A program made the translations under genes and the position numbers. A stretch of 64,000 nucleotides of DNA. Source: an uncultured bacterium. Lineage in GTDB: Bacteria > Babelota > Babeliae > Babelales > Babelaceae. The stretch's first letter is position 1, and the number at the start of each line of letters is the position of its first letter. The notes beneath the pieces were generated by a model that was not told where the DNA came from, did no database searches, and was given only the letters and a program-made list of their open reading frames with translations. Location: positions 1-64,000 of the forward strand of contig CAWKFG010000005.1 of the NCBI GenBank assembly GCA_963848965.1. The letters run 5' to 3'. Shown here one piece after another: positions 1 to 64,000 of this stretch.

Positions 1-495
1 CGCCGAGCTTTTTCGCCGCCTTGGAGTAGAACATGGTCGTCCGGAGGGGTCGAGATGACCTTCGACCGGATCCCACATGGCGCCGACGAAATTTCTCTCG
101 TCCATCAGCGGGAACATCGCCTTGGCCTCGGACGGCGTGATCAGTTCGGTGTCCATGCCGAGATAGCGGCCCTTGGCGTGGGCCAGCCGCAGGAAGTCCA
201 TGCGCTCGGGCGTATCGGCCATCATCACGCCGCCGGTCAGGTGCAGCGAGCAGGACTGGCCGGAAATCTCCTCGATCTCCTTGTAGAGCTGCACCGTATA
301 GGCCTGCAGCTTGGCGACGTTGGGATCGCCGTTCAGCGTATGGAAGCCGCCCGCCGCGTGCCAGGACGAGCCGGAGGTCAGCTCCGAACGCTCGATCAGC
401 ATGATGTCGGTCCAACCGGCCTTGGCCAGGTGGTAGAGCACCGAGCAGCCGACGACACCGCCGCCGATGACAACCGCTTTAACATGAGATTTCAT
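1..495 (-). CDS. FAD-dependent oxidoreductase, GcvT family (dimethylglycine dehydrogenase-like), 5' part; runs off the window
   Basis: Not in the ORF track. Manual translation from ATG 495 gives MKSHVKAVVIGGGVVGCSVLYHLAKAGWTDIMLIERSELTSGSSWHAAG, with a GxGxxG FAD motif and the SWHAAG signature. Confidence 0.9.
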   Translation of the reverse strand, partial: MKSHVKAVVIGGGVVGCSVLYHLAKAGWTDIMLIERSELTSGSSWHAAGGFHTLNGDPNVAKLQAYTVQLYKEIEEISGQSCSLHLTGGVMMADTPERMDFLRLAHAKGRYLGMDTELITPSEAKAMFPLMDERNFVGAMWDPVEGHLDPSGRPCSTPRRRKSSA

Positions 496-585
496 CAAGA
501 TAGGTCCTTTTTGCGTAAATTGAATCAGGTTATTGTCAGCGATAAAGCAGCGCCTCGAAACGGAGTCAACGCGCCGATATGGCGA

Positions 586-2160
586 TCAGAAATCGGTCGG
601 CGCGCCGCCTTCGGCGCGGCGCTTGTCGACGAAGTCGTTGAGTTCCTCGCGGATCGCCGGGTCGATGTAGGGTTCCTCATAGGAAGCCAGCCCCTCCTTC
701 CAGACCTTGTTTGCCTTCTTGATCGCCGTCGGCGATCCGTCTTCGCCCAGGTCTCGAAATTGCCCAGTCGGAAAGGATCGGCGAGTAGAACGCGGTCTTG
801 TAGCGGTCCTGTGTGTGCTGGGTGCCGAAGAAATGGCCCCCGGGCCGACCGACTGGATGGCGTCGAAGCCCAGCGCCTCCTCGGACAGGTCGAGCGGGGT
901 GAGGAATTCGGCCACCATCTGCAACAGGTCGATGTCCAGAATGGTCTTCTCGTAGGAGCAGCGCAGGCCGCCTTCAAGCCAGCCGGCGCCGTGCATCATC
1001 AGATTGCCGCCGCCCTGGATGGCGCCCCACAGCGAGAACACGCTTTCATAGGCTGCCTGCGCGTCGACGGTGTTGGCGGCGCAGGTGCTGGAGGTGCGGT
1101 ATGGGATCTTGTAGCGGCGGGCAAGCTGGCCGCCGACAAGTTGCGCCTTCATATATTCCGGCGTGCCGAAGGCCGGCGAACCGGACTTCATGTCGACATT
1201 GGAGGTGAAGCCGCCATAGCCGACAGTGGCGCCCTTGCGCACCATCTGAGCAAAGGCGATGCCCGACAACGCCTCGGCATTCTGCTGCACCAGCGCGCCG
1301 GCGATGGTCACCGGCGCCATGGCGCCCGACAGGGTGAAGGGCGTGACGACGACGACCTGGCCCTTGCTCGACATCTGGATGATGCCTTCCATCATCGGAA
1401 CGTCGAGTTTCAGCGGCGAATTGGTGTTGATGATGGTGAAGACGGACGGCTCTTCCAGCATCTGCTCATGGCTGATGCCGCGTGCGATCCGGGCGATCTC
1501 GATGCCGTCGACATTGCGCTCCTTGCCGAGCGAATAGATGTGAAAGACCTTGTCGGTCAGCGTGGCGAGGTCGCGGATGCATTCGAGGTGGCGCACCGAC
1601 GGGTGGATGTCGGTCGGCTCGACCGGATAGCCGCCGGTGCAGTTCAGGATGTTGTGCATCTGCGCAAGGCGCAGGAAGTTGCGGTAGTCGGCCTGGTTGC
1701 CGGGGCGGCGGCCGCGATCGAGGTCGGAGCAGTTCGGCGCCGACGCCATCATCGACAGGATCACATTGTTGCCGCCGAAGCGGACATTGTGCGCCGGGTT
1801 GCGGGCATGGATGGTGAATTCCGACGGGCAGTTCGAGATGAGATCGAGGATCATGTCGCTGTCGAAGCGCACCCGCTCACTGCCCTCGGTCACGTCAGCG
1901 CCATTTTCCTTCATGATGCGTCGCGCTTCGTCGTGAAGCACGTCGACGCCGATTTCCCTGAGCACGCGAAGCGAAGCGAGGTGGATCAATTCCAGCTCGT
2001 CGTCGGAGACCAGCTTGGTCGGCGTCAGCGGGTTTCTCAGCTGCCGGAAAGCCGGCTGCTCGAACGCGGCCGAGCCGCCGGCGCGCTTGCCCGCGCGGCC
2101 GCCGCGACGGGCGCGGTCGGTTGCCAATGCCGGTTCGGCGGGATGAAGGGCGGCGGTCAT
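586..2160 (-). CDS. mttB: Trimethylamine/glycine-betaine methyltransferase family protein (MttB superfamily)
   Basis: Likely start MTAALHPAE at 2160. Motifs NTNSPLKLD, TPFTLSGAMAPVT, GGFTSNVDMKSGSPAFGTPE, HGAGWLEGGL. Three 1-nt deletions near the C-terminus (see findings). Confidence 0.9.
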   Translation of the reverse strand: MTAALHPAEPALATDRARRGGRAGKRAGGSAAFEQPAFRQLRNPLTPTKLVSDDELELIHLASLRVLREIGVDVLHDEARRIMKENGADVTEGSERVRFDSDMILDLISNCPSEFTIHARNPAHNVRFGGNNVILSMMASAPNCSDLDRGRRPGNQADYRNFLRLAQMHNILNCTGGYPVEPTDIHPSVRHLECIRDLATLTDKVFHIYSLGKERNVDGIEIARIARGISHEQMLEEPSVFTIINTNSPLKLDVPMMEGIIQMSSKGQVVVVTPFTLSGAMAPVTIAGALVQQNAEALSGIAFAQMVRKGATVGYGGFTSNVDMKSGSPAFGTPEYMKAQLVGGQLARRYKIPYRTSSTCAANTVDAQAAYESVFSLWGAIQGGGNLMMHGAGWLEGGLRCSYEKTILDIDLLQMVAEFLTPLDLSEEALGFDAIQSVGPGAISSAPSTHRTATRPRSTRRSFPTGQFRDLGEDGSPTAIKKANKVWKEGLASYEEPYIDPAIREELNDFVDKRRAEGGAPTDF

Positions 2161-2388
2161 GACAGGCCTCATGGAATGCGAAAGTGAGCGGCATAATGGA
2201 CTGGCGGCAATGCTGCCGGTACGGAGGCGGCGACCACTAGGGCGATGGAAGCGACATGCCGGAAGGGCAGCAGGATCGTTTGACTTGGCGCAGCGGATTT
2301 GCCGGTGCGGCCCTTCCTTTTCCCGGATCGAACCGCTAGCCGGATAGCTTGCCGGCCGCAGGGTAGGCGCTTTTACAGGGATGGCAGC

Positions 2389-3564
2389 ATGGTCGCGACC
2401 GATTCGCGCGATGGCGAGGCGGCAACGCAATGGGCAGCGCTTGCCGGCGTCACTGCGGCGCTCGCCATGTTCGGCGCCGCGCAAGGGCTGAGCTATCCGC
2501 TGTTCACGCTCTTGATGCAGCGGCAAGGCATGTCGCCGGCGCTGATCGGGCTTTCCGCCGCGATGATGCCGGTTGGCCTGATTCTCTCGGCGTCGTTCGT
2601 GCCGGCTGCCGTACGGCGCTTCGGAGCGCGCAATCTCGCCGTCGGCTGTTCGCTGGCCGGCGCGGTGTGCTTCCTGGCCATCGGCTATCTGCAGGATTGG
2701 GTCGCGTGGTTCATCCTCCGCTTCCTCGTCGGCGTGGTCATCAACCCGCTCTATGTGCTTGGCGAGGTGTGGGCGCTGTCGCTGGCGCCACCGTCGCGCC
2801 GGGGCAGGGTGATGGGGGTGTTCAATGCTCTGATGGGCGCCGGCTACGCGGCGGGGCCATTGATCCTGATCACCGTCGGCGCATCTGGATGGCCTCCTTT
2901 CATCGCCGCGATTGCAGGTTTTGCGCTCTGCGCGCTGATCCTGCGCGCCGTGTCGTCGAAGCTGACCGGTTTCGAGGAGGACGGCCAGGCCTCCGGCGGC
3001 CTTGTCGGATTCGCCAGGCTGGCGCCGGCGCTGCTGCTGGCGGTGCTGGTCTCGGCGGCGGTGCAGCAAAGCACCTATGCGCTTATCCCTGTCTTCGGTA
3101 CCGGCTACGGCTTACCCGAAGCGAAGCTGGCGGCGCTGGTGACGGCGCTGTCCGCCGGCAACATACTGCTGCAGATCCCGCTTGGGCTGATGGCCGAACG
3201 CTTCGGCGGCCGGGCGATGATCGTTTTTTGCGCGTTGGCGACGGCGGCTTGCGCGCTGTCGCTGCCGGTGCTGATCACCACACCGCTGGTCTGGCCGGTG
3301 TTGGTGGTGATGGGTGCGGTCGGCTACGGCGTCTACACAATGGCGCTGGTCGAGCTTGGCAGCCGCTTCAGGGGAACAGCACTTGTCGCCGGCAATGCCG
3401 CCTTCGCGCTGATGTGGGGCGCCGGCGGCATTGTCGGACCGCCCGGCGCGGGCGCGCTGATGCAGGCGATCGGCCCGCTCGGCCTGCCGGCGGTGATCGC
3501 CGGGCTCGATGCGGTGTTGATTGCTTTCGCGCTCTACAGATCGGCTAGGCGCAGAAGCTCCTGA
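2389..3564 (+). CDS. MFS transporter (YcaD-like)
   Basis: About 12 hydrophobic segments, motif A-like AVRRFGAR and AERFGGR, and PPSRRGRVMG. Start placed at MVATDS. Confidence 0.88.
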   Translation: MVATDSRDGEAATQWAALAGVTAALAMFGAAQGLSYPLFTLLMQRQGMSPALIGLSAAMMPVGLILSASFVPAAVRRFGARNLAVGCSLAGAVCFLAIGYLQDWVAWFILRFLVGVVINPLYVLGEVWALSLAPPSRRGRVMGVFNALMGAGYAAGPLILITVGASGWPPFIAAIAGFALCALILRAVSSKLTGFEEDGQASGGLVGFARLAPALLLAVLVSAAVQQSTYALIPVFGTGYGLPEAKLAALVTALSAGNILLQIPLGLMAERFGGRAMIVFCALATAACALSLPVLITTPLVWPVLVVMGAVGYGVYTMALVELGSRFRGTALVAGNAAFALMWGAGGIVGPPGAGALMQAIGPLGLPAVIAGLDAVLIAFALYRSARRRSS

Positions 3565-3639
3565 CAGGCTTTGGCTGGAGCAAGCGGTTTTCGCCGGCGG
3601 GGCTTACGACCATTCAGGCGACCCGCTAAGGCTGCCCAC

Positions 3640-4800
3640 ATGGATTTGGCGGAAACTGGCAGAGACGAGCCGATGCAGTGGGCGGCGATCACGGGCGTGA
3701 TCGCGACCGTTTCGGTGTTCGCCATCGCGCAAGGGCTTTCCTATCCGCTGCTGAGCTTCATCCTGCAGCGCCAGGGCGTCTCGCCGGCCATGATCGGGCT
3801 TTCGGCGGCGATGACGCCGGTCGGCTTCATCCTGTCGTCGCCACTGATACCTGGCCTGGCACGGCGGTTCGGGGCAGGGCGCACGGCGCTGACCTGCGCA
3901 GCACTTTCCGCACTCGTGCTGGCGCTGATCGGCTGGACGCAGAACGTCTATCTGTGGTTTCCGCTGCGCTTCCTGATCGGCGTGGTCACCAACCCGCTCT
4001 ATGTTCTTAGTGAGATCTGGGTGATCGCACTTGCCCCACCGTCGCGGCGCGGTCGCGTCATGGGCGTCTATTCGACGATCATTTCGGCCGGCTTTGCCGC
4101 CGGTCCGCTCTGCCTGCTTGCCGTCGGCACCGAAGGCTGGCCGCCATTCCTGGTCGGCATTTGCGCTTTCATCTTCTGTGGTGCCTGCCTGGCGCTGGTG
4201 CTGCCTCGGTTGCCTAAAGTCGACGAAGCCGGGCACGGGGTTTCGGTGATGGGGTTCATGCCGCTGGCCTGGCTGCTGCTGTCGACGGTCGTCGTGGCCG
4301 CCGGCTTCGAGCAAGCGGTGTTGGCGCTGCTTCCGGTCTATGGCACCCATTACGGCATCGCCGAAGCCCGCATGTCGGCGCTGCTCTCAGTGATGATTGC
4401 CGGCAACATCGCCATGCAGGTGCCGCTCGGCCTGCTGGCGGAAAGGCTGACGGCACGCCTGGTGCGGTTCATCTGCGTGTCGCTGACCGTGCTCGGCTGC
4501 GCGCTATTGCCGCTGCTGATCGAGACGCCGCTGATCTGGCCGTGCGTCTTCATCTGGGGCGCGGTTTCCTACGGCATCTACACGATGTCGATCATCGAAC
4601 TCGGCGAGCGTTTCACCGGCTCGGCGCTGGTTGCCGGCAATGCCGCCTTCTCGCTGATGTGGGGCGTCGGCGGCATTCTCGTGCCGCCGCTCACCGGCGG
4701 CGTCATGGATGTGATCGGCGCGCCCGGCCTGCCGTTCACGCTCGGCGCTATCTGCCTGGTGCTGGCGGTGACGACCATCCTGCGTCGGCGGATGGTGTGA
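3640..4800 (+). CDS. MFS transporter, tandem paralog of 2389-3564
   Basis: Shares AQGLSYPL, IGLSAAM, NPLYVL, LAPPSRRGRVMG and LVAGNAAF.LMWG with the upstream gene. Confidence 0.88.
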   Translation: MDLAETGRDEPMQWAAITGVIATVSVFAIAQGLSYPLLSFILQRQGVSPAMIGLSAAMTPVGFILSSPLIPGLARRFGAGRTALTCAALSALVLALIGWTQNVYLWFPLRFLIGVVTNPLYVLSEIWVIALAPPSRRGRVMGVYSTIISAGFAAGPLCLLAVGTEGWPPFLVGICAFIFCGACLALVLPRLPKVDEAGHGVSVMGFMPLAWLLLSTVVVAAGFEQAVLALLPVYGTHYGIAEARMSALLSVMIAGNIAMQVPLGLLAERLTARLVRFICVSLTVLGCALLPLLIETPLIWPCVFIWGAVSYGIYTMSIIELGERFTGSALVAGNAAFSLMWGVGGILVPPLTGGVMDVIGAPGLPFTLGAICLVLAVTTILRRRMV

Positions 4801-4906
4801 ACGCAAAGCCGCTTTCGGTCGCAATGACCTTACTCCACCATCTTGAATGTGGGCGCTTGCGACGCGATGTAGGCAGGGCTGCCTGATAACGCCTTGGAGA
4901 CCGCGC

Positions 4907-5190
4907 GTGACCCAATCGACGACAAAACGCCTGAATGAATCCGCCGCCGAGGATCCGCATCTCTGGCTGGAAGACAGGACCGGCAAAGAGGCGCTCGACT
5001 GGGTGCATCGCCAGAATGAAGTGACGGTCGGCGAATTGCAGGGTGACCCGTCCTACCAGGCGGCGTTCGAAACCGCGCTCGACCTGATGACGGCCGAGGA
5101 CAACATCGCCGTCGGCGCCGCGCTCAATGGCCATGTCTACAATTTCTGGCAGGACAAGACCAATGTGCTGGGCCTCTGGCGCCGCACGAC
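4907..5190 (+). CDS. Prolyl oligopeptidase (S9A) N-terminus, truncated at the junction
   Basis: EDPHLWLED...ALDWVHRQN...YNFWQD...GLWRRTT is the typical S9A N-terminus. Homology ends where GC content collapses. Confidence 0.82.
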
Positions 5191-5195
5191 AGCCT
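5185..5195. other. Junction between two unrelated genomes (contig concatenation or chimera)
   Basis: Abrupt change from high GC to AT-rich. A gene is cut on the left and an ncRNA is cut on the right. Confidence 0.9.
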
Positions 5196-5403
5196 CGCCA
5201 ATGTTATAGAGCGGTATATATCAAGAGCACTAGCTTATACCCTCAGCTTATTTAACCCTTGAATTACAGAGCTTGGAACTGGCTTCGCATTCCAAAGTGT
5301 GATCTTTAACACTCCTCTATAACGTAGTCCTCTGCTTTCGCTTGGACTTAAGCTGGTCAACGCGAGCTTTTGCAAGCTACGTCCTTAGGACGTGGTAGTT
5401 GAC
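5191..5403 (-). ncRNA. HEARO / OMEGA (omega) RNA scaffold of an IscB-type IS200/IS605 element, 3'-truncated at the junction
   Basis: The minus strand reads GTCAACTACC-ACGTCCTAAGGACGT-AGCTTGCAAAAGCT-CGC-GTTGACCAGCTTAAG...GGACTACGTTATAGAG...GGAATGCGAAGCCAGTTCCAAGCTCTG...GGTTAAATAAG...AGTG...CTCTATAACATTGGCGAGGC. This follows the HEARO consensus order, and the stems pair. Confidence 0.88.
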
Positions 5404-5548
5404 CTCTATCTCCTAAAAATAACTATTACAAGTATATACTTACAATTTATTGTTTTATACCTTCTTAGTATATAATAAATTTTATATTTTTCACATCACC
5501 ATAAACAACTAAAGATAAAGAAAGCCAAGAGCTTTAGCTCATCGTTAT

Positions 5549-7828
5549 TCAGTTACCAAGCGATTCAAAAAACATGTCAATAATACTATGATCTAACTTA
5601 AATTCTGTGCTAGTTGAAATAGCGCCGTGATCAAGCAAGAGATGACAAACTTCTTTATGCTGCATTAAAAATGCCAGATCAAGAGGGGTAGAACCAATCT
5701 TTGTCTTGCTGTTTACGTCAGCTCCATACTGTAATAAAAGAGCAACTATATCCTTTTTGCCTGCAACAGCAGCCAATATAAGTGGTAGCAGATCTTCTTT
5801 TTTTGCTCTATTTGGATTTGCTCCTAACTCTAAAAGAAGCTTTATCCCTTCATAATGAGCCTGCATTACCATACGTTGAAGCGCGCTAATGCCGTTTTCA
5901 TCTTCAGCATCAATAGATATCCCTAACTTAATAAGAAGTTCTAAGATTTCTCGTTGATTTTGAGCAGCAGCTACTACAATAAGATAAGTAAGCTCTTTTT
6001 TTACTGCTTGGTCAAAATCATGTGTAAGCAACATGTGTGCAATCTCAGTGTGTCCTCCTGCTAAAGCAAGTATTAAAGGAGTATAATGCTCTTTTAACGT
6101 TGCACTATCAAGACGAGCCTTATTTTTTAAAAGCAACTCTACAAGCTCTTTATACTCTTTTTGTATTGCTGCATGAAGAGCAGTTGCCCCTTCTCTGGTA
6201 ATAAGGTTAACATCTGCATTATTACTCATTAAAAACGAAGCAACATCTTGTCGATTTTCAAGAACTGCACAAAATAACGGTGTATAGCCAAGAGAATCTT
6301 GGGCATTAATGTAAGCACCTTTTTCAAGTAATAATAATTTTACGATGTCTATATGCCCTTGTACTGAAGCTATATGTAAAGGGGTAGCTCGTGAATCGAT
6401 TCTATAGTTACTATCTGCTCCTCTTTTTAAAAGCAGCTCAACAATCTTTGTGTGACCTGATTGGCATGCTTGATAGAGTGCTTCATTTATATCAGTACTT
6501 CTTGTTACGTAGTTTAATAAAAGCTCAACAATTTCATAATTACCCATTTGAGCTGCAGCTCTTAGTGGAGTTACACCCTCATTATTAGTTATATGGGGAA
6601 AAGCTCGATACCGCAAAAGAAGTTCTACTATAGACTTATGCTGATTAATAACTGCTAACAATAATGCGGTTTGCCCTGCTTTTGTCTGAGCATCAACCAT
6701 AGGATAAGTCTTTAATAAGAGTTCTACTATTGAAGCATGTCCCCTATCAGTTGCCATATGTAGTGCTGTAGCTCCTTCATAGTTAGTATAGCTAACAGTT
6801 GCTCCCTGTTGAATAAGCAACTCTGCTATTGCATCATGACCTCTCTCACACGCTCCCCAAAGTGCTTGGTTTCCACTAAAGTCACGAGCATGTCCCTTGT
6901 AAGCAAGAATATTTTTTACAAGTTCAGTATATCCTTCATGAGCAGCTACACTAAGAAGAGAAAATCTAAATCTATCTTCAAAGTAGATAAGCTCTTTGTT
7001 AGATTCTAGTGCTTTTTCTACAAATGTATGATCATTATAAACTGCTGCTCTAAATATTCTTATGTAAGGATTGTCATGATCTCGTAAATATTCTTTAGAG
7101 CCTTCTTTCATCTCCCGCTGAGTCTTGATAAAGCAATCAAATTCCTTATTATTAGTAATTCCAAAGCAGTAGCAAAGAGATCGGTCTTCTATAGCACTCT
7201 CCTTTTTCATCCCTTCAAATTCTACCGTTGCAAAGCAAGCATCATCACGACCGAGCAGAATTTCTTCATAGGGCTCAAGTATAAATTCATGAGGTGTATT
7301 TTCTTCACTACTCTTTTTTATATTTAAAAAAAGTGAAACCTGACCTGAAGAATTGTTAAAAAGAGATAACATATAGAACTTATCATCTTCATCGTCGGCA
7401 ACAGATTCTTGTTTGCTTTCTGTAGATGTTTTATCAATACAGGCCGTTATAAGACCGTGTTGTACTTTATCTGTAGATACTGCTTTATTGAGCTGACTAT
7501 AAGCCTCAGAAGTAGAAGAAATCGAAACTGTATAATCCTTACTTATTTTAAAGTAGTGATCTACATGAGGCTGATTAAGGTTAAGCTCAAAATACTGATT
7601 ATTCCATTTAACGACAAGACTTATATCTTGAAAGAAAGGCAATGATCCTCCAGAACCAGCTTTAAATTTATAAGTATCTAAAGGTTCTAATTCTTCTCCT
7701 TCTTTAATAAAGAGCTCTAGAGAATAAGATGTAGGAGATTCATTGATAAAAAAGACACATCGTATGCTCGCTATAAGCTGCTCTTCAGTTGGCAAATTTA
7801 TATCGTCTATTGTAAATTTAGTTTCCAT
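5549..7828 (-). CDS. Ankyrin repeat protein (roughly 14 repeats) with an uncharacterised N-terminal region
   Basis: Repeated GxTaLHxA...Gh.eivelLL.gA.vn motifs from about aa 260 to the end. Confidence 0.92.
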   Translation of the reverse strand: METKFTIDDINLPTEEQLIASIRCVFFINESPTSYSLELFIKEGEELEPLDTYKFKAGSGGSLPFFQDISLVVKWNNQYFELNLNQPHVDHYFKISKDYTVSISSTSEAYSQLNKAVSTDKVQHGLITACIDKTSTESKQESVADDEDDKFYMLSLFNNSSGQVSLFLNIKKSSEENTPHEFILEPYEEILLGRDDACFATVEFEGMKKESAIEDRSLCYCFGITNNKEFDCFIKTQREMKEGSKEYLRDHDNPYIRIFRAAVYNDHTFVEKALESNKELIYFEDRFRFSLLSVAAHEGYTELVKNILAYKGHARDFSGNQALWGACERGHDAIAELLIQQGATVSYTNYEGATALHMATDRGHASIVELLLKTYPMVDAQTKAGQTALLLAVINQHKSIVELLLRYRAFPHITNNEGVTPLRAAAQMGNYEIVELLLNYVTRSTDINEALYQACQSGHTKIVELLLKRGADSNYRIDSRATPLHIASVQGHIDIVKLLLLEKGAYINAQDSLGYTPLFCAVLENRQDVASFLMSNNADVNLITREGATALHAAIQKEYKELVELLLKNKARLDSATLKEHYTPLILALAGGHTEIAHMLLTHDFDQAVKKELTYLIVVAAAQNQREILELLIKLGISIDAEDENGISALQRMVMQAHYEGIKLLLELGANPNRAKKEDLLPLILAAVAGKKDIVALLLQYGADVNSKTKIGSTPLDLAFLMQHKEVCHLLLDHGAISTSTEFKLDHSIIDMFFESLGN

Positions 7829-8035
7829 ACCTACACCCCTTTATTACTTGCATACTATTTTATTATGCATTCCTAAAATAGTATATATTTTCAAAATGAC
7901 CCAAATTTCGCCTAGTATACCTTATACTTATCACAAAATAAAGGCACATTCCTTTAAGATGTAAGAATATCTTGAATAGCTTTATAATTTTTGTATACTA
8001 TAAATTAATGATTCTAAATTAAAGAAAGAAAACAC

Positions 8036-8563
8036 ATGTTTAAGCCAGTAAACTTTACTTTCTTTTTCTTCATTGCTTCATTAAATTTTCCAAGCTTTGC
8101 AATGGCACCAGAGCTCTCAGAAGCAAACATTAAACAAAGCCTTACTGGTGAAATAGAGCCTTACTATACTATAGTAATCGAGTATGCACCTGGTAAACGA
8201 TCAATAGAAATTAGTCAAAAAGCAAAAGTACTTAAAAAGTCAGAATTCTTCAGGGCCCTTATTGCACATCCTCGTCCAAATAAAAGTATTGAAGATAACT
8301 CTGTTAATCTTGGAACCATAGTAATAAAAGATCCTAGAATAGAGAATATTCAGGAGTTTGACTCATTACTATGGATGAATTACCTTCTAATACAGACAAA
8401 AGCATTAAGTGAAGAGCTTAAAGCAAGAGTTTTTCATCTGTTTATAATCAATAAACCTCTGCAAGAATTTCCTCGATTAATTTCATTGAGCAATCAGTAC
8501 CAATTAGAAGCACTATATGACTCTCTTAATAATTACTTTACGCTTCTTAGTTCTCTAGCTTAG
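8036..8563 (+). CDS. Secreted protein with a possible BTB/POZ-like domain
   Basis: Signal-like N-terminus. KVLKKSEFFRALI...IVIKD...EFDSLL...LISLSNQYQLEAL resembles the BTB consensus. Confidence 0.55.
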   Translation: MFKPVNFTFFFFIASLNFPSFAMAPELSEANIKQSLTGEIEPYYTIVIEYAPGKRSIEISQKAKVLKKSEFFRALIAHPRPNKSIEDNSVNLGTIVIKDPRIENIQEFDSLLWMNYLLIQTKALSEELKARVFHLFIINKPLQEFPRLISLSNQYQLEALYDSLNNYFTLLSSLA

Positions 8564-8725
8564 AACACTCTATACCAAAGCTCTGCTTTTAGCATACTAA
8601 AGCTTCTTCTTTTCAGTTTTATGCATATAATTATATATCAATTGTTAAAAATACCGCATCAATTGACTTTTATGCAAATAAATTTATATATTGAAATAAA
8701 ATATAACATAAGAAAGAATAAGAAA

Positions 8726-9421
8726 ATGAGTTCCCTCTTTTATAAAATATTTTTTATTACGTTTTTTGGGTTATTGACCCCTAGTACAAAGGGACAATTT
8801 TTGGACCTGCCTAAAGATGTCCTTAAACTAATCGTTCGTGAAGTAATTTTATCAGATTTATCTCCTCTTACCTCAATATCTGAAGATGAAGCTGCTCGAT
8901 TTGAAAAGCAAATACAAGCCCTTAATAAAATACCTTTTAAAAAATTATCCGAGCTAGAACAGACCGATTTATGGCTAAAAATTGGAAGGAGCGCTACTCT
9001 TATAGAACTAGTTGTTCTTCTGGCAACAGCAAAAGAAAGAGCAAGCACAATTGTAAAAAGACTAGCCGCTCTTAGACAAGTAAACAAAAAATTACAATCT
9101 CTTACGGATAATACTTTCATTACTATGATTTTAGAAGAACTTGCATCTGCACTTTCAAAGACCTACCCTTTTAAAAATGCAACAATAGTACATGCAGCAG
9201 CCCTTCTGAGCTCAAGTCCCTTTATATTTCAATGGCTCAAAAACAACTTAGCTAACTATTCAGATAAACTTAATGAACCAACAGCAAATGCATTGCGCCT
9301 TACGCCACTTGCAATTGCCACTATAACCGCTCCGCAAGCAGTAGACTTTCTTATATCGAACAAAGCTTCACTTAGGCGTACTACGTTCAATAGAATCCTT
9401 GCACAATTCTATGATGAATAG
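8726..9421 (+). CDS. Secreted F-box-like protein with a C-terminal ankyrin-like repeat
   Basis: Start MSSLFYK. FLDLPKDVLKLIV follows the signal peptide, and LTPLAIA...AVDFLISNKA lies at the C-terminus. Confidence 0.6.
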   Translation: MSSLFYKIFFITFFGLLTPSTKGQFLDLPKDVLKLIVREVILSDLSPLTSISEDEAARFEKQIQALNKIPFKKLSELEQTDLWLKIGRSATLIELVVLLATAKERASTIVKRLAALRQVNKKLQSLTDNTFITMILEELASALSKTYPFKNATIVHAAALLSSSPFIFQWLKNNLANYSDKLNEPTANALRLTPLAIATITAPQAVDFLISNKASLRRTTFNRILAQFYDE

Positions 9422-9604
9422 AGTGCAAGCCACCAACAATACGAAGAGTAAAAAAGCAAAATCTAATAACATCGTAAACAAATTCAATTATTTACGATTG
9501 AAAAAATATTTTTTTGAGGATTGTAATTCTATTATTTTTTGATTATGATAAAAGATAGGGGAATTAGCAAAAGTTATTAAACTAACGCAAAGTAAGGAGC
9601 TACT

Positions 9605-9958
9605 ATGTTCACTATTAAATCTCAAATCCTTTTAATCAGCGCACTTTTTGTAAGTATTTCTATGTCATATGACACTGCAGCTATGGCAGCAGAGGCTCAG
9701 CCCAGTTCATGGGGTCTCCTTACTCCTTTTGTCAATATTTGGAATAGGATGGAAAAACAAGTAAATGATGCTTATGATTCTGGCGAACTCTATATCTTCA
9801 CTACTCCACCTAATAAGAAAAAACCTGACACGTCAAAAGCTTCTACTGATAGTAGTGATACTAATAAAGAGAATACTAAAAATGCTACTGCCTCTCAATC
9901 AACTAAAAAAGCACCTAGTACATCTTTAGTTATTGAACCTGCAAAACCAAAAAAATAG
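9605..9958 (+). CDS. Hypothetical secreted protein with low-complexity C-terminus
   Basis: AAGGAG RBS, signal peptide, S/T/K-rich tail. Confidence 0.7.
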   Translation: MFTIKSQILLISALFVSISMSYDTAAMAAEAQPSSWGLLTPFVNIWNRMEKQVNDAYDSGELYIFTTPPNKKKPDTSKASTDSSDTNKENTKNATASQSTKKAPSTSLVIEPAKPKK

Positions 9959-9975
9959 CAAAAATCTCTAAAGTC

Positions 9976-10368
9976 TTAGGCAGGTGCAAAGGTTCGGTAA
10001 TTAGTACCTTTAAAAAAGCGATTGAAGGCCTCAAGGCCTATATATCCTCTTTGATAAGCAATATCCATAAGGGTAATAAACCCTGTAAGATTTGCACTTA
10101 ACATAAGAAGATCTTCAAAAGTATGAAAAGGTTTTTCAGGCCCATTAAATAAAATACGTTTTGCTACCATAGCACTATACATACTAATGGCAAAGTAAGT
10201 AACAGCTGCAGAGCAATTTATTATGCCTTTCATAAACTCATTAGCTTTATGAGACGAGTCTACTAGAGCTTCTTGCTCCTTAGGCTTCTTAGCATACACA
10301 TAAAAAGAGTTAATCATTACAAGCAATGTTATACATACTCTTATAGCTTTCATAGAAAGACCCTCCAT
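9976..10368 (-). CDS. Hypothetical membrane/secreted protein
   Basis: 130-aa ORF with a signal-like N-terminus (start may be MKAIR) and two hydrophobic segments. Confidence 0.6.
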   Translation of the reverse strand: MEGLSMKAIRVCITLLVMINSFYVYAKKPKEQEALVDSSHKANEFMKGIINCSAAVTYFAISMYSAMVAKRILFNGPEKPFHTFEDLLMLSANLTGFITLMDIAYQRGYIGLEAFNRFFKGTNYRTFAPA

Positions 10369-10494
10369 GAGCCAAATAATTATTTCTTATGATATCTTTT
10401 TTACTTAAGCATATTCACTCAGTTTTGGTCAACGTTTATCTTATTAGATATTACCTTCAGGAACCATGCTTCTATGAAGAAATAATGTAATTTC

Positions 10495-10523
10495 TTGCCT
10501 CTAACAGCGCTTTCTTATATAAT
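10495..10523 (+). promoter_or_regulatory. sigma70-type promoter of the ABC-F leader
   Basis: TTGCCT-17 nt-TATAAT. Confidence 0.6.
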
Positions 10524-10563
10524 AGATATATATAACCTATTTTAACCACGGAGTTTTTGTACC

Positions 10564-10584
10564 ATGAAAACAGTATCTCAATAA
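10564..10584 (+). CDS. Putative leader peptide (uORF MKTVSQ) of the ABC-F gene
   Basis: GGAG at 10550-10553, then ATG AAA ACA GTA TCT CAA TAA. Its 3' end is complementary to the ABC-F initiation region. Confidence 0.55.
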   Translation: MKTVSQ

Positions 10585-10651
10585 GCCCTAAACAATAAGG
10601 GCACCAATAACAGTAGTTATCTGAAAACCCTTAATTATTGAGAAATACTTT

Positions 10652-12070
10652 ATGATACATCGACCCATAGTCTTACAGAATATTAGTTTAGATTTTCCTT
10701 CAAAAACCTGTTTTCGTAATCTCTCTGCACAAATACAGTGTGGCCAGCGTATTGCTATAATTGGCCGTAACGGCAGTGGAAAATCTACACTTTTAAAAAT
10801 AATTCAACATCTTTATGATCCCACTGAAGGCACAATTCATATACCAAGTGATGTAGCATTTGGCTTTGTTCCACAAATTATACAGGAATATAACACATTA
10901 AGTGGAGGTGAGCGATTTAATAAAGCATTTACACAAGCATTAGCTACAAACCCTAATGTACTATGTCTAGATGAGCCTACAAATCATTTAGACGCTTCTA
11001 ATAAACAATCGCTTATACAAGCCTTAAACAAATTCAGCGGTACTCTTATTGTAATCTCTCACGATAGAGAGCTTGTGCGCAATTGTGTAGATACATTGTG
11101 GTATATTGATGAAGAAAAAGTTTCCTTTTTCTCAGGCTCTTATGATGAGTTTATAAGAGAACGAGAAGCACTTTTTACTACTCGAATACATCATATAGAA
11201 TATCTGCAAAAAGAGCAGAAAAAAGCTCGCGCTGCCTTAGAATTTGAACAAAAGCGTGCAGCACAAAGCAAACGAATGAACAGATCAGAAAACGATCGTG
11301 CTCTTAGAAATAGGATGAGAGAAACCGGCTCTCGTACTTCAGGTAAAAAGCTCGGCAAAATTCATAGCACAAAGAAAGAGCTTATAGAAGCACTACATAA
11401 CGCTCGATTGCCAGAAGTCATTAAGCCTACGTTTACCCTTAATTCTTCTCAGCTATCTAAAAAAACTCTTGTTCAAGTCTCTGATGGAGCTTGTGGCTAT
11501 ACTTATCCTATTATAAAAGATATTAATTTCTTATTAGGATCCCAAGAACGCATTGCACTAACAGGAGATAATGGTTCAGGCAAATCAACCCTCGTTAAAG
11601 CCTTATTAGGAGATAACGCAATAACTAAGTCTGGAAACTGGCTAGCGCCGCAATTAAGCGCTATTGGATATTTAGATCAACATTATAGCAGCTTATCTCC
11701 CGAACTTTCTGTTTTAGAGGTTATTCAAGAATGTGCCCCAATAGCTCACTATAAAGATATTAGAGACCACTTAAACAGCTTTTTATTTAGAAAGAATGAA
11801 GAAGTAACCGCTTATGTTAAAACACTCTCTGGAGGAGAAAAAGCGCGTTTGTCTCTTGCACAAATAGCTGCCATTAATCCACAGCTGTTAATCTTAGATG
11901 AAGTTACCAATAACTTAGATTTTGAAACACGTGAGCATGTTATACAAGTTATTAGTGAGTACGTAGGTGCACTCATTGTTATATCGCATGATACAGATTT
12001 TTTAGAAAGAATTAAGATAGCAAATAGATATCATATAGAAAATGGAACTTTTTCCAGAACATATGAGTAG
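10652..12070 (+). CDS. ABC-F family ATPase (ribosome protection/ARE-like)
   Basis: Two ABC cassettes (GRNGSGKST/LSGGE/LDEPTNHLD and GDNGSGKST/LSGGEK/LDEVTNNLD), a long charged linker, no TM segments. Confidence 0.92.
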   Translation: MIHRPIVLQNISLDFPSKTCFRNLSAQIQCGQRIAIIGRNGSGKSTLLKIIQHLYDPTEGTIHIPSDVAFGFVPQIIQEYNTLSGGERFNKAFTQALATNPNVLCLDEPTNHLDASNKQSLIQALNKFSGTLIVISHDRELVRNCVDTLWYIDEEKVSFFSGSYDEFIREREALFTTRIHHIEYLQKEQKKARAALEFEQKRAAQSKRMNRSENDRALRNRMRETGSRTSGKKLGKIHSTKKELIEALHNARLPEVIKPTFTLNSSQLSKKTLVQVSDGACGYTYPIIKDINFLLGSQERIALTGDNGSGKSTLVKALLGDNAITKSGNWLAPQLSAIGYLDQHYSSLSPELSVLEVIQECAPIAHYKDIRDHLNSFLFRKNEEVTAYVKTLSGGEKARLSLAQIAAINPQLLILDEVTNNLDFETREHVIQVISEYVGALIVISHDTDFLERIKIANRYHIENGTFSRTYE

Positions 12071-12226
12071 GTCGTGCTTTGTTTGACTATATATTGCCTA
12101 CATAGTCCAAACATGAATTAGTATTTTGTAGCATTGTAGAAGAAGCCATACCAAACACTTGATAACTTGTCCATACTACTGTACAATTATTCAAGGAACA
12201 AGTATTTAAGAACTAGAATAAAAAGT

Positions 12227-12496
12227 ATGAACAAAATAAAAAAATCATCAAAAGACCAAGAAATTAAATCCGCAACAGGACTTGCTATTCTCGAAGGATT
12301 AGAAAAAAATAATCCTGCAGCAGTTATTACAGCGATAACAAATTATTTAAAGAATAAAAACAAATCAAAAACTGCAAAACGGGGAAATCTTGCTCGGAGC
12401 ACGCTTTATCTTACAATGGTTAGTGGCGCTAATCCAACCTTAAAAACATTAGCCAAGGTTGTTTATGCTTGTACCCATGAAGGAGAACAAATATGA
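12227..12496 (+). CDS. HTH addiction-module antidote-like protein (HI1420/HigA-like)
   Basis: KSKTAKRGNLARSTLYLTMVSGANPTLKTLAKVV matches the probable addiction module antidote HTH pattern. Confidence 0.72.
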   Translation: MNKIKKSSKDQEIKSATGLAILEGLEKNNPAAVITAITNYLKNKNKSKTAKRGNLARSTLYLTMVSGANPTLKTLAKVVYACTHEGEQI

Positions 12497-12813
12497 TCTC
12501 ACAAAATGTTATCGATGAAGTAAAGCATCGCCTGGTTAAAACATATAATCCTCTTGCTATATATCTTTTTGGTTCCTATGCTTGGGGATGCCCTGATCAA
12601 GACAGCGATCTCGATTTACTTATAGTCATAGATAAATATAATAAAAATCGCCACCAAGTATTAGTTGATGGTCACAGAGCGCTAATAGGCTTGTATGTAT
12701 CAAAAGACATTCTCGTATATAGTAAAGAAGAATGGGAAAAGTTTTCAAAAGATAAAACTAAATTTTGCTACAAGATTAAGCATGAAGGAAAGCTTATATA
12801 TGGCAAGGCCTAA
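12493..12813 (+). CDS. Minimal nucleotidyltransferase (MNT) antitoxin
   Basis: IYLFGSYAWG...DSDLDLLIV (GS..DxD). Overlaps the upstream gene by ATGA. Confidence 0.9.
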   Translation: MISQNVIDEVKHRLVKTYNPLAIYLFGSYAWGCPDQDSDLDLLIVIDKYNKNRHQVLVDGHRALIGLYVSKDILVYSKEEWEKFSKDKTKFCYKIKHEGKLIYGKA

Positions 12814-13156
12814 TGATTGGTTATGCAAAGCAGAAGAAGATTTACTTGCTGCAAAAAGTTTATTGAGAGATGAAATTTTAGGACCTGCTCTCTATCATAC
12901 TCAACAGTGTGCTGAAAAAGCTCTTAAAGCATACTTAGCTTTAAAGAAGCAAAAAATTAAGAGAACTCATGATTTGCTTATTCTTGTTACTGATTGTACT
13001 TTTTTTGATTTACAATTTAATGACCTCATATCATGTGCAACAGAGCTAAATCCCTACGTTTCAGCAACAAGATATCCAGATGACTGTCTTTTTATTCCAG
13101 ATATTTTTACTGTTTTAGCAGAAATGGTTCTCAATTTTATTAAAGAAAGAACTTAA
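12800..13156 (+). CDS. HEPN domain protein (HEPN-MNT toxin-antitoxin pair)
   Basis: Start MARPNDW. Motifs A.EDL..A, YHTQQCAEKALKA, THDL and TRYP. Confidence 0.88.
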   Translation: MARPNDWLCKAEEDLLAAKSLLRDEILGPALYHTQQCAEKALKAYLALKKQKIKRTHDLLILVTDCTFFDLQFNDLISCATELNPYVSATRYPDDCLFIPDIFTVLAEMVLNFIKERT

Positions 13157-13377
13157 CATTAACATTTCATCTTTTAATTCAAAAAGCATGGTGGTACTGA
13201 GCAACAATTCTAAGCCTATGTAGCATAGATTGCTTACTAACCAAAATTTAATCATAGCATCGATGACAGGCCACAAATACTCTCTTAGAAAAGATAAAAA
13301 TATGCTAGTTATTTTTTATAGATATGGTAAAATATGCCCAAGATTTAGAAAGTTAAAATTACCATAAAGAACCATAT

Positions 13378-13782
13378 ATGAATAATGTGTCTATTCCTGC
13401 ACTTACTCCTCATAAATATCCTTGGTGGATAGTCTCTTCTTTCTTATTTGCTTTTGTACCCCTAACTTATTTTGCGCTAGAATTGCCAGATTATTTTAAC
13501 ATGAGCACAGTGCTTAAAAATGCAGAAAAAGCATTTATTCATAAAGACTATTATCAAGCCATAGAATACTATCAAACAGTTCTTCAAAAAGCTCCGGACT
13601 GCAGAAAAGCAAAAATTCGTCTTGCTGAATGTTACTTTTCTTTCAATATTTTTGAGCTTGATGTAAAAGCATTAAAATATCTCGCTAGAGTAGAGTTAAA
13701 GAAAGAGGAATGGCGTGAACTTACTGCGTATATGCCTGAAAAGTACTGGTCCCTTTTTAACTCAAAAGGAAGATATGTTTAA
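13378..13782 (+). CDS. Membrane-anchored TPR protein
   Basis: TM segment followed by AEKAFIHKDYYQAIEYYQTVLQKAPD...AKIRLAECY. Confidence 0.75.
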   Translation: MNNVSIPALTPHKYPWWIVSSFLFAFVPLTYFALELPDYFNMSTVLKNAEKAFIHKDYYQAIEYYQTVLQKAPDCRKAKIRLAECYFSFNIFELDVKALKYLARVELKKEEWRELTAYMPEKYWSLFNSKGRYV

Positions 13783-14323
13783 TAGTTTACCTGGCTGGCT
13801 AATAGCTCTATTAACGTGCCCTGGTATTGTAATACATGAAATAGCACACAGATTCTTTTGTGATATTCTTGGAGTTAAAGTATATGCAATATGCTACTTC
13901 GCCTTTGGCTCAGAAGATACTGTTGGTTGTGTTTTACATGAAGCAAGTACCACGATGAGACAAGCCTTTTGGATTTCTTTAGGCCCTCTTATTATAAATA
14001 CACTTATTTGCGCTCTCTTTACGTTTCCTCTTATGGCTTCACAGTTTCTTGTTGGAGACTTCATGAGCCGCTCTACCTTTCCATTGCTTGGTTACCTCTT
14101 TTTAGCCTGGATAGGATTTTCTGCAGGAGCTCATGCTTTTCCAAGTGATCGAGATTTAAGCAATGTTTTAGAAACAGCAAAAGAGCTTAATGTTACTCCT
14201 TCTTTATTTACCCTAGTTCTCATACGTCTTATTATTGGTTTAAACTTTTTAGAATCACTGTATATCTCTTTTCTCTATGCATATGGCGTAAGTTTATTAT
14301 TACCATACATTCTTTTAGGATAG
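13775..14323 (+). CDS. Membrane zinc metalloprotease (HExxH, M50-like)
   Basis: PGIVIHEIAH, ISLGPL and AFPSDRD motifs, several TM segments. Confidence 0.75.
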   Translation: MFNSLPGWLIALLTCPGIVIHEIAHRFFCDILGVKVYAICYFAFGSEDTVGCVLHEASTTMRQAFWISLGPLIINTLICALFTFPLMASQFLVGDFMSRSTFPLLGYLFLAWIGFSAGAHAFPSDRDLSNVLETAKELNVTPSLFTLVLIRLIIGLNFLESLYISFLYAYGVSLLLPYILLG

Positions 14324-14327
14324 TACA

Positions 14328-15437
14328 ATGGAAAAGCATTTCTTAAACGTTCCACAACATATGTTTTACGTTAACAGGTTAAAAGTCTTAAAAAAAATAG
14401 GCATTAAACTTCTTATCTTTTTGAGCCTTAGTACATTGCTTTTACTTACTTATCTATACCTTAAACCTTATATGGAATATATAGCACCACTTATAGCAAT
14501 GTTTTTCCTATTTGCTTTTTTTATACGACCAAGCTTTAAATTTTGTTTAAAGGCTTTTTTTACTTTTGATCCTATTCTAGAAGTGAGTGAAGATGGCATA
14601 CTTTTATTTGGTTTTCAAGAAATACCATGGGACAGGATCAAGAATGTACAACTTACAAAAGATATTCCTGATGATGTTCTTGAGATAGAGATTTTTCTTC
14701 CAAGTAAACATACACTCATGCAATCAGCCCATGAGGCTCTTAATAAAGAAACTTCAATAGGGGGACGATTCAAAACCATTAAAATCGATAACGTTCTTAC
14801 CTGTTCTAGCGAATATATCTTAAATTCTATTCTTGCCCACTGGAAAAAGGCTATGGGTATATCAGAAGTAGAACCAGCTAAAGAAGAATTAGATTATAGT
14901 GCTATACAAGCTCTTCAAGATGAGATCAAAGATAAAGAGGTCGTAGTATTCGTCAATAAAAAAGAGCTGCGAAGCACAATAATTACATTTTCTTTTTTTG
15001 CTTGTTTTTGTTTTATAGCTGCTTGGCTTACATACAACACTGGACTTGTACTTGTTACAGCTGGCTTATATCGTCATGGAATGCCCCTTTGGATGGTTGC
15101 CGCTATATGTGGTATCTTCATATTATGCATATCCCTCAAACATGTAGTTGCTTATCTTAAACAAGACCCTACTAAGCCAATGGCAATTATTAACAAAGAT
15201 GGAATAAAAATGCTTCCTAGTAAACATATATCTTGGCAAGAAGTTGATAGCGTTACCAAAAATGATCAAAGTCATCTTGTACGCGTTAATTTAAAGGGTA
15301 AATCAACTTCTTCTAATTATATAACATTTGATCATATTAATCTTTCTTCTCAAGAGTTAGCAGATGTGCTACAAAAATACCATAAAGCCTACGGCTTTAC
15401 TGCTCACAAAGATACGCCATCTAAGGAGGAGCAGTAA
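14328..15437 (+). CDS. Membrane protein with two tandem TM-pair plus bacterial PH-like units
   Basis: Internal duplication: PILEVSEDGI...IPWDRIKNV and PMAIINKDGI...ISWQEVDSV, each after two TM helices. Confidence 0.62.
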   Translation: MEKHFLNVPQHMFYVNRLKVLKKIGIKLLIFLSLSTLLLLTYLYLKPYMEYIAPLIAMFFLFAFFIRPSFKFCLKAFFTFDPILEVSEDGILLFGFQEIPWDRIKNVQLTKDIPDDVLEIEIFLPSKHTLMQSAHEALNKETSIGGRFKTIKIDNVLTCSSEYILNSILAHWKKAMGISEVEPAKEELDYSAIQALQDEIKDKEVVVFVNKKELRSTIITFSFFACFCFIAAWLTYNTGLVLVTAGLYRHGMPLWMVAAICGIFILCISLKHVVAYLKQDPTKPMAIINKDGIKMLPSKHISWQEVDSVTKNDQSHLVRVNLKGKSTSSNYITFDHINLSSQELADVLQKYHKAYGFTAHKDTPSKEEQ

Positions 15438-15670
15438 GCTCTAATGCTATTCAGTGATCATTAAATTAAGTAACTTTCAACTCTTTTATAGTATTGTCTA
15501 AAAGGCCGTCAACGTCGCGTCATTGAATACACACATTTATCAATAATGGTAATTCTATACAAAGCAAAAAATTTCTACATTTGAATTTTAAATCTAATTC
15601 ACAGATTATATTGACAAATAAAAAATATGAATTAGTCTTATTAAAGTAAATTTAAGAAAGGGTATTTCTA

Positions 15671-17434
15671 ATGTATAGAAAAAAGCTTAGTATTATTTTC
15701 TTAACAAGTTTAAGTATATGTAATTATTTGTTGAGTATGGAAAATGCTGAAAACACTGACGCTATTATCCTGCCAAAAAGACGCTTTCCTCCTGAACCTG
15801 AAGCCCATTATACAGCACAGTGCTCTCCTTCAATTACTACACAGTTAACTCTACGCAGTAGTGAATTAGATTGTATAGATACATTAACTAGTTTGACTAA
15901 GCTTGAAGAGCTTTCACTTATAAGCGACCAAATAGAAAAAATATCAACAACAGTTAATAATCTCAATACTCTTAAGAGTTTAACTCTTAATCTTAAAAAC
16001 AGTAACCAGAAAGACCTAAAATTATTAGCTTTTCTTTTTAAGCTTACTGAGATAGCACTGGATAATAATGTTATTGAAGAAATACCAGCTACACTCAGCA
16101 CTCTTACTAACCTTAATTCTCTTTCTCTTAGCAATAACAAAATAAAAAATATAGGGGGATTAATTTGTCTTCCTAAACTTAAAAAGCTTAACCTTGATCA
16201 TAATCAATTAGAAGTAATGCCTTCTACAATAAGTAATCTTAGCGCATTAGTTTACCTTAATATTAATAATAATATACTAAGAGGTATTGAAGGATTAGTA
16301 GCTCTTCCTAATCTTGAGTATCTTAAGCTTGATAACAACAAAATACAAGAAATCCCTGCAGTAATTAGTAATCTTATCCAACTTGAACGGCTTTTTCTTA
16401 ATAATAACTTAATAAAGGATATAGCAGCTATATTCTTCTTGCTTAATCTTAAAGGACTATATCTTAGCAATAATAAAATAAAAGAGATACCAGTAGATAT
16501 TACTAACCTTACTAAACTAGAGCATCTCGATCTTAGCAATAATATTATAAAAGAACTACCAGAAGGAATAACTAATCTCACGAATCTTTTAGACATTAAT
16601 CTTAGTAAAAACCAATTAAGTACTTTAAATCCATTAGCTCTTCTTCATAAAGTTCAATTCCTTAGTCTTGCTAATAATAAAATAAAAGAAATACCACAAG
16701 AGGTGAGCAAGCTTACTTGCCTTGAAAGTCTTTGGCTTAACGATAATAAAATAAAGACCTTCAAGAATTTAACATCTTTGAGATTTCCTCGTGCAATATG
16801 TGATAGAGGCCTTCAATATCTCTGGCTTAATAATAATAAGATAGAAAAGATACCAACAGGAATATCAAACCTTACTCTCTTGGAAAACTTAGATCTTGAT
16901 AATAATAAAATAAGAGAGATAGCAGAAGGTGTAACTAAACTCACTTTGCTTAGAAATCTCTATTTAAGTAATAATAACATAAGCGATATAAAGCCACTAT
17001 TACCTTGCACATATCTTCAACGCCTTACGTTAAGGAATAATCAATTAACAAAGTTGCCAAGGCAAATAATAAATCTACCATTTATACGATTATTAGACTT
17101 AAGAGGTAATAAATTAAAAAATGGAGACCATGCAAACCGCATAGAAGATATTGCTTTAGACGGCCCTCTTGATGAGCCTGAAGAATCCATAAGAGAAGCT
17201 CATAAATATTTTAAAATGCTAGCAGAAGAGAGAATAATTGAATACCACAATTCAGATGACTCTATAAATCAAGATACTTTGATATATGCATCGCTAAAGA
17301 CTCTAGCAAAATCTAATGTATTTAAATATGAGAATTACAAGAAAATAGGATATTTAGCGTTGCTTCCTTCAGAACTTATAGAAGTACTCTTTAGATACAT
17401 AGAAAAAGCAGAGTATCAACTGGCAATGGAATGA
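15671..17434 (+). CDS. Secreted leucine-rich repeat protein with a C-terminal F-box-like motif
   Basis: Roughly 18 LxxLxLxxNxI repeats. YLALLPSELIEVLFRYI near the C-terminus. Confidence 0.9.
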   Translation: MYRKKLSIIFLTSLSICNYLLSMENAENTDAIILPKRRFPPEPEAHYTAQCSPSITTQLTLRSSELDCIDTLTSLTKLEELSLISDQIEKISTTVNNLNTLKSLTLNLKNSNQKDLKLLAFLFKLTEIALDNNVIEEIPATLSTLTNLNSLSLSNNKIKNIGGLICLPKLKKLNLDHNQLEVMPSTISNLSALVYLNINNNILRGIEGLVALPNLEYLKLDNNKIQEIPAVISNLIQLERLFLNNNLIKDIAAIFFLLNLKGLYLSNNKIKEIPVDITNLTKLEHLDLSNNIIKELPEGITNLTNLLDINLSKNQLSTLNPLALLHKVQFLSLANNKIKEIPQEVSKLTCLESLWLNDNKIKTFKNLTSLRFPRAICDRGLQYLWLNNNKIEKIPTGISNLTLLENLDLDNNKIREIAEGVTKLTLLRNLYLSNNNISDIKPLLPCTYLQRLTLRNNQLTKLPRQIINLPFIRLLDLRGNKLKNGDHANRIEDIALDGPLDEPEESIREAHKYFKMLAEERIIEYHNSDDSINQDTLIYASLKTLAKSNVFKYENYKKIGYLALLPSELIEVLFRYIEKAEYQLAME

Positions 17435-17525
17435 AATAATTTATAGTAATAAATTATTGATTTATGTAAGCCTAAGTATGTAAATTTATAATAAGTAATT
17501 AAGACAAATAAAAATAGGAAGTAGT

Positions 17526-18416
17526 ATGAAGAAGATTTTTCTTTTCTTATCCATTTCTGCTGTAATACTGTCATCTCAGCTGTATAGTATGGAACCTGTT
17601 TTCAAAAAAATAGGAGAATTGTTTAAACCAGAGCCCAAAAAACAGGAACAACCAGTAGAACCTCAAGTACAAGAACTACCTCGATTATTTATTAAAAACA
17701 TTCGAGAAGATGCAGTAGTTGTAGAATATACTTATGGAAGTGGCGATTTTAAAAATATATCTCTTATGCGAGTAGTATATCCACAGGAAGTAATCTGGAT
17801 TGGCAGTCCTAATAATATTACAACCCTTGGTCTTTGGCCTCATGGGGAATTCAAACAATACCTAGCTATGCCAAAAATGTTAAGAACCCCTGTAAATTAC
17901 GCAGACGAGGTTAAATCAAACCTTGGCAAAGGCGGAGCACAAATGATATTATCACAAGCAATTCGTTCAAAAATTGCAGCTACTGTTCTTCCTTATAGTA
18001 CGAAGACAGAGAAACTTGATATTGCTAGTATAGAACCAAGGATTCCCCTTGGTAGATGCGACCGTCTTGGTAACGTATTTAAACATGCAGCAATAATTAA
18101 TAAAGAAAAAGGTCCAATAAAACCTGAATACATATTAGGGGTTCTTCCTAAGCCTATTACTACAAATCCAAAAACTATAGAGGAATACGATGCTTCTCTC
18201 AAACAAGCTCGTCGTGATTTAAATGCAGGCTGGAATGAAATAAAAGTGACCATTCCAGGTCTTAGAAAAGAAGCTGTCCTTGAGCTTGTTAGACTAGCCT
18301 ATGACACTTTAGATCCCCTTAAAGAAGGAGGAGAAGTTGAATTTGCTGCAATTGCTGTCGAAGCTTTTGACCAATCCTCGAAGACCGCTTCGGCACAAGT
18401 AGAATGTCCTAAATAA
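17526..18416 (+). CDS. Secreted hypothetical protein with a degenerate J-domain-like C-terminal region
   Basis: Signal peptide plus ME. PEYILGV...LKQARRDL...W...LELVRLAYDTL, with no HPD. Confidence 0.6.
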   Translation: MKKIFLFLSISAVILSSQLYSMEPVFKKIGELFKPEPKKQEQPVEPQVQELPRLFIKNIREDAVVVEYTYGSGDFKNISLMRVVYPQEVIWIGSPNNITTLGLWPHGEFKQYLAMPKMLRTPVNYADEVKSNLGKGGAQMILSQAIRSKIAATVLPYSTKTEKLDIASIEPRIPLGRCDRLGNVFKHAAIINKEKGPIKPEYILGVLPKPITTNPKTIEEYDASLKQARRDLNAGWNEIKVTIPGLRKEAVLELVRLAYDTLDPLKEGGEVEFAAIAVEAFDQSSKTASAQVECPK

Positions 18417-18459
18417 TAGAAGAATGCATCAAATATTATAGCGTTGAGCAGGAAATCCA

Positions 18460-19503
18460 CTAATATTTAGTCTCTACAGGGCGATTGATAAACTTATTAT
18501 AAAACCATTTTACAATAAAATAGGCTGCTAAAGATGTTGTTAAAGATATGCTAGCATCTATCATAAAAGATTTAATTGTGCTCTCCTGTCCTTGGGTATT
18601 ACTTTGCTTAAGATTACTAGATTGCTGATATGCAGTATAAGCTTGAATAATATCAATCGCTAATAGCGTTGTATCACAATCTACTTTTTTAAGTATCTCT
18701 TTGCAAGCCATACCCCTAGTTTTTTCAACCATTTTTTTATAAAATTCAATTGGAAAAATAGCATCCCGCCAACTACCCTTAGAGAGACACCACCTATCAC
18801 TTTGCATATATTGCTTAATAATTACTTCACGATTTTTATCATTTGGAAAATCAAACTCCACGCAGAAACCTTTACATTGTTCTTTAATAGTAGCATCTAT
18901 GCTAGCAAAGTTACTTGTTTCACCTATACATAAAATAAAGGAGTCTGTCTGCTTAAGCTCACGTTCTAATGCCTCTCGTAATAATTTACGTTCATGACTA
19001 CTTTCTCGAGTATTAAATATAGCTTGTATTTCGTTAATAATTATAATTACCGGTTTCTTTGCCTGCCGAGCAATATCAAAAACTTGCTTCAATACATCTA
19101 TACCTTTTTTATCTTGCTTAATCAATAAAGAAGCATCAATTTCTGCGTAAAGCCTCTTTGATTCCAACGCAATAAGCTTGGCCGCTGCACTCTTACCAAT
19201 ACCAACAGGACCATGAAATAGAACTAATGAAGGGACTTTCTTTTTGTCCTTTAAAACGTAGTTCCATTTATAGATCTCTATGAGATGCATTATTTTCTCA
19301 GGAACTATACCAAAGTATTTATCGTTTTCTTTCAGAGGGTCTTTAAAGAAATCGTTAAACTGTGTTTTTTCTTCATCCGATACGCTACCATTCTTCCTTA
19401 TATCTTGCATACCACGTAGTGTAAATGGACTGTTATCACATTGGATATTGAAATTGCAATATACAAGCAACGCTAATACAGTTTTTAGTAATCTATATCC
19501 CAT
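18460..19503 (-). CDS. AAA+ ATPase with signal peptide and C-terminal TM (Walker B D to N)
   Basis: LFHGPVGIGKS (Walker A), IIIINE (Walker B variant), FPNDKNRE..I and TRGMA.KEI lid. Confidence 0.8.
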   Translation of the reverse strand: MGYRLLKTVLALLVYCNFNIQCDNSPFTLRGMQDIRKNGSVSDEEKTQFNDFFKDPLKENDKYFGIVPEKIMHLIEIYKWNYVLKDKKKVPSLVLFHGPVGIGKSAAAKLIALESKRLYAEIDASLLIKQDKKGIDVLKQVFDIARQAKKPVIIIINEIQAIFNTRESSHERKLLREALERELKQTDSFILCIGETSNFASIDATIKEQCKGFCVEFDFPNDKNREVIIKQYMQSDRWCLSKGSWRDAIFPIEFYKKMVEKTRGMACKEILKKVDCDTTLLAIDIIQAYTAYQQSSNLKQSNTQGQESTIKSFMIDASISLTTSLAAYFIVKWFYNKFINRPVETKY

Positions 19504-19571
19504 AATTTACCAATCTATTTTATTTAGACGATATATAATAAACGTTCACTTTAATAGATTATGCTTGAAGA

Positions 19572-19967
19572 TTAATCTTGTATAGCAAATTTTATCTCTT
19601 CATTTTCTTCGGTAATGGTGATAGTATTAGGCTCTGGTTTTCTATATCTTACTCTTACCCAATCATTGATTATATTAAACATATTTTTCTTGGTTGTATT
19701 AAAATAACTATAAAGCTCTTCTTCTGGACCAAACTCATCATAAACGTATACTCTACCATTACGCTCTACTAGACCATAATCTTCTCCTGATACTCTATCA
19801 CAGTCTAGATGCTCTTTACCCTTAAGCCACAGAGTAAACATCTCATAGCTCCAATCAGTATCTACTGAATAAAGCAAAAAATTTACTAATGATGCTAAAG
19901 ACTCATCATCACACTCAGAAATAAAATGCGCCACATTGTTAGTTTGTATTATTTTTGCGTATTTCAC
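19572..19967 (-). CDS. Putative orphan immunity protein, paralog of 20485-20880
   Basis: 131 aa, same length as the paralog. Shares DD.SL, SY..FT.WLKGK, GL.E..GRVY, PEEE...YF.TTK..M..IINDWV and PNTI. Its GTG overlaps the SPOUT gene stop. Confidence 0.75.
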   Translation of the reverse strand: MKYAKIIQTNNVAHFISECDDESLASLVNFLLYSVDTDWSYEMFTLWLKGKEHLDCDRVSGEDYGLVERNGRVYVYDEFGPEEELYSYFNTTKKNMFNIINDWVRVRYRKPEPNTITITEENEEIKFAIQD

Positions 19968-20395
19968 AGCTTACTGCCTTTAGTGTTATAAGTTAAAACA
20001 TATAAGCCAATAGCCAAAGCATGAGATACATTATATGACCTTTGATTTGGAGCATCTAATGAAAATATACCATCAAAATACACACGCTGTTCAACAGGTA
20101 CCCCAAAGCTCTCATTACCTACAGCTAACAAGAATGAAGGAGCTATAATCTTTGGCATTTTTTCTCCATCAGTTTCTAATAAATATTTTGGAAAAGGATA
20201 ACTTTTTAAGAAATCTAATGAATCCTTCTCATAAATAGGTATATGCTTTTCAGTCTTATATGTGTTAGTCTTACCACTTTTGCTACACTTAAAAGTATAA
20301 ATACTTCGTATATTGAATTGATAAGCTAAGCGATAAATGAGTCCTACGTTTTCAGGATATTTGACCTCTATGAGTAATAAATCGATCGTATTCAT
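19964..20395 (-). CDS. SpoU/TrmH (TrmL-like) SPOUT RNA methyltransferase, stand-alone catalytic domain
   Basis: VKYPENVGLIYR, LAVGNESFGV and RSYNVSHALAIGLY match SPOUT motifs 1-3. Confidence 0.85.
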   Translation of the reverse strand: MNTIDLLLIEVKYPENVGLIYRLAYQFNIRSIYTFKCSKSGKTNTYKTEKHIPIYEKDSLDFLKSYPFPKYLLETDGEKMPKIIAPSFLLAVGNESFGVPVEQRVYFDGIFSLDAPNQRSYNVSHALAIGLYVLTYNTKGSKL

Positions 20396-20484
20396 TTTTC
20401 ACCTAATACTTGAATTAAGTACTCCTTTACTAGTTATAAAATAATTGACAATAACGTTTTAACGCAGAAAATATTTTTACAAAA

Positions 20485-20880
20485 CTAATTTTCAAAAGTA
20501 AACTCTATGTCTCCATTTTTCTCGATCATAATAATTGTATTTGGCTGCTGAATTATTACATCTACCCAATCATTAATAATTTTTAACATATGCTCTTTTG
20601 TAGTACTAAAGTAATTAAAGTATTCTTCTTCAGGATCCCATATAAAACCCGGATAAACTCTTCCCTTTTTTTCTCTCAAGCCATGTGCATTGCTAAAGGC
20701 TTCATTTTGCTCATACTTACCTTTAAGCCAATCAGTAAAGAAGTTATAACTTAAGTCCCCCATAATTGCACGTGCCAAAAACACACCTAGTATATATAAA
20801 GAATCATCGTTATAATCTACGATTGTATAATCTTTATATTGAGTTATTTTAAATCTTACAAAATGTACTCTACTTTCCAT
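20485..20880 (-). CDS. Putative cognate immunity protein of the EndoU toxin
   Basis: Small aromatic/acidic ORF overlapping the toxin gene end by 11 nt. Confidence 0.75.
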   Translation of the reverse strand: MESRVHFVRFKITQYKDYTIVDYNDDSLYILGVFLARAIMGDLSYNFFTDWLKGKYEQNEAFSNAHGLREKKGRVYPGFIWDPEEEYFNYFSTTKEHMLKIINDWVDVIIQQPNTIIMIEKNGDIEFTFEN

Positions 20881-23800
20881 AATATTTCCGTTCTAAAGGG
20901 ATGTTCCAATTACTATGAGTAGGATAAATTGAAATCACCTCAGCAGTTATCGAATTTATATACATTAAAAGAGAGCCATCTCTATAGGGTAATCTTACTT
21001 CAATTATCTTTTTAGGATCTGGCTTAAAGTTGCTAAAATCCATTGCTTGAAGGCTACTTACTACTTCTTTAATTACTTTCAGTGGCGAAACATCATTAGG
21101 AAAAAAAGACGATTCTTTTCGTTCATTACCGTGTTGAATTAATGCTCTATATAAACCACTAGGTTCTTCTTCTGGATGTAAAAACTTAATCTTCCCAGCT
21201 CTTTGTATAGTGCCCTTATAATCAAAGTGAAGGCCACCAATTTTGCCACATTTACTGATATCTAATTTAAAGAGATGATCCCAATTTATTTTTAAAGGTT
21301 TACTAAAACCCTTGACATGAATTTTACCATAAAGTCTATTACAAGCATTAATAACCGACATAAGATGATGTGCTTGCTTCGGGGTATTAACAATAGAGCA
21401 GATATCTTTTACTCTCTTTGCAAAACGCTCTTTTGAGATACCAGCTTTTTTTGCTTTTCTTTCAGAGCTTCTGAATGATCTTGTTTTTCTATATTTGCTT
21501 TCTAACTTTGCTGCACTCTGCTGTAATTGATGAAACTGATCTGTATTATTTGTACCTTGTGTAAAGGCATTAGTTACCTGAGGAAGAATATTTTTTTGTT
21601 TTGCACTTTCAATAAGACCAGCTATACTGCGCCACATAAATAAAGCATCAGCTATATCCATTCCTATTCTTACAGCAAATCTGCCAACATCATAAGGCTT
21701 GCCTTCTAAAGCAGCATTATACATTCCTGAAATATCGCTTAAATATTGCTCTGGTCTATTACATAGCGCATAACCAGTACCTATAATTTTTGCAGGTAAG
21801 CTAAGGTAAGGCACAAACCGTAAAAACTGTGTAGCTCGTGCTGAATTAGCAATAAATGGAGCTATTTTAGCTGCTACCGGCGCAGCGATTTTAGATCCTA
21901 CTGTTACTGTTGCAGCTATAGCCATAGATTCCAGTGTAGCATAACACCTACTGAGCATCTGCTGCGCAGTTTCGTCCCACATCCCCCGTAAAGCATTTCC
22001 TACACTTTGTAAAACTGCGTAAACTTCACGAGCTTCTTCAGTCTTATTTTGAGCATTAAGCCTTAATGACCACTCAGTAATGGTTTGAACAAGTAATTTT
22101 TCACCTTGCATATCTGGTACTTGAGAAAAGTCTTTTAAGGACTGAATTACTTGTTGTTGGAATTCAATTTGAGCTGGTCTGGACAAGGGCTCAATAAGAC
22201 TATCACAATGTATATTAAAGTTATTTGCAAGGCCAAGTAGTTGTGGATAATCCATACCAAAAGACTCTTTAAGCCGCTCGTTCCTAAATGCTGTTGATTT
22301 TTCCTTTAAGTAACCGTATGCAGTTCCTGCTCTTTGTTTGAGTAGATTATCAAGATATGGATTATAAGCTGTAAGATCTTGAGCTAACTTTCCAAGTTCT
22401 TCAACGTCTATGATAGTCTTATCGGGATTAACTGTGAATCCACCTTGCCTTGGTACAAATAGACTGTGCAATCGATTTGAAATTACTGTAGCAAGTTTTG
22501 CTTCTAACTCATCCTTTTGCTTAAGAGGTCTATTATATTCAAAAGTATAGTAACTTAAACGTGGATTCTCTCTCAGTTTTTGACCAATCTCTAACAATTT
22601 ATCATGATCAGCTTTTGTATAGTTTTTCTTAGCACAGTAATTATTAAGCGTACGGCTTAGCAGCTGAGCCTCAAGTCTTTGTTCCATTATTTCCGCTGCT
22701 CTTGTATTTAGATAAGCTAAAGCCTGAGGAGGAACCAAGTTTGCTAACTTTTTATCTTTAGCAACTGCAAGAATACGATCTTCAACTTTATGCCACATAC
22801 CTTTGTTAGCTATCTGCTTTTCTAACAAAGCACAATATGTTACAAAATGCGAATCACTAAAAGAAGAAGCCAATTTCCCTGCATCTAAGGCAGGAGCCAT
22901 AGGCAATACTCGCTCTATAGCATTTTCTATGTTAAAATTATTTTTAATATAGCTATACTGATCTGCTAATTGATTGCCCGTTGTAATTCTCGCTACCTCG
23001 CTACGCTCTTCTTGTGCAGTAGCCAAGGCTGGAAATTTTAAAATATTTTCAGGAGTCATCCCATCAAGAATTTTATTTATATCTTCTCGATCGTGAGGAT
23101 TTCTAATATTAAGCATAGCTCTTAAGCCGTTAAAGCTTATATGAATACATTGCTTTTGTAACTCTTTTTCGCTTTGAATATCAAAAACATCAGAAAGAAA
23201 TAAGTTGCGGTTTACAAAAGCTTCCATAACTTCTCTCGGTATCTCACGAAATTGTACTTGAGATACCTCTAAATTGCATCTACTTTCATATGTTTTAATA
23301 GTATTGACAAGCTCTATAGCATAAGGAGTCGGCTTAAGTGTTTCTTGCTTAATATAACATTCAATAGGTCTAAAAAATAACTTTGTCCTAGAAAACATTA
23401 TAACTGCCCCACGCTCACGTATGTAAAATTCAGAATCTAGCTTATTCATTGCAGCTCGGCAACTAGGAACTTCAAGTTCAAATCCCATTTTTTCAGCTCT
23501 TTTAAGAAGCTTTTTACAAAAATAAGGATTATGAGCATTTTGTAAAAGTGTTATGCTCATATACTCCTTAAGCTGTTGCTGTATTTCAGGTTGATTAATG
23601 AACTCTTCCTGACTCATTATCTCATAGTTCAATCTTACTGCCGAACTTTGAGCACGTTTCGCTTTAAATTCTTGCACAGCGAAAAGTTTTTTAGAGTCTA
23701 CAGAAACATCTTCTTCTAAATCTGAAAATGGCGCCAAAATACTATGCTTTTGAGGCCCCTCCTTTTGTGTTAGCGTATGCTTATTGGTAGATTTAGACGC

Positions 23801-25384
23801 TACATATTGGTTTACTGGAGTATTTTTTGGAAATAATAACACTTTAGAGTGACCATCATAATTTGCTTGCCCAAGCTGCTTTTGTAAGTTTTTTCTATAC
23901 GCTTCACATTCAGGCAGAAGAACTTCAGAAAATTTAGCGAATAAATTGAGAGCCTCTTGAGATTTACCTTCTACATTAAGCATATGAACATGATGAGCAA
24001 GTTTAACTAATAAATCAGCATGAATAGCAGCAGCGTTACCCTGTTGTGTAGGATTATCACAAGCATTTGCAAGAGTTTGTTCTACTTTAGCAAGTACACT
24101 CTTTAATTGATGATATACCAACTCTTGTCGTACAGATTTGACTTTACTCTCTGCTTCTTGAAGCACTTTTGTATATTCTTGAGCACTCCGCTTTGCCTTT
24201 GCTATCAAATCAGGTTTGCAAGCCTCTATATCTCTTCTTACAACAGTACACAGAAGGGTATCTAAATCAAAAGCACCAGGCATTGAGTACACTTTATCAA
24301 TAGTACTTACCAAGAATTCAAATGAACTTGTGTTATGAGAAGTTGTATTAAGCACTTCAGTTACCTTAGATACCAAGGTAGCCGCATCCTTAGGCTTGCC
24401 AGCAGCATTTAATATGTTACCAATATGTGCGGTTCTAAGAGCATACTGAAAAAGAACGTTATTCCGTTGAACCTCTTGAGACTTTAGACTATTATTGCTC
24501 TCCCTCATTTTAAAACTTCGAAATGCTAAGCCACACACGTGCTCTTGTACTTTCGCTTGCAACTCGTTCTGGTAAGAATGGGTAAAATCACTATAAAGAA
24601 TACCCTTGTCTGCTTGTATATTAGTAAGGGCGTAATAATACTCTTGAGCAAACTTTAAGTACATATGTTCTAATTTTCCGTTTCTCAATGCCGCAATAAT
24701 ATATCTAATTCCTTGCTCGATTTGACTTTTTGCTTCTTGATTAGAACTATCAAGTAAAAGAAAATAGTTAACGTAACGTAATATCTCTTTGCTTTTATGC
24801 TTTGAACTCTGTAATTGTATAAGCTGAGGAAATTCCTTAATCTTACTCTCTAATGGTTTTAAAATGCCAAATGAAGTAAAAAGCTCTTCATCTTTATAAG
24901 AATCGGTATCATCTATCACATAATCCACAACTTGCTTTACAGAAGAAATGTTCCTAAAGTCCTCAGTTGTTGAATCAAATAACATATGAACAAACTTTTT
25001 CAGTGGCTCATTTTTAAGAATTGTTAACTCTTTTTGCAATGCTCCATTCATTAGAGGATAGGCACAATCTTCAATAGTGAGCTCAGTTACCAAATCAAAC
25101 TTATTTTCTAATCTGCTCTCTGAAGAACTTTTAAGGACAGTATCATGTATATCAGATCCTTCCAGTACACTACCCTTAGAAGAAATACCCTCTTTTAATA
25201 TCCAATCCTGCAAACTGCAACCATCCTTATCTACTGCATAAGGATGCTCCGAGCAAAAAGCAATTAACTGTGCAAGTATTCTTTGCGAATCCTTTTTACT
25301 CATTTTTTGCATACTCATCCCAGTCAAAAATGGGATATAAAAAAAAGCTAGAAAACTCCAATAGCTTTTCTTTAACCATTTCAT
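20870..25384 (-). CDS. Large secreted polymorphic-toxin-like protein with a C-terminal bacterial EndoU-type RNase domain
   Basis: Signal peptide, long helical body, hydrophobic pre-toxin region, then WDHLF...GKIGGLH...SSFFPND...ISIYP (EndoU_bacteria pattern H...GGH...FFP...YP). Confidence 0.75.
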   Translation of the reverse strand: MKWLKKSYWSFLAFFYIPFLTGMSMQKMSKKDSQRILAQLIAFCSEHPYAVDKDGCSLQDWILKEGISSKGSVLEGSDIHDTVLKSSSESRLENKFDLVTELTIEDCAYPLMNGALQKELTILKNEPLKKFVHMLFDSTTEDFRNISSVKQVVDYVIDDTDSYKDEELFTSFGILKPLESKIKEFPQLIQLQSSKHKSKEILRYVNYFLLLDSSNQEAKSQIEQGIRYIIAALRNGKLEHMYLKFAQEYYYALTNIQADKGILYSDFTHSYQNELQAKVQEHVCGLAFRSFKMRESNNSLKSQEVQRNNVLFQYALRTAHIGNILNAAGKPKDAATLVSKVTEVLNTTSHNTSSFEFLVSTIDKVYSMPGAFDLDTLLCTVVRRDIEACKPDLIAKAKRSAQEYTKVLQEAESKVKSVRQELVYHQLKSVLAKVEQTLANACDNPTQQGNAAAIHADLLVKLAHHVHMLNVEGKSQEALNLFAKFSEVLLPECEAYRKNLQKQLGQANYDGHSKVLLFPKNTPVNQYVASKSTNKHTLTQKEGPQKHSILAPFSDLEEDVSVDSKKLFAVQEFKAKRAQSSAVRLNYEIMSQEEFINQPEIQQQLKEYMSITLLQNAHNPYFCKKLLKRAEKMGFELEVPSCRAAMNKLDSEFYIRERGAVIMFSRTKLFFRPIECYIKQETLKPTPYAIELVNTIKTYESRCNLEVSQVQFREIPREVMEAFVNRNLFLSDVFDIQSEKELQKQCIHISFNGLRAMLNIRNPHDREDINKILDGMTPENILKFPALATAQEERSEVARITTGNQLADQYSYIKNNFNIENAIERVLPMAPALDAGKLASSFSDSHFVTYCALLEKQIANKGMWHKVEDRILAVAKDKKLANLVPPQALAYLNTRAAEIMEQRLEAQLLSRTLNNYCAKKNYTKADHDKLLEIGQKLRENPRLSYYTFEYNRPLKQKDELEAKLATVISNRLHSLFVPRQGGFTVNPDKTIIDVEELGKLAQDLTAYNPYLDNLLKQRAGTAYGYLKEKSTAFRNERLKESFGMDYPQLLGLANNFNIHCDSLIEPLSRPAQIEFQQQVIQSLKDFSQVPDMQGEKLLVQTITEWSLRLNAQNKTEEAREVYAVLQSVGNALRGMWDETAQQMLSRCYATLESMAIAATVTVGSKIAAPVAAKIAPFIANSARATQFLRFVPYLSLPAKIIGTGYALCNRPEQYLSDISGMYNAALEGKPYDVGRFAVRIGMDIADALFMWRSIAGLIESAKQKNILPQVTNAFTQGTNNTDQFHQLQQSAAKLESKYRKTRSFRSSERKAKKAGISKERFAKRVKDICSIVNTPKQAHHLMSVINACNRLYGKIHVKGFSKPLKINWDHLFKLDISKCGKIGGLHFDYKGTIQRAGKIKFLHPEEEPSGLYRALIQHGNERKESSFFPNDVSPLKVIKEVVSSLQAMDFSNFKPDPKKIIEVRLPYRDGSLLMYINSITAEVISIYPTHSNWNIPLERKYYGK

Positions 25385-25701
25385 GATAATCCCCCTTCAC
25401 TTTATATGCTGCTTGTATAACGAGTGCTTAAAAGCAAACGTTATCGCCTAGAATAGAATTATATTTCACATATGTCAATAATGATTTTATAAAAAGCTAT
25501 AACATACCTAATTAACTTTTTTATTGGAAAATAAAAGAGGGCGTTTATACGATTAATTGTTTCTGGATGTAATGAACATTGGCCCGTATTGAAAAAAGAG
25601 GTTGACATGGCTAAGAACTAAATTATACTTAGCTGTAATTATTAAGCAGTGTAAAGTTAAAATATTAAAAACTATGCTAACCATATTTGAAGGGAATTGT
25701 T

Positions 25702-28700
25702 ATGTATAGAAATCTTTTTATGCTCTTTTTACTATCTTTTACGTCTTTTACGCTTTTTAGTATGGAAAAGGGCAAAGGCTCTCCAAGAAAATCAAAGCAC
25801 ATAGGAATGAAAAGTAGCATACCACAAAATACTAAGCGACAATCTGACACATTTGAGCCTGAGCTGTTTGAAGACTTTGGTGCACAACAACCTGTGCATG
25901 AATACATGCAATTAGAGGTTATCAATCAAGATGGAATGCTTGGTGGTAGTGCTAGTTGTGGTTATCATGCACTTAAAAATGGTCTTATTATTGCTCGCCT
26001 TTTATCTGCAGAAGAAGAACATAAACATGAAATTCAAGCTCTTTTAACGTTAAAGGCACCTGTCAGTGAGCTATTTGGTGATAAAACAAGTGTGTGGAGA
26101 GCGTATATCATTGAAGCTCGAGCGAAACAATTGGCTTCATGGTATATAAGAGATGTTTTATTAAAAAGCATTAAGGGTGCTCGAGTAGCAGAGCAAGGAA
26201 CGTATGATTTAAACTTAGCACCTACGAAAGTATCTTTTGAGCCTTTTGCTGCAGGCTCTCAAGAGAATGAGATAGAAAGACGTGCATTGCAAGGAATACT
26301 CTCATCAGTAAGTCAGCGTATAGCCGCTACTCAAGGTGTAAGGCAAGGAGATTTGCTACGTTATGATATCTCTTTAGAAGCGGTTACCCGTATAGCACAA
26401 GAATGGTTTATTAAAACCATAAAAGAAGATGACAATAAGACTGCATATCAAGCATTACACAATATTGCTAGAATTATGAGCTATTTTCCTCATTTTGCGC
26501 AACTTTCTTTCTCAATTCAAGATGACAACATTATTCTCTCAGGACGTCAAGAAACTATATACCGTCACACTTATAGTGGAGGGAAAGGTAAAGTAAGAGG
26601 TGGGGGAATTGGAGGATTCGGTCAATGGCTTGAAACAGAGGAAATTAAAGCGCTTTATGCACTTGAAAAAGAGCGTAATAGCGAATTAGTGCAAGAACTT
26701 TTTAATAGTGCACATGTATCATTTAAAGAGATTCTTTATATTGAAGATCCTTTTGAAAATCCATTACAAAACCAATTTGAGATGAATGCTGAGTTGCAAT
26801 CGCTTGCTCAAGATATGCAAAGCCCTTTCAGCTCATTCACTGCCGTTTTAATTATACACCAATCAGGCTTTCCTCATTGGTTTACCTGTGTTATTAAAAA
26901 GCAACGTAATAAAATACAGTATGTTTTTGCCGATTCTTCTCAGACTCCTCGTATTAATGATATTCATGCTCGAAATGTTATACGAGTACTCAATGGAGAA
27001 AATCCAATAGAGCAGCCTCGTCCACAGAACCGATCTGCAGGACCTAAAAAAGCAGAACCGTCTTCACAGAATGCATCTACAAAATTAGAAACTAAAGATC
27101 AACAATCGCAAGAAAATACAAAGCAAGAAGAACTTAAGTATTCTCAAGGGTCAATGCCAAAACCAGAAGATATTTTTAAGGCATTTATGTCTCAAGGCTC
27201 TGATAACGGGACAATCAACTATAGCGTAGGTATACCAACTATTACGCTTGAAGATCTTATTGGAGTCCCACAAGAAATAGTAAGGACTGTTCAAGCACTT
27301 AATAATCCACGACCACATAATAGGCGTTTGGGGATGCTTCTATATGGCCCACAAGGAACAGGTAAAAGTACGCTTGCTGAAGCTATAGCAGGTTCTACTA
27401 AACGTGAGTTGTTTATGGTCTTTGCCTCTAACGTGGTCACTAAGTTTCAAGGTTCTGGTGCCCAAACTATTCAAGACATCTTTGCTCAGGCAGCAAAAGC
27501 ACAAAGGCCAGTTATTGTCTTTATAGATGAGATAGACTTGATTACAGGAAAAACTGATGCAGGTAATGCTAATGCTCGCTCATATGAAGAAGCTCGAGTA
27601 GCTTTACAAGCTGAGCTTGGCAAAAAGAACCCAAATATATTCTTTATGGCTGCTACTAATCATTTAGAGAACATCGATCTAACTATCCGTAGTAGGCTTG
27701 ATGATTATACAATTAAAATAGACCTGCCTACGAGGGATGACCGTAGACAAATCTTTGCTCTTCATGCACGCAAAAACGAAATCGTGATAGAAGAAGCTCT
27801 GCTTAATAAATTAGCCTCTGCAACAGAAGGGCTCTCTGGACGACACATAGAAAGAATTGTATTAAAAGCTATAGCTTTAGCAGATGCACGAGATCAAGAA
27901 AAACTTACCGTAACAGAGCAGGATCTCTATAGTGCTCTGTATTTTCACGATGAACGTGTACCTCAGCAACCACAACGAGAAACAATGTTAAGCCACTTTG
28001 CTGCAGGTAAAACTAATATTGATGCTGCAACATATCGACGTCTTGCTGCTGAAACTGCAGGCCTTACAGGAAGGCAAATAGAGGAAGTTGTGACAAAAGC
28101 AGTATTACTAGCTCAAAGTAATAATAAGCAAAATCAAGCTAGTGAAAATCACTTTCTTATTGCAACTTATTTGATAAAGCCAGACAAGAAGCCAAATAGG
28201 ACAGTAAGAGAAATATTGTTTAAGCACTATATGGACGGTAAAGGTTTCTTGATTCGTGAAGAATCTGCAGCAGGTGTTGCAGAAAGAACAAAGGAATTAA
28301 GTGGTCAACAGCTAGAAATTATTGCAAATAAAACAATGAAAATAGCTGAAAAAATAAATAAAGGTTTTCTTTATTTTAATAATATGCTTGCTGCTACATA
28401 TTCTAAACAACCTGAATATCAAGTGGTTAACTTAGATGATGCGGTAGTATTAGCTCGTTATTATTTACGTGGCAAACAAAACAATTTATCTGATGCTTAT
28501 TTGAAAACAAGGCTAGAACTAGTAAAAGACTTAACACCTAAGCAAATTAAGCTTATTATTAAAGATGCTTATAAATCAATGCAAGAGACTAAAGTTGACT
28601 CAATTACAGAACATGACTTTAATGTTGCCAGTATGCACCTTAAAAACTCTGTGTATTGCTCCAAAATAGACTTTGAATCATGTCTCATTGTAAAAAGCCG

Positions 28701-28938
28701 GGGAAAGCGAATACAAGTTTCTCATGATTTCTTTCATAGGCTTGCTTATGAAGGAGTCAAAGGCTATCAGGATGGGACAATGGTGTTGAACAGTGTAGTC
28801 AAAAATCTAATGGGCATGGCAGAACTATATGCTCAAAAGCGGGGCAGCACTTATATAAATAAGATAGATTTTATAAATGCTTTAAAAGATCAAGATGTAT
28901 TCGTATGTGATCCAGAAGCATCCTGTAATTTATTTTAG
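25702..28938 (+). CDS. Secreted fusion: Josephin/papain-like cysteine protease + AAA+ ATPase + tandem AAA lid repeats
   Basis: Start MYRNLF. Q...SCGYHALKN, PHWF and FADS form a putative triad. LLYGPQGTGKS, VFIDEID, AATNH and IRSRL define the AAA domain. Repeated T.GLSGR.IE lid units follow. TTGACA-16-TATACT promoter at 25602-25629. Confidence 0.82.
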   Translation: MYRNLFMLFLLSFTSFTLFSMEKGKGSPRKSKHIGMKSSIPQNTKRQSDTFEPELFEDFGAQQPVHEYMQLEVINQDGMLGGSASCGYHALKNGLIIARLLSAEEEHKHEIQALLTLKAPVSELFGDKTSVWRAYIIEARAKQLASWYIRDVLLKSIKGARVAEQGTYDLNLAPTKVSFEPFAAGSQENEIERRALQGILSSVSQRIAATQGVRQGDLLRYDISLEAVTRIAQEWFIKTIKEDDNKTAYQALHNIARIMSYFPHFAQLSFSIQDDNIILSGRQETIYRHTYSGGKGKVRGGGIGGFGQWLETEEIKALYALEKERNSELVQELFNSAHVSFKEILYIEDPFENPLQNQFEMNAELQSLAQDMQSPFSSFTAVLIIHQSGFPHWFTCVIKKQRNKIQYVFADSSQTPRINDIHARNVIRVLNGENPIEQPRPQNRSAGPKKAEPSSQNASTKLETKDQQSQENTKQEELKYSQGSMPKPEDIFKAFMSQGSDNGTINYSVGIPTITLEDLIGVPQEIVRTVQALNNPRPHNRRLGMLLYGPQGTGKSTLAEAIAGSTKRELFMVFASNVVTKFQGSGAQTIQDIFAQAAKAQRPVIVFIDEIDLITGKTDAGNANARSYEEARVALQAELGKKNPNIFFMAATNHLENIDLTIRSRLDDYTIKIDLPTRDDRRQIFALHARKNEIVIEEALLNKLASATEGLSGRHIERIVLKAIALADARDQEKLTVTEQDLYSALYFHDERVPQQPQRETMLSHFAAGKTNIDAATYRRLAAETAGLTGRQIEEVVTKAVLLAQSNNKQNQASENHFLIATYLIKPDKKPNRTVREILFKHYMDGKGFLIREESAAGVAERTKELSGQQLEIIANKTMKIAEKINKGFLYFNNMLAATYSKQPEYQVVNLDDAVVLARYYLRGKQNNLSDAYLKTRLELVKDLTPKQIKLIIKDAYKSMQETKVDSITEHDFNVASMHLKNSVYCSKIDFESCLIVKSRGKRIQVSHDFFHRLAYEGVKGYQDGTMVLNSVVKNLMGMAELYAQKRGSTYINKIDFINALKDQDVFVCDPEASCNLF

Positions 28939-28958
28939 ATAGGACCATATTTACTGAG

Positions 28959-29006
28959 TGATTACATATGCAGAATCATTTAATTGTTTTTCTGCATATG
29001 TAATCA
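28959..29006. terminator. 17-bp perfect stem-loop after the AAA fusion gene
   Basis: TGATTACATATGCAGAA...TTCTGCATATGTAATCA. Confidence 0.55.
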
Positions 29007-29096
29007 ATATTTATAAACCATGAAGACTTTAATTCTATCTGTTTTTCGTTGATAAATTCTACAAGAAATCTATAGATGAGTTAGTAAGTGTCTTTT

Positions 29097-29130
29097 AAAA
29101 AAGAACTCAAGCAGTCAGACTTGAGTTCTT
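29097..29130 (-). terminator. Intrinsic terminator of 29146-30156
   Basis: AAGAACTCAAG/CTTGAGTTCTT stem with a U-run on the minus strand. Confidence 0.7.
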
Positions 29131-29145
29131 CCAATAAACTAGTTG

Positions 29146-30156
29146 CTACTTTGCTCCATGCTTTAAAAGAAGTTGTTTAATGTTTGGATCCTTTGCTAAA
29201 CTTAAAGCAGTCTGATTATCTACATTTTTGACAGAAACATCAGCTTTACGAGCTAAAAGCTGCTCTAAGGCTTCAGGATTATTATAGAATGCCGCATATA
29301 TTAAGGGAGTATTACCCCTTTGATCTTGTGCATTAATATCTGCACCTGCATTAAGAAATATCTGTACCAAGTCTTTATCTCTTCTTTGTATAGCATGCAT
29401 GAGTGGAGTCATTTTATCTTGATCATGAACATTAACGTCTGCTTTAGCTTTAATAAGCATTTGCACTATATCTTTATAAACAACTGGCAGTAAAGCTGCA
29501 CTACCAGTACGTTGAGGTTGCTCTATTGTTGCATATATTAAAGCACTGTTACCAAATCTATCTTGACTATTAACATTGGCATTGGCATTAATAAGCATTG
29601 CTACTACATCTTTATTTTGGCGTAAGACAGCATTCATTAAGGCAGTTTTGCCGTTCATATCTTGCACATTAACATCAATGCCTTGAGCCAAAAGCTCTTT
29701 AACCTTGTCTAGATTTGCATCTATAAGCTCTAGCTGCTTCTGCCACGTTAAAGCTCCAGGAGTACCTAACGCTTTTGCTAGAGTACTCGCGGAGTCTGGT
29801 CGCTTGTTATATAAATCTGCAATAATAATTCTATTAAAATCTGGATCAGTAAATAGCGCACTAAAATTCTTATTCTGAGATAATTCTTTTAATTTCTTGA
29901 GAGCAGCTTCATATTTTAGGGATTTTATCTGATTCAATTGATCATAAAGACCTTTAAATAAAGGACTACCTGTTGAAGATGCCTCTTTAAGCTGTTTCAA
30001 TAAGTCATCAAACGTATAGAGAGCTTTGAAGTTTGCAATAAATTGTGAGATTTCACCTAGTAATTCTTTTGGCAAAAATTTAAAAAAACCTTCCGGCTCC
30101 ATCCCAAAAGCATTTATAAACAATCCTAGTGTTAAGGCACATAATTTTTTATTCAT
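29146..30156 (-). CDS. Secreted F-box-like + ankyrin repeat protein
   Basis: Signal peptide ...FGME, then FFKFLPKELLGEISQFI, then about 5 ankyrin repeats. Confidence 0.88.
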   Translation of the reverse strand: MNKKLCALTLGLFINAFGMEPEGFFKFLPKELLGEISQFIANFKALYTFDDLLKQLKEASSTGSPLFKGLYDQLNQIKSLKYEAALKKLKELSQNKNFSALFTDPDFNRIIIADLYNKRPDSASTLAKALGTPGALTWQKQLELIDANLDKVKELLAQGIDVNVQDMNGKTALMNAVLRQNKDVVAMLINANANVNSQDRFGNSALIYATIEQPQRTGSAALLPVVYKDIVQMLIKAKADVNVHDQDKMTPLMHAIQRRDKDLVQIFLNAGADINAQDQRGNTPLIYAAFYNNPEALEQLLARKADVSVKNVDNQTALSLAKDPNIKQLLLKHGAK

Positions 30157-30304
30157 AACTTCTCCATAATCAGATCATTAAATTATTTTATTTCTTATTG
30201 TATTAAATATTTAAAGATTAAGTCAATAATAACAATCTAAGTTTCAGGAAGATATTCTATAAATAATCATTGTGCCTCTAGTAAAAGACATGACATGTAA
30301 TCTT

Positions 30305-33058
30305 TTAATGGACTCTACTATGATCCTCATCATCTTCAGTTTCAATCAAGTTATATTCTTGGCATCTTCTGTTAACAGAGGATCTATTAACGCCTAAGAG
30401 AATAGCAATCTTGTTTTGATTCTTAAACTTATTCCAAAGCATACTCATAATGTGAGGGTCCTTGAGAGCCTTTTTGCCCATACGAACAGCTTGTACCAAT
30501 TCTGGATCTGTTACATGATACGCTGGATCAAACTCTGTTGTTTCATACAGCTTATGTTTGGTAGACTTAGAGACAAGTAGCTGATGTACCTTCTCTTTTA
30601 ACTCTTGTAAACTGACCGGTCTTTGGCCTAAGAGCCTATCTTTATCTTTATCACTGAGTTGAATAAGATTCTTAAATGTCTCTGTCTTAAGAGCTTGATG
30701 GCTGAATCCTTCAGCAAGATCGGCAACTTCAGTATTTGGAAGTAATGCTAATGATGGCATCACTAGTGAGGCTTTTTTAAGCTCTTGGAATAATGCTTTA
30801 GAGAACTGCCCTTCTGCTACTAAGGTACTTATATTTTTAGAAGAAGAGCAAATGATACGAACATTGCTTACTACTTTATGATCACTTCTAAATTTATGAA
30901 AGTGCCCATAAACAATAAAGTCAGCAAGTGCTTGTTGTGTTTCAAGGCTTAAAAAATGAATGTTTTCTATAAACAAGGTACCATTATCAAGCTTAGAAAG
31001 TAACCCTTCTTCAGCAGCTCCTAAAAGAGGATTAAGGCCAAAGAGCTTTATTGCTATATCATGGTTCTTCTCTTGGCTGTGCAATTTAAGAACATGTAGT
31101 TGTTGGCGCATACTAATGTGATGTAATATCTCTACGGTAGGCATAATATCACCTTCTGCCATTTCTAGCAGAGTAGCTTTTTTACTTAAAGAGACTTCTA
31201 GCATAGCTATCTTAAAATTAAGAAGCTTTTCTCCAGAGCCAGGAATAAGCTGGTTAATAAGCTGTCCTGAGCTTGTTGTTTCTAAGTAAAGAATATAATC
31301 CCATTTTGATGGATCTTTAAGGAGCTCAAATTGTGCTCTCATAATATCTGATACTTCAGGATAATAAAGCATAATAATAACAGTATTATGTTCAAGACTT
31401 GGAATACCAGTAGCTACCACTTTATTACCCTGTTCATCATAGGCAAAAGTACTTTGTACGGTCTTATATTCTTGTATTTTACGACACAAGTTTTTAAGTG
31501 CTACAGCAAGAGGATGTCCTTGCTCTGCATTGATATCTGCACCTATAAGCTCTTGAGCTGCTTCATTTGCATAACTAAATCTTCGTGCTTTATAAAAGAC
31601 AATGCCAATCTTTCTCTCTTTATGAGAGCGTAAGAATGATCGAATACTTTCTTTATAATGGTTAACCTCTTGATGTTTAGCATATAGTTCTTCTTGCAAT
31701 TCCTTTTCCATCTGTTGAAGAGCATCAAGGTTACTGTATTTAAGAAGGTTAATAACATTACTTAAATAGCTGGTAAATACAAGCATTTCATCGCGCTCTT
31801 TACTTGTATACAGCCTTCCAGGGCGAGCATCATGCTCTACAATAATATATGCAGAGATAGCTTTACGCTCATAAATAGGTAAAAAGATGTCAGCATTAAT
31901 ACTGTCTAAAAATGCTACTATCTCATCTCTTTGTTTTGCCTCTTCATAAAAATTAGTAAACTCAATCTCATCTTTAATAAATATCTTCCATTGATATAAA
32001 CTTGTAACAAGATCGCTTGGTAATTCATGTCGTGCTAAAAACTTTTCTACCTTGTCTTGTGTATGAACAATATCATGATAAAGGTTATTTTTATTGTCTT
32101 GAGGAGCTTCTTCTTGTCGTATATAGAGTCTGACACGCCCTAAAGGTACTTCAAATGCTCGTTCAAAAAAGGTTTGGGTAAGTTGTGAAAGCTCTTTGAG
32201 CGATGTTACATAGCTCAGCTGTTCTAAAATGTCCTTAAAATCAATGATAAAATTAAACCTCTCTTTTGATTCTACATGGTTTTTCAAGTTTAAGAAACGA
32301 AGGCCTATCGTTCTTCTGATAGAGTAATATATTGCAATATTTGTAAGCAATTCTCGTCCTAATGTAATTACTCGCCGATCAAGCAAAAACCACGTGTGAA
32401 GATACGAAAGAAAATACGTAAAGTTAGCAATTTCTATAAGAAGAAGAGGTATAAGAAAACACCGTATTACTATCTTTAATTGACTTGAAAGAATAGAAGG
32501 AAGTATACCTTGCTTAATCTTATAAAAAATTTGATATACTGCTGAAAGTAAAAGAGGGATAAGATAGAACTTACTCATCTGGATCACAGTGCTTTCAGAA
32601 GGAATATCTACCATTTCATATCTAAATGCAGCTGTAAATGCATAATAACCACAAAATAAACTACTTATAACAAAAAATAGATAATCACCCACATCTAAAG
32701 TAAAATCTTTTTTCGCTAAATTCTTTATAAAAAGTGTAAGAGCATAATAACGTACTATAAAGAAAAACCAAGCAATACGACCTGCAAAAGCAATAAAATT
32801 TACCGAATAGCTAAGGCCAAAGACATATTTAGACAAACGAATGATCCATGATACATCATGTACAAGAAAACCAACAATAATAAGAGCAAATAAAAGTATT
32901 AGCTTTTTTGAAATATAGTTTGTATGAAAACTTTTACTTAACAAAAAGGTAAAAAGACCTAGCTTAAAAAGAAAAGAAACGTAGGTCAGGAACAAAAAAA
33001 ATGACGGAGCCGTTACTACATCATAAAAATTATTGATAAATTGAATAATGTACAACAT
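30305..33058 (-). CDS. Membrane-bound one-component regulator: about 7 TM, GAF, PAS-like, degenerate sigma54-activator AAA, Fis-type HTH
   Basis: Hydrophobic first 250 aa. GAF end FLPIY...YTSKERDEML. PAS-like YANEAAQELIG. GTLFIENI...Q..L...NVRIICSS...GQF...LF..L. C-terminal NQNKIAILLGVNRSSVNRR. Confidence 0.85.
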   Translation of the reverse strand: MLYIIQFINNFYDVVTAPSFFLFLTYVSFLFKLGLFTFLLSKSFHTNYISKKLILLFALIIVGFLVHDVSWIIRLSKYVFGLSYSVNFIAFAGRIAWFFFIVRYYALTLFIKNLAKKDFTLDVGDYLFFVISSLFCGYYAFTAAFRYEMVDIPSESTVIQMSKFYLIPLLLSAVYQIFYKIKQGILPSILSSQLKIVIRCFLIPLLLIEIANFTYFLSYLHTWFLLDRRVITLGRELLTNIAIYYSIRRTIGLRFLNLKNHVESKERFNFIIDFKDILEQLSYVTSLKELSQLTQTFFERAFEVPLGRVRLYIRQEEAPQDNKNNLYHDIVHTQDKVEKFLARHELPSDLVTSLYQWKIFIKDEIEFTNFYEEAKQRDEIVAFLDSINADIFLPIYERKAISAYIIVEHDARPGRLYTSKERDEMLVFTSYLSNVINLLKYSNLDALQQMEKELQEELYAKHQEVNHYKESIRSFLRSHKERKIGIVFYKARRFSYANEAAQELIGADINAEQGHPLAVALKNLCRKIQEYKTVQSTFAYDEQGNKVVATGIPSLEHNTVIIMLYYPEVSDIMRAQFELLKDPSKWDYILYLETTSSGQLINQLIPGSGEKLLNFKIAMLEVSLSKKATLLEMAEGDIMPTVEILHHISMRQQLHVLKLHSQEKNHDIAIKLFGLNPLLGAAEEGLLSKLDNGTLFIENIHFLSLETQQALADFIVYGHFHKFRSDHKVVSNVRIICSSSKNISTLVAEGQFSKALFQELKKASLVMPSLALLPNTEVADLAEGFSHQALKTETFKNLIQLSDKDKDRLLGQRPVSLQELKEKVHQLLVSKSTKHKLYETTEFDPAYHVTDPELVQAVRMGKKALKDPHIMSMLWNKFKNQNKIAILLGVNRSSVNRRCQEYNLIETEDDEDHSRVH

Positions 33059-33063
33059 GATTA

Positions 33064-33105
33064 TTGACTTTCTCTCCTAAGTCACATATATTAGTTGTTA
33101 AGTCA
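33064..33105 (+). promoter_or_regulatory. Promoter of the peptide gene overlapped by a TGACTT-N8-AAGTCA palindrome and a repeated TAAGTCA
   Basis: TTGACT (33064)-17-TATATT (33087). TAAGTCA at 33078 and 33099, 21 nt apart. Confidence 0.45.
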
Positions 33106-33162
33106 TCATACCATGAATCTGCATAAGTGTATATCTAATTTTTATACTCGAAGGAGTTCTCT

Positions 33163-33339
33163 ATGCACAGCATCACTTTAAAGCTTAAAGCGGTAGCAGT
33201 GACACTTCTTATTGGTACTTTCTTATCGACATCTTATATGCTTAGTAATACGGCATGTAATAAGATAAAAAAGGAAACACCCTCCACCGAACAGAACAGT
33301 TTTAGAGACGAACCACCTTGGGACGGTTTAGGGTATTAA
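33163..33339 (+). CDS. Unannotated 58-aa secreted peptide precursor
   Basis: AAGGAG RBS. MHSITLKLKAVAVTLLIGTFLSTSYMLSNTACNKIKKETPSTEQNSFRDEPPWDGLGY*. A terminator follows the stop codon. Confidence 0.75.
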   Translation: MHSITLKLKAVAVTLLIGTFLSTSYMLSNTACNKIKKETPSTEQNSFRDEPPWDGLGY

Positions 33340-33347
33340 AAAATGAC

Positions 33348-33381
33348 AAGCTCGTACTCATAAAAAGTACGAGCTTTTTTT
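33348..33381 (+). terminator. Intrinsic terminator after the peptide gene
   Basis: AAGCTCGTACT-cataaaa-AGTACGAGCTT followed by a T-run. Confidence 0.8.
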
Positions 33382-33388
33382 ATGTCTA

Positions 33389-34264
33389 TCAAAGTGTGTA
33401 AAGATTCTTTTCTTCCTTTACGAAGCCTTCTTTTATAAGCTCCTGTAAAACTTCATGTATTTCCTGTTCTTCTCGCTTAGTACATTTTACTAATTTCTGA
33501 AACGTTACACATTGAGCTTTTACAAGCTCTTTGATAATCATACCACGAAGCTGACGTCGAGAACCTTCAAACTTTGATTGTATAGTATAATGAGCACTTT
33601 TGCGACTTGGATTCTTAAATTTCTTTTTAAGCATAACACCATAATCCATAAGAGCATAATACCATATACGTGCTTGTTCTCTGTCTACCGTTTGCTCTAT
33701 CAAAGGATATAAAGCTTTATCGCTTACTTCTTGAGCATCTGGAAAGAAGTGATGAATAAATACTGTACGAATATTTGTTTCTATAAATACTGTAGGTTGG
33801 TTAAAAGCAAAAGCACAAATAGATGCTGCTGTAGCAGCGCCAATGCCCTTAAACGTTTGCAATATCTCAGGATCTTGAGGAATAGTACCACTATACTCTG
33901 CAATAATCCTTTGACAAAGTGTATGAAGAGCAAGCGCACGTCGATTGTAACCAAGACCCTGCCAGACTCTCAATACTTCAGCTGCCGAAGCTGCTGCTAA
34001 CTGCTCAATGCTCTTAAATGTAGAAATAAACTGCTCATACTTTTCCTTAACTCGCTCAGTTTGCGTTTGCTGAAGCATAATTTCTGAAACAATAATATGG
34101 TAAGGATTTTGTGTATCACGCCATGCAAATTCTCTTTTATGCTCTCTATAATAAGAATAAATAAGAGTACGAAAATGCTGTATTCCCTCTTGCGCAAGTA
34201 CACCATCTACTAGAAAGTACTGTAAACTGCTAGAAGATAATGAATCTAAAAAACTCATTTGCAT
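33389..34264 (-). CDS. mutY: A/G-specific adenine glycosylase, short form
   Basis: WRDTQNPY.I.VSEIMLQQTQ, WQGLGYNRRA, HhH GIG..TA, ETNIR and ALMDYG. No Fe-S cysteine cluster or NUDIX-like domain is visible. Confidence 0.88.
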   Translation of the reverse strand: MQMSFLDSLSSSSLQYFLVDGVLAQEGIQHFRTLIYSYYREHKREFAWRDTQNPYHIIVSEIMLQQTQTERVKEKYEQFISTFKSIEQLAAASAAEVLRVWQGLGYNRRALALHTLCQRIIAEYSGTIPQDPEILQTFKGIGAATAASICAFAFNQPTVFIETNIRTVFIHHFFPDAQEVSDKALYPLIEQTVDREQARIWYYALMDYGVMLKKKFKNPSRKSAHYTIQSKFEGSRRQLRGMIIKELVKAQCVTFQKLVKCTKREEQEIHEVLQELIKEGFVKEEKNLYTL

Positions 34265-34266
34265 GT

Positions 34267-36726
34267 TTACTCACCTGTAGTTTGTCTATTGTTTGCTTGT
34301 TGAGCAGGTTGTCTTGGTGATATTCTAAAGGTATCTCTTTTAAGGTCATCATATGCTATATGAATAACGTCCTCTTCTGGCCTCATCTCAATGCGCCTTA
34401 CTTTTATAGAAGACATATGTTCTGTGCTAGAGACTGCACCAGTATATATATTCCAAAATCTTACTGTTCCATCTTCACTTGCAGAAATGAGAGTTTCATA
34501 TTTGCTATAATACTCTATATGAGTTACCGGTCCTGTATGACCTCCAAATACTCTCAGACATGTGCCATTCTTTCTATCCCAAATGCGGATTGTACCATCA
34601 TCAGAACACGAAGCAAGAGCCCTTATAATCTCAATACCATCATTCAGAGTCAAGAGCTTCATATCATTTACTCTTTTCGTGTGACCTATGAGCGTTTTTC
34701 GTAAAGCACCTTCATCTGTTCCCCACTTATGAATAGTTCCATCTCCTGCCCCTGTAAAAAGAGCAGTAATAGTTTTATCATAGACCATAGACCATACAGG
34801 GTGTGTATGCCCTTTTAAAACAAAACGGCACGCATTTGTCTTCAAATCCCACAGTCGTACAGTACAGTCATCTCCTCCTGATGCTAACATATTATAATCT
34901 TTTAAAAAGCATAACGACCATATATATCCTTTGTGCTCTGCAGGAAGCTTAAACTGCCTTAAACCTCCTTTATTTATCAAAATAAAAGGCCCGTCACCAA
35001 GAAAAATAAGAGCGTCTGATTCAGTAAGTGATTCACATAAAATAGCCGTTACATCTTCTCGTAACGTTAAACTACTGACAGAACTAATATCTGTACCATA
35101 ACGAATAGAAGGACAATGAGACCTTATAAAAGTAGATGGTACTGGCTGTCGTCTAACAGAAGAAGTTTCAGTGGTTGCAGAAATCTGCTCACTCACTGCA
35201 AAACGTTTCCAAACTTGTACTGTATTGTAATCACTGATTACAAAAAGAGTACTTCCATCACTACTTATTTTTATGTGTAACGGTTTGTTTCCTGTAGTTA
35301 CAGGAAACTGCTGTTGTCCTTTTGTAGCAACAACTACAACTTCACCTGAAACATAAGCACACGCTAAGTAGTGTCCGTCATAAGTCCAATCAACACAAGA
35401 AATAATTTCAGATCCATTTTTAACAAGTGGCACAGGCAATGTAGTACATAACTTAAGATTATGAGGGCGGCCTAAAAATACAGAAGCCCCTTGAGGATCT
35501 ATAAAGCTACAAGAAAGAGCATCTTTCTCATGGTTCGAAGCACGCATAATATCAGTACAATCGCCAGATTCTCTATTCCATACTTTTACAGAACCATTTT
35601 TTGTAACACCGTAAATCTTTTTGCTATCAGTACTAAATTGTAGTGCGATAATTGTTCCTATAACAGGTCCTTTCGCTATAGTTTTCATACGGCCTGTTCC
35701 TGTATCCCAACATAATAAGTATTTTGAGCCTTCATGCTCTACGGTAGCTGCAAATAAAGAACAGTCAGCATTAAAGGTACCACACGAAGTATTGGTAACC
35801 CACATTTTTCCTTCTCTCTCCATTTGAAGATGAAAAGGAGCTTCATCAAGCAAGCATACTTTTATAATACCTGTAAGAGTAACTACGAAAAGCTCTTGAT
35901 TTTTTTCATTCCATCCAACTAAAGGGCCATGAGTTCGAGTAAGATAAGGCTTTACTTTATCAGCAAGCTCTTTAATAGCTATACAAGTACCTTGTGCAGT
36001 ATCCCACACATACATATAGTTTGATGAAAGAGAGATAAGACGATTTCCATCAGCAGTACAAAAAACAAACTGTAGTGGTGTCTCGTCTTGATGACCTTCT
36101 AAAGCTGTATGACTCAACGAACTTATACATGACCATTTATAGACCGCAGCATCCACTGATGTTTCTTGTGTTGATACTTCGTTCTTGTCTAGTACAGGCT
36201 CCTTTTTCTTTTTTGGTTTACGCTTTTTTCGAGCACTTTCTTGTGCAAAAACAGCTCCCTTTGCAGATCTTTCTTTTATAAGATTGGTAAGATTACTTGC
36301 AGCACACCCATCTCCCTTGTCTCTTCCCTTATTAAGGTATTCTATTGCTTGCTCTCGTTTACCAAGATGTAAATAAGCTACTGCCAAGTTATTATACAGG
36401 GGAAGGATATCTACCTCACTATAAAAGCGAAGAACCCGTAAAAAATAGCTTTTTGCATCCTTATAACGTTCTTGTTTAAGATACACAAGCCCGAGGGAAT
36501 ATAAAGCATATGCTCGTTTTATACTATCTTTGCTCTCGGTAGCAATTTTATCAAAACATTCTATAGCTTCTTTATACTTTTGTTGTTGAACATACGAGAT
36601 CCCCGCTGTATACAGAGATTCATCTGAAGCTGGCTGTTGCTCTTTTTCCATACCAGTAAGAGCACAAAATCCACCGCTTATTCCTATCAGCAAAAATGTT
36701 TTATAATACAAGCTTTTTATAGTCAT
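34267..36726 (-). CDS. Secreted TPR + WD40 repeat protein
   Basis: Signal peptide ...TGME, about 3 TPRs, a basic RKKRKPKKKK stretch, many GH...S.D..WD repeats. Confidence 0.88.
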   Translation of the reverse strand: MTIKSLYYKTFLLIGISGGFCALTGMEKEQQPASDESLYTAGISYVQQQKYKEAIECFDKIATESKDSIKRAYALYSLGLVYLKQERYKDAKSYFLRVLRFYSEVDILPLYNNLAVAYLHLGKREQAIEYLNKGRDKGDGCAASNLTNLIKERSAKGAVFAQESARKKRKPKKKKEPVLDKNEVSTQETSVDAAVYKWSCISSLSHTALEGHQDETPLQFVFCTADGNRLISLSSNYMYVWDTAQGTCIAIKELADKVKPYLTRTHGPLVGWNEKNQELFVVTLTGIIKVCLLDEAPFHLQMEREGKMWVTNTSCGTFNADCSLFAATVEHEGSKYLLCWDTGTGRMKTIAKGPVIGTIIALQFSTDSKKIYGVTKNGSVKVWNRESGDCTDIMRASNHEKDALSCSFIDPQGASVFLGRPHNLKLCTTLPVPLVKNGSEIISCVDWTYDGHYLACAYVSGEVVVVATKGQQQFPVTTGNKPLHIKISSDGSTLFVISDYNTVQVWKRFAVSEQISATTETSSVRRQPVPSTFIRSHCPSIRYGTDISSVSSLTLREDVTAILCESLTESDALIFLGDGPFILINKGGLRQFKLPAEHKGYIWSLCFLKDYNMLASGGDDCTVRLWDLKTNACRFVLKGHTHPVWSMVYDKTITALFTGAGDGTIHKWGTDEGALRKTLIGHTKRVNDMKLLTLNDGIEIIRALASCSDDGTIRIWDRKNGTCLRVFGGHTGPVTHIEYYSKYETLISASEDGTVRFWNIYTGAVSSTEHMSSIKVRRIEMRPEEDVIHIAYDDLKRDTFRISPRQPAQQANNRQTTGE

Positions 36727-36966
36727 AGAGAAAACCTTAACGTAATCATATTTTTTAAAATATAGAATAGCATGGCTACTTATATTGTCAATTTTGAAAT
36801 TGCAACTTGAAGATATGCAAAAAACTAAATTTTAAAATATATAAGAGATTCAATAATACGCATTACTCATATATTCAAGCACAAGCAGAAAGAATTATGT
36901 ACATCTTTCTGTTGCAAACATTTGTAAAGTCTACAAACTCTGCTTATTTATCATAAGAAAGAGACC

Positions 36967-39603
36967 TTAGACACGACCTGCTCGTATTTTTACAAGTTTG
37001 TCAGTAGAAAGGTATTTTTTTACCGTCTCTTGCATCTGATCAATGGTAATGGAAGTAAGCTGTGAAGCACGGGTATCAAAATAATCTTGTGGAAACTGAA
37101 ATTTATCTTTAAATAATGCAGTAACAGCTATTTGGTGATTAGAGCTAAAATTATCTACCAACGAGTTTATAATAGCTTTTTGTGCTTCCTCAAACTCTTG
37201 TGCTGATACTTCATTAATTGCAGTGTTAATAACATGCGCTATAGCAGCTTCTGCTTCTTTAAGACGATCATTTGAGACGATTGTTCTTACTACGACAAGT
37301 CCTTTTTGCGTATCAACACGAGAAATTAAAGAGCCACCAATTGTGTAAAAGAGCCCTGAACGTTCTCGCAAATCAAATAATCGAGAACTCATTGAGCCTA
37401 AAACACCACCAGTAAAAATTTGATCAAAAAGCAGAAGCTTATCATAATCAGGATCTGTTCTTGTTACCGATAAACCTGCATAAGAAAGAACTGTTTGATC
37501 TCGTATAATGTGGTAATTTATCTCTTGAGGTCGTACCGGCTCTAACTGCGGATAATCAAGATCTACCACTTCCGATCCGGTCCAACGAGAAAGCATGTGT
37601 TCTAAGACTTCTTTAGTTTCATAACGCTCTAAGTCTCCTACTATCGCCAACCGTGCTGCTCGTGGACTTAAATAACGTGTATAAAAATCAAGTAGGTGCT
37701 GCTTCGTAATAGCCTTGACCCCTTCAAAGGTTCCCAGAATATTCTTACTATAAGGATGGTTTTTATATACCTCTTGTCGCGCTAATTGACCGACAAATTG
37801 TGAAGGGCTATCCCAAAACTGCTGTAATTCAGCAATCATCTGCGCTCGTACCTTCTCAATAGAATCTTCTTTAAAGGCTGCTTGTGTAAGAATCTCATTA
37901 AGTAGTTCAAGACCTTTAGGAAGATCTGCAGCCAGTAAGCTTAATGTTACTTGTCCTGAACCAGCTTGTAATGACATACCATAGGATTCAAGCACATCAG
38001 CAAATTCAGATGCTGAGTAATTTTTAGTACCTTCTAAAAGAAGTGATGCAGTAAAAGAGCTCAGTCCCTCTAAACCTTGAGGATCATAATAATGTTTTGC
38101 TTTAAAATCTAAAATAATATCTATTTTAGGAAGCAGTTGATTATTGTAATAAAGCACCTTAAGTCCATTACTTAAATGCCATGTCTGTGATCGAGGGAAT
38201 TCAAATGGTTTTGGTGGTCGAACTTCAATTGAATAAACACACTTACCTTCCTCAATTTCAGTATGTCGTACTTTTCCTTTGAGAATTCGCTCATCTTCCT
38301 CATCAGAAATCTGTTGCAAATGAAGCCAATATGTTTTTTCTTTTTCATGTAAAGGTAATACCTGAGCCATATTCATACCAGAAGAGCGTAAATACGTAGA
38401 AACAAAATCTTTTATCTCTTGTTCAAGATGCTCTTTAGGGTAATCAGTAAAGGTATAGAGAAACTGCTCATTACCAGTAGCTAAATAATATTTACCTATG
38501 TTGTATGCCTGCTTTTGGTTATTTTCAAGCAATGCAAGATAAGAAACTTCAGTTTTTTTAATTGCTCTTGTTACTTCAGCTTCTTCCACCCCTTTATGTG
38601 CTATTGCGTCAAGCTCTTCATGAATAATGGAGAAAATACGATCAATATCTTCGCTCTTTTTTGGCTGGAAGTAGACAAAGAAAACACCATAATCAAAAAG
38701 ATCATAGTTAAAAACATCAAGCTCAGTAACAAGCTGTAGACCATCAACAAGCCGCTTATATAACCTTGAGCCCTTACCAGAGCCTATAATCCAAGAGACT
38801 ACATCAATAAGATAATCTTTTCCTTTACGAGCACCTGGTATAATCCACGCTCCTATAACCATAGGCTGCTTGATATCTCGATAGAGAGTAACAGTGTAGT
38901 TTCGCAAATCAGGTGAATGGTAATACTGTACTGGTTGATACTTTTCATCAGCAGGAATATTACCAAACTCTTTATGAATATTTTTCAGCGCCTCATCAGG
39001 ATCAACATCACCTACAATAACGAGGGTTGCATTATTAGGTACATAGTGATGACGATAGAATGCTACAAGAGCTTCACGCTCTAAGCCCCATAGATCTTGC
39101 TTATAGCCAATAATAGGATGATGATAGGGATGATCATAAAAAATAGCTGAAAGTAGATGCTCAATCATGCTTGAAACATAATCATCCTTATACATTTTGA
39201 GCTCTTGAATAACAGCTTTCAGCTCAGAGTTTAGAAAATCTTGTTTAAATGTGCAATTACGCATACAATCAGCCATGATAGGCAGCGCTTCTTGCCAGTG
39301 TTGTGAAGGAAAGTCAAAGAGATATCCTGTATAATCATATGAAGTAAATGCATTACAGTACCCAGAAAGCTTATGAGTAATAAGGTTAATATCGCATTCT
39401 GAAAGTATTCCTGTACCTTTAAAAATCATGTGTTCAATAAGATGCGCTATCCCTTTTTCTCCACTTTTTTCATCTTTTGATCCTACATTGTACCATAGCT
39501 GAGTTGATACTTTAGGAATAGTTCGTCGTGGTACAATGAGTACTGTCATACCATTAGCTAAAATCTGTTTAAGAACGCGGGGCCGTTGCATACCTATCCT
39601 CAT
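36967..39603 (-). CDS. M16 family zinc peptidase (fused alpha/beta form)
   Basis: GIAHLIEHMIFKGT (HxxEH) and NAFTSYDYT, with a second inactive M16 half. Confidence 0.92.
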   Translation of the reverse strand: MRIGMQRPRVLKQILANGMTVLIVPRRTIPKVSTQLWYNVGSKDEKSGEKGIAHLIEHMIFKGTGILSECDINLITHKLSGYCNAFTSYDYTGYLFDFPSQHWQEALPIMADCMRNCTFKQDFLNSELKAVIQELKMYKDDYVSSMIEHLLSAIFYDHPYHHPIIGYKQDLWGLEREALVAFYRHHYVPNNATLVIVGDVDPDEALKNIHKEFGNIPADEKYQPVQYYHSPDLRNYTVTLYRDIKQPMVIGAWIIPGARKGKDYLIDVVSWIIGSGKGSRLYKRLVDGLQLVTELDVFNYDLFDYGVFFVYFQPKKSEDIDRIFSIIHEELDAIAHKGVEEAEVTRAIKKTEVSYLALLENNQKQAYNIGKYYLATGNEQFLYTFTDYPKEHLEQEIKDFVSTYLRSSGMNMAQVLPLHEKEKTYWLHLQQISDEEDERILKGKVRHTEIEEGKCVYSIEVRPPKPFEFPRSQTWHLSNGLKVLYYNNQLLPKIDIILDFKAKHYYDPQGLEGLSSFTASLLLEGTKNYSASEFADVLESYGMSLQAGSGQVTLSLLAADLPKGLELLNEILTQAAFKEDSIEKVRAQMIAELQQFWDSPSQFVGQLARQEVYKNHPYSKNILGTFEGVKAITKQHLLDFYTRYLSPRAARLAIVGDLERYETKEVLEHMLSRWTGSEVVDLDYPQLEPVRPQEINYHIIRDQTVLSYAGLSVTRTDPDYDKLLLFDQIFTGGVLGSMSSRLFDLRERSGLFYTIGGSLISRVDTQKGLVVVRTIVSNDRLKEAEAAIAHVINTAINEVSAQEFEEAQKAIINSLVDNFSSNHQIAVTALFKDKFQFPQDYFDTRASQLTSITIDQMQETVKKYLSTDKLVKIRAGRV

Positions 39604-39663
39604 GAGTAATTGTGCTCTTGTGCATCTTCATATTAACGCAACTTCCAACCAATCGCAAACAAA

Positions 39664-40554
39664 TTATACAATTCTTTTAAGGCTGCGTGCTATCGCAACT
39701 GCTTTAAGAGCACTGAGCTCTTTATCCTTGATCTCAAGCATAATATCAAAGTCAAGTTCTTTTGTCGCTTCTAAAAAAGCTTTAAAGTGCTCTTCATTAA
39801 TAGTTTGAACATGTTTGCCCACCCTGTTACCAGGAGCTTGGCTACTATAATCGATCATGCCACTACCATCATGCACATTCCATGTCCCCAGCGCCAATTG
39901 TAACGCCTCTACAAGCGGCTCGCCATTATGTAAACACTCATGATGTAGAGTGTCAAAAAGTATAGGTATTCCTGTATGTTCGTGCAAAAAAAGGCAGTCT
40001 TTTAATGAATATGATCGCTCATCATTTTCAAGAACAAGTCTGCGTTTTACTTTATCACTCAAGGTATGATACGTAGAGATAAATCTTTTAAGAGCTTCCT
40101 CTTTATTGCCATAGACACCTCCACCATGAATTTGCATCTTTGCAGAGGTATCTAGTCCTAGGCTATCTAAAACAGTTGCATGATATTCAAGCTCTCGTAT
40201 ACTGTTTTGCACTATTGTAGAATCTGGTGAATTAATAACCACAAACTGATCAGGATGCATAGAAATCCGCAAGTTATGCTTTTTAATATAGTCACCAAGA
40301 GCAGCAAATTTAGGAGCAAAAAATTTTACCCAATCAAAATCAATAACCGAATGAGAAGCAAATGGCACTAAACAAGAACTTATTCTAAAAAAAAGTAATC
40401 CCATCTTTACATTGTATTCTAAAATTTGCTGCAGTGCATCCAGATTAGCATGTACTGTAGACACAAGTCGTGCAGAAGAATAGGAGCTTAACCGAAATGT
40501 TCGATTAGCACAACAGCCAAGTGACGTATTAATGCATGGATATCCAATCTTCAC
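39664..40554 (-). CDS. uvsE: UV DNA damage endonuclease
   Basis: IGYPCIN, FRISS, SMHPDQF, LENDE, FDTLHH and DIMLEIKDKE. Confidence 0.93.
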   Translation of the reverse strand: MKIGYPCINTSLGCCANRTFRLSSYSSARLVSTVHANLDALQQILEYNVKMGLLFFRISSCLVPFASHSVIDFDWVKFFAPKFAALGDYIKKHNLRISMHPDQFVVINSPDSTIVQNSIRELEYHATVLDSLGLDTSAKMQIHGGGVYGNKEEALKRFISTYHTLSDKVKRRLVLENDERSYSLKDCLFLHEHTGIPILFDTLHHECLHNGEPLVEALQLALGTWNVHDGSGMIDYSSQAPGNRVGKHVQTINEEHFKAFLEATKELDFDIMLEIKDKELSALKAVAIARSLKRIV

Positions 40555-41258
40555 TTGTTTCCACTTTGTTTTATTATTCCTTGCAATAAACTTCTTAAAC
40601 CGGCATTTTTAAGTTTTTCAAGCATCTGAGTAAAAGCTGGCATTTGTGAGTATGCAGGCTTGGCTATACTTTTTATAGCAGCTACATGCAAAGCGCTATT
40701 ACCCGTTTTATCTTTAATATTTGGATCTGCTCCTGCAGCTAATAAAAGGTTTACTAAAGCAAACTGGTCAAGCTCTATTGCTCGATATAAGGGAGTTTCT
40801 CCACCTTCATTTTGTGCATTAATATCTGCTTTATTCTGAAGAAGTAACTTTACCATGTCTATATTCCCTGAAACAATAGCTCCATGCAAAGGAGTTTCTC
40901 CGTAGTGAACCTTAACATTACTATTTGCGCCTTTTTCAAGCAGGAACTTTGCCCTCTCAAGAGATCCTATTGTAGCTACCAAAAAGAGCTCTTCTGGATG
41001 AGCTTTAATATAATTTCTTGTAAAAGCCTCAATCGTAGCTGGGCTATCAATAAGAGCCTTAAACTTTTTATTAACTACTCTTAATGCTTTAAGCTTTTTC
41101 AAAGCTGCCTCAAGTGATGGTCCCTCGTATATGAAAGAAATGATAAGTGCTTTTACCTCTTTTGGTAAAGTATCCCAGCTAGGTTGAACTGGCGTCATAC
41201 TATAAGAACTCGTATAGAGAAAAGTAATAATAAGTATAATTATGAATGTGTTTTTCAT
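40551..41258 (-). CDS. Secreted F-box-like + ankyrin repeat protein
   Basis: SWDTLPKEVKALIISFI...LRVVNKKFK, followed by GETPLH repeats. Confidence 0.88.
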   Translation of the reverse strand: MKNTFIIILIITFLYTSSYSMTPVQPSWDTLPKEVKALIISFIYEGPSLEAALKKLKALRVVNKKFKALIDSPATIEAFTRNYIKAHPEELFLVATIGSLERAKFLLEKGANSNVKVHYGETPLHGAIVSGNIDMVKLLLQNKADINAQNEGGETPLYRAIELDQFALVNLLLAAGADPNIKDKTGNSALHVAAIKSIAKPAYSQMPAFTQMLEKLKNAGLRSLLQGIIKQSGNK

Positions 41259-41596
41259 ACTAAACCTTTTTCATTATCGCTATTTTTATTAAAATTATAA
41301 CAAAGTGATACTTAAAAAAACAATAAACAGGCATTTTGGGCATTAAAGGCATTTACTATAGGACCAGAAATCATCTCTTTTTATAGAAACTCTCTATAAG
41401 TGTGCTGTATTTGCCGCAATCCTTTATCACTTGAAAGTCCATAAAAAAGGTCCTATAATCAAAATACTTATAAAAATAGTAAATCATGGAAAAGAAATAT
41501 AATTTTTTTATATATTATTTTCTCAATAAATCCTTGAAACGTATAACGTCGCTACACATAAAAGTTCTACTACCGTAAATATAAAAGAGGTACTCT

Positions 41597-42178
41597 ATGA
41601 TAAAGATTATAACTTATTTATGTATTTGCTCTAGCACTCTTTGTCTAGCTATGCAAACCAATAAAGACCCTCTCAAGGTATTAAAGGATGAGGTATCTTC
41701 TGATGCACATACTATAGAGGAAAAGTTGAGACAGCTACATCCTCAAATTACTCCTGAAGTAGAGCAAAAAGATGAAGCAAGTGCAATGCCCCCTGGTACT
41801 ACAGTAATACGAGAAGATGTACAATCTACAGGAGAGACGTTTAAGAATGCAAAACCTGTCTTTACTCCAGGAAAGAAAAGAAAGCGAACAGTTTTTAGCA
41901 TCTATAATATACCGCAAGAACAACCTGCTCAACAATCAGAAGAACAACCTACAGCATCTAGCGGTAATCAAGCCAAAAATGAAAAAGAGACCACTACTCA
42001 AGTGCCACCACAAGAAACATCCTCTCTACCAAAAGAAACACTACATAAACAGAAAAAACAATTACAGTGGCTTTCTAAAAGGTGGGTTCACGTAGGAGTT
42101 GGTATTGGAGTACTTACCCTTATAGGATACTTGTACTACAAAAAATCTGCTTCACATACTCCAAGTGTTCAAAAGTGA
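41597..42178 (+). CDS. Hypothetical protein with signal peptide, disordered body and C-terminal TM anchor
   Basis: ...CLAMQ N-terminus. VGVGIGVLTLIGYLYY followed by KK. Confidence 0.7.
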   Translation: MIKIITYLCICSSTLCLAMQTNKDPLKVLKDEVSSDAHTIEEKLRQLHPQITPEVEQKDEASAMPPGTTVIREDVQSTGETFKNAKPVFTPGKKRKRTVFSIYNIPQEQPAQQSEEQPTASSGNQAKNEKETTTQVPPQETSSLPKETLHKQKKQLQWLSKRWVHVGVGIGVLTLIGYLYYKKSASHTPSVQK

Positions 42179-42252
42179 TTTTCTTCTACATTACATCTTC
42201 AGCAACAAAAACTCAGTTTTTGAGTACGAAGAATCTCTTTGTGCTATAAACA

Positions 42253-42280
42253 AATAAGAGGGAAGTTTTTCCCTCTTATT
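42253..42280. terminator. Stem-loop between convergent genes
   Basis: AATAAGAGGGAA-gttt-TTCCCTCTTATT. Confidence 0.65.
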
Positions 42281-42314
42281 ATAACTATCTTTCTTCTTCA
42301 TATGATGCTTGAGA

Positions 42315-42710
42315 TTACTCGAGCTCAGAATTTTCAAAAGAAGGTTCTGGACTAGCTACTGTTAATCCACCAGATTTTAGCTTAAAGTTCATCATATCAG
42401 AGAACTTGCTAAACTGTAGAACTGGTAATGCAGCATCCTTTGCAGCACACTCTTCTTCAATTATCAGATAGCGTAAATCAAACTCTCCAGAATCTTTGCT
42501 CTTTTCAATATATACTTCTAATCGTGCTGCAACTGCGCCTTCAAGATTCTTTGTTGTTCCCGCTTTTATTAATGTTCCAGCTTTCTTATCATAGTTAGAG
42601 ATAAAAACGTCAGTTGGACCATCATTAATAAAAGTAAAAGGACATGCTATCAGAGAACCTAAGCTTAGAAACAGCACCATTCCTGCTAATTTTAAAATAG
42701 TAAAATCCAT
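42315..42710 (-). CDS. Hypothetical secreted protein
   Basis: AAGGA RBS, signal peptide, ACPFTFIND. Confidence 0.65.
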   Translation of the reverse strand: MDFTILKLAGMVLFLSLGSLIACPFTFINDGPTDVFISNYDKKAGTLIKAGTTKNLEGAVAARLEVYIEKSKDSGEFDLRYLIIEEECAAKDAALPVLQFSKFSDMMNFKLKSGGLTVASPEPSFENSELE

Positions 42711-42906
42711 AATAATCCTTTATTTTTAATAAAAAGCTATATGTAAGTTGTATATTCTAAATAGTAAATATTTACATTAAAAAGTCAAACGTAGTGGAAC
42801 ATTCTATAAAACTGTACCTAATTGACAAAATAAGTCTTTTTAAAGTTAAACTGGTGGTGTTTTTATATTTCCTAAAATTTTTCTATCTGCTTTACTAGGG
42901 GGTCTT

Positions 42907-43515
42907 ATGCATAGAAAAAAACTTTTTTCAACAGCCTTCATTGCTGTCTGCTTACTCCTTTCTGGATGTGCTCGTTATAGAGCTCAGCCTCTTCCTCACC
43001 TTGTTAACTCATGTACAGCTCATCCTATTAATAAAGAGGACATTAAATTTGGTTATAAGGTTTTTAGTCCTGTTGACTGTAAGATGTTTTTAGATAGGGA
43101 TGTTTTAAGACAAGGGTATCAACCTATACAAATTACCATAACAAATAATTCTCATCGGTATCTTAAATTTTCTGCGCGTGGTATTAGCTTACCATGTGTA
43201 CCTCCTTATGAAGTAGCACAAAGAGTACATACTTCTACCGTAAGTAGAGTAGTTGGTTGGGGAGTCCCTGGTCTCTTTATTTGGCCATTCTTAATCCCTG
43301 CAGTAGTAGATGGAGTAGGCTCTGAAAAAGCAAATAAGCAACTTGATATTGATTATGCTACAAAGTTTGCTAGAGCTCAGGTAATTGAGCCATATACTAC
43401 ACTCAATGGTCTTATTTTTGTACCATTGCACTCATTTAATCCTCACTTTACGGTCACTTTAGTAGACCAAGATACACGTGAAAAAATAACATTCTCTTCA
43501 ATTGCTCCATTATAA
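42907..43515 (+). CDS. Putative lipoprotein
   Basis: Lipobox LLSGC. Confidence 0.75.
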   Translation: MHRKKLFSTAFIAVCLLLSGCARYRAQPLPHLVNSCTAHPINKEDIKFGYKVFSPVDCKMFLDRDVLRQGYQPIQITITNNSHRYLKFSARGISLPCVPPYEVAQRVHTSTVSRVVGWGVPGLFIWPFLIPAVVDGVGSEKANKQLDIDYATKFARAQVIEPYTTLNGLIFVPLHSFNPHFTVTLVDQDTREKITFSSIAPL

Positions 43516-43574
43516 GGACTCTTGCATAAGGTGCTCTTTCTTAAGTATACTCAAAGAAAAGAAAGGGCACCTGT

Positions 43575-44126
43575 ATGGATTACCTAGCAAAACTATTTCT
43601 CAGCACAGTTTTTGTAATAAGTGGCATCTTGTTGTTTCTTCATTTTTTCAAACCACGCAAAAAATATCCTGCTCTTAAAAAAGGGGACGTAGCTCCAGAT
43701 TTTACCCTTGTAGACGAAGAAGGTAATGAGCGCAGCCTTCACCGATTGAAAGGACATAGAGTTGTTATCTATTTCTTTCCAAAAGCAGATACACCAGGAT
43801 GCACACAACAAGCATGCGGTATTCGAGATGCCTATGATATCTATAAAGAAAAAGATATTAAAGTATTTGGCATAAGTTATGATAGCCCTGAAACATTAAA
43901 AAAGTTTAAAGAAAAATATCATCTTCCCTTTACTCTCTTAAGCGACAGCTCTAAAGAAGTAGCACAACGCTATGGTGCCTATAAAAGCGCTATAAATGCC
44001 CTGTTTCCAGCCCGTATTACCTTTTTAGTTAATGAGGAAGGTAAGATTGTCAAAATTATTGAAAATGTAGATGTTTCTACCCATGCACAAGACATTATTT
44101 CCGCGTTTGGTCTAGGACCTCAATAA
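43575..44126 (+). CDS. bcp: Peroxiredoxin, BCP/PrxQ type, with an N-terminal TM
   Basis: APDFTL, YFFPKADTPGCTQQAC and FTLLSD. Confidence 0.9.
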   Translation: MDYLAKLFLSTVFVISGILLFLHFFKPRKKYPALKKGDVAPDFTLVDEEGNERSLHRLKGHRVVIYFFPKADTPGCTQQACGIRDAYDIYKEKDIKVFGISYDSPETLKKFKEKYHLPFTLLSDSSKEVAQRYGAYKSAINALFPARITFLVNEEGKIVKIIENVDVSTHAQDIISAFGLGPQ

Positions 44127-44325
44127 TTCAGTATTTATGGCATTTAATGGAAAGAATGATTTCTTGAAAAAGAACTCTTTACTGAAAAATGAGCAGATGA
44201 ATTGAATTTCTCTTTTACTTAATGTGCTCTTGGAACTATAACATAGACTACTAGAAATCCATGCCTTTGACAAATCATAAAATAAAGCATATCTTGAAAT
44301 TAAATACCTCTACATAGGTACAAGA

Positions 44326-45477
44326 ATGCTGAAAGTACTTAAAAAGCACTTTGTTTATTTCTCTTTACCGCCTCTCTTTTGGATTACGCTCGCTTGTATT
44401 GGTGGTATTATAGGCAAAGCATATAGCCCTTCTGTTTTTCTTCACTTTCTTTTCGCTTTACTCATCGCAGCTACTTTTTGTCTGTATCTCTTTTGCAAAT
44501 GCTCTTTACAAACAGTGGTTACAAGTTGCTTAGTATATACAGTATTTTTGTTTGCAGGATGGCACTATGAGCGTATAATTGCACAGCACACTACTTTCTA
44601 TACAACTTTTGTTAATAAGCCTGTTTCCTGTACAGCATATGTCTGTTCTTGTGAAACTACTGCAAACAGATTTAAACATGCAGTTACTATTACTACGCAA
44701 ACAATCAAGTATGATAATAAAACAGTACCTGCACGATATACTATTAAGATGCATCTACTGTATAAACCACAGTTTTATGTTGGTGATACCATACACGTTA
44801 AGAATCTCGTTATTAAACCAGTTACCAATCACTCATTTGAAAATTATCTTATAAAAGAAGGCGTTATAGCTACGCTTTTTTTACCCAAAATAGACTATAC
44901 ACTTATTAAACATCCAGGGTATAGCTTTAATAGATTTCTCGCACATACAAGGCAACGAGTTACTGAAAATATTCTGAAAAAAATGAGTAAACAAACGGGA
45001 GCATTATTCTCCTCTATTTTTCTTGGCACAAAGCCTGCAGATACTCATATGCTTGAACGTATAAAAGAGCAATTTACTCAATGGGGAATAGTACATTACT
45101 TAGCACGATCAGGATTACATGTAATACTTATTGTATTGTTATGGGCTATGTTACTGCGCCTTATACCATTACCATTCTTTGTAAAACAGTGTATTATGCT
45201 TTTTTTGATTGTACTCTATCATATACTTACTTGGCCCAGCATATCATTTATGAGAGCTCTCATAACCTTTGTACTCTATAGGCTGTGCGCTTTAAGAACA
45301 TTACCAGCTCATCCGCTTGCTCTTCTAAGCATAACAACCCTTGCAGTACTTCTTTATAATCCTCTTGAATTGTTCTTTTTAGATTTTCAGTTAAGTTTTG
45401 GCCTTACAGCAGCGCTTGCTTGGTTTAGTGAACTTTCTGCTCAACACAAACTTTATGCAGAAACTGTACTATCATAA
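44326..45477 (+). CDS. comEC: ComEC/Rec2 competence membrane protein (no MBL domain)
   Basis: GIVHYLARSGLHV, SFMRA, LLYNP and DFQLSF. Confidence 0.85.
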   Translation: MLKVLKKHFVYFSLPPLFWITLACIGGIIGKAYSPSVFLHFLFALLIAATFCLYLFCKCSLQTVVTSCLVYTVFLFAGWHYERIIAQHTTFYTTFVNKPVSCTAYVCSCETTANRFKHAVTITTQTIKYDNKTVPARYTIKMHLLYKPQFYVGDTIHVKNLVIKPVTNHSFENYLIKEGVIATLFLPKIDYTLIKHPGYSFNRFLAHTRQRVTENILKKMSKQTGALFSSIFLGTKPADTHMLERIKEQFTQWGIVHYLARSGLHVILIVLLWAMLLRLIPLPFFVKQCIMLFLIVLYHILTWPSISFMRALITFVLYRLCALRTLPAHPLALLSITTLAVLLYNPLELFFLDFQLSFGLTAALAWFSELSAQHKLYAETVLS

Positions 45478-47790
45478 GGTGTTTTTACCAGTAAGGCATT
45501 TCTGAAAAGACGTTATTCCCAATGCTTTAATAGCATCTAACGAGGAATAAAATTGCGGTCGCGACCATATATGAACGGTTTTATCTTCACATGCTGTTAC
45601 CAAAGTATATGTATCTAAGATACATAAAGAGCATAGAGGACTTTGATGCCCCAATACTTGAATGCATCCAAGAGCTTTCAAATCCCATATTTTTACGTTT
45701 TTATCACGCGAGCAGGTAACAAAATGAGTCTCGTCTAATGAACAGATACGTATGACAGAAGCATCATGATTTTCCAAGCGCTTTATACTAAAGTATGGCG
45801 CCTCTTTTAGTAAGTCTATGCAGTACAGATTTCCATTTTCTAAACCTACAATTACCCTATTTTCGCTTATCTTCAGTAAAGACGTTATACCTATAGCGTC
45901 TTCAAGCATTATCGTTTTTAAACATTCTTTAGTCTCGGTACTCCATATGCGCATAGTTCCGTCAAGAGATGTCGAGACAAGTGTTCGTGAATTAAGAGCT
46001 TCAATGGCAGAAATTTCTTTTGTATGGCCGCTAAGAACAAGAAGACATTTTCCATCTTTACAATTCCATGCGCGGATAGTAGTATCGCGAGAACCAGATA
46101 AGAGTATAAGCGAAGGTTCAAATTGCTCCCATGGATACAACCATACTAATGGAAAAACAAAATCCTCTACACTAAAAGACATCTGAGAGGCTTCTATTAT
46201 TGTTCCTACCCTGTCTGTATGTCCAACCAGAGCCCTTTCTTCTGTTAGCACCCCTCTTTTCCATAATCGTATTGTTCCATCTACTGATGATGAGCAAAAA
46301 CTAAAGAGCGGGGAATCTGATTGAGTTAAAGCACATAGTGCTTTGTCATGAAGTTTTTTAGATTGTTTTAAGATATACTCATCTTTCCTACTTTGACTCC
46401 AAATCTGTATAGTTCCATCTGAAAAACCTACTAAAATCGGTTTTCTAAAGTTCAACTCATCCTGCGCACTTATCATCTCTTTTGCCTGACACCAGCAGGT
46501 AATATCTTTCTCTACACTAAATTCCTGTTGATGAGCAAAGGTATAATGATAAGTCTTCATTAATTTTTGATTGACTGTATGTTCAACATGTCGTCTATTA
46601 GGCTCCTGTGCAAAAAACTTGCAAAACTCACTATTTTTCGACAGCTCTACTATATTATGCACAAGATAGGACGTATATTTCTCTTCAATAGTCGATAGAG
46701 CGATACTAAACTTAGGATTACGGTTCATAGCATTAATCCATTTAAGAGCTCTGGCTGCATTATCATGGGAAAGAGCTAGCGGAAATAAACTTTCTGCTAA
46801 AGGTAGAGCAAATACAGATAGTAAATGTTCTCTATCATCTTGACCGAGAGCATAGCGTAACAATGCTATTTTTAATGGTTCTAAATCTGAGTTACAAGCA
46901 AGTTCTAAAATACCCTCAAAGTGCTTATTATGATCATACGTATTAAAGAGCGTCACCAGTGCTTTATATAATAAGAGAACCAATTCCTTACTATCATTAC
47001 TTAAACAGGTTTGTTTAAAATCAAGACTGTGCTTGTGAGCAAAAAGATACCATTCGCGTAGTATATGCTCTACTAGAAAGCCAAGAGCTGTTATATTTAC
47101 TTCATGCTGTAGCGTAAATCGTCGATTTTCTTCAAAGAGAAATGCTGTTTTAAGGAAAGGAAAAAAATCTGCTATCTTATGAAAAACATATACTTTACTT
47201 GTCAAGCTATTCAGCCCTTGCTCAACATTAATAGTGAAAAAATACCTTTCTCTTAAGCATTTCCTTATAACATGAGCAAGATCACGTTCTCTAACATCAG
47301 AGTGCTCTTCATGGTATAAATATTTTATAAAAAGTAAGATGTAATCTCCAGAACCCGATTTTTCCTTGCTTTCCTGTATGTCTATAGCTGCATTCAGCTT
47401 ACTTATAAGCTCTTCCCTTTCAACTTTGCCTTTATAGTTCCTCCATAAGAGTAGTAATTCTTGAAAGCACTGATATGTAGAGAGTGGATAAGAAAATGTA
47501 ATATTCTTAGAGGAAACAGGAAAAATACGTGTAAGCACTGCACTTGTTACAGTATCGAGTACTATCGGCAGCTGGTTATTAATTATAAGAGTATAAGCTT
47601 CTTCAGGTATTTTCTGCTCAGTATCTTTTTCCATACTTAAAAGATACTTTTCTGGTAAAAAGAATCCTATACACCCTAATTTAAAACAAAAAGAAACAAG
47701 AAGAGCAAGTACTTTCTTATTAAAGAGCGTATGCAACAAGTAAGCTCTTTTACAAAGTTTTACAAAGTTGCCCATAACTAGCTTTTGCAT
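45472..47790 (-). CDS. WD40 repeat protein with an N-terminal helical (possibly BTB-like) region
   Basis: C-terminal GHT...SGSRD.TIR.W repeats. Signal-like ...LLSME. Confidence 0.85.
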   Translation of the reverse strand: MQKLVMGNFVKLCKRAYLLHTLFNKKVLALLVSFCFKLGCIGFFLPEKYLLSMEKDTEQKIPEEAYTLIINNQLPIVLDTVTSAVLTRIFPVSSKNITFSYPLSTYQCFQELLLLWRNYKGKVEREELISKLNAAIDIQESKEKSGSGDYILLFIKYLYHEEHSDVRERDLAHVIRKCLRERYFFTINVEQGLNSLTSKVYVFHKIADFFPFLKTAFLFEENRRFTLQHEVNITALGFLVEHILREWYLFAHKHSLDFKQTCLSNDSKELVLLLYKALVTLFNTYDHNKHFEGILELACNSDLEPLKIALLRYALGQDDREHLLSVFALPLAESLFPLALSHDNAARALKWINAMNRNPKFSIALSTIEEKYTSYLVHNIVELSKNSEFCKFFAQEPNRRHVEHTVNQKLMKTYHYTFAHQQEFSVEKDITCWCQAKEMISAQDELNFRKPILVGFSDGTIQIWSQSRKDEYILKQSKKLHDKALCALTQSDSPLFSFCSSSVDGTIRLWKRGVLTEERALVGHTDRVGTIIEASQMSFSVEDFVFPLVWLYPWEQFEPSLILLSGSRDTTIRAWNCKDGKCLLVLSGHTKEISAIEALNSRTLVSTSLDGTMRIWSTETKECLKTIMLEDAIGITSLLKISENRVIVGLENGNLYCIDLLKEAPYFSIKRLENHDASVIRICSLDETHFVTCSRDKNVKIWDLKALGCIQVLGHQSPLCSLCILDTYTLVTACEDKTVHIWSRPQFYSSLDAIKALGITSFQKCLTGKNTL

Positions 47791-48008
47791 ATTACAGCCT
47801 TTTATAACAAGTATCTCTTAAGTTTCACTGAAAACTAAATCAAAGCACCTTCTTTGTCAAGACAATAACTGATGTAAGTAACTGCGTTAAGTTTTTGCTA
47901 GCAAGTTCGTTTGCTCTCAATAATTTCAGTAAGCAAAACGACAAACCATTGCCCTCAAAAGAAAGGATAGATTAGACTAATCATAGCACATACAAAAGGG
48001 GGGAGAGT

Positions 48009-49373
48009 ATGAAGCATCTTGTATTAGCTGTATCTTTTTTTATAACGTGTCTATTCTTTTCATGTATATCATACGCAACCACAAAAGTTGATGTCGCTGC
48101 CATTGTACCCGTTGATAAATTACCAAGTTACACGGTCGTTGTATATATGGCTGCTCGTAATGACCTCTTTCCTTTTGCAGGACGTAATATCAAACAGATG
48201 CAACAAATTGGCTCCAATGAGCGACTTAAGCTTTTCATTCAATTTGATATGCATAAACCTGCACAAAGCCGCTTAACAAAACGATTCTTTATTGACGAAA
48301 AGCATAAAATAGGTCAAGTTGGCCCCGATCTTTGTATGGATAGCGGAGACATTAACTCATTAATAGATTGCGTAAGGTGCGCTCATGAAATGTTTCCTTC
48401 AGATGAACTAGTAATAATCCTATGGAATCATGGAACTGGTGAAATAGAGCCTTCTTTACAGCGCGCTATAAACCCTTCAGAACTTTTTTCGTATAATCCT
48501 AAAAATAAGCTTATTGAACTTAACAGAAGCGTAAGCTTTCTAGATCATATTACAGGCGGCAAAATAGAGTTTGAAGATGATTGTAAAGGTATTTTGATTG
48601 ATGATTCATCGGGAAGATATTTAACCAATCAGCAACTACGTGAAGGCCTTGAAATTATCTCAAAAGATATCATAAAAAAGAAAGTAGCAATTCTTGCGTG
48701 TGATGCATGCCATATGTCAGGTATTGGTATTATGAGCCCCTTAAAGGATTATGTAGAATACTTTATCGGCTCTCAAGAAGTTGAGCTTGGAACAGGATAC
48801 AATTATACAGCACTTTTTGAACCGTTTATGTTCTCCTCGTTAGATAAAGAATCATTTGCTCATCACTTTGTTTCATGCTTTAAAGATACCTATAGCAGAA
48901 TCACACAAGATTATACTCATTCAGCAATCAATTTATCAAAGATAGATCTTCTTGAGCACAATATAGACCAGATAGCAAACCACCTTATATATGGCTTACA
49001 AAATCAGAAAAATAGATCTGTAAAAGAGGCAATCAGGCTTAGCAGACGTACGAGTACTAATTTTACTGAAACTACGTACATAGATATTAGTCACTTTTTA
49101 ACCAATATGCTGTCTCATATAGATAAATGTGAATTAATCGATGCTCAAGAAACAGTAACATTTAAAAAGAGCCTTTCAGAGCTTTTAGCTGCAGGCAACT
49201 CGCTTATTGGTGATATTGTTATTGCAAATACTGTAGGCAGAAACCTCCAATCTGCAAAGGGGATCTCAATTTATTTTCCTGAAACAAGAATACACAAATC
49301 ATACCCACAAACTGAGTTTGCACTAAGAACAAGTTGGCTTAACTTCCTCAGAGCATATGTGATGCTGAGATAG
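48009..49373 (+). CDS. Clostripain-family (C11) cysteine peptidase, secreted
   Basis: YT.VVYMAARNDL, LWNHG (His), DAC (Cys), SQE and GISIYFP. Confidence 0.88.
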   Translation: MKHLVLAVSFFITCLFFSCISYATTKVDVAAIVPVDKLPSYTVVVYMAARNDLFPFAGRNIKQMQQIGSNERLKLFIQFDMHKPAQSRLTKRFFIDEKHKIGQVGPDLCMDSGDINSLIDCVRCAHEMFPSDELVIILWNHGTGEIEPSLQRAINPSELFSYNPKNKLIELNRSVSFLDHITGGKIEFEDDCKGILIDDSSGRYLTNQQLREGLEIISKDIIKKKVAILACDACHMSGIGIMSPLKDYVEYFIGSQEVELGTGYNYTALFEPFMFSSLDKESFAHHFVSCFKDTYSRITQDYTHSAINLSKIDLLEHNIDQIANHLIYGLQNQKNRSVKEAIRLSRRTSTNFTETTYIDISHFLTNMLSHIDKCELIDAQETVTFKKSLSELLAAGNSLIGDIVIANTVGRNLQSAKGISIYFPETRIHKSYPQTEFALRTSWLNFLRAYVMLR

Positions 49374-49381
49374 GATGCTCT

Positions 49382-50713
49382 ATGATACGCTCTCTTAAAC
49401 AATTTTTATTGTATTCCTATGTCCTCTGCTTTACAGCATATGTTGAAGCTACGCTTACTTCTAATATGCCTACGTATACAGTTGTTGTATATATGGCAGC
49501 ACGTAATGATCTCTTTCCTTTTGCAGGGCGTAATATTAAGCAAATGCAACAAATTGGTTCTAATGAGAGGCTTAAAATATTTGTCCATTTTGATATGCAC
49601 AAATTTGGTGGCCAAAAAGTAACAAAACGATTTTTTGTAGAAAAGAATAAAACAGTTCCCATTGGACCAGAACTTTCAATGGATAGTGGAGATATTGACT
49701 CTTTAATAGATTGTGTAAAATGCGCTCACGAAAAATATCCGTCAGACGAACTTATACTTATATTGTGGAACCATGGTACAGGTCCTTTAGAACCAGAAAT
49801 ACAAAAGTCTATTAACCCTTCTGATCTCTTTCGCTACAACACTAAGACGCGGCTTATCGAGCTTGATCGTAGCATAAGCTTCATTGAGTACATGAGTAAA
49901 CCAAAAAAAAGAGGTATATGCTTTGATGATATCTCAGGTAAATATTTAACCAATCAGCAACTCAAAGAAGGACTACACTATATTAGTACACACATTCTTA
50001 AGAAAAAAATTGCAATTTTAAGCTGTGATGCTTGTTCTATGGCAGGTGCAGATGTTTTTATACCCTTTAAAGATGATGTAGAATATTTTATAGCATCACA
50101 AGAAGTTGAGCTAGGAACAGGATATAATTATGCAACTATTTTTGAACCATTTCTTTTTAAATCATTAAGTAAAGAAGCATTTGCACGCCATTTTGTCAAT
50201 TCTTATAAAGATACTTATAGCAAAATAACACACGACTATACTCACTCAGCAGTTGATCTTTCTCAAGCTTACCGCCTTGAACAAACTATAGATATGCTTT
50301 CTAAACTTCTCATACAAGGTCTTGATAAACAGAAAGAACGATCAGTGTACGAAGCAATTAAAAAAGCCAAACATAAAGATTTTTGCACACGATTTAATGA
50401 GCCAACATTCCTTGATCTCAGCCATCTGTTAAGCAACTTATTATATACCGTAAATAAATGCGAGCTACAGACTCCTGATGAGACAAAGGCATGGAAAACA
50501 GAGATTAATGAACTTATTAATCAAGGAATTAACACTATTAATAATGTTGTAATAGCAAACGCTGTAGGAAAAAATCTTCAATATGCAAAAGGGGTCTCTA
50601 TTTACTTTCCTGAGATTATTATGCACAAATCCTATCTTATTAACGATTTTGCAGTCAAAACCAATTGGCTTAAATTCCTTAAACGGTATCTGGAGCTTGA
50701 AGTTCCATCATAA
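49382..50713 (+). CDS. Clostripain-family (C11) cysteine peptidase, tandem paralog
   Basis: Same motifs, with long near-identical stretches shared with 48009-49373. Confidence 0.88.
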   Translation: MIRSLKQFLLYSYVLCFTAYVEATLTSNMPTYTVVVYMAARNDLFPFAGRNIKQMQQIGSNERLKIFVHFDMHKFGGQKVTKRFFVEKNKTVPIGPELSMDSGDIDSLIDCVKCAHEKYPSDELILILWNHGTGPLEPEIQKSINPSDLFRYNTKTRLIELDRSISFIEYMSKPKKRGICFDDISGKYLTNQQLKEGLHYISTHILKKKIAILSCDACSMAGADVFIPFKDDVEYFIASQEVELGTGYNYATIFEPFLFKSLSKEAFARHFVNSYKDTYSKITHDYTHSAVDLSQAYRLEQTIDMLSKLLIQGLDKQKERSVYEAIKKAKHKDFCTRFNEPTFLDLSHLLSNLLYTVNKCELQTPDETKAWKTEINELINQGINTINNVVIANAVGKNLQYAKGVSIYFPEIIMHKSYLINDFAVKTNWLKFLKRYLELEVPS

Positions 50714-51535
50714 CTCTATTCTTTTCATATGTCCTTGGGGAATATTAAAGTAGAATGCCAAAAGAAGTTGTACTAGTTCTGGAGCAAAGAGCTGTTTCAA
50801 ATGTTCATAAAGCGGCATGTAGAGCATCATATAGTGTTCATATAACATGTTGGCTATATTTCTATATAGTAGTCCGTTTGTTGAGTCATGGTGTAAAAAC
50901 GCAGCATGATAAAACCTAATAGCACAATCATATGCATAGAGACCTTTATTATTTTTTATAGAAATATCTGCCCCATTTTCTAGCAACAACTTAATCATAG
51001 GTATCTGACGGAACTCAATAGCATACATTAAAGGAGTATCTCCTTCTAAATCTTGGGCGTTAATATCAGCTTTATGTGCAAGTAACATTTTTGCTATCTC
51101 TGTACACCCATACTGAGCACTGCGCATAAGCGGAGTCCTTCCTGCAACATCACGTATATCAACCTGTTTTGCGTATCCTAAAAGCAGGTTTAATAGTTCA
51201 AAATTTACTACTTGTTTTGAAGCTGCAAAATGTAATGGCGCTGCTCCATCTCTATTTTGCTTATCTGCGTTAGCTCCTGCTTCAAGTAATAAACGTATAA
51301 CTTCTGTTCTACAAGCTCCATCGGATTTTGATACTTCCATCGTTAAAGGAGTACCTACATGGCCACAATAATTGAGATCAGAACCTTTGTCTATCCAAGC
51401 TCTAATTTCTTCAACAGTTCTACCAAATCTAATAGCCTCATAAAGCTCATACTTAAGATCTTCTTTGTTCATACAATATAAAACTTCTGAAACAGAAATA
51501 ATTGTTAGCAAAATCAGCATACATTTTTTAATCAT
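50708..51535 (-). CDS. Secreted ankyrin repeat protein with a possible C-terminal F-box-like motif
   Basis: G.TPL ankyrin repeats. C-terminal LFAPELVQLLLAFY. Confidence 0.85.
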   Translation of the reverse strand: MIKKCMLILLTIISVSEVLYCMNKEDLKYELYEAIRFGRTVEEIRAWIDKGSDLNYCGHVGTPLTMEVSKSDGACRTEVIRLLLEAGANADKQNRDGAAPLHFAASKQVVNFELLNLLLGYAKQVDIRDVAGRTPLMRSAQYGCTEIAKMLLAHKADINAQDLEGDTPLMYAIEFRQIPMIKLLLENGADISIKNNKGLYAYDCAIRFYHAAFLHHDSTNGLLYRNIANMLYEHYMMLYMPLYEHLKQLFAPELVQLLLAFYFNIPQGHMKRIEL

Positions 51536-51688
51536 ATTATATTCTTTCAATAAAATTATTTAATACTTTTATATGCTTGTATATCCACTATTATTTAAAT
51601 TCATAGCAAGATAGAAAAGTTATTAAATATATACTTTATATGATTTTTAAAGTTTGTAAATGGTAAAAACTGCACTTTAGTATGGTTT

Positions 51689-52144
51689 CTATTTAACTTT
51701 TTTTTGATGTTTGTCTTTTAAAGCTTGGTACTCAAGATCATTCATAACTTGTTTATATTTTTCGTAAAAGATACGTGCTGACTCCGCCTTTAGAGGATCA
51801 CTATCAATTGGTAATACTTGGGTATGATCTTTATTCCATTTTCTACCTGATTTATGATTTGCATAGCGACGTGCCCGAGTAAATCCCATTTGAAGAAACT
51901 TGCGCGCCATATCCATTCCTACAAAGTCCTTTTGCTTTTTATACTCAAGAAAGAGCTCATAAATCTTATCTGCTGATTGTTTCGCAATGTCTGGTGTCCT
52001 AAAACGCCAATAAGGCAAGATTTCCGATTTATAGGGCTCAACAAGTAAGACCCCTTGTTCCCCTTTACCTATTTGGTAAAGTTCTGGATGCTTTCGAAAA
52101 TCTATTGTTCTATAATCGAGGTTATAATTAAACTTTGCCTTCAT
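51689..52144 (-). CDS. DUF4385 family protein
   Basis: DFRKHPELY.IGKGEQGVLLVEPYKSEILPYWRF and DMARKFLQMGFTRARRYANH. Confidence 0.82.
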   Translation of the reverse strand: MKAKFNYNLDYRTIDFRKHPELYQIGKGEQGVLLVEPYKSEILPYWRFRTPDIAKQSADKIYELFLEYKKQKDFVGMDMARKFLQMGFTRARRYANHKSGRKWNKDHTQVLPIDSDPLKAESARIFYEKYKQVMNDLEYQALKDKHQKKVK

Positions 52145-52259
52145 TAAGATGTTCTCCACTACTGTATAATTTTAATAAAGCTATTATAAAACTCTCTCTA
52201 GCTATAACACTTTACTAGAAAATCTACCGAATCTTCACAAACGGTTAAAACTATAACCT

Positions 52260-52440
52260 GCTACTATAAACCCAAAAATTTTGTAAAATTGATGGTAGAA
52301 ACATCAAATTTATGTGAAAAATGATGATTTAACTAACAAAAATTCAAAGTTTATTGCTATAAAATCAAAAATTCTGTAAAATTGATGATGTAAAGATCAA
52401 ATTTTCATGAAAAATGATGGTATGTATAACAGAATTTTAA
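52260..52440. repeat. Degenerate tandem array of roughly 31-bp quasi-palindromic units with a 93-bp higher-order period
   Basis: AAAATTGATG-N-ATCAAATTT-type units. CTATAAA..CAAAAATT.TGTAAAATTGATG occurs at 52264 and 52357. Confidence 0.7.
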
Positions 52441-53564
52441 AATTACCCCTTGAAGAATCAAATAGTATCTTCTTATTTGGTCCTCGAGGCACAGGAAAAA
52501 CCTCCTGGATTAAAGCACATTTACCAACCGCTTTATATCTCGATCTGCTTGATTTTTCAACATATAGCTCACTTTCTGCTCATCCTAACAGATTGGAGAA
52601 TCTTATTCCTCCACATTATAGAGATTGGATTGTAATCGATGAAGTACAGCGTGTACCAGAATTACTTAACGAAGTACATAGACTCATTGAAAATCGCCAA
52701 CTACGATTTTTGCTCACAGGCTCTAGTGCTAGAAGCTTAAGAAGAAAGGGTGTAAATCTTCTTGCAGGAAGAGCACTTAGATATTACATGCATCCACTTG
52801 TAATTCAAGAAATAGGTGCTGATTTTAACCTTCAACATGCTCTTACCTTTGGATTACTACCTGCAGCAGTAAGCCACTCTGATCCTAAAAGATATCTAGA
52901 AAGCTATGTTCAAACATATTTGCGAGAAGAGATTTTACAAGAAGGGCTTACAAGAAACATTGGAGCATTTACTCGCTTTTTAGAAATTGCTAGCTTTTCT
53001 CAAGGACATGTCTTGAACTTTTCAGAAATAGCACGCGAACTTTCGCTAAACCGACTTATGGTAGCAAGTTACTTTGCAATCCTTGAGGATCTCCTTTTAG
53101 CAGTAAGGCTCCCTACTTTTACTCTACGCGCAAAAAGAAAAATGATCGCTCATGAAAAGTTCTATTTTTTTGATACTGGAGTATACAGAATTTTAAGACC
53201 AATGGGTGCCTTAGATACACAAGAAGAGATAGATGGAGCTACCTTAGAAACTCTTTTTTTACAGTCGCTTAGCGCTATAAATGATTATTTTAACCTCGAC
53301 TATAAAATATATTTTTGGAGAACTTCTACAGGAACTGAAGTAGACTTTGTCATTTATGGACCACATGGTCTCCATGCCTTTGAAATTAAGCGCTCATCAC
53401 AAATTACCAGTAAAAACCTTAAAGGGCTCAAAGAGTTTGGTCAAGACTACCCTGAAGCAAAACTTCATATGCTCTTTCTTGGCAAGCATAAAGAATATCA
53501 TGGATCTATCACCGTTCTACCATTTGAGGAAGCATTAAAGGAATTACCCTCTCTCATACGATAA
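52422..53564 (+). CDS. AAA_14 ATPase + DUF4143 (wHTH, C-terminal PD-(D/E)xK-like)
   Basis: FGPRGTGKT, IDEVQR, LTGSS, LAGRA, KFYFFDTG and EVDFV...FEIK. Confidence 0.88.
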   Translation: MYNRILKLPLEESNSIFLFGPRGTGKTSWIKAHLPTALYLDLLDFSTYSSLSAHPNRLENLIPPHYRDWIVIDEVQRVPELLNEVHRLIENRQLRFLLTGSSARSLRRKGVNLLAGRALRYYMHPLVIQEIGADFNLQHALTFGLLPAAVSHSDPKRYLESYVQTYLREEILQEGLTRNIGAFTRFLEIASFSQGHVLNFSEIARELSLNRLMVASYFAILEDLLLAVRLPTFTLRAKRKMIAHEKFYFFDTGVYRILRPMGALDTQEEIDGATLETLFLQSLSAINDYFNLDYKIYFWRTSTGTEVDFVIYGPHGLHAFEIKRSSQITSKNLKGLKEFGQDYPEAKLHMLFLGKHKEYHGSITVLPFEEALKELPSLIR

Positions 53565-53697
53565 AAATTCATAAAAAGTAAACTATAACCACTCGTAAAA
53601 GCGCTACCAAAAAGCAGCAAACGAACCCTTTTGTGAGCCACTTTTTTGTTTGGTACAATAAAGTGCGTAAAACTTACTCTTTATTCTAGGTTATTGT

Positions 53698-54609
53698 ATG
53701 ATTCATAAAACAAAGAAATGTATGCTTGTGTTAGCTCTTTTGTTTATAAGTAGCACTACACTACTCATATGCCAATCACTGCCTGATAAACAAAGCACTT
53801 TAAAAGAAGAAAAACCACTTATCGTATTTATTCACGGCACCCTCTTTAGTGCATATCGCTGGCTTGTTCATTGGCTCGATTGCCCTTTAGGATTTGCTCC
53901 TGCAACAAAACAAGGCAACAAATATTTTCTTGGACGTATTCCCTATATTTTACACGAAGCAGCACCTGACGCATTTCCTCTTGATTCTTTTTATCTCTAT
54001 GGGTGGAGTGGAAGCCTTAACTTTGATGCACGTAAAAAAGCTGCACACAAACTGTATCATGAGTTAAAAAAACATAAAAGACCGCTTATTGTCATTGCTC
54101 AGAGCCATGGCTGCAATGTAGCTCTCAATCTTGCTCAAATAGCACAAGAGCATAAAGATAGCGAATTTGTTGTAGATAAGTTGGTACTCCTTGCATGTCC
54201 TGTGCAAGAGCATAACGCTCATTGTGTAAAATCACCAGTATTTAAACAGGTATTTTCATTGTATTCTACCAGTGATATTATGCAATGCTTAGATCCCCAA
54301 GGGATGTATAAGAAAACCAAAGAGCTCCTTAAATCGAGCACCAAAAAAGTACCGTTTTTTTCTCAACGGACATTCGAACCAGCACTCAACTTAACACAAG
54401 CACGTATTATACTTAATGGTTCTGGCCCCGCTCATGTTGATTTTATTCTAAAAAAGTTTCTTATTCATCTTCCAAATATTCTTAAAGAGCTCGAAACAGC
54501 TACTTCTACATCACGCATCAAAGAAGAAGAACCTCATTATACTGTTACTATCAAGAAGGATACTGGTACGTATACTATAGAAAATAACCAAGCGACAAAG
54601 AGCAAGTAA
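53698..54609 (+). CDS. Secreted alpha/beta hydrolase
   Basis: VFIHGT and nucleophile elbow IAQSHG. Confidence 0.7.
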   Translation: MIHKTKKCMLVLALLFISSTTLLICQSLPDKQSTLKEEKPLIVFIHGTLFSAYRWLVHWLDCPLGFAPATKQGNKYFLGRIPYILHEAAPDAFPLDSFYLYGWSGSLNFDARKKAAHKLYHELKKHKRPLIVIAQSHGCNVALNLAQIAQEHKDSEFVVDKLVLLACPVQEHNAHCVKSPVFKQVFSLYSTSDIMQCLDPQGMYKKTKELLKSSTKKVPFFSQRTFEPALNLTQARIILNGSGPAHVDFILKKFLIHLPNILKELETATSTSRIKEEEPHYTVTIKKDTGTYTIENNQATKSK

Positions 54610-54676
54610 TTTTCTCTGGTAGAACTTAGGCACTATCTTGAAAGCGCTGAATACTTGCTCTAACTTGTCTAGGTTC

Positions 54677-55744
54677 TTATGCACCACTGCTTACAAGATC
54701 TGTAAGTATAGCACGGCCTGTCCCAACAGTTGGTACACCAGCTTTATTTACCAGTAATACAACTCCCATAGTTTTTCCTGGAACCATAGCTATGTAACTT
54801 GTAAAGCCTGCAGTACCGCCATCTTTATTGATGAATTCTATACCACCTATAATAGGGCGCTGCCAACCAAGCCCTATAGTTAATCCACTATCGACCGGAA
54901 AGAATGGTTGTTGAGCATACTGCATAGCAGATTTAAGCTGGAAAGATCCTATAAGATTTAAGTTAGCTTTAAGAAACTCTTTCATGTCTTTAATAGTTGA
55001 ACGTAATGCCCCGCTTGTGCCAACTCCTGTTGTAGTAAAGCGAGAAGCACTACTACCGTCTTGTTGATACCCTTGGGCATATAACGAAACAAGAGAATTT
55101 GGCACTTGAATAAAAGTGCTTGTCATTTTAAGAGGGGTTAAAATAATAGTTCTTACTGCATCATAAAACTTTTTATGAGTGCGATCCTGTAAAGCATACC
55201 CTAAAAAGACATATCCTACATTAGAATAAAGAAATCTTGTTCCTATAGGATAAGGGGGAGACCATTGAGCAAAAGCATTAACAAGGTCTCTCTCGGAATC
55301 AGCAGATCCTGGAACTATAGTTTCACGTGGTAAACTTGAAGTATGTGTCGCTAGTTGTTGCAAGGTAATAGGATTAAGTTGATTTGGATGAGTTCTAAGA
55401 TAGTCTAAACATTGACGTAATTGACATCCCAAGCGAGCAGTTCCTTGTTGTGCTTCATAAGCTAACCATGTTGAAGTAAATACTTTTGTAAGAGAGCCTA
55501 TTTCAAAAATAGTGTTTGTTGCTATTGGAGTTTGATTGCGTACATGAGCAACTCCAAACGTACGTACATATTCCTTACCTTGGTAATAAAGAGCGACAGC
55601 TACCCCAGGAACTTGATATTGTGCCATAAAAGATTGTACACGTGATGAAATAACATCATTTGGATCTACTGCTGCTTGAACAGTATAAAAAGTAGAATAC
55701 AAATAAAGTATACTGCTTATAAGAAAAATATATTTTTGCTTCAT
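54677..55744 (-). CDS. Class C beta-lactamase-like serine hydrolase
   Basis: FEIGSLTK (SxxK), LATHTS, YSN and NKDGGTAGF. Confidence 0.85.
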   Translation of the reverse strand: MKQKYIFLISSILYLYSTFYTVQAAVDPNDVISSRVQSFMAQYQVPGVAVALYYQGKEYVRTFGVAHVRNQTPIATNTIFEIGSLTKVFTSTWLAYEAQQGTARLGCQLRQCLDYLRTHPNQLNPITLQQLATHTSSLPRETIVPGSADSERDLVNAFAQWSPPYPIGTRFLYSNVGYVFLGYALQDRTHKKFYDAVRTIILTPLKMTSTFIQVPNSLVSLYAQGYQQDGSSASRFTTTGVGTSGALRSTIKDMKEFLKANLNLIGSFQLKSAMQYAQQPFFPVDSGLTIGLGWQRPIIGGIEFINKDGGTAGFTSYIAMVPGKTMGVVLLVNKAGVPTVGTGRAILTDLVSSGA

Positions 55745-55900
55745 GAGGCCCTCTTTAAAAAATTAAGTTGGCGTTTAGTCTAAGCCTACTTAATTTGATT
55801 TGTCAAGCTGTCTCTATAAACTGCTTACATAAAGAATGCTACTAAAATCTAATCTATGGTATACTTACTAGAAAGACTATACCTCTTAACAAAGACTAGT

Positions 55901-56485
55901 ATGGATCCAAAAGCATTTAAACAACAACTTTTAGACAAGTTATATGCGCCCTATAGAAATTGTGTCCAGTGCCCATTAGGATTTCTTGGCCGGAAAAATG
56001 TCGTTTTTGGCGAAGGCAATCCTGATGCAGATCTCCTTTTTGTAGGTGAAGCTCCAGGACGAGATGAGGATCTTCAAGGAAGACCATTTGTTGGAAAATC
56101 AGGCCAGCTACTCAATAGAGTACTTGCTAAAGTTGATATTGCACGCGAAGATGTGTTTATCACAAATATAGTTAAATGCCGCCCTCCTGAAAATAGAGCG
56201 CCAGCCCCTATAGAGATATCAACATGCACAAAACTATTTCTATTTAATCAAATTAAAATAATACGGCCTAAAGTTATTTGCACCCTCGGCTCCATTGCCC
56301 TTAATGCTCTTGCAGAAACACCTCTTCAAATAACAAAAGTACGTGGAAAAATTATTGAACGTGACGGTATGATCATTATTCCTACTTATCACCCCGCTTA
56401 TATATTGAGAAATCAAACACAAGCTCTTGTATGGCTCCAGGACTTCCAGTTCATCAAAGAGCAACTACAGATACGTACCAAGTAA
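55901..56485 (+). CDS. Uracil-DNA glycosylase, family 4
   Basis: C..C.L, VGEAPG, GRPFVG, TNIVKCRPP.NR and TYHPA. Confidence 0.93.
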   Translation: MDPKAFKQQLLDKLYAPYRNCVQCPLGFLGRKNVVFGEGNPDADLLFVGEAPGRDEDLQGRPFVGKSGQLLNRVLAKVDIAREDVFITNIVKCRPPENRAPAPIEISTCTKLFLFNQIKIIRPKVICTLGSIALNALAETPLQITKVRGKIIERDGMIIIPTYHPAYILRNQTQALVWLQDFQFIKEQLQIRTK

Positions 56486-56597
56486 GCGCAAGTACCGCGG
56501 GCTAAAAAATATATATTAGAATTATAAAACAGCCCTCTTTTCTCTTTGGCAACTGAAAAATGGATTTTTCTGATTGAAACAAAAATAAAAATCAAAA

Positions 56598-56915
56598 TGT
56601 GGATAACTTGTGGATAACTTGTGGATAAGTACCCAAAAAAATGTGGATAACTCTTCCATACCATCCCAATACTTTGATTTTATCAAACTATACAGAATGC
56701 CTATCTGTATAGCCTCTTATAATCAGTTTTTTGAATAGAGCAAAAAAGTTATCCACAAGTTATCCACAGGTTATCCACAAGTTATCCACATTGGTATGAA
56801 GCTAGCAAAAGCTTGATTAGATCAAGCTATCCGGTGAGCAAAAAGTGAGTTATCCACATTTTTTTGCTCACCCATTATTATTATATATAATATATATAAT
56901 ATATATAATAGTGGG
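56598..56915. promoter_or_regulatory. oriC: Probable chromosomal replication origin (oriC)
   Basis: TGTGGATAA at 56598, 56609, 56620, 56642. TTATCCACA at 56749, 56760, 56771, 56782, 56850. AT-only TATATATAA repeats at about 56874-56910. Confidence 0.88.
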
Positions 56916-57034
56916 TGGTTACACTATTTGTAACGAACAAAAGATAAGGTCTGAGAAAGCGCCTTCTCTTTTTCAAAAAGGTGTGTTATACTACTTTTGA
57001 GCACTTCACAAATATTAATCTGCTAAGGAACACC

Positions 57035-58099
57035 GTGAAACTTTCACAAGTGATAGATGAACTCGTTGAGGAAAAAGGTTTAGATCGATCTGTATTAAGC
57101 GCTATTATTGCAGAAGGGATGCTTGCTGCTTATAAGAAAAAGTATCCTGATTTACCTCTTAAAGTGACCTATAATCGTAAGATTGATGAGATTGAAGTCT
57201 TTATAGAAAAAGTTGTAGTTAATACGGTACAAGATGACGATACTCAAATAAGCTTGCGTAAAGCACGTTCAATCAAAGAGGATGCTCAGGTAGGAGATAC
57301 ACTTGATCTTCCTTTTGAAGGAACAATAGGTCGTATCGAGATCCTTAAAGCAAAACAAGTTATTGCTCAAAAAATTCGTGCTATAGAGTCATCTGCTGTT
57401 TATCAAGAGTTTAAACCAAAAGAAAATACTATTGTTCATGGTATCATTCACAAGTGTGAGCGTAATGGTATTACAGTAAAATTGCAAGATACTTTTGCCT
57501 TTTTGCCAAAATCGCTTACGATACCTGGAGACAAATGTATTGTAGGATATCCTCTACGTGCTTTGCTTAAAGAAGTTTTACCAGAACCTCGTCATGAAAA
57601 TCAGCTTATTTTAGATAGAACTTCGCCTGAATTTTTAAGAAGGCTTTTTGAACTTGAAGTTCCTGAAATTTTTGAGAAGTTAGTTGAAATTAAAAAAATC
57701 GTTCGTGCTCCTGGCTATAAATCAAAGGTTCTTGTAGTGTCACATGATAAAAATATTGATCCTGTAGGAACTTGTGTAGGTGTTGGCGGAGCTCGTATAA
57801 AGCCTATTTTACGAGAATTAGGTACTGAAAAAATAGATATAATAGCGTTTAACCGCTCTCTTGAAGATTTAATTAGAGATGCTTTAAAACCTGCAGAAGT
57901 CAACCGAGTTGAGCTTGTTGATACAAAAAATGCTCACGTTTGGGTGGATGAAGATCAGCGCTCCATTGCTATTGGTAAAATGGGACAAAATATAGCTTTG
58001 GCTTCAGAGCTTACAGGAATGAATATTCATCTTGTTAAAAACGATACAGAAAAAGCTCAAAATGAACCATTTGAAGAAGAAGTTCAAGTAAATGAATAA
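57035..58099 (+). CDS. nusA: Transcription termination/antitermination factor NusA
   Basis: GTG start after AAGGA. R.PG..SKV.V, DPVGTCVGVGGARI, EKIDII and AIGKMGQN. Confidence 0.95.
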   Translation: MKLSQVIDELVEEKGLDRSVLSAIIAEGMLAAYKKKYPDLPLKVTYNRKIDEIEVFIEKVVVNTVQDDDTQISLRKARSIKEDAQVGDTLDLPFEGTIGRIEILKAKQVIAQKIRAIESSAVYQEFKPKENTIVHGIIHKCERNGITVKLQDTFAFLPKSLTIPGDKCIVGYPLRALLKEVLPEPRHENQLILDRTSPEFLRRLFELEVPEIFEKLVEIKKIVRAPGYKSKVLVVSHDKNIDPVGTCVGVGGARIKPILRELGTEKIDIIAFNRSLEDLIRDALKPAEVNRVELVDTKNAHVWVDEDQRSIAIGKMGQNIALASELTGMNIHLVKNDTEKAQNEPFEEEVQVNE

Positions 58100-58121
58100 T
58101 AATCAAAATAACGGGAAATAA

Positions 58122-60095
58122 ATGGCAATACGAGTTTATGAACTTTCTAAAGAATTAGGCATCTCAAATAAAGAGCTCTTAAAGCTTTTAAAAGACCAAG
58201 GATTTGAGCTTGCAAGTCATATAGCAATTGTACCTGCAGAGGCTATTGAAAAGGTAAAAAATGTCCTTACAAAGCCGGCAGCAAAACAAGAAGAGCCTTT
58301 AGCACAAGCAGCACAACCAGAAGTAGCTCCTCAGAGTAAACCATCTTTGGTGAATAAGCCTGCAAAAGAAAAAGAGAAAGAGCCAGAGGATTCGATTGTA
58401 CTTTCTTCTATGAGTGTAGCCGAAATTGCTCAAAAAGCTCATAAACAAGTAAGCGAAGTAATAATAACCCTTTTAAAACAAGGGATTGTTGTTACAAAAA
58501 ACCAATTACTTCCTGAAAAAATTGTTGCCCAACTAGCACATATCTATGGGCTGAAAGTTGTGGAAAAACCTTCGCAAGCACCAAAAGAAACATCTAGAGG
58601 ACCTCTTGCACCAGCAGTCCAAGAAGGACGTTGGCAAGAAAGACTTCCTATTGTGGTTGTTATTGGGCATGTTGATCATGGTAAGACTACGCTCCTTGAT
58701 TTTATTCGAAAGACTCGTGTTGCTGCAAAAGAAAAGGGTGGAATCACCCAACATTTAGGAGCATATGAGGTACGTACTGAGCAAGGCGGAGTTGTTTTTC
58801 TCGATACACCTGGTCATGAAGCATTCTCTTTGATGCGAGCACGAGGAATTAAAGTTGCAGATATTGCTATCTTAATTGTTGCTGCAGATGATGGTGTAAT
58901 GCCACAAACGCTTGATGCTATTAGGCTTGCTCAAGCAGTAGAATTACCTATCATTGTTGCTATTAACAAGGTAGATAAGGCAACACCTGCTCAGATAGAA
59001 ACAGTCAAAAGACAGCTTGCACAAGTTGATCTTGTTCCTGAAGAATGGGGAGGCACTACTGTCTGTATGCCTATCTCTGCAAAAGTGGGTACAGGAGTTT
59101 CGGAACTTCTTGAAGTTATTGTATTGCAAGCACAGCTTATGGATCTTAAAGCGAATATGTCTATTCCTGCTCGAGGCTATGTGTTAGAATCGAAGCTAGA
59201 AAAAGGGCGTGGTCCGGTAGCTACTGTTATTTGTCATCATGGTATTCTTAAAATAGGGGACTATTTTGTTTCTGGTACCAGACAAGGAAAAGTAAGTTCC
59301 TTAGTAGATAGCTATGGTAAGCGGGTAACTGAGGTTGGACCTTCTACCCCTGTACAAGTAGCAGGCTTTTCAGAACTTCCTCATGCTGGTGATCCTTTTG
59401 AAGTGGTAGCACAAGAATCATTAAAGCGAAGAACAGCTACTCAAACAGTAGAATCTCGTGCTGAAACACTTCTTAAAAAGACATTTGATGGTGAAGCTAT
59501 TCGTCTTATTATTAAATCAGATAATGCTTCTTCTAAAGAAGCTCTTATAAACGCTATTGAAAAACTTTCTGCTAAAGCGCCTAAAAAGTTTGTTGTTGTT
59601 CATGCTGCAGTAGGAGATATCACCGAGAGTGATGTTCTTTTTGCTTCGGATACCCAATCTTCGATTTATGGTTTCCATGTAAAAACTCAGCCAAGTGCGA
59701 CTGCTGCTTTACAGCGACATCCTGTTGCCATAAAACATTTTGATATTATCTATAAGCTTCTTGAAGAGCTTGAGGCCATCGCTGAAGCTGGTAGACCAGT
59801 AGTGACAGTAACGAAAAAAGTTGGTGAAGCTACTGTTATCAAAGTATTTGATATTAAAAATATAGGCAAAATTGCAGGAGCTCAAGTTAAATCAGGCAGA
59901 TTTGTCAAAGATGGTAAGGTTATTGTCTGGCGTGGTAAACAAAAAATTGGTGAAGGCCCTATCAAAGGGCTCCAGCGCGAGCGTAAACCGGTTAAAGAAG
60001 TTCATACAGGCTTTGAGTTTGCCTTTTCTGCAGAAGGATTTGATGCTTGGGAAGTTGATGACCGAGTTGAATGCTTTCAAGAGGTTCCAGCCTAA
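58122..60095 (+). CDS. infB: Translation initiation factor IF-2
   Basis: IRVYELSKELG, GHVDHGKTTLLD, GGITQH, DTPGHEAF and NKVD. Confidence 0.97.
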   Translation: MAIRVYELSKELGISNKELLKLLKDQGFELASHIAIVPAEAIEKVKNVLTKPAAKQEEPLAQAAQPEVAPQSKPSLVNKPAKEKEKEPEDSIVLSSMSVAEIAQKAHKQVSEVIITLLKQGIVVTKNQLLPEKIVAQLAHIYGLKVVEKPSQAPKETSRGPLAPAVQEGRWQERLPIVVVIGHVDHGKTTLLDFIRKTRVAAKEKGGITQHLGAYEVRTEQGGVVFLDTPGHEAFSLMRARGIKVADIAILIVAADDGVMPQTLDAIRLAQAVELPIIVAINKVDKATPAQIETVKRQLAQVDLVPEEWGGTTVCMPISAKVGTGVSELLEVIVLQAQLMDLKANMSIPARGYVLESKLEKGRGPVATVICHHGILKIGDYFVSGTRQGKVSSLVDSYGKRVTEVGPSTPVQVAGFSELPHAGDPFEVVAQESLKRRTATQTVESRAETLLKKTFDGEAIRLIIKSDNASSKEALINAIEKLSAKAPKKFVVVHAAVGDITESDVLFASDTQSSIYGFHVKTQPSATAALQRHPVAIKHFDIIYKLLEELEAIAEAGRPVVTVTKKVGEATVIKVFDIKNIGKIAGAQVKSGRFVKDGKVIVWRGKQKIGEGPIKGLQRERKPVKEVHTGFEFAFSAEGFDAWEVDDRVECFQEVPA

Positions 60096-60339
60096 AATTT
60101 TCTTTACATTTTCTTTCTTACTTCATTACCTTCATTTTCCCCTTTTTTAATTTTTGTTGAAAACTCGGGCTTTTTTTTTACACCTCTTCCGCACAGCAAG
60201 ATGTTGCTTTTTTGTTGTTTTTTACACAAAACAACGCGCTTTTAGAAAAAATGCTGGAAAGCAGCCGTTTTTTTGTTGTTGCAATAAAGAAAATTAAAAA
60301 GTGTGTTGTTTTTTTTATTATTTAGGCCAAACTTAAAAA

Positions 60340-60512
60340 TGCTTCATGGTTAGTTAGGTACTTACTTATAACTACTTTCTCTCCCTTCATAGTTATAAGT
60401 AGTATTGGTTACGAAGCACTGCTTGTAAGAGTACATAGTTAAGGACTCAAAACGTTACTACAATTCCTTCTTAGCTAGTTGCGAGTCTTTAACTATCTGC
60501 TCTTATTTTTTT
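60340..60512 (+). ncRNA. Candidate structured small RNA: two long hairpins with C/U-rich loops and a U-tail
   Basis: Hairpin 1 spans 60340-60418 with core TACTTATAACTA/TAGTTATAAGTA. Hairpin 2 spans 60426-60505 with core ATAGTTAAGGACTC/GAGTCTTTAACTAT. G-U pairs favour the + strand. Confidence 0.5.
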
Positions 60513-61363
60513 ACCAAAAGACTGTTTAGTACCTGGAGGTTGTGGGCAAAGCCTTCAAGCGTATCGTTGGGTGTTTCTAAGAGTTTAGGAATAAAAAGAA
60601 GACGAGGATCGTTCATAAGCAATGTAAACGCCTTTAAAGGAATTGTACCCTTGCCGATGTCTGCATGCCTATCTACGCAAGAATTTTTCGGTTTTAGGGA
60701 ATCATTTATATGAAGAGCCTTAAGATGCTGAAATCCAATAATGTCATCAAAGTCTTTCCATAGGTTGTTATAAGCTTTCTCTGTTGAAAAGTCGTAGCCA
60801 GCGGCCCATATATGGCAAGTATCAAGACATATCCCTACGCGCTCTTTTTCTTCAACTAAAGAACGAATAAATGCAAGCTGCTCAAAGGTACTGCCTACGC
60901 ACGAGCCTTGACCAGCCATGGTTTCTAAAAGTACCATTACAGAATTTTTGTGTGTCTGAAAAAGAATATTAAGTGATTCAGCTATTTGTTGAAGTCCTCG
61001 CTGTTCATCTTTTACTCCTGCTCCTGGGTGTAGTACAAGGTAGGGTAATGAAAGTTGCTCACAGTGTATAAGCTCTTTGCCGAGTGTTTCTTGTGACTTT
61101 TTAAGCGTATCTGCTGAAGCAGTGCCAAGGTTGATAAGATAGCTTGCATGAGCTACTGAGGTTGTAATACCGGTTTCTTTTTGAGCTCTTTTAGTGCTTT
61201 CTATAACCTCTTGAGAGAGCTCTTTACAGTGCCATTGGCGGTTACTATGAGTAAAGATTTGAATAGTAGTGCACCCTATTGAATGCCCTCTCCAGAAGGC
61301 TTGATCTATACCTCCAGAGATTGACATATGTGCTCCTAGAAGGCCTTTATACTTTTTTGACAT
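60503..61363 (-). CDS. nfo: Endonuclease IV (deoxyribonuclease IV)
   Basis: GAHMSI.GG, HASYLINL, HPG, LETMAGQG, CLDTCH, HINDS, DRH and LETP. Confidence 0.95.
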   Translation of the reverse strand: MSKKYKGLLGAHMSISGGIDQAFWRGHSIGCTTIQIFTHSNRQWHCKELSQEVIESTKRAQKETGITTSVAHASYLINLGTASADTLKKSQETLGKELIHCEQLSLPYLVLHPGAGVKDEQRGLQQIAESLNILFQTHKNSVMVLLETMAGQGSCVGSTFEQLAFIRSLVEEKERVGICLDTCHIWAAGYDFSTEKAYNNLWKDFDDIIGFQHLKALHINDSLKPKNSCVDRHADIGKGTIPLKAFTLLMNDPRLLFIPKLLETPNDTLEGFAHNLQVLNSLLVKK

Positions 61364-61550
61364 GATGAGCCTTTACCTTTTGTGATACTTTTTACCCTCC
61401 TTTTTCAATAATACGTATAAAAAATTAATTTGACAAATTAGCGAAAATCATTAACTTGAGGATGTCTCAGGGGGCACTGGATTCTTAAAAAAGGTAGTAG
61501 CATAGTAAGCAACAGATTTTACTTCAGTTTTAGGAAAATAAGGAGAATTT

Positions 61551-63680
61551 ATGAGCAAGCAGCTACGCTTGTACTATCCTCTTCAAAGGGCTTTACTTTA
61601 TGGAATACTACTCATAGCAGTAGGTGTTGTAGCACAGCCTGCAGCCCAAAGACCTGCAGATACCGTAAAAGAGGCGGTAGCCAAAGAGGAAGTGGCTAAA
61701 AAAGATGTAGGGGAAAAAGTTATTAAAGAAGAGAAGGTTGTTAAAGAAAAGGTTGCTCAAGAAGAGAGTGAAAAAAAGAAAGAAGAAAAAAAAGAGAAAC
61801 CTAAGAAAGCATTATTAACCTATGTAAATGGAGATAGTGAATTTAGGTTTTGGACAAAATTGAAAATGCCTGACTTTACCTATGGTAGAAATCTCCGATT
61901 ACTTAATGATGATAATCCAACAGACCGAGTTATATTTTTTCGTCATACCTTAGACTTTAATTTTGAATATCGCTATGGCAAAGCAAGCCGTGAATATGAC
62001 GTAGTATTTGCTCGTATGGATATACGTAATAAAGGTATCTGGGGAGATCCAGAATCTATTGCATTTACTACCCTTTCTACTATTAAAGAAACAGATGCAG
62101 TCTTTGGTGAACATAAACATGCTATTCCTCGTCATATTTTATGGATTCGTGAATTGTGGATTCAACTTTCTCTTACCGACTTACTTTGTTTACCATTCTG
62201 TAATGCGCATACAATTACGTTCGGTGCATTCCCTTTTGAACTCGGTCGTGGTATTGCCTTGGGATCTGCTTTTGCAACTGATCCAAGCGATTTAGGATTT
62301 ATCTCTGAAAGTGCTATTGACCAATATGCATTTGGTGCTAAGCTTTCAGGCGATGTTATCAAAGATGTGCTTACCTATGATTTGTATGCCTCTATTCTTG
62401 ATAATAAGTCTGATACCTTTGATAACGTGAATCTTAAAATTCGAGGTCAAGAATTTGGACATCGTAATGATCAAGCACGAGGATTTGGTATTATTAACTA
62501 TGTAGTAGCAGGACGTGTCAGGTGGACCCCACAGCTTGATCCATGGGCTAAAGTACGAATAGAGCCATATATTCTTTATAATCATAATCCAGAGCAACGT
62601 ATAGAATTTCTTGCTGATGCTACGAGCGATTTAGGAACTGCAGGTGTTGCTGGAGAATTTGAAGTAGGTAACTTTGAATTTGGGTTTGATACTGCCTTTA
62701 ACTTTGGCCGTCAAAATGTAAAAGGATGGGATAGAAACGTTATTGAGCGACAAAATCGAGATGGTACTGTCGTTATTGTAAACTCTCGAGTAAAACAAGC
62801 CCCTCCTGGACAGAAGCCAACACAAAGTTCTCCTACTGCACTAAAAGTACGTGAAAATCAAACTATAATTGATACTTCAAATCGTTCTGCAAGTGAGAAT
62901 GACAAAGAGATAGGAACAAATAGTCTAGGTACCCTTATTAATGATATTGATCGCTTTACAGATCCTTATTTTAATGAGTATAAAGGATATATGTTTGTCT
63001 ATGATATGAGCTATTATATTTGCAAGCCAGATTTACGAGTAAGTGCAGCGTTTGGCTATGCAAGTGGTGATGCTAATCCTAATCGAGACGAAGAGTTTCG
63101 AGGAGATAGCGAAGTTGATGGCGAATATGAAGGATTTATTAGCTTAGAAGAAGCATATTCAGGAACTCGTGTACGTAGTGCCTTCTTGCTCAGTGGTGCT
63201 GCAAAAATTCCACGACCACTGTCTTTTCCTGACCCAGAAGTATTTGAACCATTTCCAACAAATATCTCGCGTTTTACAAACCTTATTTTTGTAGGAGCAG
63301 GAGTAACATGGCAACCTTCTTGGAGCTGTCGTAAGTGGAGTGTGAACCCTAATATATTAGCATATTGGCAAGATTTTCCACCGCGGTTCTTTAATGCTCG
63401 GCTTGGTGAAAATGGGCTGAGATTTGCTCGGCCATTCTTAGGAACAGAGCTCAACGTTTTTGTCGAAGCTCAATTGCTTGATGACTTAAAGTTCTTCTTA
63501 GTATCGTCTCTGTTCTTTCCTGGTGACTTATACAAAGATATTAAAGGACGTCCTTTAAATAGAGCGCAACAAGCATTTTTAGATAACCAAGATAAAACTG
63601 GTATTATTAACGACCGTGTACCATTTTTGGGTGACGATAAATCATTCTATGTCAATACTGGTTTAGAATATAAATTCTAA
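61551..63680 (+). CDS. Outer-membrane beta-barrel protein (alginate-export/porin-like)
   Basis: Signal peptide, K/E-rich linker, alternating beta strands, GYASGD.NP, GTELN and a C-terminal LEYKF. Confidence 0.7.
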   Translation: MSKQLRLYYPLQRALLYGILLIAVGVVAQPAAQRPADTVKEAVAKEEVAKKDVGEKVIKEEKVVKEKVAQEESEKKKEEKKEKPKKALLTYVNGDSEFRFWTKLKMPDFTYGRNLRLLNDDNPTDRVIFFRHTLDFNFEYRYGKASREYDVVFARMDIRNKGIWGDPESIAFTTLSTIKETDAVFGEHKHAIPRHILWIRELWIQLSLTDLLCLPFCNAHTITFGAFPFELGRGIALGSAFATDPSDLGFISESAIDQYAFGAKLSGDVIKDVLTYDLYASILDNKSDTFDNVNLKIRGQEFGHRNDQARGFGIINYVVAGRVRWTPQLDPWAKVRIEPYILYNHNPEQRIEFLADATSDLGTAGVAGEFEVGNFEFGFDTAFNFGRQNVKGWDRNVIERQNRDGTVVIVNSRVKQAPPGQKPTQSSPTALKVRENQTIIDTSNRSASENDKEIGTNSLGTLINDIDRFTDPYFNEYKGYMFVYDMSYYICKPDLRVSAAFGYASGDANPNRDEEFRGDSEVDGEYEGFISLEEAYSGTRVRSAFLLSGAAKIPRPLSFPDPEVFEPFPTNISRFTNLIFVGAGVTWQPSWSCRKWSVNPNILAYWQDFPPRFFNARLGENGLRFARPFLGTELNVFVEAQLLDDLKFFLVSSLFFPGDLYKDIKGRPLNRAQQAFLDNQDKTGIINDRVPFLGDDKSFYVNTGLEYKF

Positions 63681-63687
63681 GTACTTA

Positions 63688-63725
63688 CAGGCTTGAGAGA
63701 ACATCTCAAGCCTGATTTCTTTATT
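63688..63725 (+). terminator. Intrinsic terminator
   Basis: CAGGCTTGAGA-gaaca-TCTCAAGCCTG followed by a T-rich tract. Confidence 0.7.
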
Positions 63726-63852
63726 TACCCCTCCCTTTTGTGATAAAACATATAAAGTACAGCATATACTCATTTTTTTCTAAGCTGTTGTGAAAAAAGT
63801 AAAATACCCTATAGTGAGAGGGATTAAGATCTGTACAACAAAAGGATTTTTT

Positions 63853-64000
63853 ATGAAATTCATCACGTATTGCTTGCATATTTTTACACTACTTGGACTC
63901 TCTTTAGTAGCATATGGTATGGAACCAGATCCTCATGCTGCTTTAGGAAGAAATGTGGCTGCAGGGGTTATACGACCTGTGGTTCCCCCTGTTGTAAAAA
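63853..64000 (+). CDS. Secreted hypothetical protein, 5' part
   Basis: AAGGA RBS. MKFITYCLHIFTLLGLSLVAYGMEPDPHAALG... remains open to the window end. Confidence 0.65.
   Translation, partial: MKFITYCLHIFTLLGLSLVAYGMEPDPHAALGRNVAAGVIRPVVPPVVK

Follow-up and report, generated by a model that had tools for sequence, protein, structure and literature searches.

A gene-less ISC-type (IscB) element, probably split between two contigs, with a ribosome-binding site as its predicted guide

Introduction

The locus described here raises two connected questions: why an IscB-type omega RNA should stand directly beside a Shine-Dalgarno sequence, and where the rest of its element, including any iscB gene, is to be found. 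The DNA analysed, hereafter called the window, is a stretch of 64 kb at the start of contig C5, from an assembly of 1.73 Mb in five contigs that is 88.7% complete. A preliminary description of the window, made from its letters, had proposed that the element was inserted between a host ribosome-binding site and its start codon.

HEARO elements have been reported to integrate just upstream of ATGA or GTGA. The N|ATGA rule applied here rests on Kapitonov et al. 2016 (PMC4810608), the available text of which describes ISC families as inserting at N|ATGA with no target duplication and as being mobilised in trans by Y1 transposases. In the available text of Meers et al. 2023 (10.1101/2023.03.14.532601), one transposon end forms a boundary of the IscB omega RNA (HEARO), with the guide just beyond it; the Geobacillus elements have the TAM TTCAT, read as ATGAA on the opposite strand, and genes upstream of such elements are preferentially co-oriented. 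That text also describes how the nuclease cuts the rejoined donor site, after which recombination restores the element, and how PATE-like elements, themselves gene-less, code for omega RNAs dependent on a nuclease supplied in trans; alternative boundary choice was seen experimentally in the same work.

The omega RNA scaffold

A search of the 64-kb window with Rfam cmscan returned HEARO (RF02033) on the minus strand at 5403..5184, scoring 122.8 bits (gathering cut-off 83) with an E-value of 6.7e-25 and coverage of model positions 1-211 of 211. This was the sole match above the gathering score in the window, and the model gave no match in any of the 14 control genomes. On the minus strand the scaffold opens with GTCAAC at 5403-5398, and the 20 nt preceding it (5423-5404) read GTTATTTTTAGGAGATAGAG. 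Real homology to three sister HEARO copies in the same genome ends at 5191, and the 7-nt tail of the Rfam match (5190-5184) lies in foreign DNA. The scaffold consequently occupies 5191..5403 (minus strand), as the first 213 nt of a gene-less ISC-type element of 345 nt. Eight sequences were folded together with RNAalifold, comprising the window copy, its three sister copies and four copies from related genomes; the consensus contained 68 predicted pairs, 23 of them kept through changes on both sides, and the window copy keeps the consensus pairs up to the break at 5191.

Given the covariance-model score and the helices with compensatory changes, the window RNA is an IscB-type omega (HEARO) RNA, far beyond chance. 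The preliminary description had made the same identification, and the covariance-model search it suggested as a check gave a significant match. The five pairings that it named as intact are all helices of the RF02033 model alignment, the motifs GTCAAC, AGGAG and TATACT all occur where it had placed them, and 5191, which it gave as its start coordinate, is the real end of homology to the sister copies. Compared with RF02033, the omega RNA of OgeuIscB and its relatives (PDB 7xht and 7utn), the window copy matches at full length with all helices, and the 3' terminal hairpin common to the sister copies is present on the part that lies on contig C4. Here no HNH/IscB ORF stands behind the RNA, and the words 'Associated ORF' belong to the family name.

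The foreign contig tip

The DNA on the other side of the break differs from the rest of the window. GC content is 62-68% at positions 1-5000 and 29-40% at 6001-64000, and Pfam searches showed that 1..5190 encodes an MFS transporter together with the N-terminal portion of a prolyl oligopeptidase, whose ORF is severed at the 5190|5191 join. The expectation that an iscB ORF would lie beyond this junction failed at this point, as the DNA beyond 5190 is foreign, high in GC and occupied by the severed peptidase gene. Contigs from four public runs of four studies (X1, X2, X3 and X5, labelled as plant, rhizosphere, soil metagenome and one organism) were compared with window positions 4200-6400. An X1 contig of 17,053 nt matches 4200-5190 with 2 differences and then diverges from the window, and contigs of X2 (three) and X3 (two) also depart from it at exactly 5190, with a similar continuation. 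Contigs of the four runs gave zero cover of 5191-6400, and they are informative for the high-GC side only.

Sharp-edged tips of this kind, with 57-75% GC in a genome that itself has 35-37%, were found at five of the ten contig ends; the others lie at C1 1-~10,450, C2 1-~400, C4 1-~18,740 and C5 ~121,800-128,685. The five tips are likely to be chimeric assembly ends from other (soil) bacteria. On the evidence of the GC jump, the severed peptidase ORF, the different continuation in three runs and the similar state of five of the ten ends, window positions 1-5190 read as a chimeric tip from another organism. The join might alternatively be biological, with transferred high-GC DNA having broken the omega RNA gene, as the deposited contig does contain the 5190|5191 join; yet half of the contig ends bear such tips, the peptidase ORF is cut at the same point, the high-GC sequence runs on differently from exactly 5190 in three other runs, and the missing part of the element was found at the end of another contig, all of which makes a biological join extremely improbable. 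It was also observed that the 16S rRNA gene (RF00177) was not found in the assembly, in which repeats and rRNA are apparently unassembled.

The second half of the element on contig C4

With the first 5 kb of the window foreign, the element's other half was to be expected on another contig, and the missing 3' part was found as the last 134 bases of C4, on the minus strand. The sister copies run on after ...GGCGAGGCT with AACTTTAC and the CCCCGTAAGGGG hairpin, and the same sequence ends C4 (minus strand). In alignments to the sister element on C1, which is complete, columns 41-254 are matched by the window part, with 93% identity over 214 aligned columns, and columns 253-382 by the C4 end, with 90% identity, so that the two pieces tile with a 2-nt overlap; by this alignment the remaining 132 nt of the element are C4 872873..872742 (minus strand). 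A right end followed by ATG(A), which the preliminary description had proposed to look for, is thus present on C4, where the element stops directly before ATGAAAAGC..., the first ATG of a 97-aa DUF433 ORF (E 2e-20). This continuation is also without iscB. The scaffold's first hairpin has a counterpart close to the ATGA-side end, with 19 of 21 positions matching, and by eye the two subfamilies present in the genome differ in parallel at both hairpins, with ACGTCC..GGACGT and CGCCC..GGGCG types.

The DUF433 gene at the end of C4 (C4 872448-872741) is a partial duplicate of a DUF433 plus DUF5615 (PIN-like) pair (C4 867534-868153) that stands intact about 4.6 kb inside the same contig; the copy at the contig end has no DUF5615 gene as partner and differs in its C-terminal tail. 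The two DUF433 genes are 94% identical over 232 nt. Upstream of the intact pair lies a 56-nt block (C4 868229-868284) that is 95% identical to window 5434..5489 (minus strand), where the same block contains the only promoter-like match. As the paralogue has both the 56-nt block and the DUF433 gene, the window flank and the C4-end gene appear to be the two halves of one locus. No HEARO was found at the paralogue locus on C4. A remnant of the element end was sought in the 78 nt before the paralogue's ATG and dismissed, with local alignments scoring 10-12 against shuffle means of 8.6-11.1. The window's 5' flank was also considered as the tail of a tandem copy lying upstream, a reading dismissed on the homology of this flank to the region upstream of the paralogue.

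The assembly appears to have broken inside the element, with the first 213 nt fused artificially to foreign high-GC DNA, and with the last 134 nt and the DUF433 gene forming the end of C4, overlapping the window part by 2 nt. We hold with high confidence that window 5403..5191 and the C4 end are one gene-less ISC (IscB) element of 345 nt, of the IS200/IS605 type, with an N|ATGA target and inserted between a ribosome-binding site and its ATG; this confidence applies to the identity and architecture of the element and does not extend to its present activity. The join itself is inferred from sequence. As the genome has several similar copies and no bridging read supports the join, the C4 fragment might instead be the 3' part of a separate fifth copy, which would leave the window copy truly truncated with no ATGA-side end. 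Against this, the breaks in the two contigs fall at one and the same position of the element, overlapping by 2 nt, the C4 paralogue ties the window's 56-nt upstream block to the same DUF433 gene, and the last 10 nt of the window flank are the same as the last 10 nt of the C4-end fragment; we therefore consider a fifth copy very unlikely.

Insertion site and predicted guide

The Shine-Dalgarno sequence of the host gene, AGGAG, lies at 5410..5414 (minus strand), 6 nt (ATAGAG) before the scaffold. Genome-wide, SD-like 4-mers (GGAG, GAGG, AGGA, AAGG) peak at -12 to -9 before the starts of 972 long ORFs, with 242 occurrences at -10 and about 10 at background positions. In the unoccupied site that can be inferred for this locus, AGGA and GGAG would begin at -11 and -10 from the DUF433 ATG, in the genome-wide SD peak. 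The paralogue reads ...TCTAGGAGTTATTG before its ATG, with the same SD distance as in the window flank. The placement of the element between a host Shine-Dalgarno sequence and its start codon, as originally proposed, is supported by the C4 end adjoining the DUF433 ATGA and by the SD standing at the peak position.

The predicted guide is 5404..5419 (minus strand), placed by its position relative to the scaffold. Its length of 16 nt is assumed from characterised IscBs, which use a guide of about 16 nt; the preliminary description had proposed about 20 nt. If the flank runs into the ATG, the 16 nt beside the scaffold (5419-5404) are the SD plus spacer of the DUF433 gene, given AGGA/GGAG at -11/-10, and the predicted guide is, as far as sequence can show, a ribosome-binding site.

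The association with start codons holds beyond this copy. All four elements in the genome end directly before ATGAA, each at the first in-frame ATG of an ORF at least 97 codons long. ATGAA occurs 6443 times in the genome, and in only 494 cases (7.7%) does it supply the first ATG of an ORF with at least 90 codons; the association is therefore strong. It may arise through targeting, through a need for upstream transcription or through the survival of harmless insertions. Each of the four copies has a different 5' flank.

Upstream of the guide, on the same strand and co-oriented with the omega RNA, lies an ankyrin-repeat gene (5549..7828, minus strand; 759 aa). The TATACT box taken as -10-like in the preliminary description is present as a motif at 5436-5431 but has no acceptable -35. 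In a promoter scan, the only promoter-like site reported was GTGAAA-16-TATACT at 5494..5467, and promoter-like sites were not above chance (2, against a mean of 1.4 and sd of 1.6 in shuffles). A shared promoter region is one possibility for the AT-rich block that recurs in front of the DUF433 paralogues. A weaker copy of this TATACT-containing block (window 5434-5489) was observed at C1 369097-369153, and a stretch near it, window 5510-5568, matches a third place with 83% identity.

An empty allele was looked for among 40 relatives, none of the same genus, in which the DNA of the 5' flank had no counterpart; the search gave four weak matches (E 4e-5 to 3e-4), within the ankyrin gene part. Exact 26-mers of the DUF433 start and the 5' flank were found in 0 metagenome contigs, in a search from which records of this or near genomes may be excluded. 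The sole element-free comparison is the diverged DUF433 paralogue on C4.

The element family and its IscB

Four HEARO matches over the cut-off were found in the genome: an element of 1,583 nt with a 430-aa IscB (C4 425707..424125), one of 483 nt in which iscB is internally deleted (C4 860718..860236), one of 344 nt without iscB (C1 202084..201741), and the element without iscB that is shared by the window and the C4 end (345 nt). The 430-aa IscB of the element at C4 424125-425707 has RRXRR (2e-67) and HNH domains, is homologous to the solved IscBs TbaIscB (6e-43) and OgeuIscB (1.4e-26), and is the only RRXRR gene in the assembly. In the alignment, what we take from known motifs to be its HNH histidine and its RuvC acidic and histidine positions are occupied. 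The Y1 transposase TnpA (PF01797) gave no match in this genome, the assembly of which is 88.7% complete. The window scaffold is 80% identical to the scaffold beside iscB and belongs to a different subfamily; the differences between the two lie mostly in helices and are compensatory.

Copies in other genomes

HEARO matches over the cut-off were found in 3 of the 40 relatives, and their four copies also end before ATGA, which brings the copies ending directly before ATGA in the genome and the three relatives to 8 of 8. With the IscB protein, 26 loci were found in named genomes. IscB identity was 74% for an uncultured-bacterium MAG, at the same place as the copy in relative G002, and 48-62% for cyanobacteria, Chloroflexota, a Methanosarcinaceae MAG and others. 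Four copies in one Methanosarcinaceae MAG share sequence that stops right before ATGA. By eye, the ATGA-side ends are alike between subfamilies, with GGGGATTT, TGGAATTTTACA and GGAGGAATTTTAA types. That these ends always represent captured former flanks was rejected as a general rule, as only 1 of the 26 loci repeats its own flank.

A ten-nucleotide direct repeat

The 10 nt directly 5' of the scaffold, GGAGATAGAG (5404..5413, minus strand), recur without change as the final 10 nt of the element, just before the ATG (C4 872751..872742, minus strand). The window copy is thus flanked by a 10-nt direct repeat, unlike the ISC transposons in the available text of Kapitonov et al., which are described as having no target duplication. 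Among the 26 loci, a repeat of at least 9 nt at the element borders was found in the window copy only, and one other locus has an 8-nt repeat at an unrelated place. In 650 mismatched pairs of flanks and ends, the longest match was 9, reached three times. The sister element on C1 ends ...ACGGGGATTT, which indicates that an SD-like GGRG, equally far from the ATG, is a feature of these ends, and part of the 10-nt match may be due to SD-like sequence already present on the element end. With that part expected anyway, only about 4-6 nt remain 'extra', a weak signal once 26 loci have been compared.

Possible causes of the repeat are TnpA boundary slippage with flank capture, restoration of the host SD by a short repair patch, and chance. 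It seems improbable to us that the repeat is something other than chance, whether as a footprint of boundary slippage by TnpA or as a functional feature through which IscB with the omega RNA represses the DUF433 gene. On the slippage reading, flank would have been captured at one end and moved to the other via a circular intermediate, before re-insertion at the same site. On the functional reading, the occupied locus would keep the 10 TAM-proximal guide bases beside ATGAA, right over the SD and the start codon of the DUF433 gene, where IscB with the window omega RNA could bind without cutting and so repress the gene.

Discussion

The window element is a further instance of the known ISC elements with an N|ATGA target. 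Within the available text on ISC1-1_MA (Microcystis aeruginosa) and ISC2-1_MS (Marinobacter), it shares with them the 5' terminus GTCA, insertion directly upstream of ATGA, the lack of an own transposase and similar palindromic hairpins near both ends. Elements in this genome also share with the described ISC transposons an IscB with RRXRR and HNH domains, whereas the window copy, at 345 nt, has lost iscB entirely; those transposons are mobilised by Y1 enzymes, while no TnpA was found in this genome at 88.7% completeness. The TAM of GstIscB (ISGst), TTCAT, is the reverse complement of the ATGAA that follows all four copies here, and, going by the part of Meers et al. 2023 available, in both systems the guide is the DNA beside the scaffold, outside the element, and the upstream gene is co-oriented. 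The present element differs in belonging to a small low-GC genome of a different lineage. It has in common with the PATE-like elements of Meers et al. 2023 that it is gene-less and encodes an omega RNA, although in the text available these are discussed for TnpB. An SD-plus-spacer guide is what this literature, to the extent covered here, predicts.

A mode of action can be taken by analogy from the IscB family. The element would have inserted at N|ATGA, exactly between the SD with its spacer and the ATG of the DUF433 gene. Transcription entering from upstream would then yield an RNA with the SD and spacer, about 16 nt, as a 5' guide and the body as scaffold. If the lone IscB, encoded by the element at C4 424125-425707, binds this RNA in trans, the complex would cut the unoccupied site, consisting of the guide-matching flank followed by the ATGAA motif, and such cutting would lead to biased retention or homing of the element. 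Our literature search found no paper on a standalone HEARO RNA used by IscB in trans. A ribosome-binding site would remain available to the host gene after the insertion, since a GGAG belonging to the element itself lies at its ATGA-side end, 6 nt before the ATG.

Present-day activity of the window copy is doubtful, given that TnpA was looked for without success and that the window scaffold shares only 80% identity with the one beside iscB; with TnpA missing, excision, and with it the substrate of the nuclease, may no longer occur. We accordingly give serious weight, though somewhat short of even, to the alternative that the element is an inert fossil, mobilised long ago, no longer excised and unused by IscB, and now the structured 5' leader of the DUF433 mRNA. 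The lack of any Y1_Tnp match in the genome and the single iscB, with its own divergent scaffold, both agree with this. So does the difference of 7% between the two gene-less copies, which indicates that they are not recent, and the interrupted DUF433 gene is moreover a partial duplicate without its DUF5615 partner. Against a fossil, however, all scaffold helices are intact and the subfamily differences are largely compensatory, and TnpA or a second iscB may simply be unassembled, given that the assembly is 88.7% complete and even rRNA is missing.

The scientific value of the locus is small, as it adds one more case to a known insertion rule. ATGA-targeting IscB elements settle between a ribosome-binding site and a start codon, of which the window copy is one more instance, and their guides are for that reason ribosome-binding sites. 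In this small, reduced genome, gene-less copies that consist of an omega RNA persist alongside one nuclease gene. The locus is of more value in practice, in that the first 5,190 bases of the window and four other contig tips come from other organisms, and findings placed in high-GC tips or across their joins need checking in the same way. As a minor observation, the gene-less copy on C1 (from ~201,740 downward) stands at the start codon of a gene whose 384-aa product has an N-terminus resembling a signal peptide; several eukaryote-like C2H2 zinc-finger motifs were seen by eye in this protein, and an ankyrin-repeat gene follows.

What the first reader, a model, noticed from the sequence alone, without database searches (positions are those of the whole stretch)
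25702..28938. Secreted Josephin-like protease fused to an AAA+ ATPase, a possible DUB-unfoldase effector
Seen: after the signal peptide come NQDG...SCGYHALKN (Cys codon 25957), PHWFTCVIKK (His, about 26875) and YVFADS (Asp, about 26932), then an intact classical AAA domain. Known: Josephin deubiquitinases such as ataxin-3 have Q...C..H.LNN, HWF and N/D-S in this order, and ataxin-3 works with the AAA ATPase p97/VCP. Inference: one polypeptide may couple ubiquitin removal to ATP-driven extraction of host proteins. The Cys-His spacing (about 300 aa) implies a large insertion.
Basis: partly seen in the sequence, partly recalled or inferred. Interest (0 to 1): 0.72.

Follow-up and report, generated by a model that had tools for sequence, protein, structure and literature searches.

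The report
Cysteine protease fused to AAA+ motor
A bacterium that lives inside protists encodes an apparently exported protein that joins a ubiquitin-protease-like cysteine protease to an ATP-driven unfolding motor; the design recurs in its phylum, is unstudied, and cannot be shown to be a Josephin.

Summary
ORF 25702-28938 (+) encodes 1078 aa: a hydrophobic leader, a cysteine-protease domain (Gln76, Cys86, His392, Asp411; codons exactly where stated), a roughly 70-aa linker, one intact classical AAA+ module, and at least three tandem copies of the AAA lid.

The family has 136 representatives and occurs in 64 of 151 sampled genomes of the phylum (Babelota/Dependentiae). 35 of 137 sequences carry the AAA fusion. 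In 16 of 28 aligned fusions Ser replaces the Cys; this protein keeps the full tetrad.

Best reading: an exported Ub/Ubl-type deconjugase tethered at the entry face of a hexameric unfoldase. Activity, export and target are all inferred.

The parts
25602..25629 (+). Promoter-like site TTGACA-16-TATACT, with an AAGGGA Shine-Dalgarno-like stretch 8-13 nt before ATG 25702
   Evidence: One search gives 11 of 12 hexamer matches, but promoter-like sites in the region are no more frequent than in shuffles (8 found against a mean of 13.7). The sequence was read. Consensus match only.
25702..25764 (+). N-terminal hydrophobic leader (MYRN + 15 hydrophobic residues, ending ...LFS|ME), Sec-signal-like
   Evidence: 89 of 135 family representatives that start with M have such a leader, including 23 of 34 AAA fusions. 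The ...[G/A/S/C]-M-E ending is a genome-wide motif (98 of 444 leader-bearing ORFs against a 2.6% background).
25765..25878 (+). Basic, low-complexity stretch after the leader (MEKGKGSPRKSKH...)
   Evidence: Net charge is +4 in the 15 residues after the hydrophobic core. This is atypical for a cleaved Sec signal and shared with P0003 and P0005.
25879..26193 (+). Protease N-block: a beta-strand with Gln70/Gln76, a Gly-rich loop, Cys86 at the first turn of a helix (CGYHALKN), and Trp132-Arg133
   Evidence: Conservation. In the model, Cys86 is model residue 27, the first residue of helix 27-43. Its best local match in CE-clan alignments is their catalytic Cys motif.
26179..26601 (+). Alpha/beta insertion of about 140-150 aa, specific to this clade, function unknown
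   Evidence: The region is variable in the family. It is well folded in the model (pLDDT >90 except residues 237-242). No Pfam match.
26596..27021 (+). Protease C-block: the GQW309LETEEI helix, His392-Trp393 at the start of a strand, and Asp411-Ser412 at the end of the next strand
27022..27231 (+). Low-complexity Pro/Gln/Ser/Lys-rich linker of about 70 aa
   Evidence: poorly conserved and gapped among homologues.
27232..27726 (+). AAA+ large subdomain of the classical clade, with all ATPase and pore motifs
   Evidence: Pfam PF00004, E 1e-25. Nearest solved chains are Cdc48/p97/VAT (domain E 1.5e-19). NCBIfam PAN, FtsH and CDC48 models all score below their cut-offs. Motifs.
27727..28638 (+). 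Tandem AAA-lid repeats: lid 1 aa 676-752, lid 2 aa 753-828, lid 3 aa 829-904, and a weak lid 4 at about aa 910-979
   Evidence: hhalign of lid 1 against the tail gives P 2.2e-11, 6.1e-10 and 0.025. Pfam AAA_lid_3 matches at aa 779-818.
28639..28938 (+). C-terminal tail, possibly a fifth degenerate lid; shorter than in P0002, P0003 and the paralogue
   Evidence: alignment; paralogue open frame of 1177 codons. The lid reading of this tail rests on inspection of the sequence only.
20870..25384 (-). Divergent neighbour of 1504 aa with a leader and a C-terminal EndoU-like domain; the pairing recurs in a distant genome
   Evidence: Pfam EndoU_bacteria, E 1.1e-3, below cut-off. In L006 the 31%-identical protease-AAA gene has the same divergent neighbour (C-terminal 197 aa at 35% identity, BLASTP E 1e-28). 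The paralogous locus on C4 keeps a partial homologue.

Best explanation
The gene encodes a multidomain protein of about 122 kDa from a Babelota (Dependentiae) bacterium, a phylum of intracellular parasites of protists.

Shown: behind a Sec-type leader lies a papain-superfamily cysteine protease with a conserved Gln76/Cys86/His392/Asp411 set. It belongs to a large uncharacterised family. That family's sequence signature is that of CE-clan (Ulp1/SENP/SseL/CidB) ubiquitin and ubiquitin-like proteases. The beta-strand-Gln-Cys-helix segment, which ends a CE domain, stands here at the start. A 70-aa flexible linker joins the protease to one intact classical AAA+ module, followed by at least three lid repeats.

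Inferred: the domain is a circular permutant of the CE fold, which restores the Cys-then-His order seen in Josephins. The AAA module forms a hexameric ring. The N-terminally tethered proteases sit at the substrate-entry face. There they remove ubiquitin or a ubiquitin-like modifier (a cut after Gly-Gly) from host proteins that the ring grips and unfolds. This would work like Rpn11 above the proteasomal Rpt ring, or like the deubiquitinases that act with Cdc48/p97. The protein leaves the bacterium through Sec plus a secretin pathway and acts where ATP is available, namely the host cytosol or a host-facing membrane.
For: Domain anatomy.

Family and conservation: 136 representatives at E<=1e-3. 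Catalytic columns: Cys 106/127, His 118/127, Asp or Asn 127/127.

CE-clan link:
- The family profile against all PDB sequences hits CidB at 7e-5, RickCE at 1.3e-4 and SseL at 1.1e-3 and 2e-3. No Josephin appears among the 14 sequences with E<=10.
- Pfam Peptidase_C48 matches 11 of 73 members at E<=1, best 2.9e-4.
- hhalign against 24 chlamydial CE proteases gives P 6e-4 on the HW...DS block. The N-block's best local match is their catalytic Cys motif, downstream of His/Asp (P 0.038).
- Among Foldseek's top-ranked chains, the second-look structural list is dominated by CE enzymes: XopD 4.4, RickCE 4.1 at 23% identity, CidB 4.1.
- The protein-atlas feature search lists an ElaD cluster at 0.91 (a lead only).
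- The order of secondary-structure elements in the model equals a CE domain with its last third moved to the front (compared with my recalled CE topology).

Coupling: AAA is fused in 30 of 61 long representatives. Adding P0001, P0002, P0003 and P0005 and one short member gives 35 of 137. Pairwise identities go down to about 22-30%.

Host-directed context:
- 89 of 135 representatives have leaders, including 23 of 34 fusions.
- The genome has three secretin genes.
- The window is rich in ankyrin, LRR and WD40 proteins.
- Dependentiae are reported to export many effectors via Sec (passages of PMC6561590; a type II secretion system in PMC4776705).
- The family occurs in 64 of 151 sampled genomes of the phylum, against 1 of 151 for canonical Peptidase_C48.
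Against: - Sequence support for equating the Cys block with the CE Cys block is weak: P 0.038 over 8 columns, and a -1.8-bit second domain on CidB.
- The Pfam C48 model itself does not match this protein at E<=10.
- The Cys-His distance could not be measured.
- No ubiquitin or Ubl binding was tested.
- In 16 of 28 aligned AAA fusions the Cys is Ser, and Gln or His are often lost too. Catalysis is therefore dispensable for part of the fusion subfamily.
- This clade has a +4 basic cluster right after the leader. That would favour an N-out/C-in membrane anchor with the enzyme in the bacterial cytoplasm.
- No type III export gate or VirB4 was found, in a genome that is 88.7% complete.
- CE-clan enzymes also include viral processing proteases and YopJ acetyltransferases.
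Confidence: 0.5

Rival explanations
1. It is a true, divergent member of the Josephin (MJD) family, related to the bacterial Josephins (SnJOS, PaJOS, BpJOS, PcJOS). It might even be a ubiquitin 'clippase'. On this reading the CE-like motifs are convergent or ancestral papain-fold features.
Confidence: 0.13
2. It is a self-compartment ATP-dependent protease, working like FtsH or Lon. The leader is an uncleaved N-out/C-in anchor, the enzyme faces the bacterial cytoplasm, and the AAA ring feeds bacterial or imported proteins to the cysteine protease for processing or degradation.
For: The basic cluster (+4) directly after the hydrophobic segment fits the positive-inside rule. AAA needs ATP, which the periplasm lacks. 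The closest named AAA models include FtsH and PAN. The C1 paralogue carries an extra C-terminal membrane segment.
Against: The protease is N-terminal to the AAA module and tethered by a 70-aa linker, so it sits on the entry side rather than the exit side of the pore where the FtsH and Lon proteases lie (established topology, recalled). Most family members, AAA fusions included, have ordinary Sec-type leaders with neutral or acidic flanks. Papain-fold Gly-Gly-tunnel proteases are poor general degradation chambers. The nucleophile is lost in 16 of 28 fusions.
Confidence: 0.15
3. The domain acts mainly as a recognition module (a ubiquitin/Ubl or Gly-Gly-tail receptor) or as a non-protease CE-type enzyme (a YopJ/ChlaDUB-like acetyltransferase) that recruits substrates to the unfoldase. 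Proteolysis would be secondary or absent.
For: 16 of 28 aligned AAA fusions have Ser for Cys and many lack Gln or His, against 3 of 99 non-fused members. Fourteen of them form one well-supported clade. The same genome keeps a fusion with Ser and Arg at the Cys and His positions (C1 paralogue). The CE clan includes acetyltransferases (PMC10318531, passages read).
Against: This protein, its 92%-identical paralogue and P0002, P0003 and P0005 all keep the Gln-Cys-His-Asp set. That argues for selection on catalysis in this clade.
Confidence: 0.12
4. It is a maturation protease for bacterial cargo, like adenain or poxvirus I7 among CE enzymes. It would cut Gly-Gly/Ala-Gly-type sites in co-exported effectors, for example the divergently encoded EndoU-like giant protein, with the AAA ring unfolding or dislocating them.
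Against: Only two independent instances of the pairing were seen. The C4 paralogous locus is probably a segmental duplicate and lacks the EndoU domain. No cleavage sites were identified.
Confidence: 0.07

Closest known systems
CE-clan (Ulp1/adenain-fold) bacterial deubiquitinases and Ubl proteases: SseL, RickCE, Wolbachia CidB, OtDUB, ChlaDUB, XopD, NopD; eukaryotic SENP/Ulp1
   Same: They give the only significant sequence matches. The WLxxxEI helix, His-Trp strand, Asp-Ser strand and Gln...Cys-Gly...Asn motifs are shared. They are effectors of intracellular bacteria.
   Different: The catalytic order is Gln-Cys...His-Asp instead of His-Asp...Gln-Cys. The Cys segment is N-terminal, the Gln-Cys spacing is 10 residues across a Gly-rich loop, there is a 150-aa insertion, and the domain is fused to AAA+. 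The Pfam C48 model does not reach this protein.
Josephin family (ataxin-3, JOSD1/2) and bacterial Josephins/clippases (SnJOS1/2, PaJOS, BpJOS, PcJOS; Hermanns et al., bioRxiv 2024, Mol Cell 2025)
   Same: Papain fold with Gln-Cys first and His then Asn/Asp on adjacent strands. A His-Trp motif. Among the best structural matches. Found in amoeba-associated bacteria.
Cdc48/p97 with its deubiquitinase cofactors (ataxin-3, Otu1/YOD1, VCIP135), and Rpn11 on the proteasomal Rpt ring
   Same: A classical-clade AAA+ unfoldase working next to a ubiquitin-removing enzyme placed at the substrate-entry side. The AAA module's nearest solved relatives are Cdc48/p97/VAT.
   Different: Here both activities lie in one polypeptide, with a single AAA module (no D1/D2 tandem, no N-domain) plus extra lid repeats, in a bacterium, behind an export leader. 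The function is untested.
FtsH, Lon and Msp1/ATAD1 (membrane-anchored single-ring AAA+ machines)
   Same: An N-terminal membrane or leader segment followed by one AAA module. FtsH and Lon also combine the ATPase and a protease in one chain.
   Different: The protease is a papain-fold cysteine enzyme placed N-terminal to the ATPase on a long linker, not a C-terminal metallo- or serine-protease chamber.

Membership tests
Josephin (MJD; Pfam PF02099, MEROPS C86) | Significant match to the Josephin sequence profile or to a known Josephin sequence | tested here: not met
   No Pfam match at all to aa 1-470 at E<=10. PF02099 finds nothing in the whole genome at E<=10. Among 73 members scanned at E<=1 it is not among the families hit by two or more members; the list is cut at 25 of 94 families, so at most one member matches. 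The family profile against all PDB sequences returns no Josephin among 14 sequences at E<=10.
Josephin (MJD; Pfam PF02099, MEROPS C86) | Catalytic order Gln, Cys (start of a helix), His, then Asn/Asp on the next strand | tested here: met
   Gln76, Cys86 (first residue of model helix 27-43), His392 (before strand 334-342) and Asp411 (after strand 345-351).
Josephin (MJD; Pfam PF02099, MEROPS C86) | Fold specifically closest to solved Josephin domains | tested here: inconclusive
Josephin (MJD; Pfam PF02099, MEROPS C86) | Cleaves ubiquitin conjugates | not testable with these tools
   Needs enzyme assays.
CE clan (Ulp1/adenain fold; Pfam PF02902 and relatives) | Sequence-profile relationship to CE enzymes | tested here: met
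   hmmsearch of profile A2 against PDB: CidB 7fiu 7e-5, RickCE 1.3e-4, SseL 1.1e-3 and 2e-3. PF02902 matches 11 of 73 members, best 2.9e-4. hhalign P 6e-4. The link is weak for this protein alone: no Pfam hit.
CE clan (Ulp1/adenain fold; Pfam PF02902 and relatives) | Catalytic order His, Asp/Asn, Gln, Cys along the chain | tested here: not met
   The order is Gln76, Cys86, His392, Asp411, and there is no Cys after Asp411 within the domain. 103 of the 104 representatives with both motifs have the Cys motif before the His motif. It is therefore filed as a permuted relative, not as a member.
CE clan (Ulp1/adenain fold; Pfam PF02902 and relatives) | Two Trp residues (WLxD/E helix and His-Trp) that clamp the Gly-Gly tail (role recalled from SENP/Ulp1 structures) | tested here: met
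   Trp309 is conserved in 108/127 and Trp393 in 126/127. Their spatial arrangement could not be checked without coordinates.
CE clan (Ulp1/adenain fold; Pfam PF02902 and relatives) | Fold match to solved CE enzymes | tested here: inconclusive
Classical-clade AAA+ ATPase | Walker A, Walker B, sensor-1, second region of homology with an Arg finger, pore-loop aromatic residue, lid | tested here: met
   PF00004, E 1e-25. GPQGTGKS 549, VIVFIDEID 604, KFQG 581, AATN 650, RSRLD 663. Aligned to Cdc48 D1 and D2. Arg665 is invariant among the three close homologues, while position 663 is Arg or Lys. Position 663 is Leu in the C4 paralogue.
Classical-clade AAA+ ATPase | Hexameric ring and ATP-driven substrate threading | not tested
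   Inferred from the family only. No complex prediction was run, because a pass would rest on likeness to solved rings.

The most novel reading that the evidence does not exclude
Babelota bacteria export a whole family of one-chain 'deconjugase-unfoldase' effectors. A circularly permuted Ulp1-type domain either cuts ubiquitin or Ubl marks, or (in its Ser or dead variants) merely captures them. It delivers host proteins to a bacterial AAA+ ring that works inside the host cell. This would be a bacterial, single-polypeptide counterpart of p97-plus-DUB or of the proteasome lid and base. The permuted domain would also be a living intermediate between the Josephin-type (Cys first) and CE-type (His first) topologies.
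Probability: 0.2. Interest if true: 0.85.

Novelty: new variant of a known kind. Interest (0 to 1): 0.62.

Why it matters
According to the 2026 review I searched (PMC13720258, passages), known bacterial deubiquitinase effectors are stand-alone papain- or adenain-fold enzymes. That review has no occurrence of 'AAA' and one of 'permut', the latter only where it defines the CE fold. My five full-text searches found no description of this family, of a permuted CE domain, or of a protease-AAA effector.

If the reading is right, three things follow. First, a phylum of almost unstudied protist parasites has replaced the ordinary Ulp1-type effector (1 of 151 genomes) with a permuted version (64 of 151). 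Second, it has repeatedly kept that version welded to an unfoldase. This would be a natural experiment on how deconjugation and ATP-driven extraction are coupled. Third, such proteins could serve as compact tools for targeted unfolding of ubiquitylated proteins.

The Cys-to-Ser and dead variants give a built-in evolutionary series from enzyme to receptor.

Tried and rejected
- **Josephin by sequence.** PF02099 on the protein, on its genome, on five family-rich genomes and on 200 Chlamydiota genomes gave nothing usable. The two best Chlamydiota hits (E 7e-4) lack any catalytic motif when read. I therefore had no Josephin sequences for a profile-profile test.
- **Foldseek against PDB.** Neither model gave a match at E<=1e-3. 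Against BFVD there was also none at E<=1e-3; the best was a Hokovirus protein at 5.6e-3 with rmsd 19.
- **Structural search with the compact relative P0084.** The wide search was swamped by its N-terminal helical hairpin and says nothing about the protease.
- **The search for related loci with the 73-sequence alignment.** It failed because no conserved stretch was usable. It was rerun with the three close homologues.
- **Word-indexed homologue search.** It found only P0002 and P0003 at similar length, and two fragments among shorter proteins.
- **Sequencing runs.** No RNA holder is listed. This is no evidence on expression or habitat.
- **Earlier-findings look-ups.** All returned nothing.
- **Complex prediction.** Not run.
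- **Rejected ideas.** The ORF as an artefact of a wrong frame: homologues align end to end. The leader's Met-Glu as the site of this protease: the -1 residues are the small residues expected of signal peptidase I.
Full report
**1. The observation**

The window holds one long ORF on the + strand, ATG 25702 to the stop ending at 28938, 1078 aa. An in-frame TTG at 25687 lies five codons upstream. ATG 25702 is preceded by an AAGGGA Shine-Dalgarno-like stretch and, about 70 nt upstream, by TTGACA-16-TATACT. These are consensus matches only.

Pfam finds PF00004 (AAA) at aa 545-668 (E 1e-25) and an AAA lid. It finds nothing for aa 1-470, even at E<=10.

**2. The N-terminal domain belongs to a real, large family**

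An exhaustive HMMER search of aa 1-470 against 1.84 billion representatives gave 136 proteins at E<=1e-3, 39 at <=1e-10 and 6 at <=1e-30.

Two blocks are conserved, aa ~60-160 and ~300-440. They lie around a variable middle.

Conservation in a 127-row alignment (A2):

| Position | Count of 127 |
|---|---|
| Gln76 | 107 |
| Cys86 | 106 (Ser 19) |
| Tyr88 | 123 |
| Asn93 | 124 |
| Trp132 | 123 |
| Trp309 | 108 |
| His392 | 118 |
| Trp393 | 126 |
| Asp411 | 117 (Asn 10) |
| Ser412 | 120 |

Compact members have about 140-150 residues between Cys and His. The window protein has 306.

**3. Fold**

AlphaFold2 with that alignment gave pLDDT 93.0 and pTM 0.91 for aa 60-440.
- Cys86 is the first residue of a helix that follows a beta-strand carrying the Gln residues.
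- His392 precedes one strand of a hairpin and Asp411 follows the next. The two are therefore neighbours across the hairpin.
- This is the papain-superfamily arrangement.
- The tools return no coordinates, so I could not measure the Cys-His distance.

An exhaustive structural search returned only papain-fold enzymes, mostly ubiquitin or Ubl proteases, and all are tied:

|---|---|
| ATG4A | 5.8 |
| PaJOS | 5.7 |
| BpJOS | 5.7 |
| OTU 7bu0 | 5.5 |
| PcJOS | 5.5 |
| a SAGA USP | 5.4 |
| JOSD2 | 5.0 |
| OtDUB (residues 243-374 only) | 4.8 |
| ataxin-3 | 4.6 |

Foldseek gave nothing at E<=1e-3. A second look at Foldseek's own top 1000 chains is dominated by CE-clan enzymes: XopD 4.4, RickCE 4.1 with 23% identity, CidB 4.1, SseL 3.9, ASFV pS273R 3.8, and SENPs at 3.2-3.6.

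A compact relative (P0084; model pLDDT 82.5) gave the same tie: BpJOS 6.1, ATG4A 6.0, OtDUB 6.0 (rmsd 3.3 over the C-block), LupA 5.2, NopD 5.2.

The structures therefore say 'papain-fold Ub/Ubl-protease-like' and do not choose a family.

**4. Sequence favours the CE clan, in permuted order**

The A2 profile searched against all PDB sequences hit these chains: the Wolbachia CidB deubiquitinase domain (7e-5), RickCE (1.3e-4), SseL (1.1e-3 and 2e-3), and more weakly OtDUB. No Josephin chain is among the 14 sequences at E<=10, although ataxin-3, JOSD2, PaJOS, BpJOS and PcJOS are in that library (they appear).

Further sequence evidence:
- Pfam Peptidase_C48 weakly matches 11 of 73 members, best 2.9e-4. 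ElaD/SseL-like_C matches 2 of 73.
- Against 24 chlamydial CE proteases, hhalign aligned the HW...DS block at P 6e-4. It placed the family's Cys motif on the CE catalytic Cys motif, which in those proteins lies after His/Asp (P 0.038, 8 columns). HMMER made the same placement on CidB, without significance.
- A third CE-type motif, G-x-W-L-x-x-x-E-I on the helix before the sheet, is conserved.
- The order of elements in the model is: strand-Gln, Cys helix, helices, insertion, WL helix, strand, helices, strand, His strand, Asp strand, helix. This equals a CE domain whose last third has been moved to the front. The CE topology here is from my recall of the Ulp1/SENP structures.
- The 2026 review states that the CE fold is itself a circular permutant of the papain fold (PMC13720258, passage read).

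I hold this at about even odds. The C-block link is significant. The equivalence of the N-block rests on motifs.

**5. The AAA part**

There is one classical-clade module. Its nearest solved relatives are Cdc48/p97/VAT (per-domain E 1.5e-19). PAN, FtsH and CDC48 NCBIfam models all score far below their cut-offs. All ATPase and pore motifs are intact.

The lid (aa 676-752) is repeated in tandem: aa 753-828 (P 2e-11), 829-904 (P 6e-10) and weakly ~910-979 (P 0.025). I know of no described AAA protein with such a lid array; this rests on recall and was not searched.

**6. The fusion is a conserved architecture**

PF00004 is present in 30 of 61 longer family representatives. It is also present in P0001, P0002 and P0003. 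P0005 is counted on its Walker A and B motifs alone. One short member also has it. That makes 35 of 137. Variants include three protease domains plus AAA (P0009) and AAA-protease-AAA (P0011, P0016).

The catalytic columns differ sharply between the two groups:

| Group | Rows | Cys | Ser | Gap |
|---|---|---|---|---|
| Non-fused | 99 | 95 | 3 | 1 |
| AAA-fused | 28 | 11 | 16 | 1 |

Many of the Ser forms also lack Gln or His.

A FastTree of the domain puts 14 of the Ser fusions in one clade (support 98). It puts the window protein with P0002, P0003 and P0005 in a Cys-keeping clade (support 98). These are therefore few events, not many independent ones.

The window's own genome holds four members:
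- this gene;
- an intact 92%-identical paralogue on C4;
- an AAA fusion on C1 with Ser and Arg at the Cys and His positions and a C-terminal membrane segment;
- a stand-alone member.

**7. Organism and export**

The genome is 1.73 Mb in five contigs and 88.7% complete. Titled relatives carrying the domain are Babeliales/Babelota and Parachlamydiales MAGs. Two of these titled records coincide with genomes of the window's 'same order' sample. The phylum is therefore Babelota (Dependentiae).

The family is present in 64 of 151 sampled genomes of the phylum (44 of 97 genera). Canonical Peptidase_C48 is present in 1 of 151.

Leaders are common. 89 of 135 representatives have an N-terminal hydrophobic leader, including 23 of 34 fusions, with ordinary charge patterns.

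In this genome the leaders often end in [G/A/S/C]-Met-Glu: 98 of 444 leader-bearing ORFs, against a 2.6% background. The target's LFS-MEK is an instance.

The genome has three secretin genes. No type III export gate and no VirB4 was found. The literature reports Sec export for 44% of the proteins of a cultured Dependentiae, and type II secretion components in the phylum (PMC6561590 and PMC4776705, passages read).

Against simple secretion, this clade has a +4 cluster right behind the leader.

**8. Mechanism**

Shown: the domains, the motifs, the conservation and the recurrence of the fusion.

Inferred from established AAA+ knowledge (recalled):
- the AAA module forms a hexamer;
- N-terminal appendages face the substrate-entry side, so the tethered proteases would act on a substrate as it is engaged, as Rpn11 does on the Rpt ring or Otu1 and ataxin-3 with Cdc48/p97;
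- a CE-type Gly-Gly clamp suggests ubiquitin or a Ubl as the group removed or recognised.

The Ser and dead variants suggest that, in part of the subfamily, recognition alone suffices.

The rivals are listed with their odds in the Rival explanations section: a true Josephin, a bacterial self-compartment protease, a receptor or acetyltransferase, and a cargo-maturation protease.

**9. Comparison and novelty**

Bacterial Josephins and clippases are known (10.1101/2024.07.24.604956: abstract, section 6 and a methods passage read). CE-clan effectors are textbook.

Circular permutations within papain-like enzymes are documented for other families such as LupA and PPPDE (PMC10318531, passages read).

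My searches and the 2026 review found no permuted CE-type family, no protease-AAA effector and no mention of this family. Supplements of the bioRxiv paper were not available to me and could list further candidates.

I therefore rate it a new variant of a known kind. It is interesting mainly for the conserved enzyme-motor fusion.

Noticed in passing
G000 genome-wide; in the window e.g. 25756-25770 (target) and the start of ORF 29146-30156 (-): Export leaders in this genome very often end in [G/A/S/C]-Met-Glu. 98 of 444 ORFs with an N-terminal hydrophobic segment have M-[E/D] within 18 aa after the hydrophobic core, against 31 of 1187 in a control window. Family members from other MAGs show the same ending. 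It could be a phylum-typical signal-peptidase site or an internal alternative start. One literature search found no description.
   Followed up: partly
window 1-5500; also G000 C1:1-8000, C4:1-18000, C5:121000-128685: Contig ends have 57-72% GC against about 36% elsewhere. The window's first 5 kb encodes an MFS transporter and two ORFs without a Pfam match. This looks like chimeric joins with a high-GC organism, or foreign islands at the contig ends.
   Followed up: partly
window 20870-25384 (-); L006:2256-5333 (-); G000 C4:143784-147293 (+): The protease-AAA gene is paired divergently with a giant leader-bearing protein whose C-terminus is EndoU-nuclease-like (Pfam E 1.1e-3 and 4.5e-4, both below cut-off). 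The pairing recurs in a genome whose protease-AAA is only 31% identical (C-terminal domains 35% identical, E 1e-28). It recurs partly at the paralogous locus.
   Followed up: partly
window 27727-28638: The AAA lid domain is repeated three to four times in tandem behind the ATPase. The L006 homologue (1506 aa) also shows lid-like segments before its protease domain, by eye.
   Followed up: partly
window ~26731 and ~27290: Another public assembly of a near-identical organism has this gene in pieces: P0004 is aa 1-343 plus 4 foreign residues, and P0139 is aa ~344-530 and then out of frame. This points to frameshifts there. The window's copy and all homologues are uninterrupted.
   Followed up: partly
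G000 C1:93205-95472 (-): A third protease-AAA fusion in the same genome has Ser for the catalytic Cys and Arg for the His, an intact Walker A and B, and a C-terminal hydrophobic segment. It is a likely pseudo-protease version.
   Followed up: partly
window 5549-7828, 15671-17434, 29146-30156, 34267-36726, 45472-47790, 48009-49373: The window is dense in eukaryote-like repeat proteins (ankyrin, LRR, TPR+WD40) and includes a clostripain-family C11 peptidase. This is typical of host-manipulating intracellular bacteria.
   Followed up: no
window 30305-33058 (-) and 18460-19503 (-): A 917-aa protein with a multi-span hydrophobic N-terminal half and a partial sigma-54-interaction (AAA+) domain, and a separate small 347-aa AAA protein, lie close to the target.
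   Followed up: no

Follow-up and report, generated by a model that had tools for sequence, protein, structure and literature searches.

A divergently encoded Pro-Pro mini-protein and a predicted seven-helix DNA-binding regulator as a probable signalling pair of the Dependentiae

In the window (the whole stretch of 64,000 nucleotides analysed), which comes from a parasite of protists, the gene of a 917-aa membrane regulator lies back to back with a 58-aa open reading frame, with 104 nt separating the two start codons. This arrangement raises the question of whether the small product is a signal sensed by the large protein, one of its targets, or something unconnected with it. The original prediction, which had placed both frames, the gap between them and an AAGGAG ribosome-binding site, is borne out in these coordinates:

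30305-33058, minus strand: gene of the 917-aa membrane one-component regulator, from the ORF list
33151-33156, plus strand: AAGGAG ribosome-binding site, 6 nt before the ATG
33163-33339, plus strand: 58-aa pre-peptide gene, an ORF
33307-33336, plus strand: codons of the C-terminal ten residues (acidic / Pro-Pro / aromatic motif)

The first 31 residues of the pre-peptide resemble a signal peptide, with two Lys followed by a 12-residue hydrophobic core; residue 32 is a Cys, followed by a polar spacer and by a tail (residues 49-58) with a Pro-Pro core. The distance from Cys32 to the Pro-Pro motif is 17 residues, and N occupies position -3 of the candidate cleavage site. The frame is called as a gene, carrying no name, in a collection of 5.8 billion proteins, in which it matches itself only and is thus an orphan at the sequence level.

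That the 58-aa ORF is more than chance is concluded because of the comparison with homologous loci. Matches to the receptor are found in 33 of 41 related genomes, and its named database matches are all from Dependentiae, Babeliales or Babela massiliensis. A filter requiring an ATG, a Shine-Dalgarno-like motif and a hydrophobic N-terminus, with a limit of 400 nt and with Pro-Pro not among its criteria, retrieved a divergent mini-ORF at 92 of 114 distinct receptor loci and one on the receptor's own strand at only four, counts which come from mutually related loci and are not independent events. After single-linkage clustering at 60% receptor identity the figures are 47 of 62 clusters (divergent) versus three (same strand), and the genome-wide expectation in the source genome is 0.10 such ORFs per window and strand. 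A separate filter which did include Pro-Pro gave 34 divergent ORFs and none on the same strand in 38 loci, and several of the 22 loci failing the strict filter have a candidate by eye. The products at these loci carry Pro-Pro within their last 12 residues in 73 of 92 cases, versus two of 151 comparable ORFs genome-wide. The proposed check of the flanks of homologous receptors for a short signal-peptide-like ORF with a shared C-terminal motif thereby comes out in favour of the prediction. Furthermore, paralogous receptors within one genome carry different peptides, and the peptide gene occurs in tandem copies at some loci (L005, L022, L026, L007). By this comparison the window ORF is a member of a family-wide class of divergent mini-ORFs and its tail is a long variant of a family-wide motif, and a conserved peptide-plus-receptor module is well supported at the sequence level.

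The intergenic region and the end of the peptide gene contain the following elements:

33064-33092, plus strand: sigma-70-type promoter-like site, TTGACT-17-TATATT
33065-33084, no strand assigned: palindrome TGACTT-N8-AAGTCA, overlapping the -35 element and the spacer
33099-33105: second TAAGTCA copy
33348-33376, no strand assigned: bidirectional intrinsic terminator, 11-12 bp stem with T-runs on both strands

The -35 element of the peptide promoter starts 6 nt from the receptor start codon. The promoter match, present as predicted, is by itself not above chance (three found versus 2.4 expected in shuffles), and only its recurrence in the same layout in 59 homologous intergenic regions lends it weight; there, TTGATC and TATACT with a 17-nt spacer are the commonest hexamers and the -35 element lies at a median of 9 nt from the receptor start. 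The palindrome and the second TAAGTCA are likewise present, but an operator role of the palindrome is unsupported, as none of the other 37 receptor upstream regions scanned contains it. Its exact sequence occurs once in the genome against 0.2 expected for a palindrome picked post hoc. No conserved operator was found across the loci, the promoter hexamers alone standing out. The strong terminator predicted for the small gene exists as a hairpin with a T-run (two terminator-like sites versus 0.3 expected in shuffles), but rather than being the peptide gene's own it is bidirectional and shared with a convergent HhH-GPD gene at 33389-34264 (minus strand).

The AlphaFold2 model of the receptor (pLDDT 87) shows seven membrane helices, in agreement with the predicted number of about seven, and divides into the following parts:

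32303-33058, minus strand: seven-helix membrane domain (residues 1-252), N-terminus outside and C-terminus inside
31736-32251, minus strand: first cytoplasmic alpha/beta module (residues 270-441), secondary structure from the model
31328-31606, minus strand: PAS-like module (residues 485-577), five strands and two helices in the model
30554-31312, minus strand: degenerate enhancer-binding-protein AAA+ module (residues 583-835)
30356-30505, minus strand: C-terminal helix-turn-helix region (residues 852-901), four helices in the model

Modelled alone, the membrane domain reaches pLDDT 90 and pTM 0.87. The top 50 Foldseek matches are all GPCR entries (E 1.4e-3 to 4.7e-2, TM 0.36-0.60), and 50 VIA-align matches consist almost wholly of GPCR entries and GPCR-like designs, TMEM87A being an exception, with Z 14.2-16.2, rmsd 3.6-6.7 Å, 213-253 residues aligned and identities of 5-13%, values to be read at fold level only, because unrelated helical bundles can also score Z of about 13-14. 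The predicted membrane domain in this sense has a GPCR-like seven-helix fold. Its orientation follows from a positive-inside pattern, K/R being abundant in loops 1, 3 and 5 and in the stretch after TM7 (1.8-2.5 per sequence) compared to loops 2 and 6 (0.2-0.6), which places the N-terminus outside and the C-terminus inside. No Pfam family matches the domain at E<=10, and a profile of it searched against 1.84 billion representatives gave 412 matches from its own family only, of which the best 150 are proteins of about 900 aa or shorter pieces; neither search thus found sequence homology to GPCRs or to a bacterial 7TM family. It is also the most divergent part of the receptor, with a mean pairwise difference of 0.70 versus 0.48 for the rest.

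As for the cytoplasmic modules, the GAF label given to the first one is not supported, since neither Pfam on the isolated module nor the family profile searched against PDB sequences (0 matches at E<=10) finds a GAF domain. The PAS-like module, preceded by a long helix (residues 444-478), shows a five-strand pattern in the model, but its PAS_8 match (E 0.044) is under the curated cut-off. The next module is related to the sigma-54 activators: PF00158 matches at residues 644-764 (E 9.4e-13, profile positions 41-166 only), and Foldseek retrieves NtrX, NtrC1, PspF, FlrC, VpsR and LuxO at E 1e-9 to 1e-7. Alignment to NtrC1 (1NY6) begins after the P-loop region, the Walker A region not aligning, and no glycine-rich P-loop-like stretch was seen in the receptor family consensus. 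In the same alignment E-N stands in place of the D-E pair of Walker B, neither arginine of the FREDLYYRL stretch is kept, and the GAFTGA loop is shorter, owing to gaps, and has another sequence. Across the family, I697 and N699 show almost no variation. The module is, on sequence grounds, homologous to PF00158 yet devoid of the catalytic and sigma-54-contact motifs, which confirms the description of a dead sigma-54-activator-like AAA domain. The sigma-54 DNA-binding domain PF04552 was not found in any of the 41 related genomes searched, including the source genome (88.7% complete), in a search whose control matched in four named genomes. As the GAFTGA loop is lost and sigma-54 was not found in the genomes searched, the receptor would have to act without sigma-54. 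The helix-turn-helix region is the most conserved part of the receptor, with invariant or nearly invariant columns at 861-899. A Fis-type domain, as predicted, is consistent with the four modelled helices and with the full-length NCBIfam models TyrR, DhaR and AtoC, which align through to the C-terminal DNA-binding end at scores far under the family cut-offs (e.g. 50 bits versus 576 for TyrR), but Pfam gave no HTH family at E<=10 in the last 111 residues.

The combination of an AAA+ fold with a C-terminal HTH is shared with the sigma-54-independent relatives TyrR, NtrX and VpsR; the receptor's structural and sequence matches include NtrX and VpsR, and the NCBIfam TyrR model aligns over residues 646-910. 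These relatives are soluble and still bind nucleotide, whereas the receptor is anchored by its predicted seven-helix sensor and has Walker A, Walker B and arginine fingers all replaced. Other known systems resemble the pair in layout. In Agr and Com (AgrC/AgrD, ComD/CSP) a multi-helix membrane sensor is encoded beside a small precursor gene, both the peptide and its sensor domain are hypervariable, and paralogous pairs carry different peptides, a functional analogy which extends to the present loci. Unlike these, the receptor is a one-component DNA-binding protein and not a histidine kinase (Pfam and NCBIfam find no HisKA or HATPase family in it), the 1.2-1.5 kb flanks showed no gene dedicated to processing or export, the peptide comes after a Sec-like signal, and the organism is a diderm intracellular parasite. 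In the RRNPP systems (Rgg/SHP, ComR/ComS, Rap/Phr, PlcR/PapR) a short precursor gene with an active C-terminal part is adjacent to the receptor, and the sequences here show the adjacency and a conserved C-terminal motif; SHP, ComS and Phr precursors are about 20-45 aa long, are often divergent from the receptor gene, and have their active part in the C-terminal 5-9 residues, often starting at an acidic residue. However, RRNPP receptors are cytoplasmic TPR proteins needing peptide import, while the present receptor is membrane-embedded with a predicted GPCR-like fold, and no TPR family was found in it. By its predicted domain content the receptor is neither an RRNPP regulator nor an Agr/Com histidine kinase.

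A seven-helix input joined to a cytoplasmic output is also found in 7TMR-DISM, LytS/BtsS-type and HisKA_7TM proteins, and a protein atlas gave a weak lead from the receptor to HisKA_7TM (score 0.89). These differ from the receptor, which has no Pfam match to them at E<=10 and whose output is a pseudo-AAA+ module with an HTH rather than a kinase or cyclase. BtsS is described as a seven-helix receptor in the abstract of one paper (PMC10653868). As to one-component architecture, the receptor joins a sensor and a DNA-binding domain in one membrane protein in the manner of ToxR, CadC and BcrR, which have one to four helices and an N-terminal winged-helix or Xre-type DNA-binding domain, as opposed to seven N-terminal helices and a C-terminal, predicted Fis-type HTH. 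ToxR, CadC and BcrR bind DNA at the membrane. A literature search found no paper describing the receptor and micropeptide family, in line with the original statement that no system of this architecture had been described.

Since the paired mini-ORF recurs across the phylum, the peptide and the regulator probably form a hitherto undescribed signalling pair. The more specific proposal, which we put slightly below an even chance, is that an exported Pro-Pro peptide and a seven-helix receptor with an HTH output make up a two-gene signalling cassette confined to the phylum Dependentiae. The peptide gene would be read from its own sigma-70-type promoter abutting the receptor start codon, giving a product in which a short Pro-Pro peptide comes after a Sec-type signal peptide; the Pro-Pro peptide would have about six residues in most relatives and 27, ending in the same motif, in the window. 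Putative export and cleavage would release the peptide into the periplasm, and its small size might let it leave the cell. The neighbouring GPCR-fold domain may sense it from the outer face, where helices 2 and 3 are predicted to carry the conserved Asp68/Trp71 and Arg94/Trp97 in their outer halves. The signal could then pass through the two cytoplasmic alpha/beta modules to the dead AAA+ module, presumably able only to scaffold or oligomerise, and the HTH would control sigma-70 promoters, with the shared divergent promoter as the likeliest target, creating an autoregulatory loop. Such a loop may serve autocrine, density or confinement sensing inside the host.

The peptide family itself bears on whether the product is released. 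Most mini-ORF products are 25-40 aa long and comprise a signal-peptide-like segment and about six residues (acidic, x, P, P, x, x). D/E occurs within four residues before Pro-Pro in 44 of the 73 members mentioned above, and the tail, counted from the acidic residue, most often has six residues, the commonest form being acidic, A/G, P, P, G/M and one more residue. A Sec-type cleavable signal peptide has a basic n-region, a hydrophobic core of some 7-15 residues and small residues ahead of the cleavage point. K/R precedes the hydrophobic core in 86 of 92, and G/S/A stands just before the acidic residue in 24 of 44 versus a background of 19%. Position -3 before the presumed cleavage point is mostly L/V/F/I and chiefly Leu, which is untypical for signal peptidase I, and precursors of 25-40 residues are short for Sec export. 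Coding is supported by the longer members, whose annotation is that of hypothetical proteins, e.g. in Babela massiliensis, and by four 36-aa members, among which the differences by codon position are 100/54/125. One explanation for these features is that the mini-protein remains inserted in the inner membrane and serves the seven-helix receptor as a tethered ligand or regulatory subunit, comparable to small membrane proteins such as MgrB, which regulate sensor kinases. The pairing statistics fit this equally well as a secreted ligand, and in most members Pro-Pro follows the hydrophobic segment by only 1-4 residues, which would put it at the membrane surface beside the receptor. Precursors as short as these may also enter the membrane independently of Sec. 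Retention is nevertheless judged unlikely. The core, by a crude run-length measure, has a median of 14 residues and reaches at least 19, the length taken for an MgrB-like single-span modulator, in only four of 78 short members (46 aa or less), and is thereby short for a stable span; longer members show a small-x-small pattern followed by a polar peptide of 15-30 residues; and the motif is repeated two or three times in one precursor at some loci (L003, L017, L011), which fits released units better.

A released peptide need not be the receptor's ligand. It may instead be the main target gene of the regulator, exported with a job of its own at the envelope or at host domains of the WW, SH3 or EVH1 type, which bind Pro-rich motifs, while the seven-helix domain senses something else. 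Regulators and their targets typically show such a divergent layout with the promoter abutting, some tails resemble PPxY-type motifs (L002, L006, L005), and these intracellular parasites carry many eukaryote-like repeat proteins. Moreover, specific co-variation of the tail with the membrane domain was not found, as tail divergence tracks this domain (partial correlation 0.09, permutation p 0.065) no better than the cytoplasmic part (0.13, p 0.02). However, the commonest tails do not fit PPxY, it is not evident how a peptide of six residues would reach the host cytosol with no nearby system dedicated to secretion, and each receptor duplication keeps or renews its own peptide gene, a pattern of cognate pairs, and a role solely as target gene is accordingly considered as improbable as retention in the membrane.

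The signalling pair must further be set against a cis-acting leader or arrest peptide, whose stalling at Pro-Pro would control a downstream nth-like repair gene and for which the receptor link would be mere synteny. A co-directional nth-like gene closely follows 64 of the 92 mini-ORFs. Pro-Pro flanked by D/A/G and G/W is a known EF-P-dependent class of stalling motif, and SecM and MifM combine an N-terminal hydrophobic segment with an arrest motif at the C-terminus. The nth-like gene is, however, missing for at least 700 nt downstream of the remaining 28, including that of the window, where a terminator and a convergent gene follow in place of the co-transcribed, cis-controlled gene of SecM, MifM or TnaC-type leaders, and Pro-Pro stands anywhere between 0 and about 10 residues from the stop codon. 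Among seven receptor-less nth-like loci (the source genome's own at C1:312486-313076 and those of six receptor-less genomes), none has an upstream hydrophobic ORF with Pro-Pro, and one has an unrelated hydrophobic ORF lacking it. From these sequence comparisons the small ORF tracks the receptor and not the neighbouring repair gene, which makes a leader peptide very improbable. A chance open frame in AT-rich intergenic DNA, for which it could be said that the ORF has no sequence relative but itself and that promoter-like matches here are no commoner than in shuffles, is already contradicted by the comparative counts (92 versus 4 of 114 loci on the two strands against a background of 0.10 per window, and Pro-Pro in 73 of 92 versus 2 of 151), to which a strong Shine-Dalgarno sequence and the terminator add, and its probability is negligible.

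The 917-aa regulator and the 58-aa mini-ORF of the window have start codons that face opposite ways across a gap of 104 nt, and the features of this divergent pair are as follows.

Features of the cassette in the window (ORF calls for the two genes, sequence for the remainder)
30305-33058, minus strand: receptor ORF, 917 aa
33064-33092, plus strand: promoter-like site, TTGACT-17-TATATT
6 nt 5' of the mini-ORF ATG, plus strand: ribosome-binding site, AAGGAG
33163-33339, plus strand: mini-ORF, 58 aa
33348-33376, bidirectional: strong hairpin with T-runs on both sides

The original prediction gave the peptide gene a strong terminator of its own. The strong hairpin is present, but since it is bidirectional and common to the convergent gene at 33389-34264 it does not belong to the peptide gene alone. 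This convergent gene (minus strand) encodes a 291-aa HhH-GPD protein (PF00730, E 6e-16) with a weak winged-helix-like C-terminus, and is distinct from the nth-like repair gene found at many other receptor loci. The 58-aa product itself is a long variant, in which two lysines precede a 12-residue core and a polar spacer after Cys32 leads to an acidic / Pro-Pro / Trp motif within the last ten residues.

The existence of a conserved, phylum-specific two-gene cassette, consisting of a gene for a putatively exported Pro-Pro mini-peptide and a gene for a membrane regulator, is well supported. A receptor match, frequently in multiple copies, was obtained in 33 of the 41 related genomes, and the database matches that bear a name belong to Dependentiae, Babeliales or Babela massiliensis. 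Among database proteins, P0001 (77% identical to the window receptor) and P0002 (65%) are closest, and scans of metagenomes and genomes retrieved no full-length receptor above ~50-57% identity to it. Receptor loci were drawn from the related genomes, a species-level genome collection and metagenomes, and the small secreted-type ORF anticipated beside homologous receptors was indeed found in their flanks. A first filter, a hydrophobic N-terminus plus Pro-Pro, retained 34 divergent-strand ORFs versus none on the receptor strand at 38 loci (from 155 and 151 small ORFs, respectively), and 21 ORFs in 313,780 nt when applied genome-wide to the window's own genome (G000). As circularity was to be avoided, a second filter carried no proline condition and required a hydrophobic 11-mer among residues 1-40 in addition to an ATG and a Shine-Dalgarno-like word; the 114 distinct loci on which it was run each had 400 nt or more upstream of the receptor. 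A divergent ORF passed at 92 of these loci versus a receptor-strand ORF at four, counts which are not independent events as the loci are related to one another; after single-linkage clustering at 60% receptor identity, 47 of 62 clusters had a divergent ORF versus three with one on the same strand. The background for this filter in G000 is 0.10 ORFs per window and strand. The filter ignores Pro-Pro, yet 73 of the 92 mini-ORFs have it among their final 12 residues, versus two of 151 background ORFs. The median start-to-start distance of the 92 is 85 nt and their median length 36 aa, and several of the 22 loci failing the filter have a candidate recognisable by eye that is farther off, less hydrophobic or shorter.

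Basic residues, one to three in most, precede the hydrophobic core in 86 of the 92 mini-ORF products, the core has a median of 14 residues, and most products have only a short tail beyond it. An acidic residue is located at most four residues before the terminal Pro-Pro in 44 of 73 members, and from this residue to the C-terminal end there are most often exactly six residues, typical tails being DAPPGW, EMPPGC and DLPPMS; the position directly before it holds a small residue (G, S or A) in 24 of the 44, versus a 19% background. This layout suggests that a Sec signal peptide precedes a mature peptide of approximately six residues. Of the mechanisms compared, the favoured one, placed a little short of an even balance, is that the peptide, once released, serves as ligand of the adjoining receptor and that the receptor controls the shared divergent promoter. 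Paralogous receptors within one genome, such as the four of the related genome G002, carry different peptides. Longer members combine a small-x-small pattern with a polar part of 15-30 residues, the motif is repeated two or three times per precursor at some loci (L003, L017, L011), and the peptide gene stands in two or three tandem copies at several others (L005, L022, L026, L007). That the product is never released and acts as a membrane partner of the receptor is an unlikely reading, favoured by the short tail of most products but opposed by a core that reaches 19 or more residues in only four of 78 short members. Annotation as hypothetical proteins is found for the longer members, such as the 62-aa product of Babela massiliensis, while three members of 26-37 aa are absent from a collection of 15 billion proteins; the 20-37 aa members of the family have been overlooked by gene callers.

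The regulator of the cassette is likewise well supported as a protein with a GPCR-like fold, a dead AAA+ module and a probable HTH, presumably working without sigma-54. Its sole Pfam match is the sigma-54 interaction domain (residues 644-764, covering profile positions 41-166 only); the scores of the NCBIfam models PspF, NtrX, TyrR, DhaR and AtoC fall well short of the model cut-offs, with the alignments of the last three extending through the C-terminal DNA-binding ends. An AlphaFold2 model based on an alignment of 65 family members (pLDDT 87) resolves the following parts.

Parts of the receptor in the AlphaFold2 model
Residues 2-252: seven long helices
Residues 270-441: alpha/beta module
Residues 444-478: long helix
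Residues 485-577: PAS-like module, five-stranded
Residues 583-835: AAA+ module
Residues 852-901: four helices

The GAF label proposed earlier for the second of these parts is not supported, as Pfam returned nothing for the isolated part and a family profile of residues 258-600 retrieved no PDB sequence at E<=10; the PAS assignment is based on the fold pattern together with a PAS_8 match to the isolated part that is below threshold (E 0.044). The AAA module had also been called dead, and this holds. Aligned to Aquifex NtrC1 (1NY6), the receptor has a shortened and replaced GAFTGA loop, Glu-Asn for the Asp-Glu pair of Walker B and replacements of both arginines in the FREDLYYRL stretch, while no alignment is obtained over its Walker A region. 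As I697 and N699 are nearly invariant, the replacements hold for the whole family. A search for the sigma-54 DNA-binding domain (PF04552) was negative in all 41 related genomes, among them that of the window (88.7% complete), and positive in four of 14 named controls (E. coli, B. subtilis, Caulobacter, Bacteroides). With its ATPase motifs degenerate and sigma-54 not found in the 41 genomes, the AAA+ module is, judged from its sequence, unable to act as an enhancer-binding ATPase.

A separate model of the membrane domain (72 sequences) reached a pLDDT of 90 and a pTM of 0.87. The best 50 Foldseek matches are all GPCR entries (E 1.4e-3 to 4.7e-2), and almost all of the best 50 from a search independent of Foldseek are GPCR entries or designs resembling GPCRs (TMEM87A is among the 50), with 213-253 residues aligned at Z 14.2-16.2, values to be read against the Z of ~13-14 that helical bundles may reach without kinship. 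For this reason the domain is predicted to share the fold of GPCRs, and homology is not claimed. The positive-inside pattern places its N-terminus outside and its C-terminus inside, and conserved polar or aromatic residues occupy the outer half of helices 2 and 3 (D68 in 51, W71 in 53, R94 in 57 and W97 in 66 of 72 sequences). No Pfam family matched the domain at E<=10, and its profile retrieved only 412 proteins from 1.84 billion representatives, the best 150 of these being ~900 aa long or shorter pieces. For residues 1-265, a protein atlas gave only weak leads, at 0.91 to unnamed clusters and at 0.89 to a cluster in which 21% of the members carry HisKA_7TM. The membrane domain is the fastest-evolving part of the receptor (mean pairwise difference 0.70 versus 0.48 for the rest). 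In partial Mantel tests, tail divergence gave a partial r of 0.09 (p 0.065) with the membrane domain and of 0.13 (p 0.02) with the cytoplasmic part; because the tail tracks the membrane domain no better than the cytoplasmic part, no specific signal of co-evolution between peptide and membrane domain is apparent. A complex prediction for the membrane domain and the 58-aa peptide, run without controls, scored 0.02 against a mark of 0.32, which counts neither for nor against binding.

From the layout of the cassette, the HTH would act on the shared divergent promoter. A sigma-70-type promoter is present on the peptide strand in 59 intergenic regions, the commonest hexamers, 17 nt apart, being TTGATC and TATACT; the median distance is 9 nt from the receptor start codon to the start of the -35 element and 45 nt from the end of the -10 element to the peptide ATG. 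Enrichment of 6-mers combined with a position profile recovered nothing beyond these two elements, and family-wide conservation is limited to these promoter hexamers and some bases next to the -35, the spacer not being conserved. The palindrome TGACTT-N8-AAGTCA, noted earlier as overlapping the promoter, is present in the window and is the sole exact copy in the 1.73-Mb genome (0.2 expected; with up to one mismatch, four copies versus seven expected), but it is absent from the other 37 receptor upstream regions scanned. Since only promoter elements are conserved and the palindrome is confined in this way, no operator can be named. In another unlikely reading, as improbable as the membrane partner, the mini-ORF is a mere target gene of the receptor and its product acts elsewhere, perhaps on the host; the promoter adjoining the receptor start and the lack of a co-evolution signal favour it, and the different peptides of paralogous receptors tell against it.

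As a co-directional nth-like (HhH-GPD) gene of ~215 aa follows the mini-ORF at 64 of the 92 loci (e.g. L003, L006, L008-L018), a role as a cis-acting leader peptide of this gene was considered, and is rejected as very improbable: no nth-like gene lies within at least 700 nt downstream of 28 of the 92 mini-ORFs, the window's included, and none of seven nth-like genes, those of G000 (contig 1, 312486-313076) and of six receptor-less genomes, has a hydrophobic Pro-Pro ORF upstream, one of them having an unrelated hydrophobic ORF without Pro-Pro. The mini-ORF is thus linked to the receptor. The probability that the 58-aa ORF is a product of chance is very low: a sequence search at E<=10 found no homologue besides itself, and promoter-like matches are not enriched in this stretch (3 observed versus 2.4 in shuffles), but the strand-specific recurrence and the Pro-Pro enrichment at homologous loci contradict a chance origin. 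In four 36-aa members, differences are distributed 100/54/125 over the codon positions, a pattern consistent with coding DNA.

Peptide pheromone systems are known mainly from Gram-positive bacteria and employ kinases or cytoplasmic TPR receptors. If the ligand reading is true, a Sec-released mini-peptide sensed by a GPCR-fold receptor doubling as the transcription factor would represent a new circuit design, in a diderm bacterium. The receptor also illustrates how a sigma-54 activator may outlast sigma-54 as a pure scaffold. A wider proposal, tentative and rather doubtful, is that Dependentiae signal by peptides in a way not recognised before. A Pro-Pro signal the size of a hexapeptide would be freed directly by signal-peptide cleavage and read by a GPCR-fold seven-helix receptor, in one chain with a transcription factor derived from a dead sigma-54-activator module, and each paralogous receptor would have a private peptide. 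In an obligate intracellular parasite, such a signal could report confinement or bacterial number inside the host vacuole and thereby time the developmental cycle. Among the titles and abstracts listed by literature searches, including searches on Dependentiae with sigma-54 or quorum sensing, none describes this receptor-peptide family. Dependentiae genomes are reduced. Only a handful of transcriptional regulators are named in the Chromulinavorax genome paper, which states that quorum-sensing mechanisms are absent in that species (PMC6561590). A conserved and often duplicated pair would accordingly count among the few environmental switches of Dependentiae. Babela massiliensis, which carries the pair and has been isolated and grown in amoebae, allows a direct test of the question.

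Several further observations concern the loci. At L010 (G018 contig 1; one TAG, two TAA) and in several other receptor genes in-frame stops occur beside an intact mini-ORF, and these genes may be pseudogenes or assembly errors. In one subfamily (L043, L105, L106, L112, L115, L116, L121, L123) the whole promoter region, located in the first 45 nt beside the receptor start, is near-identical between loci including its 17-nt spacer, while the remaining intergenic region varies; because the -10 sequence is TATACT when read on the peptide strand and TATAAT, a few bases away, on the receptor strand, the two promoters may overlap and compete. Farther along the loci, a xerC/D-like recombinase and a penicillin-binding-protein-like gene are often found downstream of the receptor; in the window's genome the ancestral neighbourhood is broken up, with the nth-like gene on another contig. 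Beyond the window, three or four tandem small ORFs of 64-89 aa (G000 contig 1, 342518-343951, minus strand) have near-identical signal-peptide-like N-termini and good ribosome-binding sites with no adjoining receptor gene, and two of them have Pro-Pro shortly past the hydrophobic part. Within the window, a 1504-aa ORF (20870-25384, minus strand) has no Pfam family at E<=1e-5, and an 878-aa M16 (insulinase/pitrilysin-type) peptidase is encoded 3.6 kb from the cassette (36967-39603, minus strand); M16 peptidases cut small peptides. The cassette is also flanked by eukaryote-like repeat proteins (29146-30156, 34267-36726 and 40551-41258, all minus strand), two with ankyrin repeats and one of 819 aa with TPR plus WD40 and a signal-like N-terminus.
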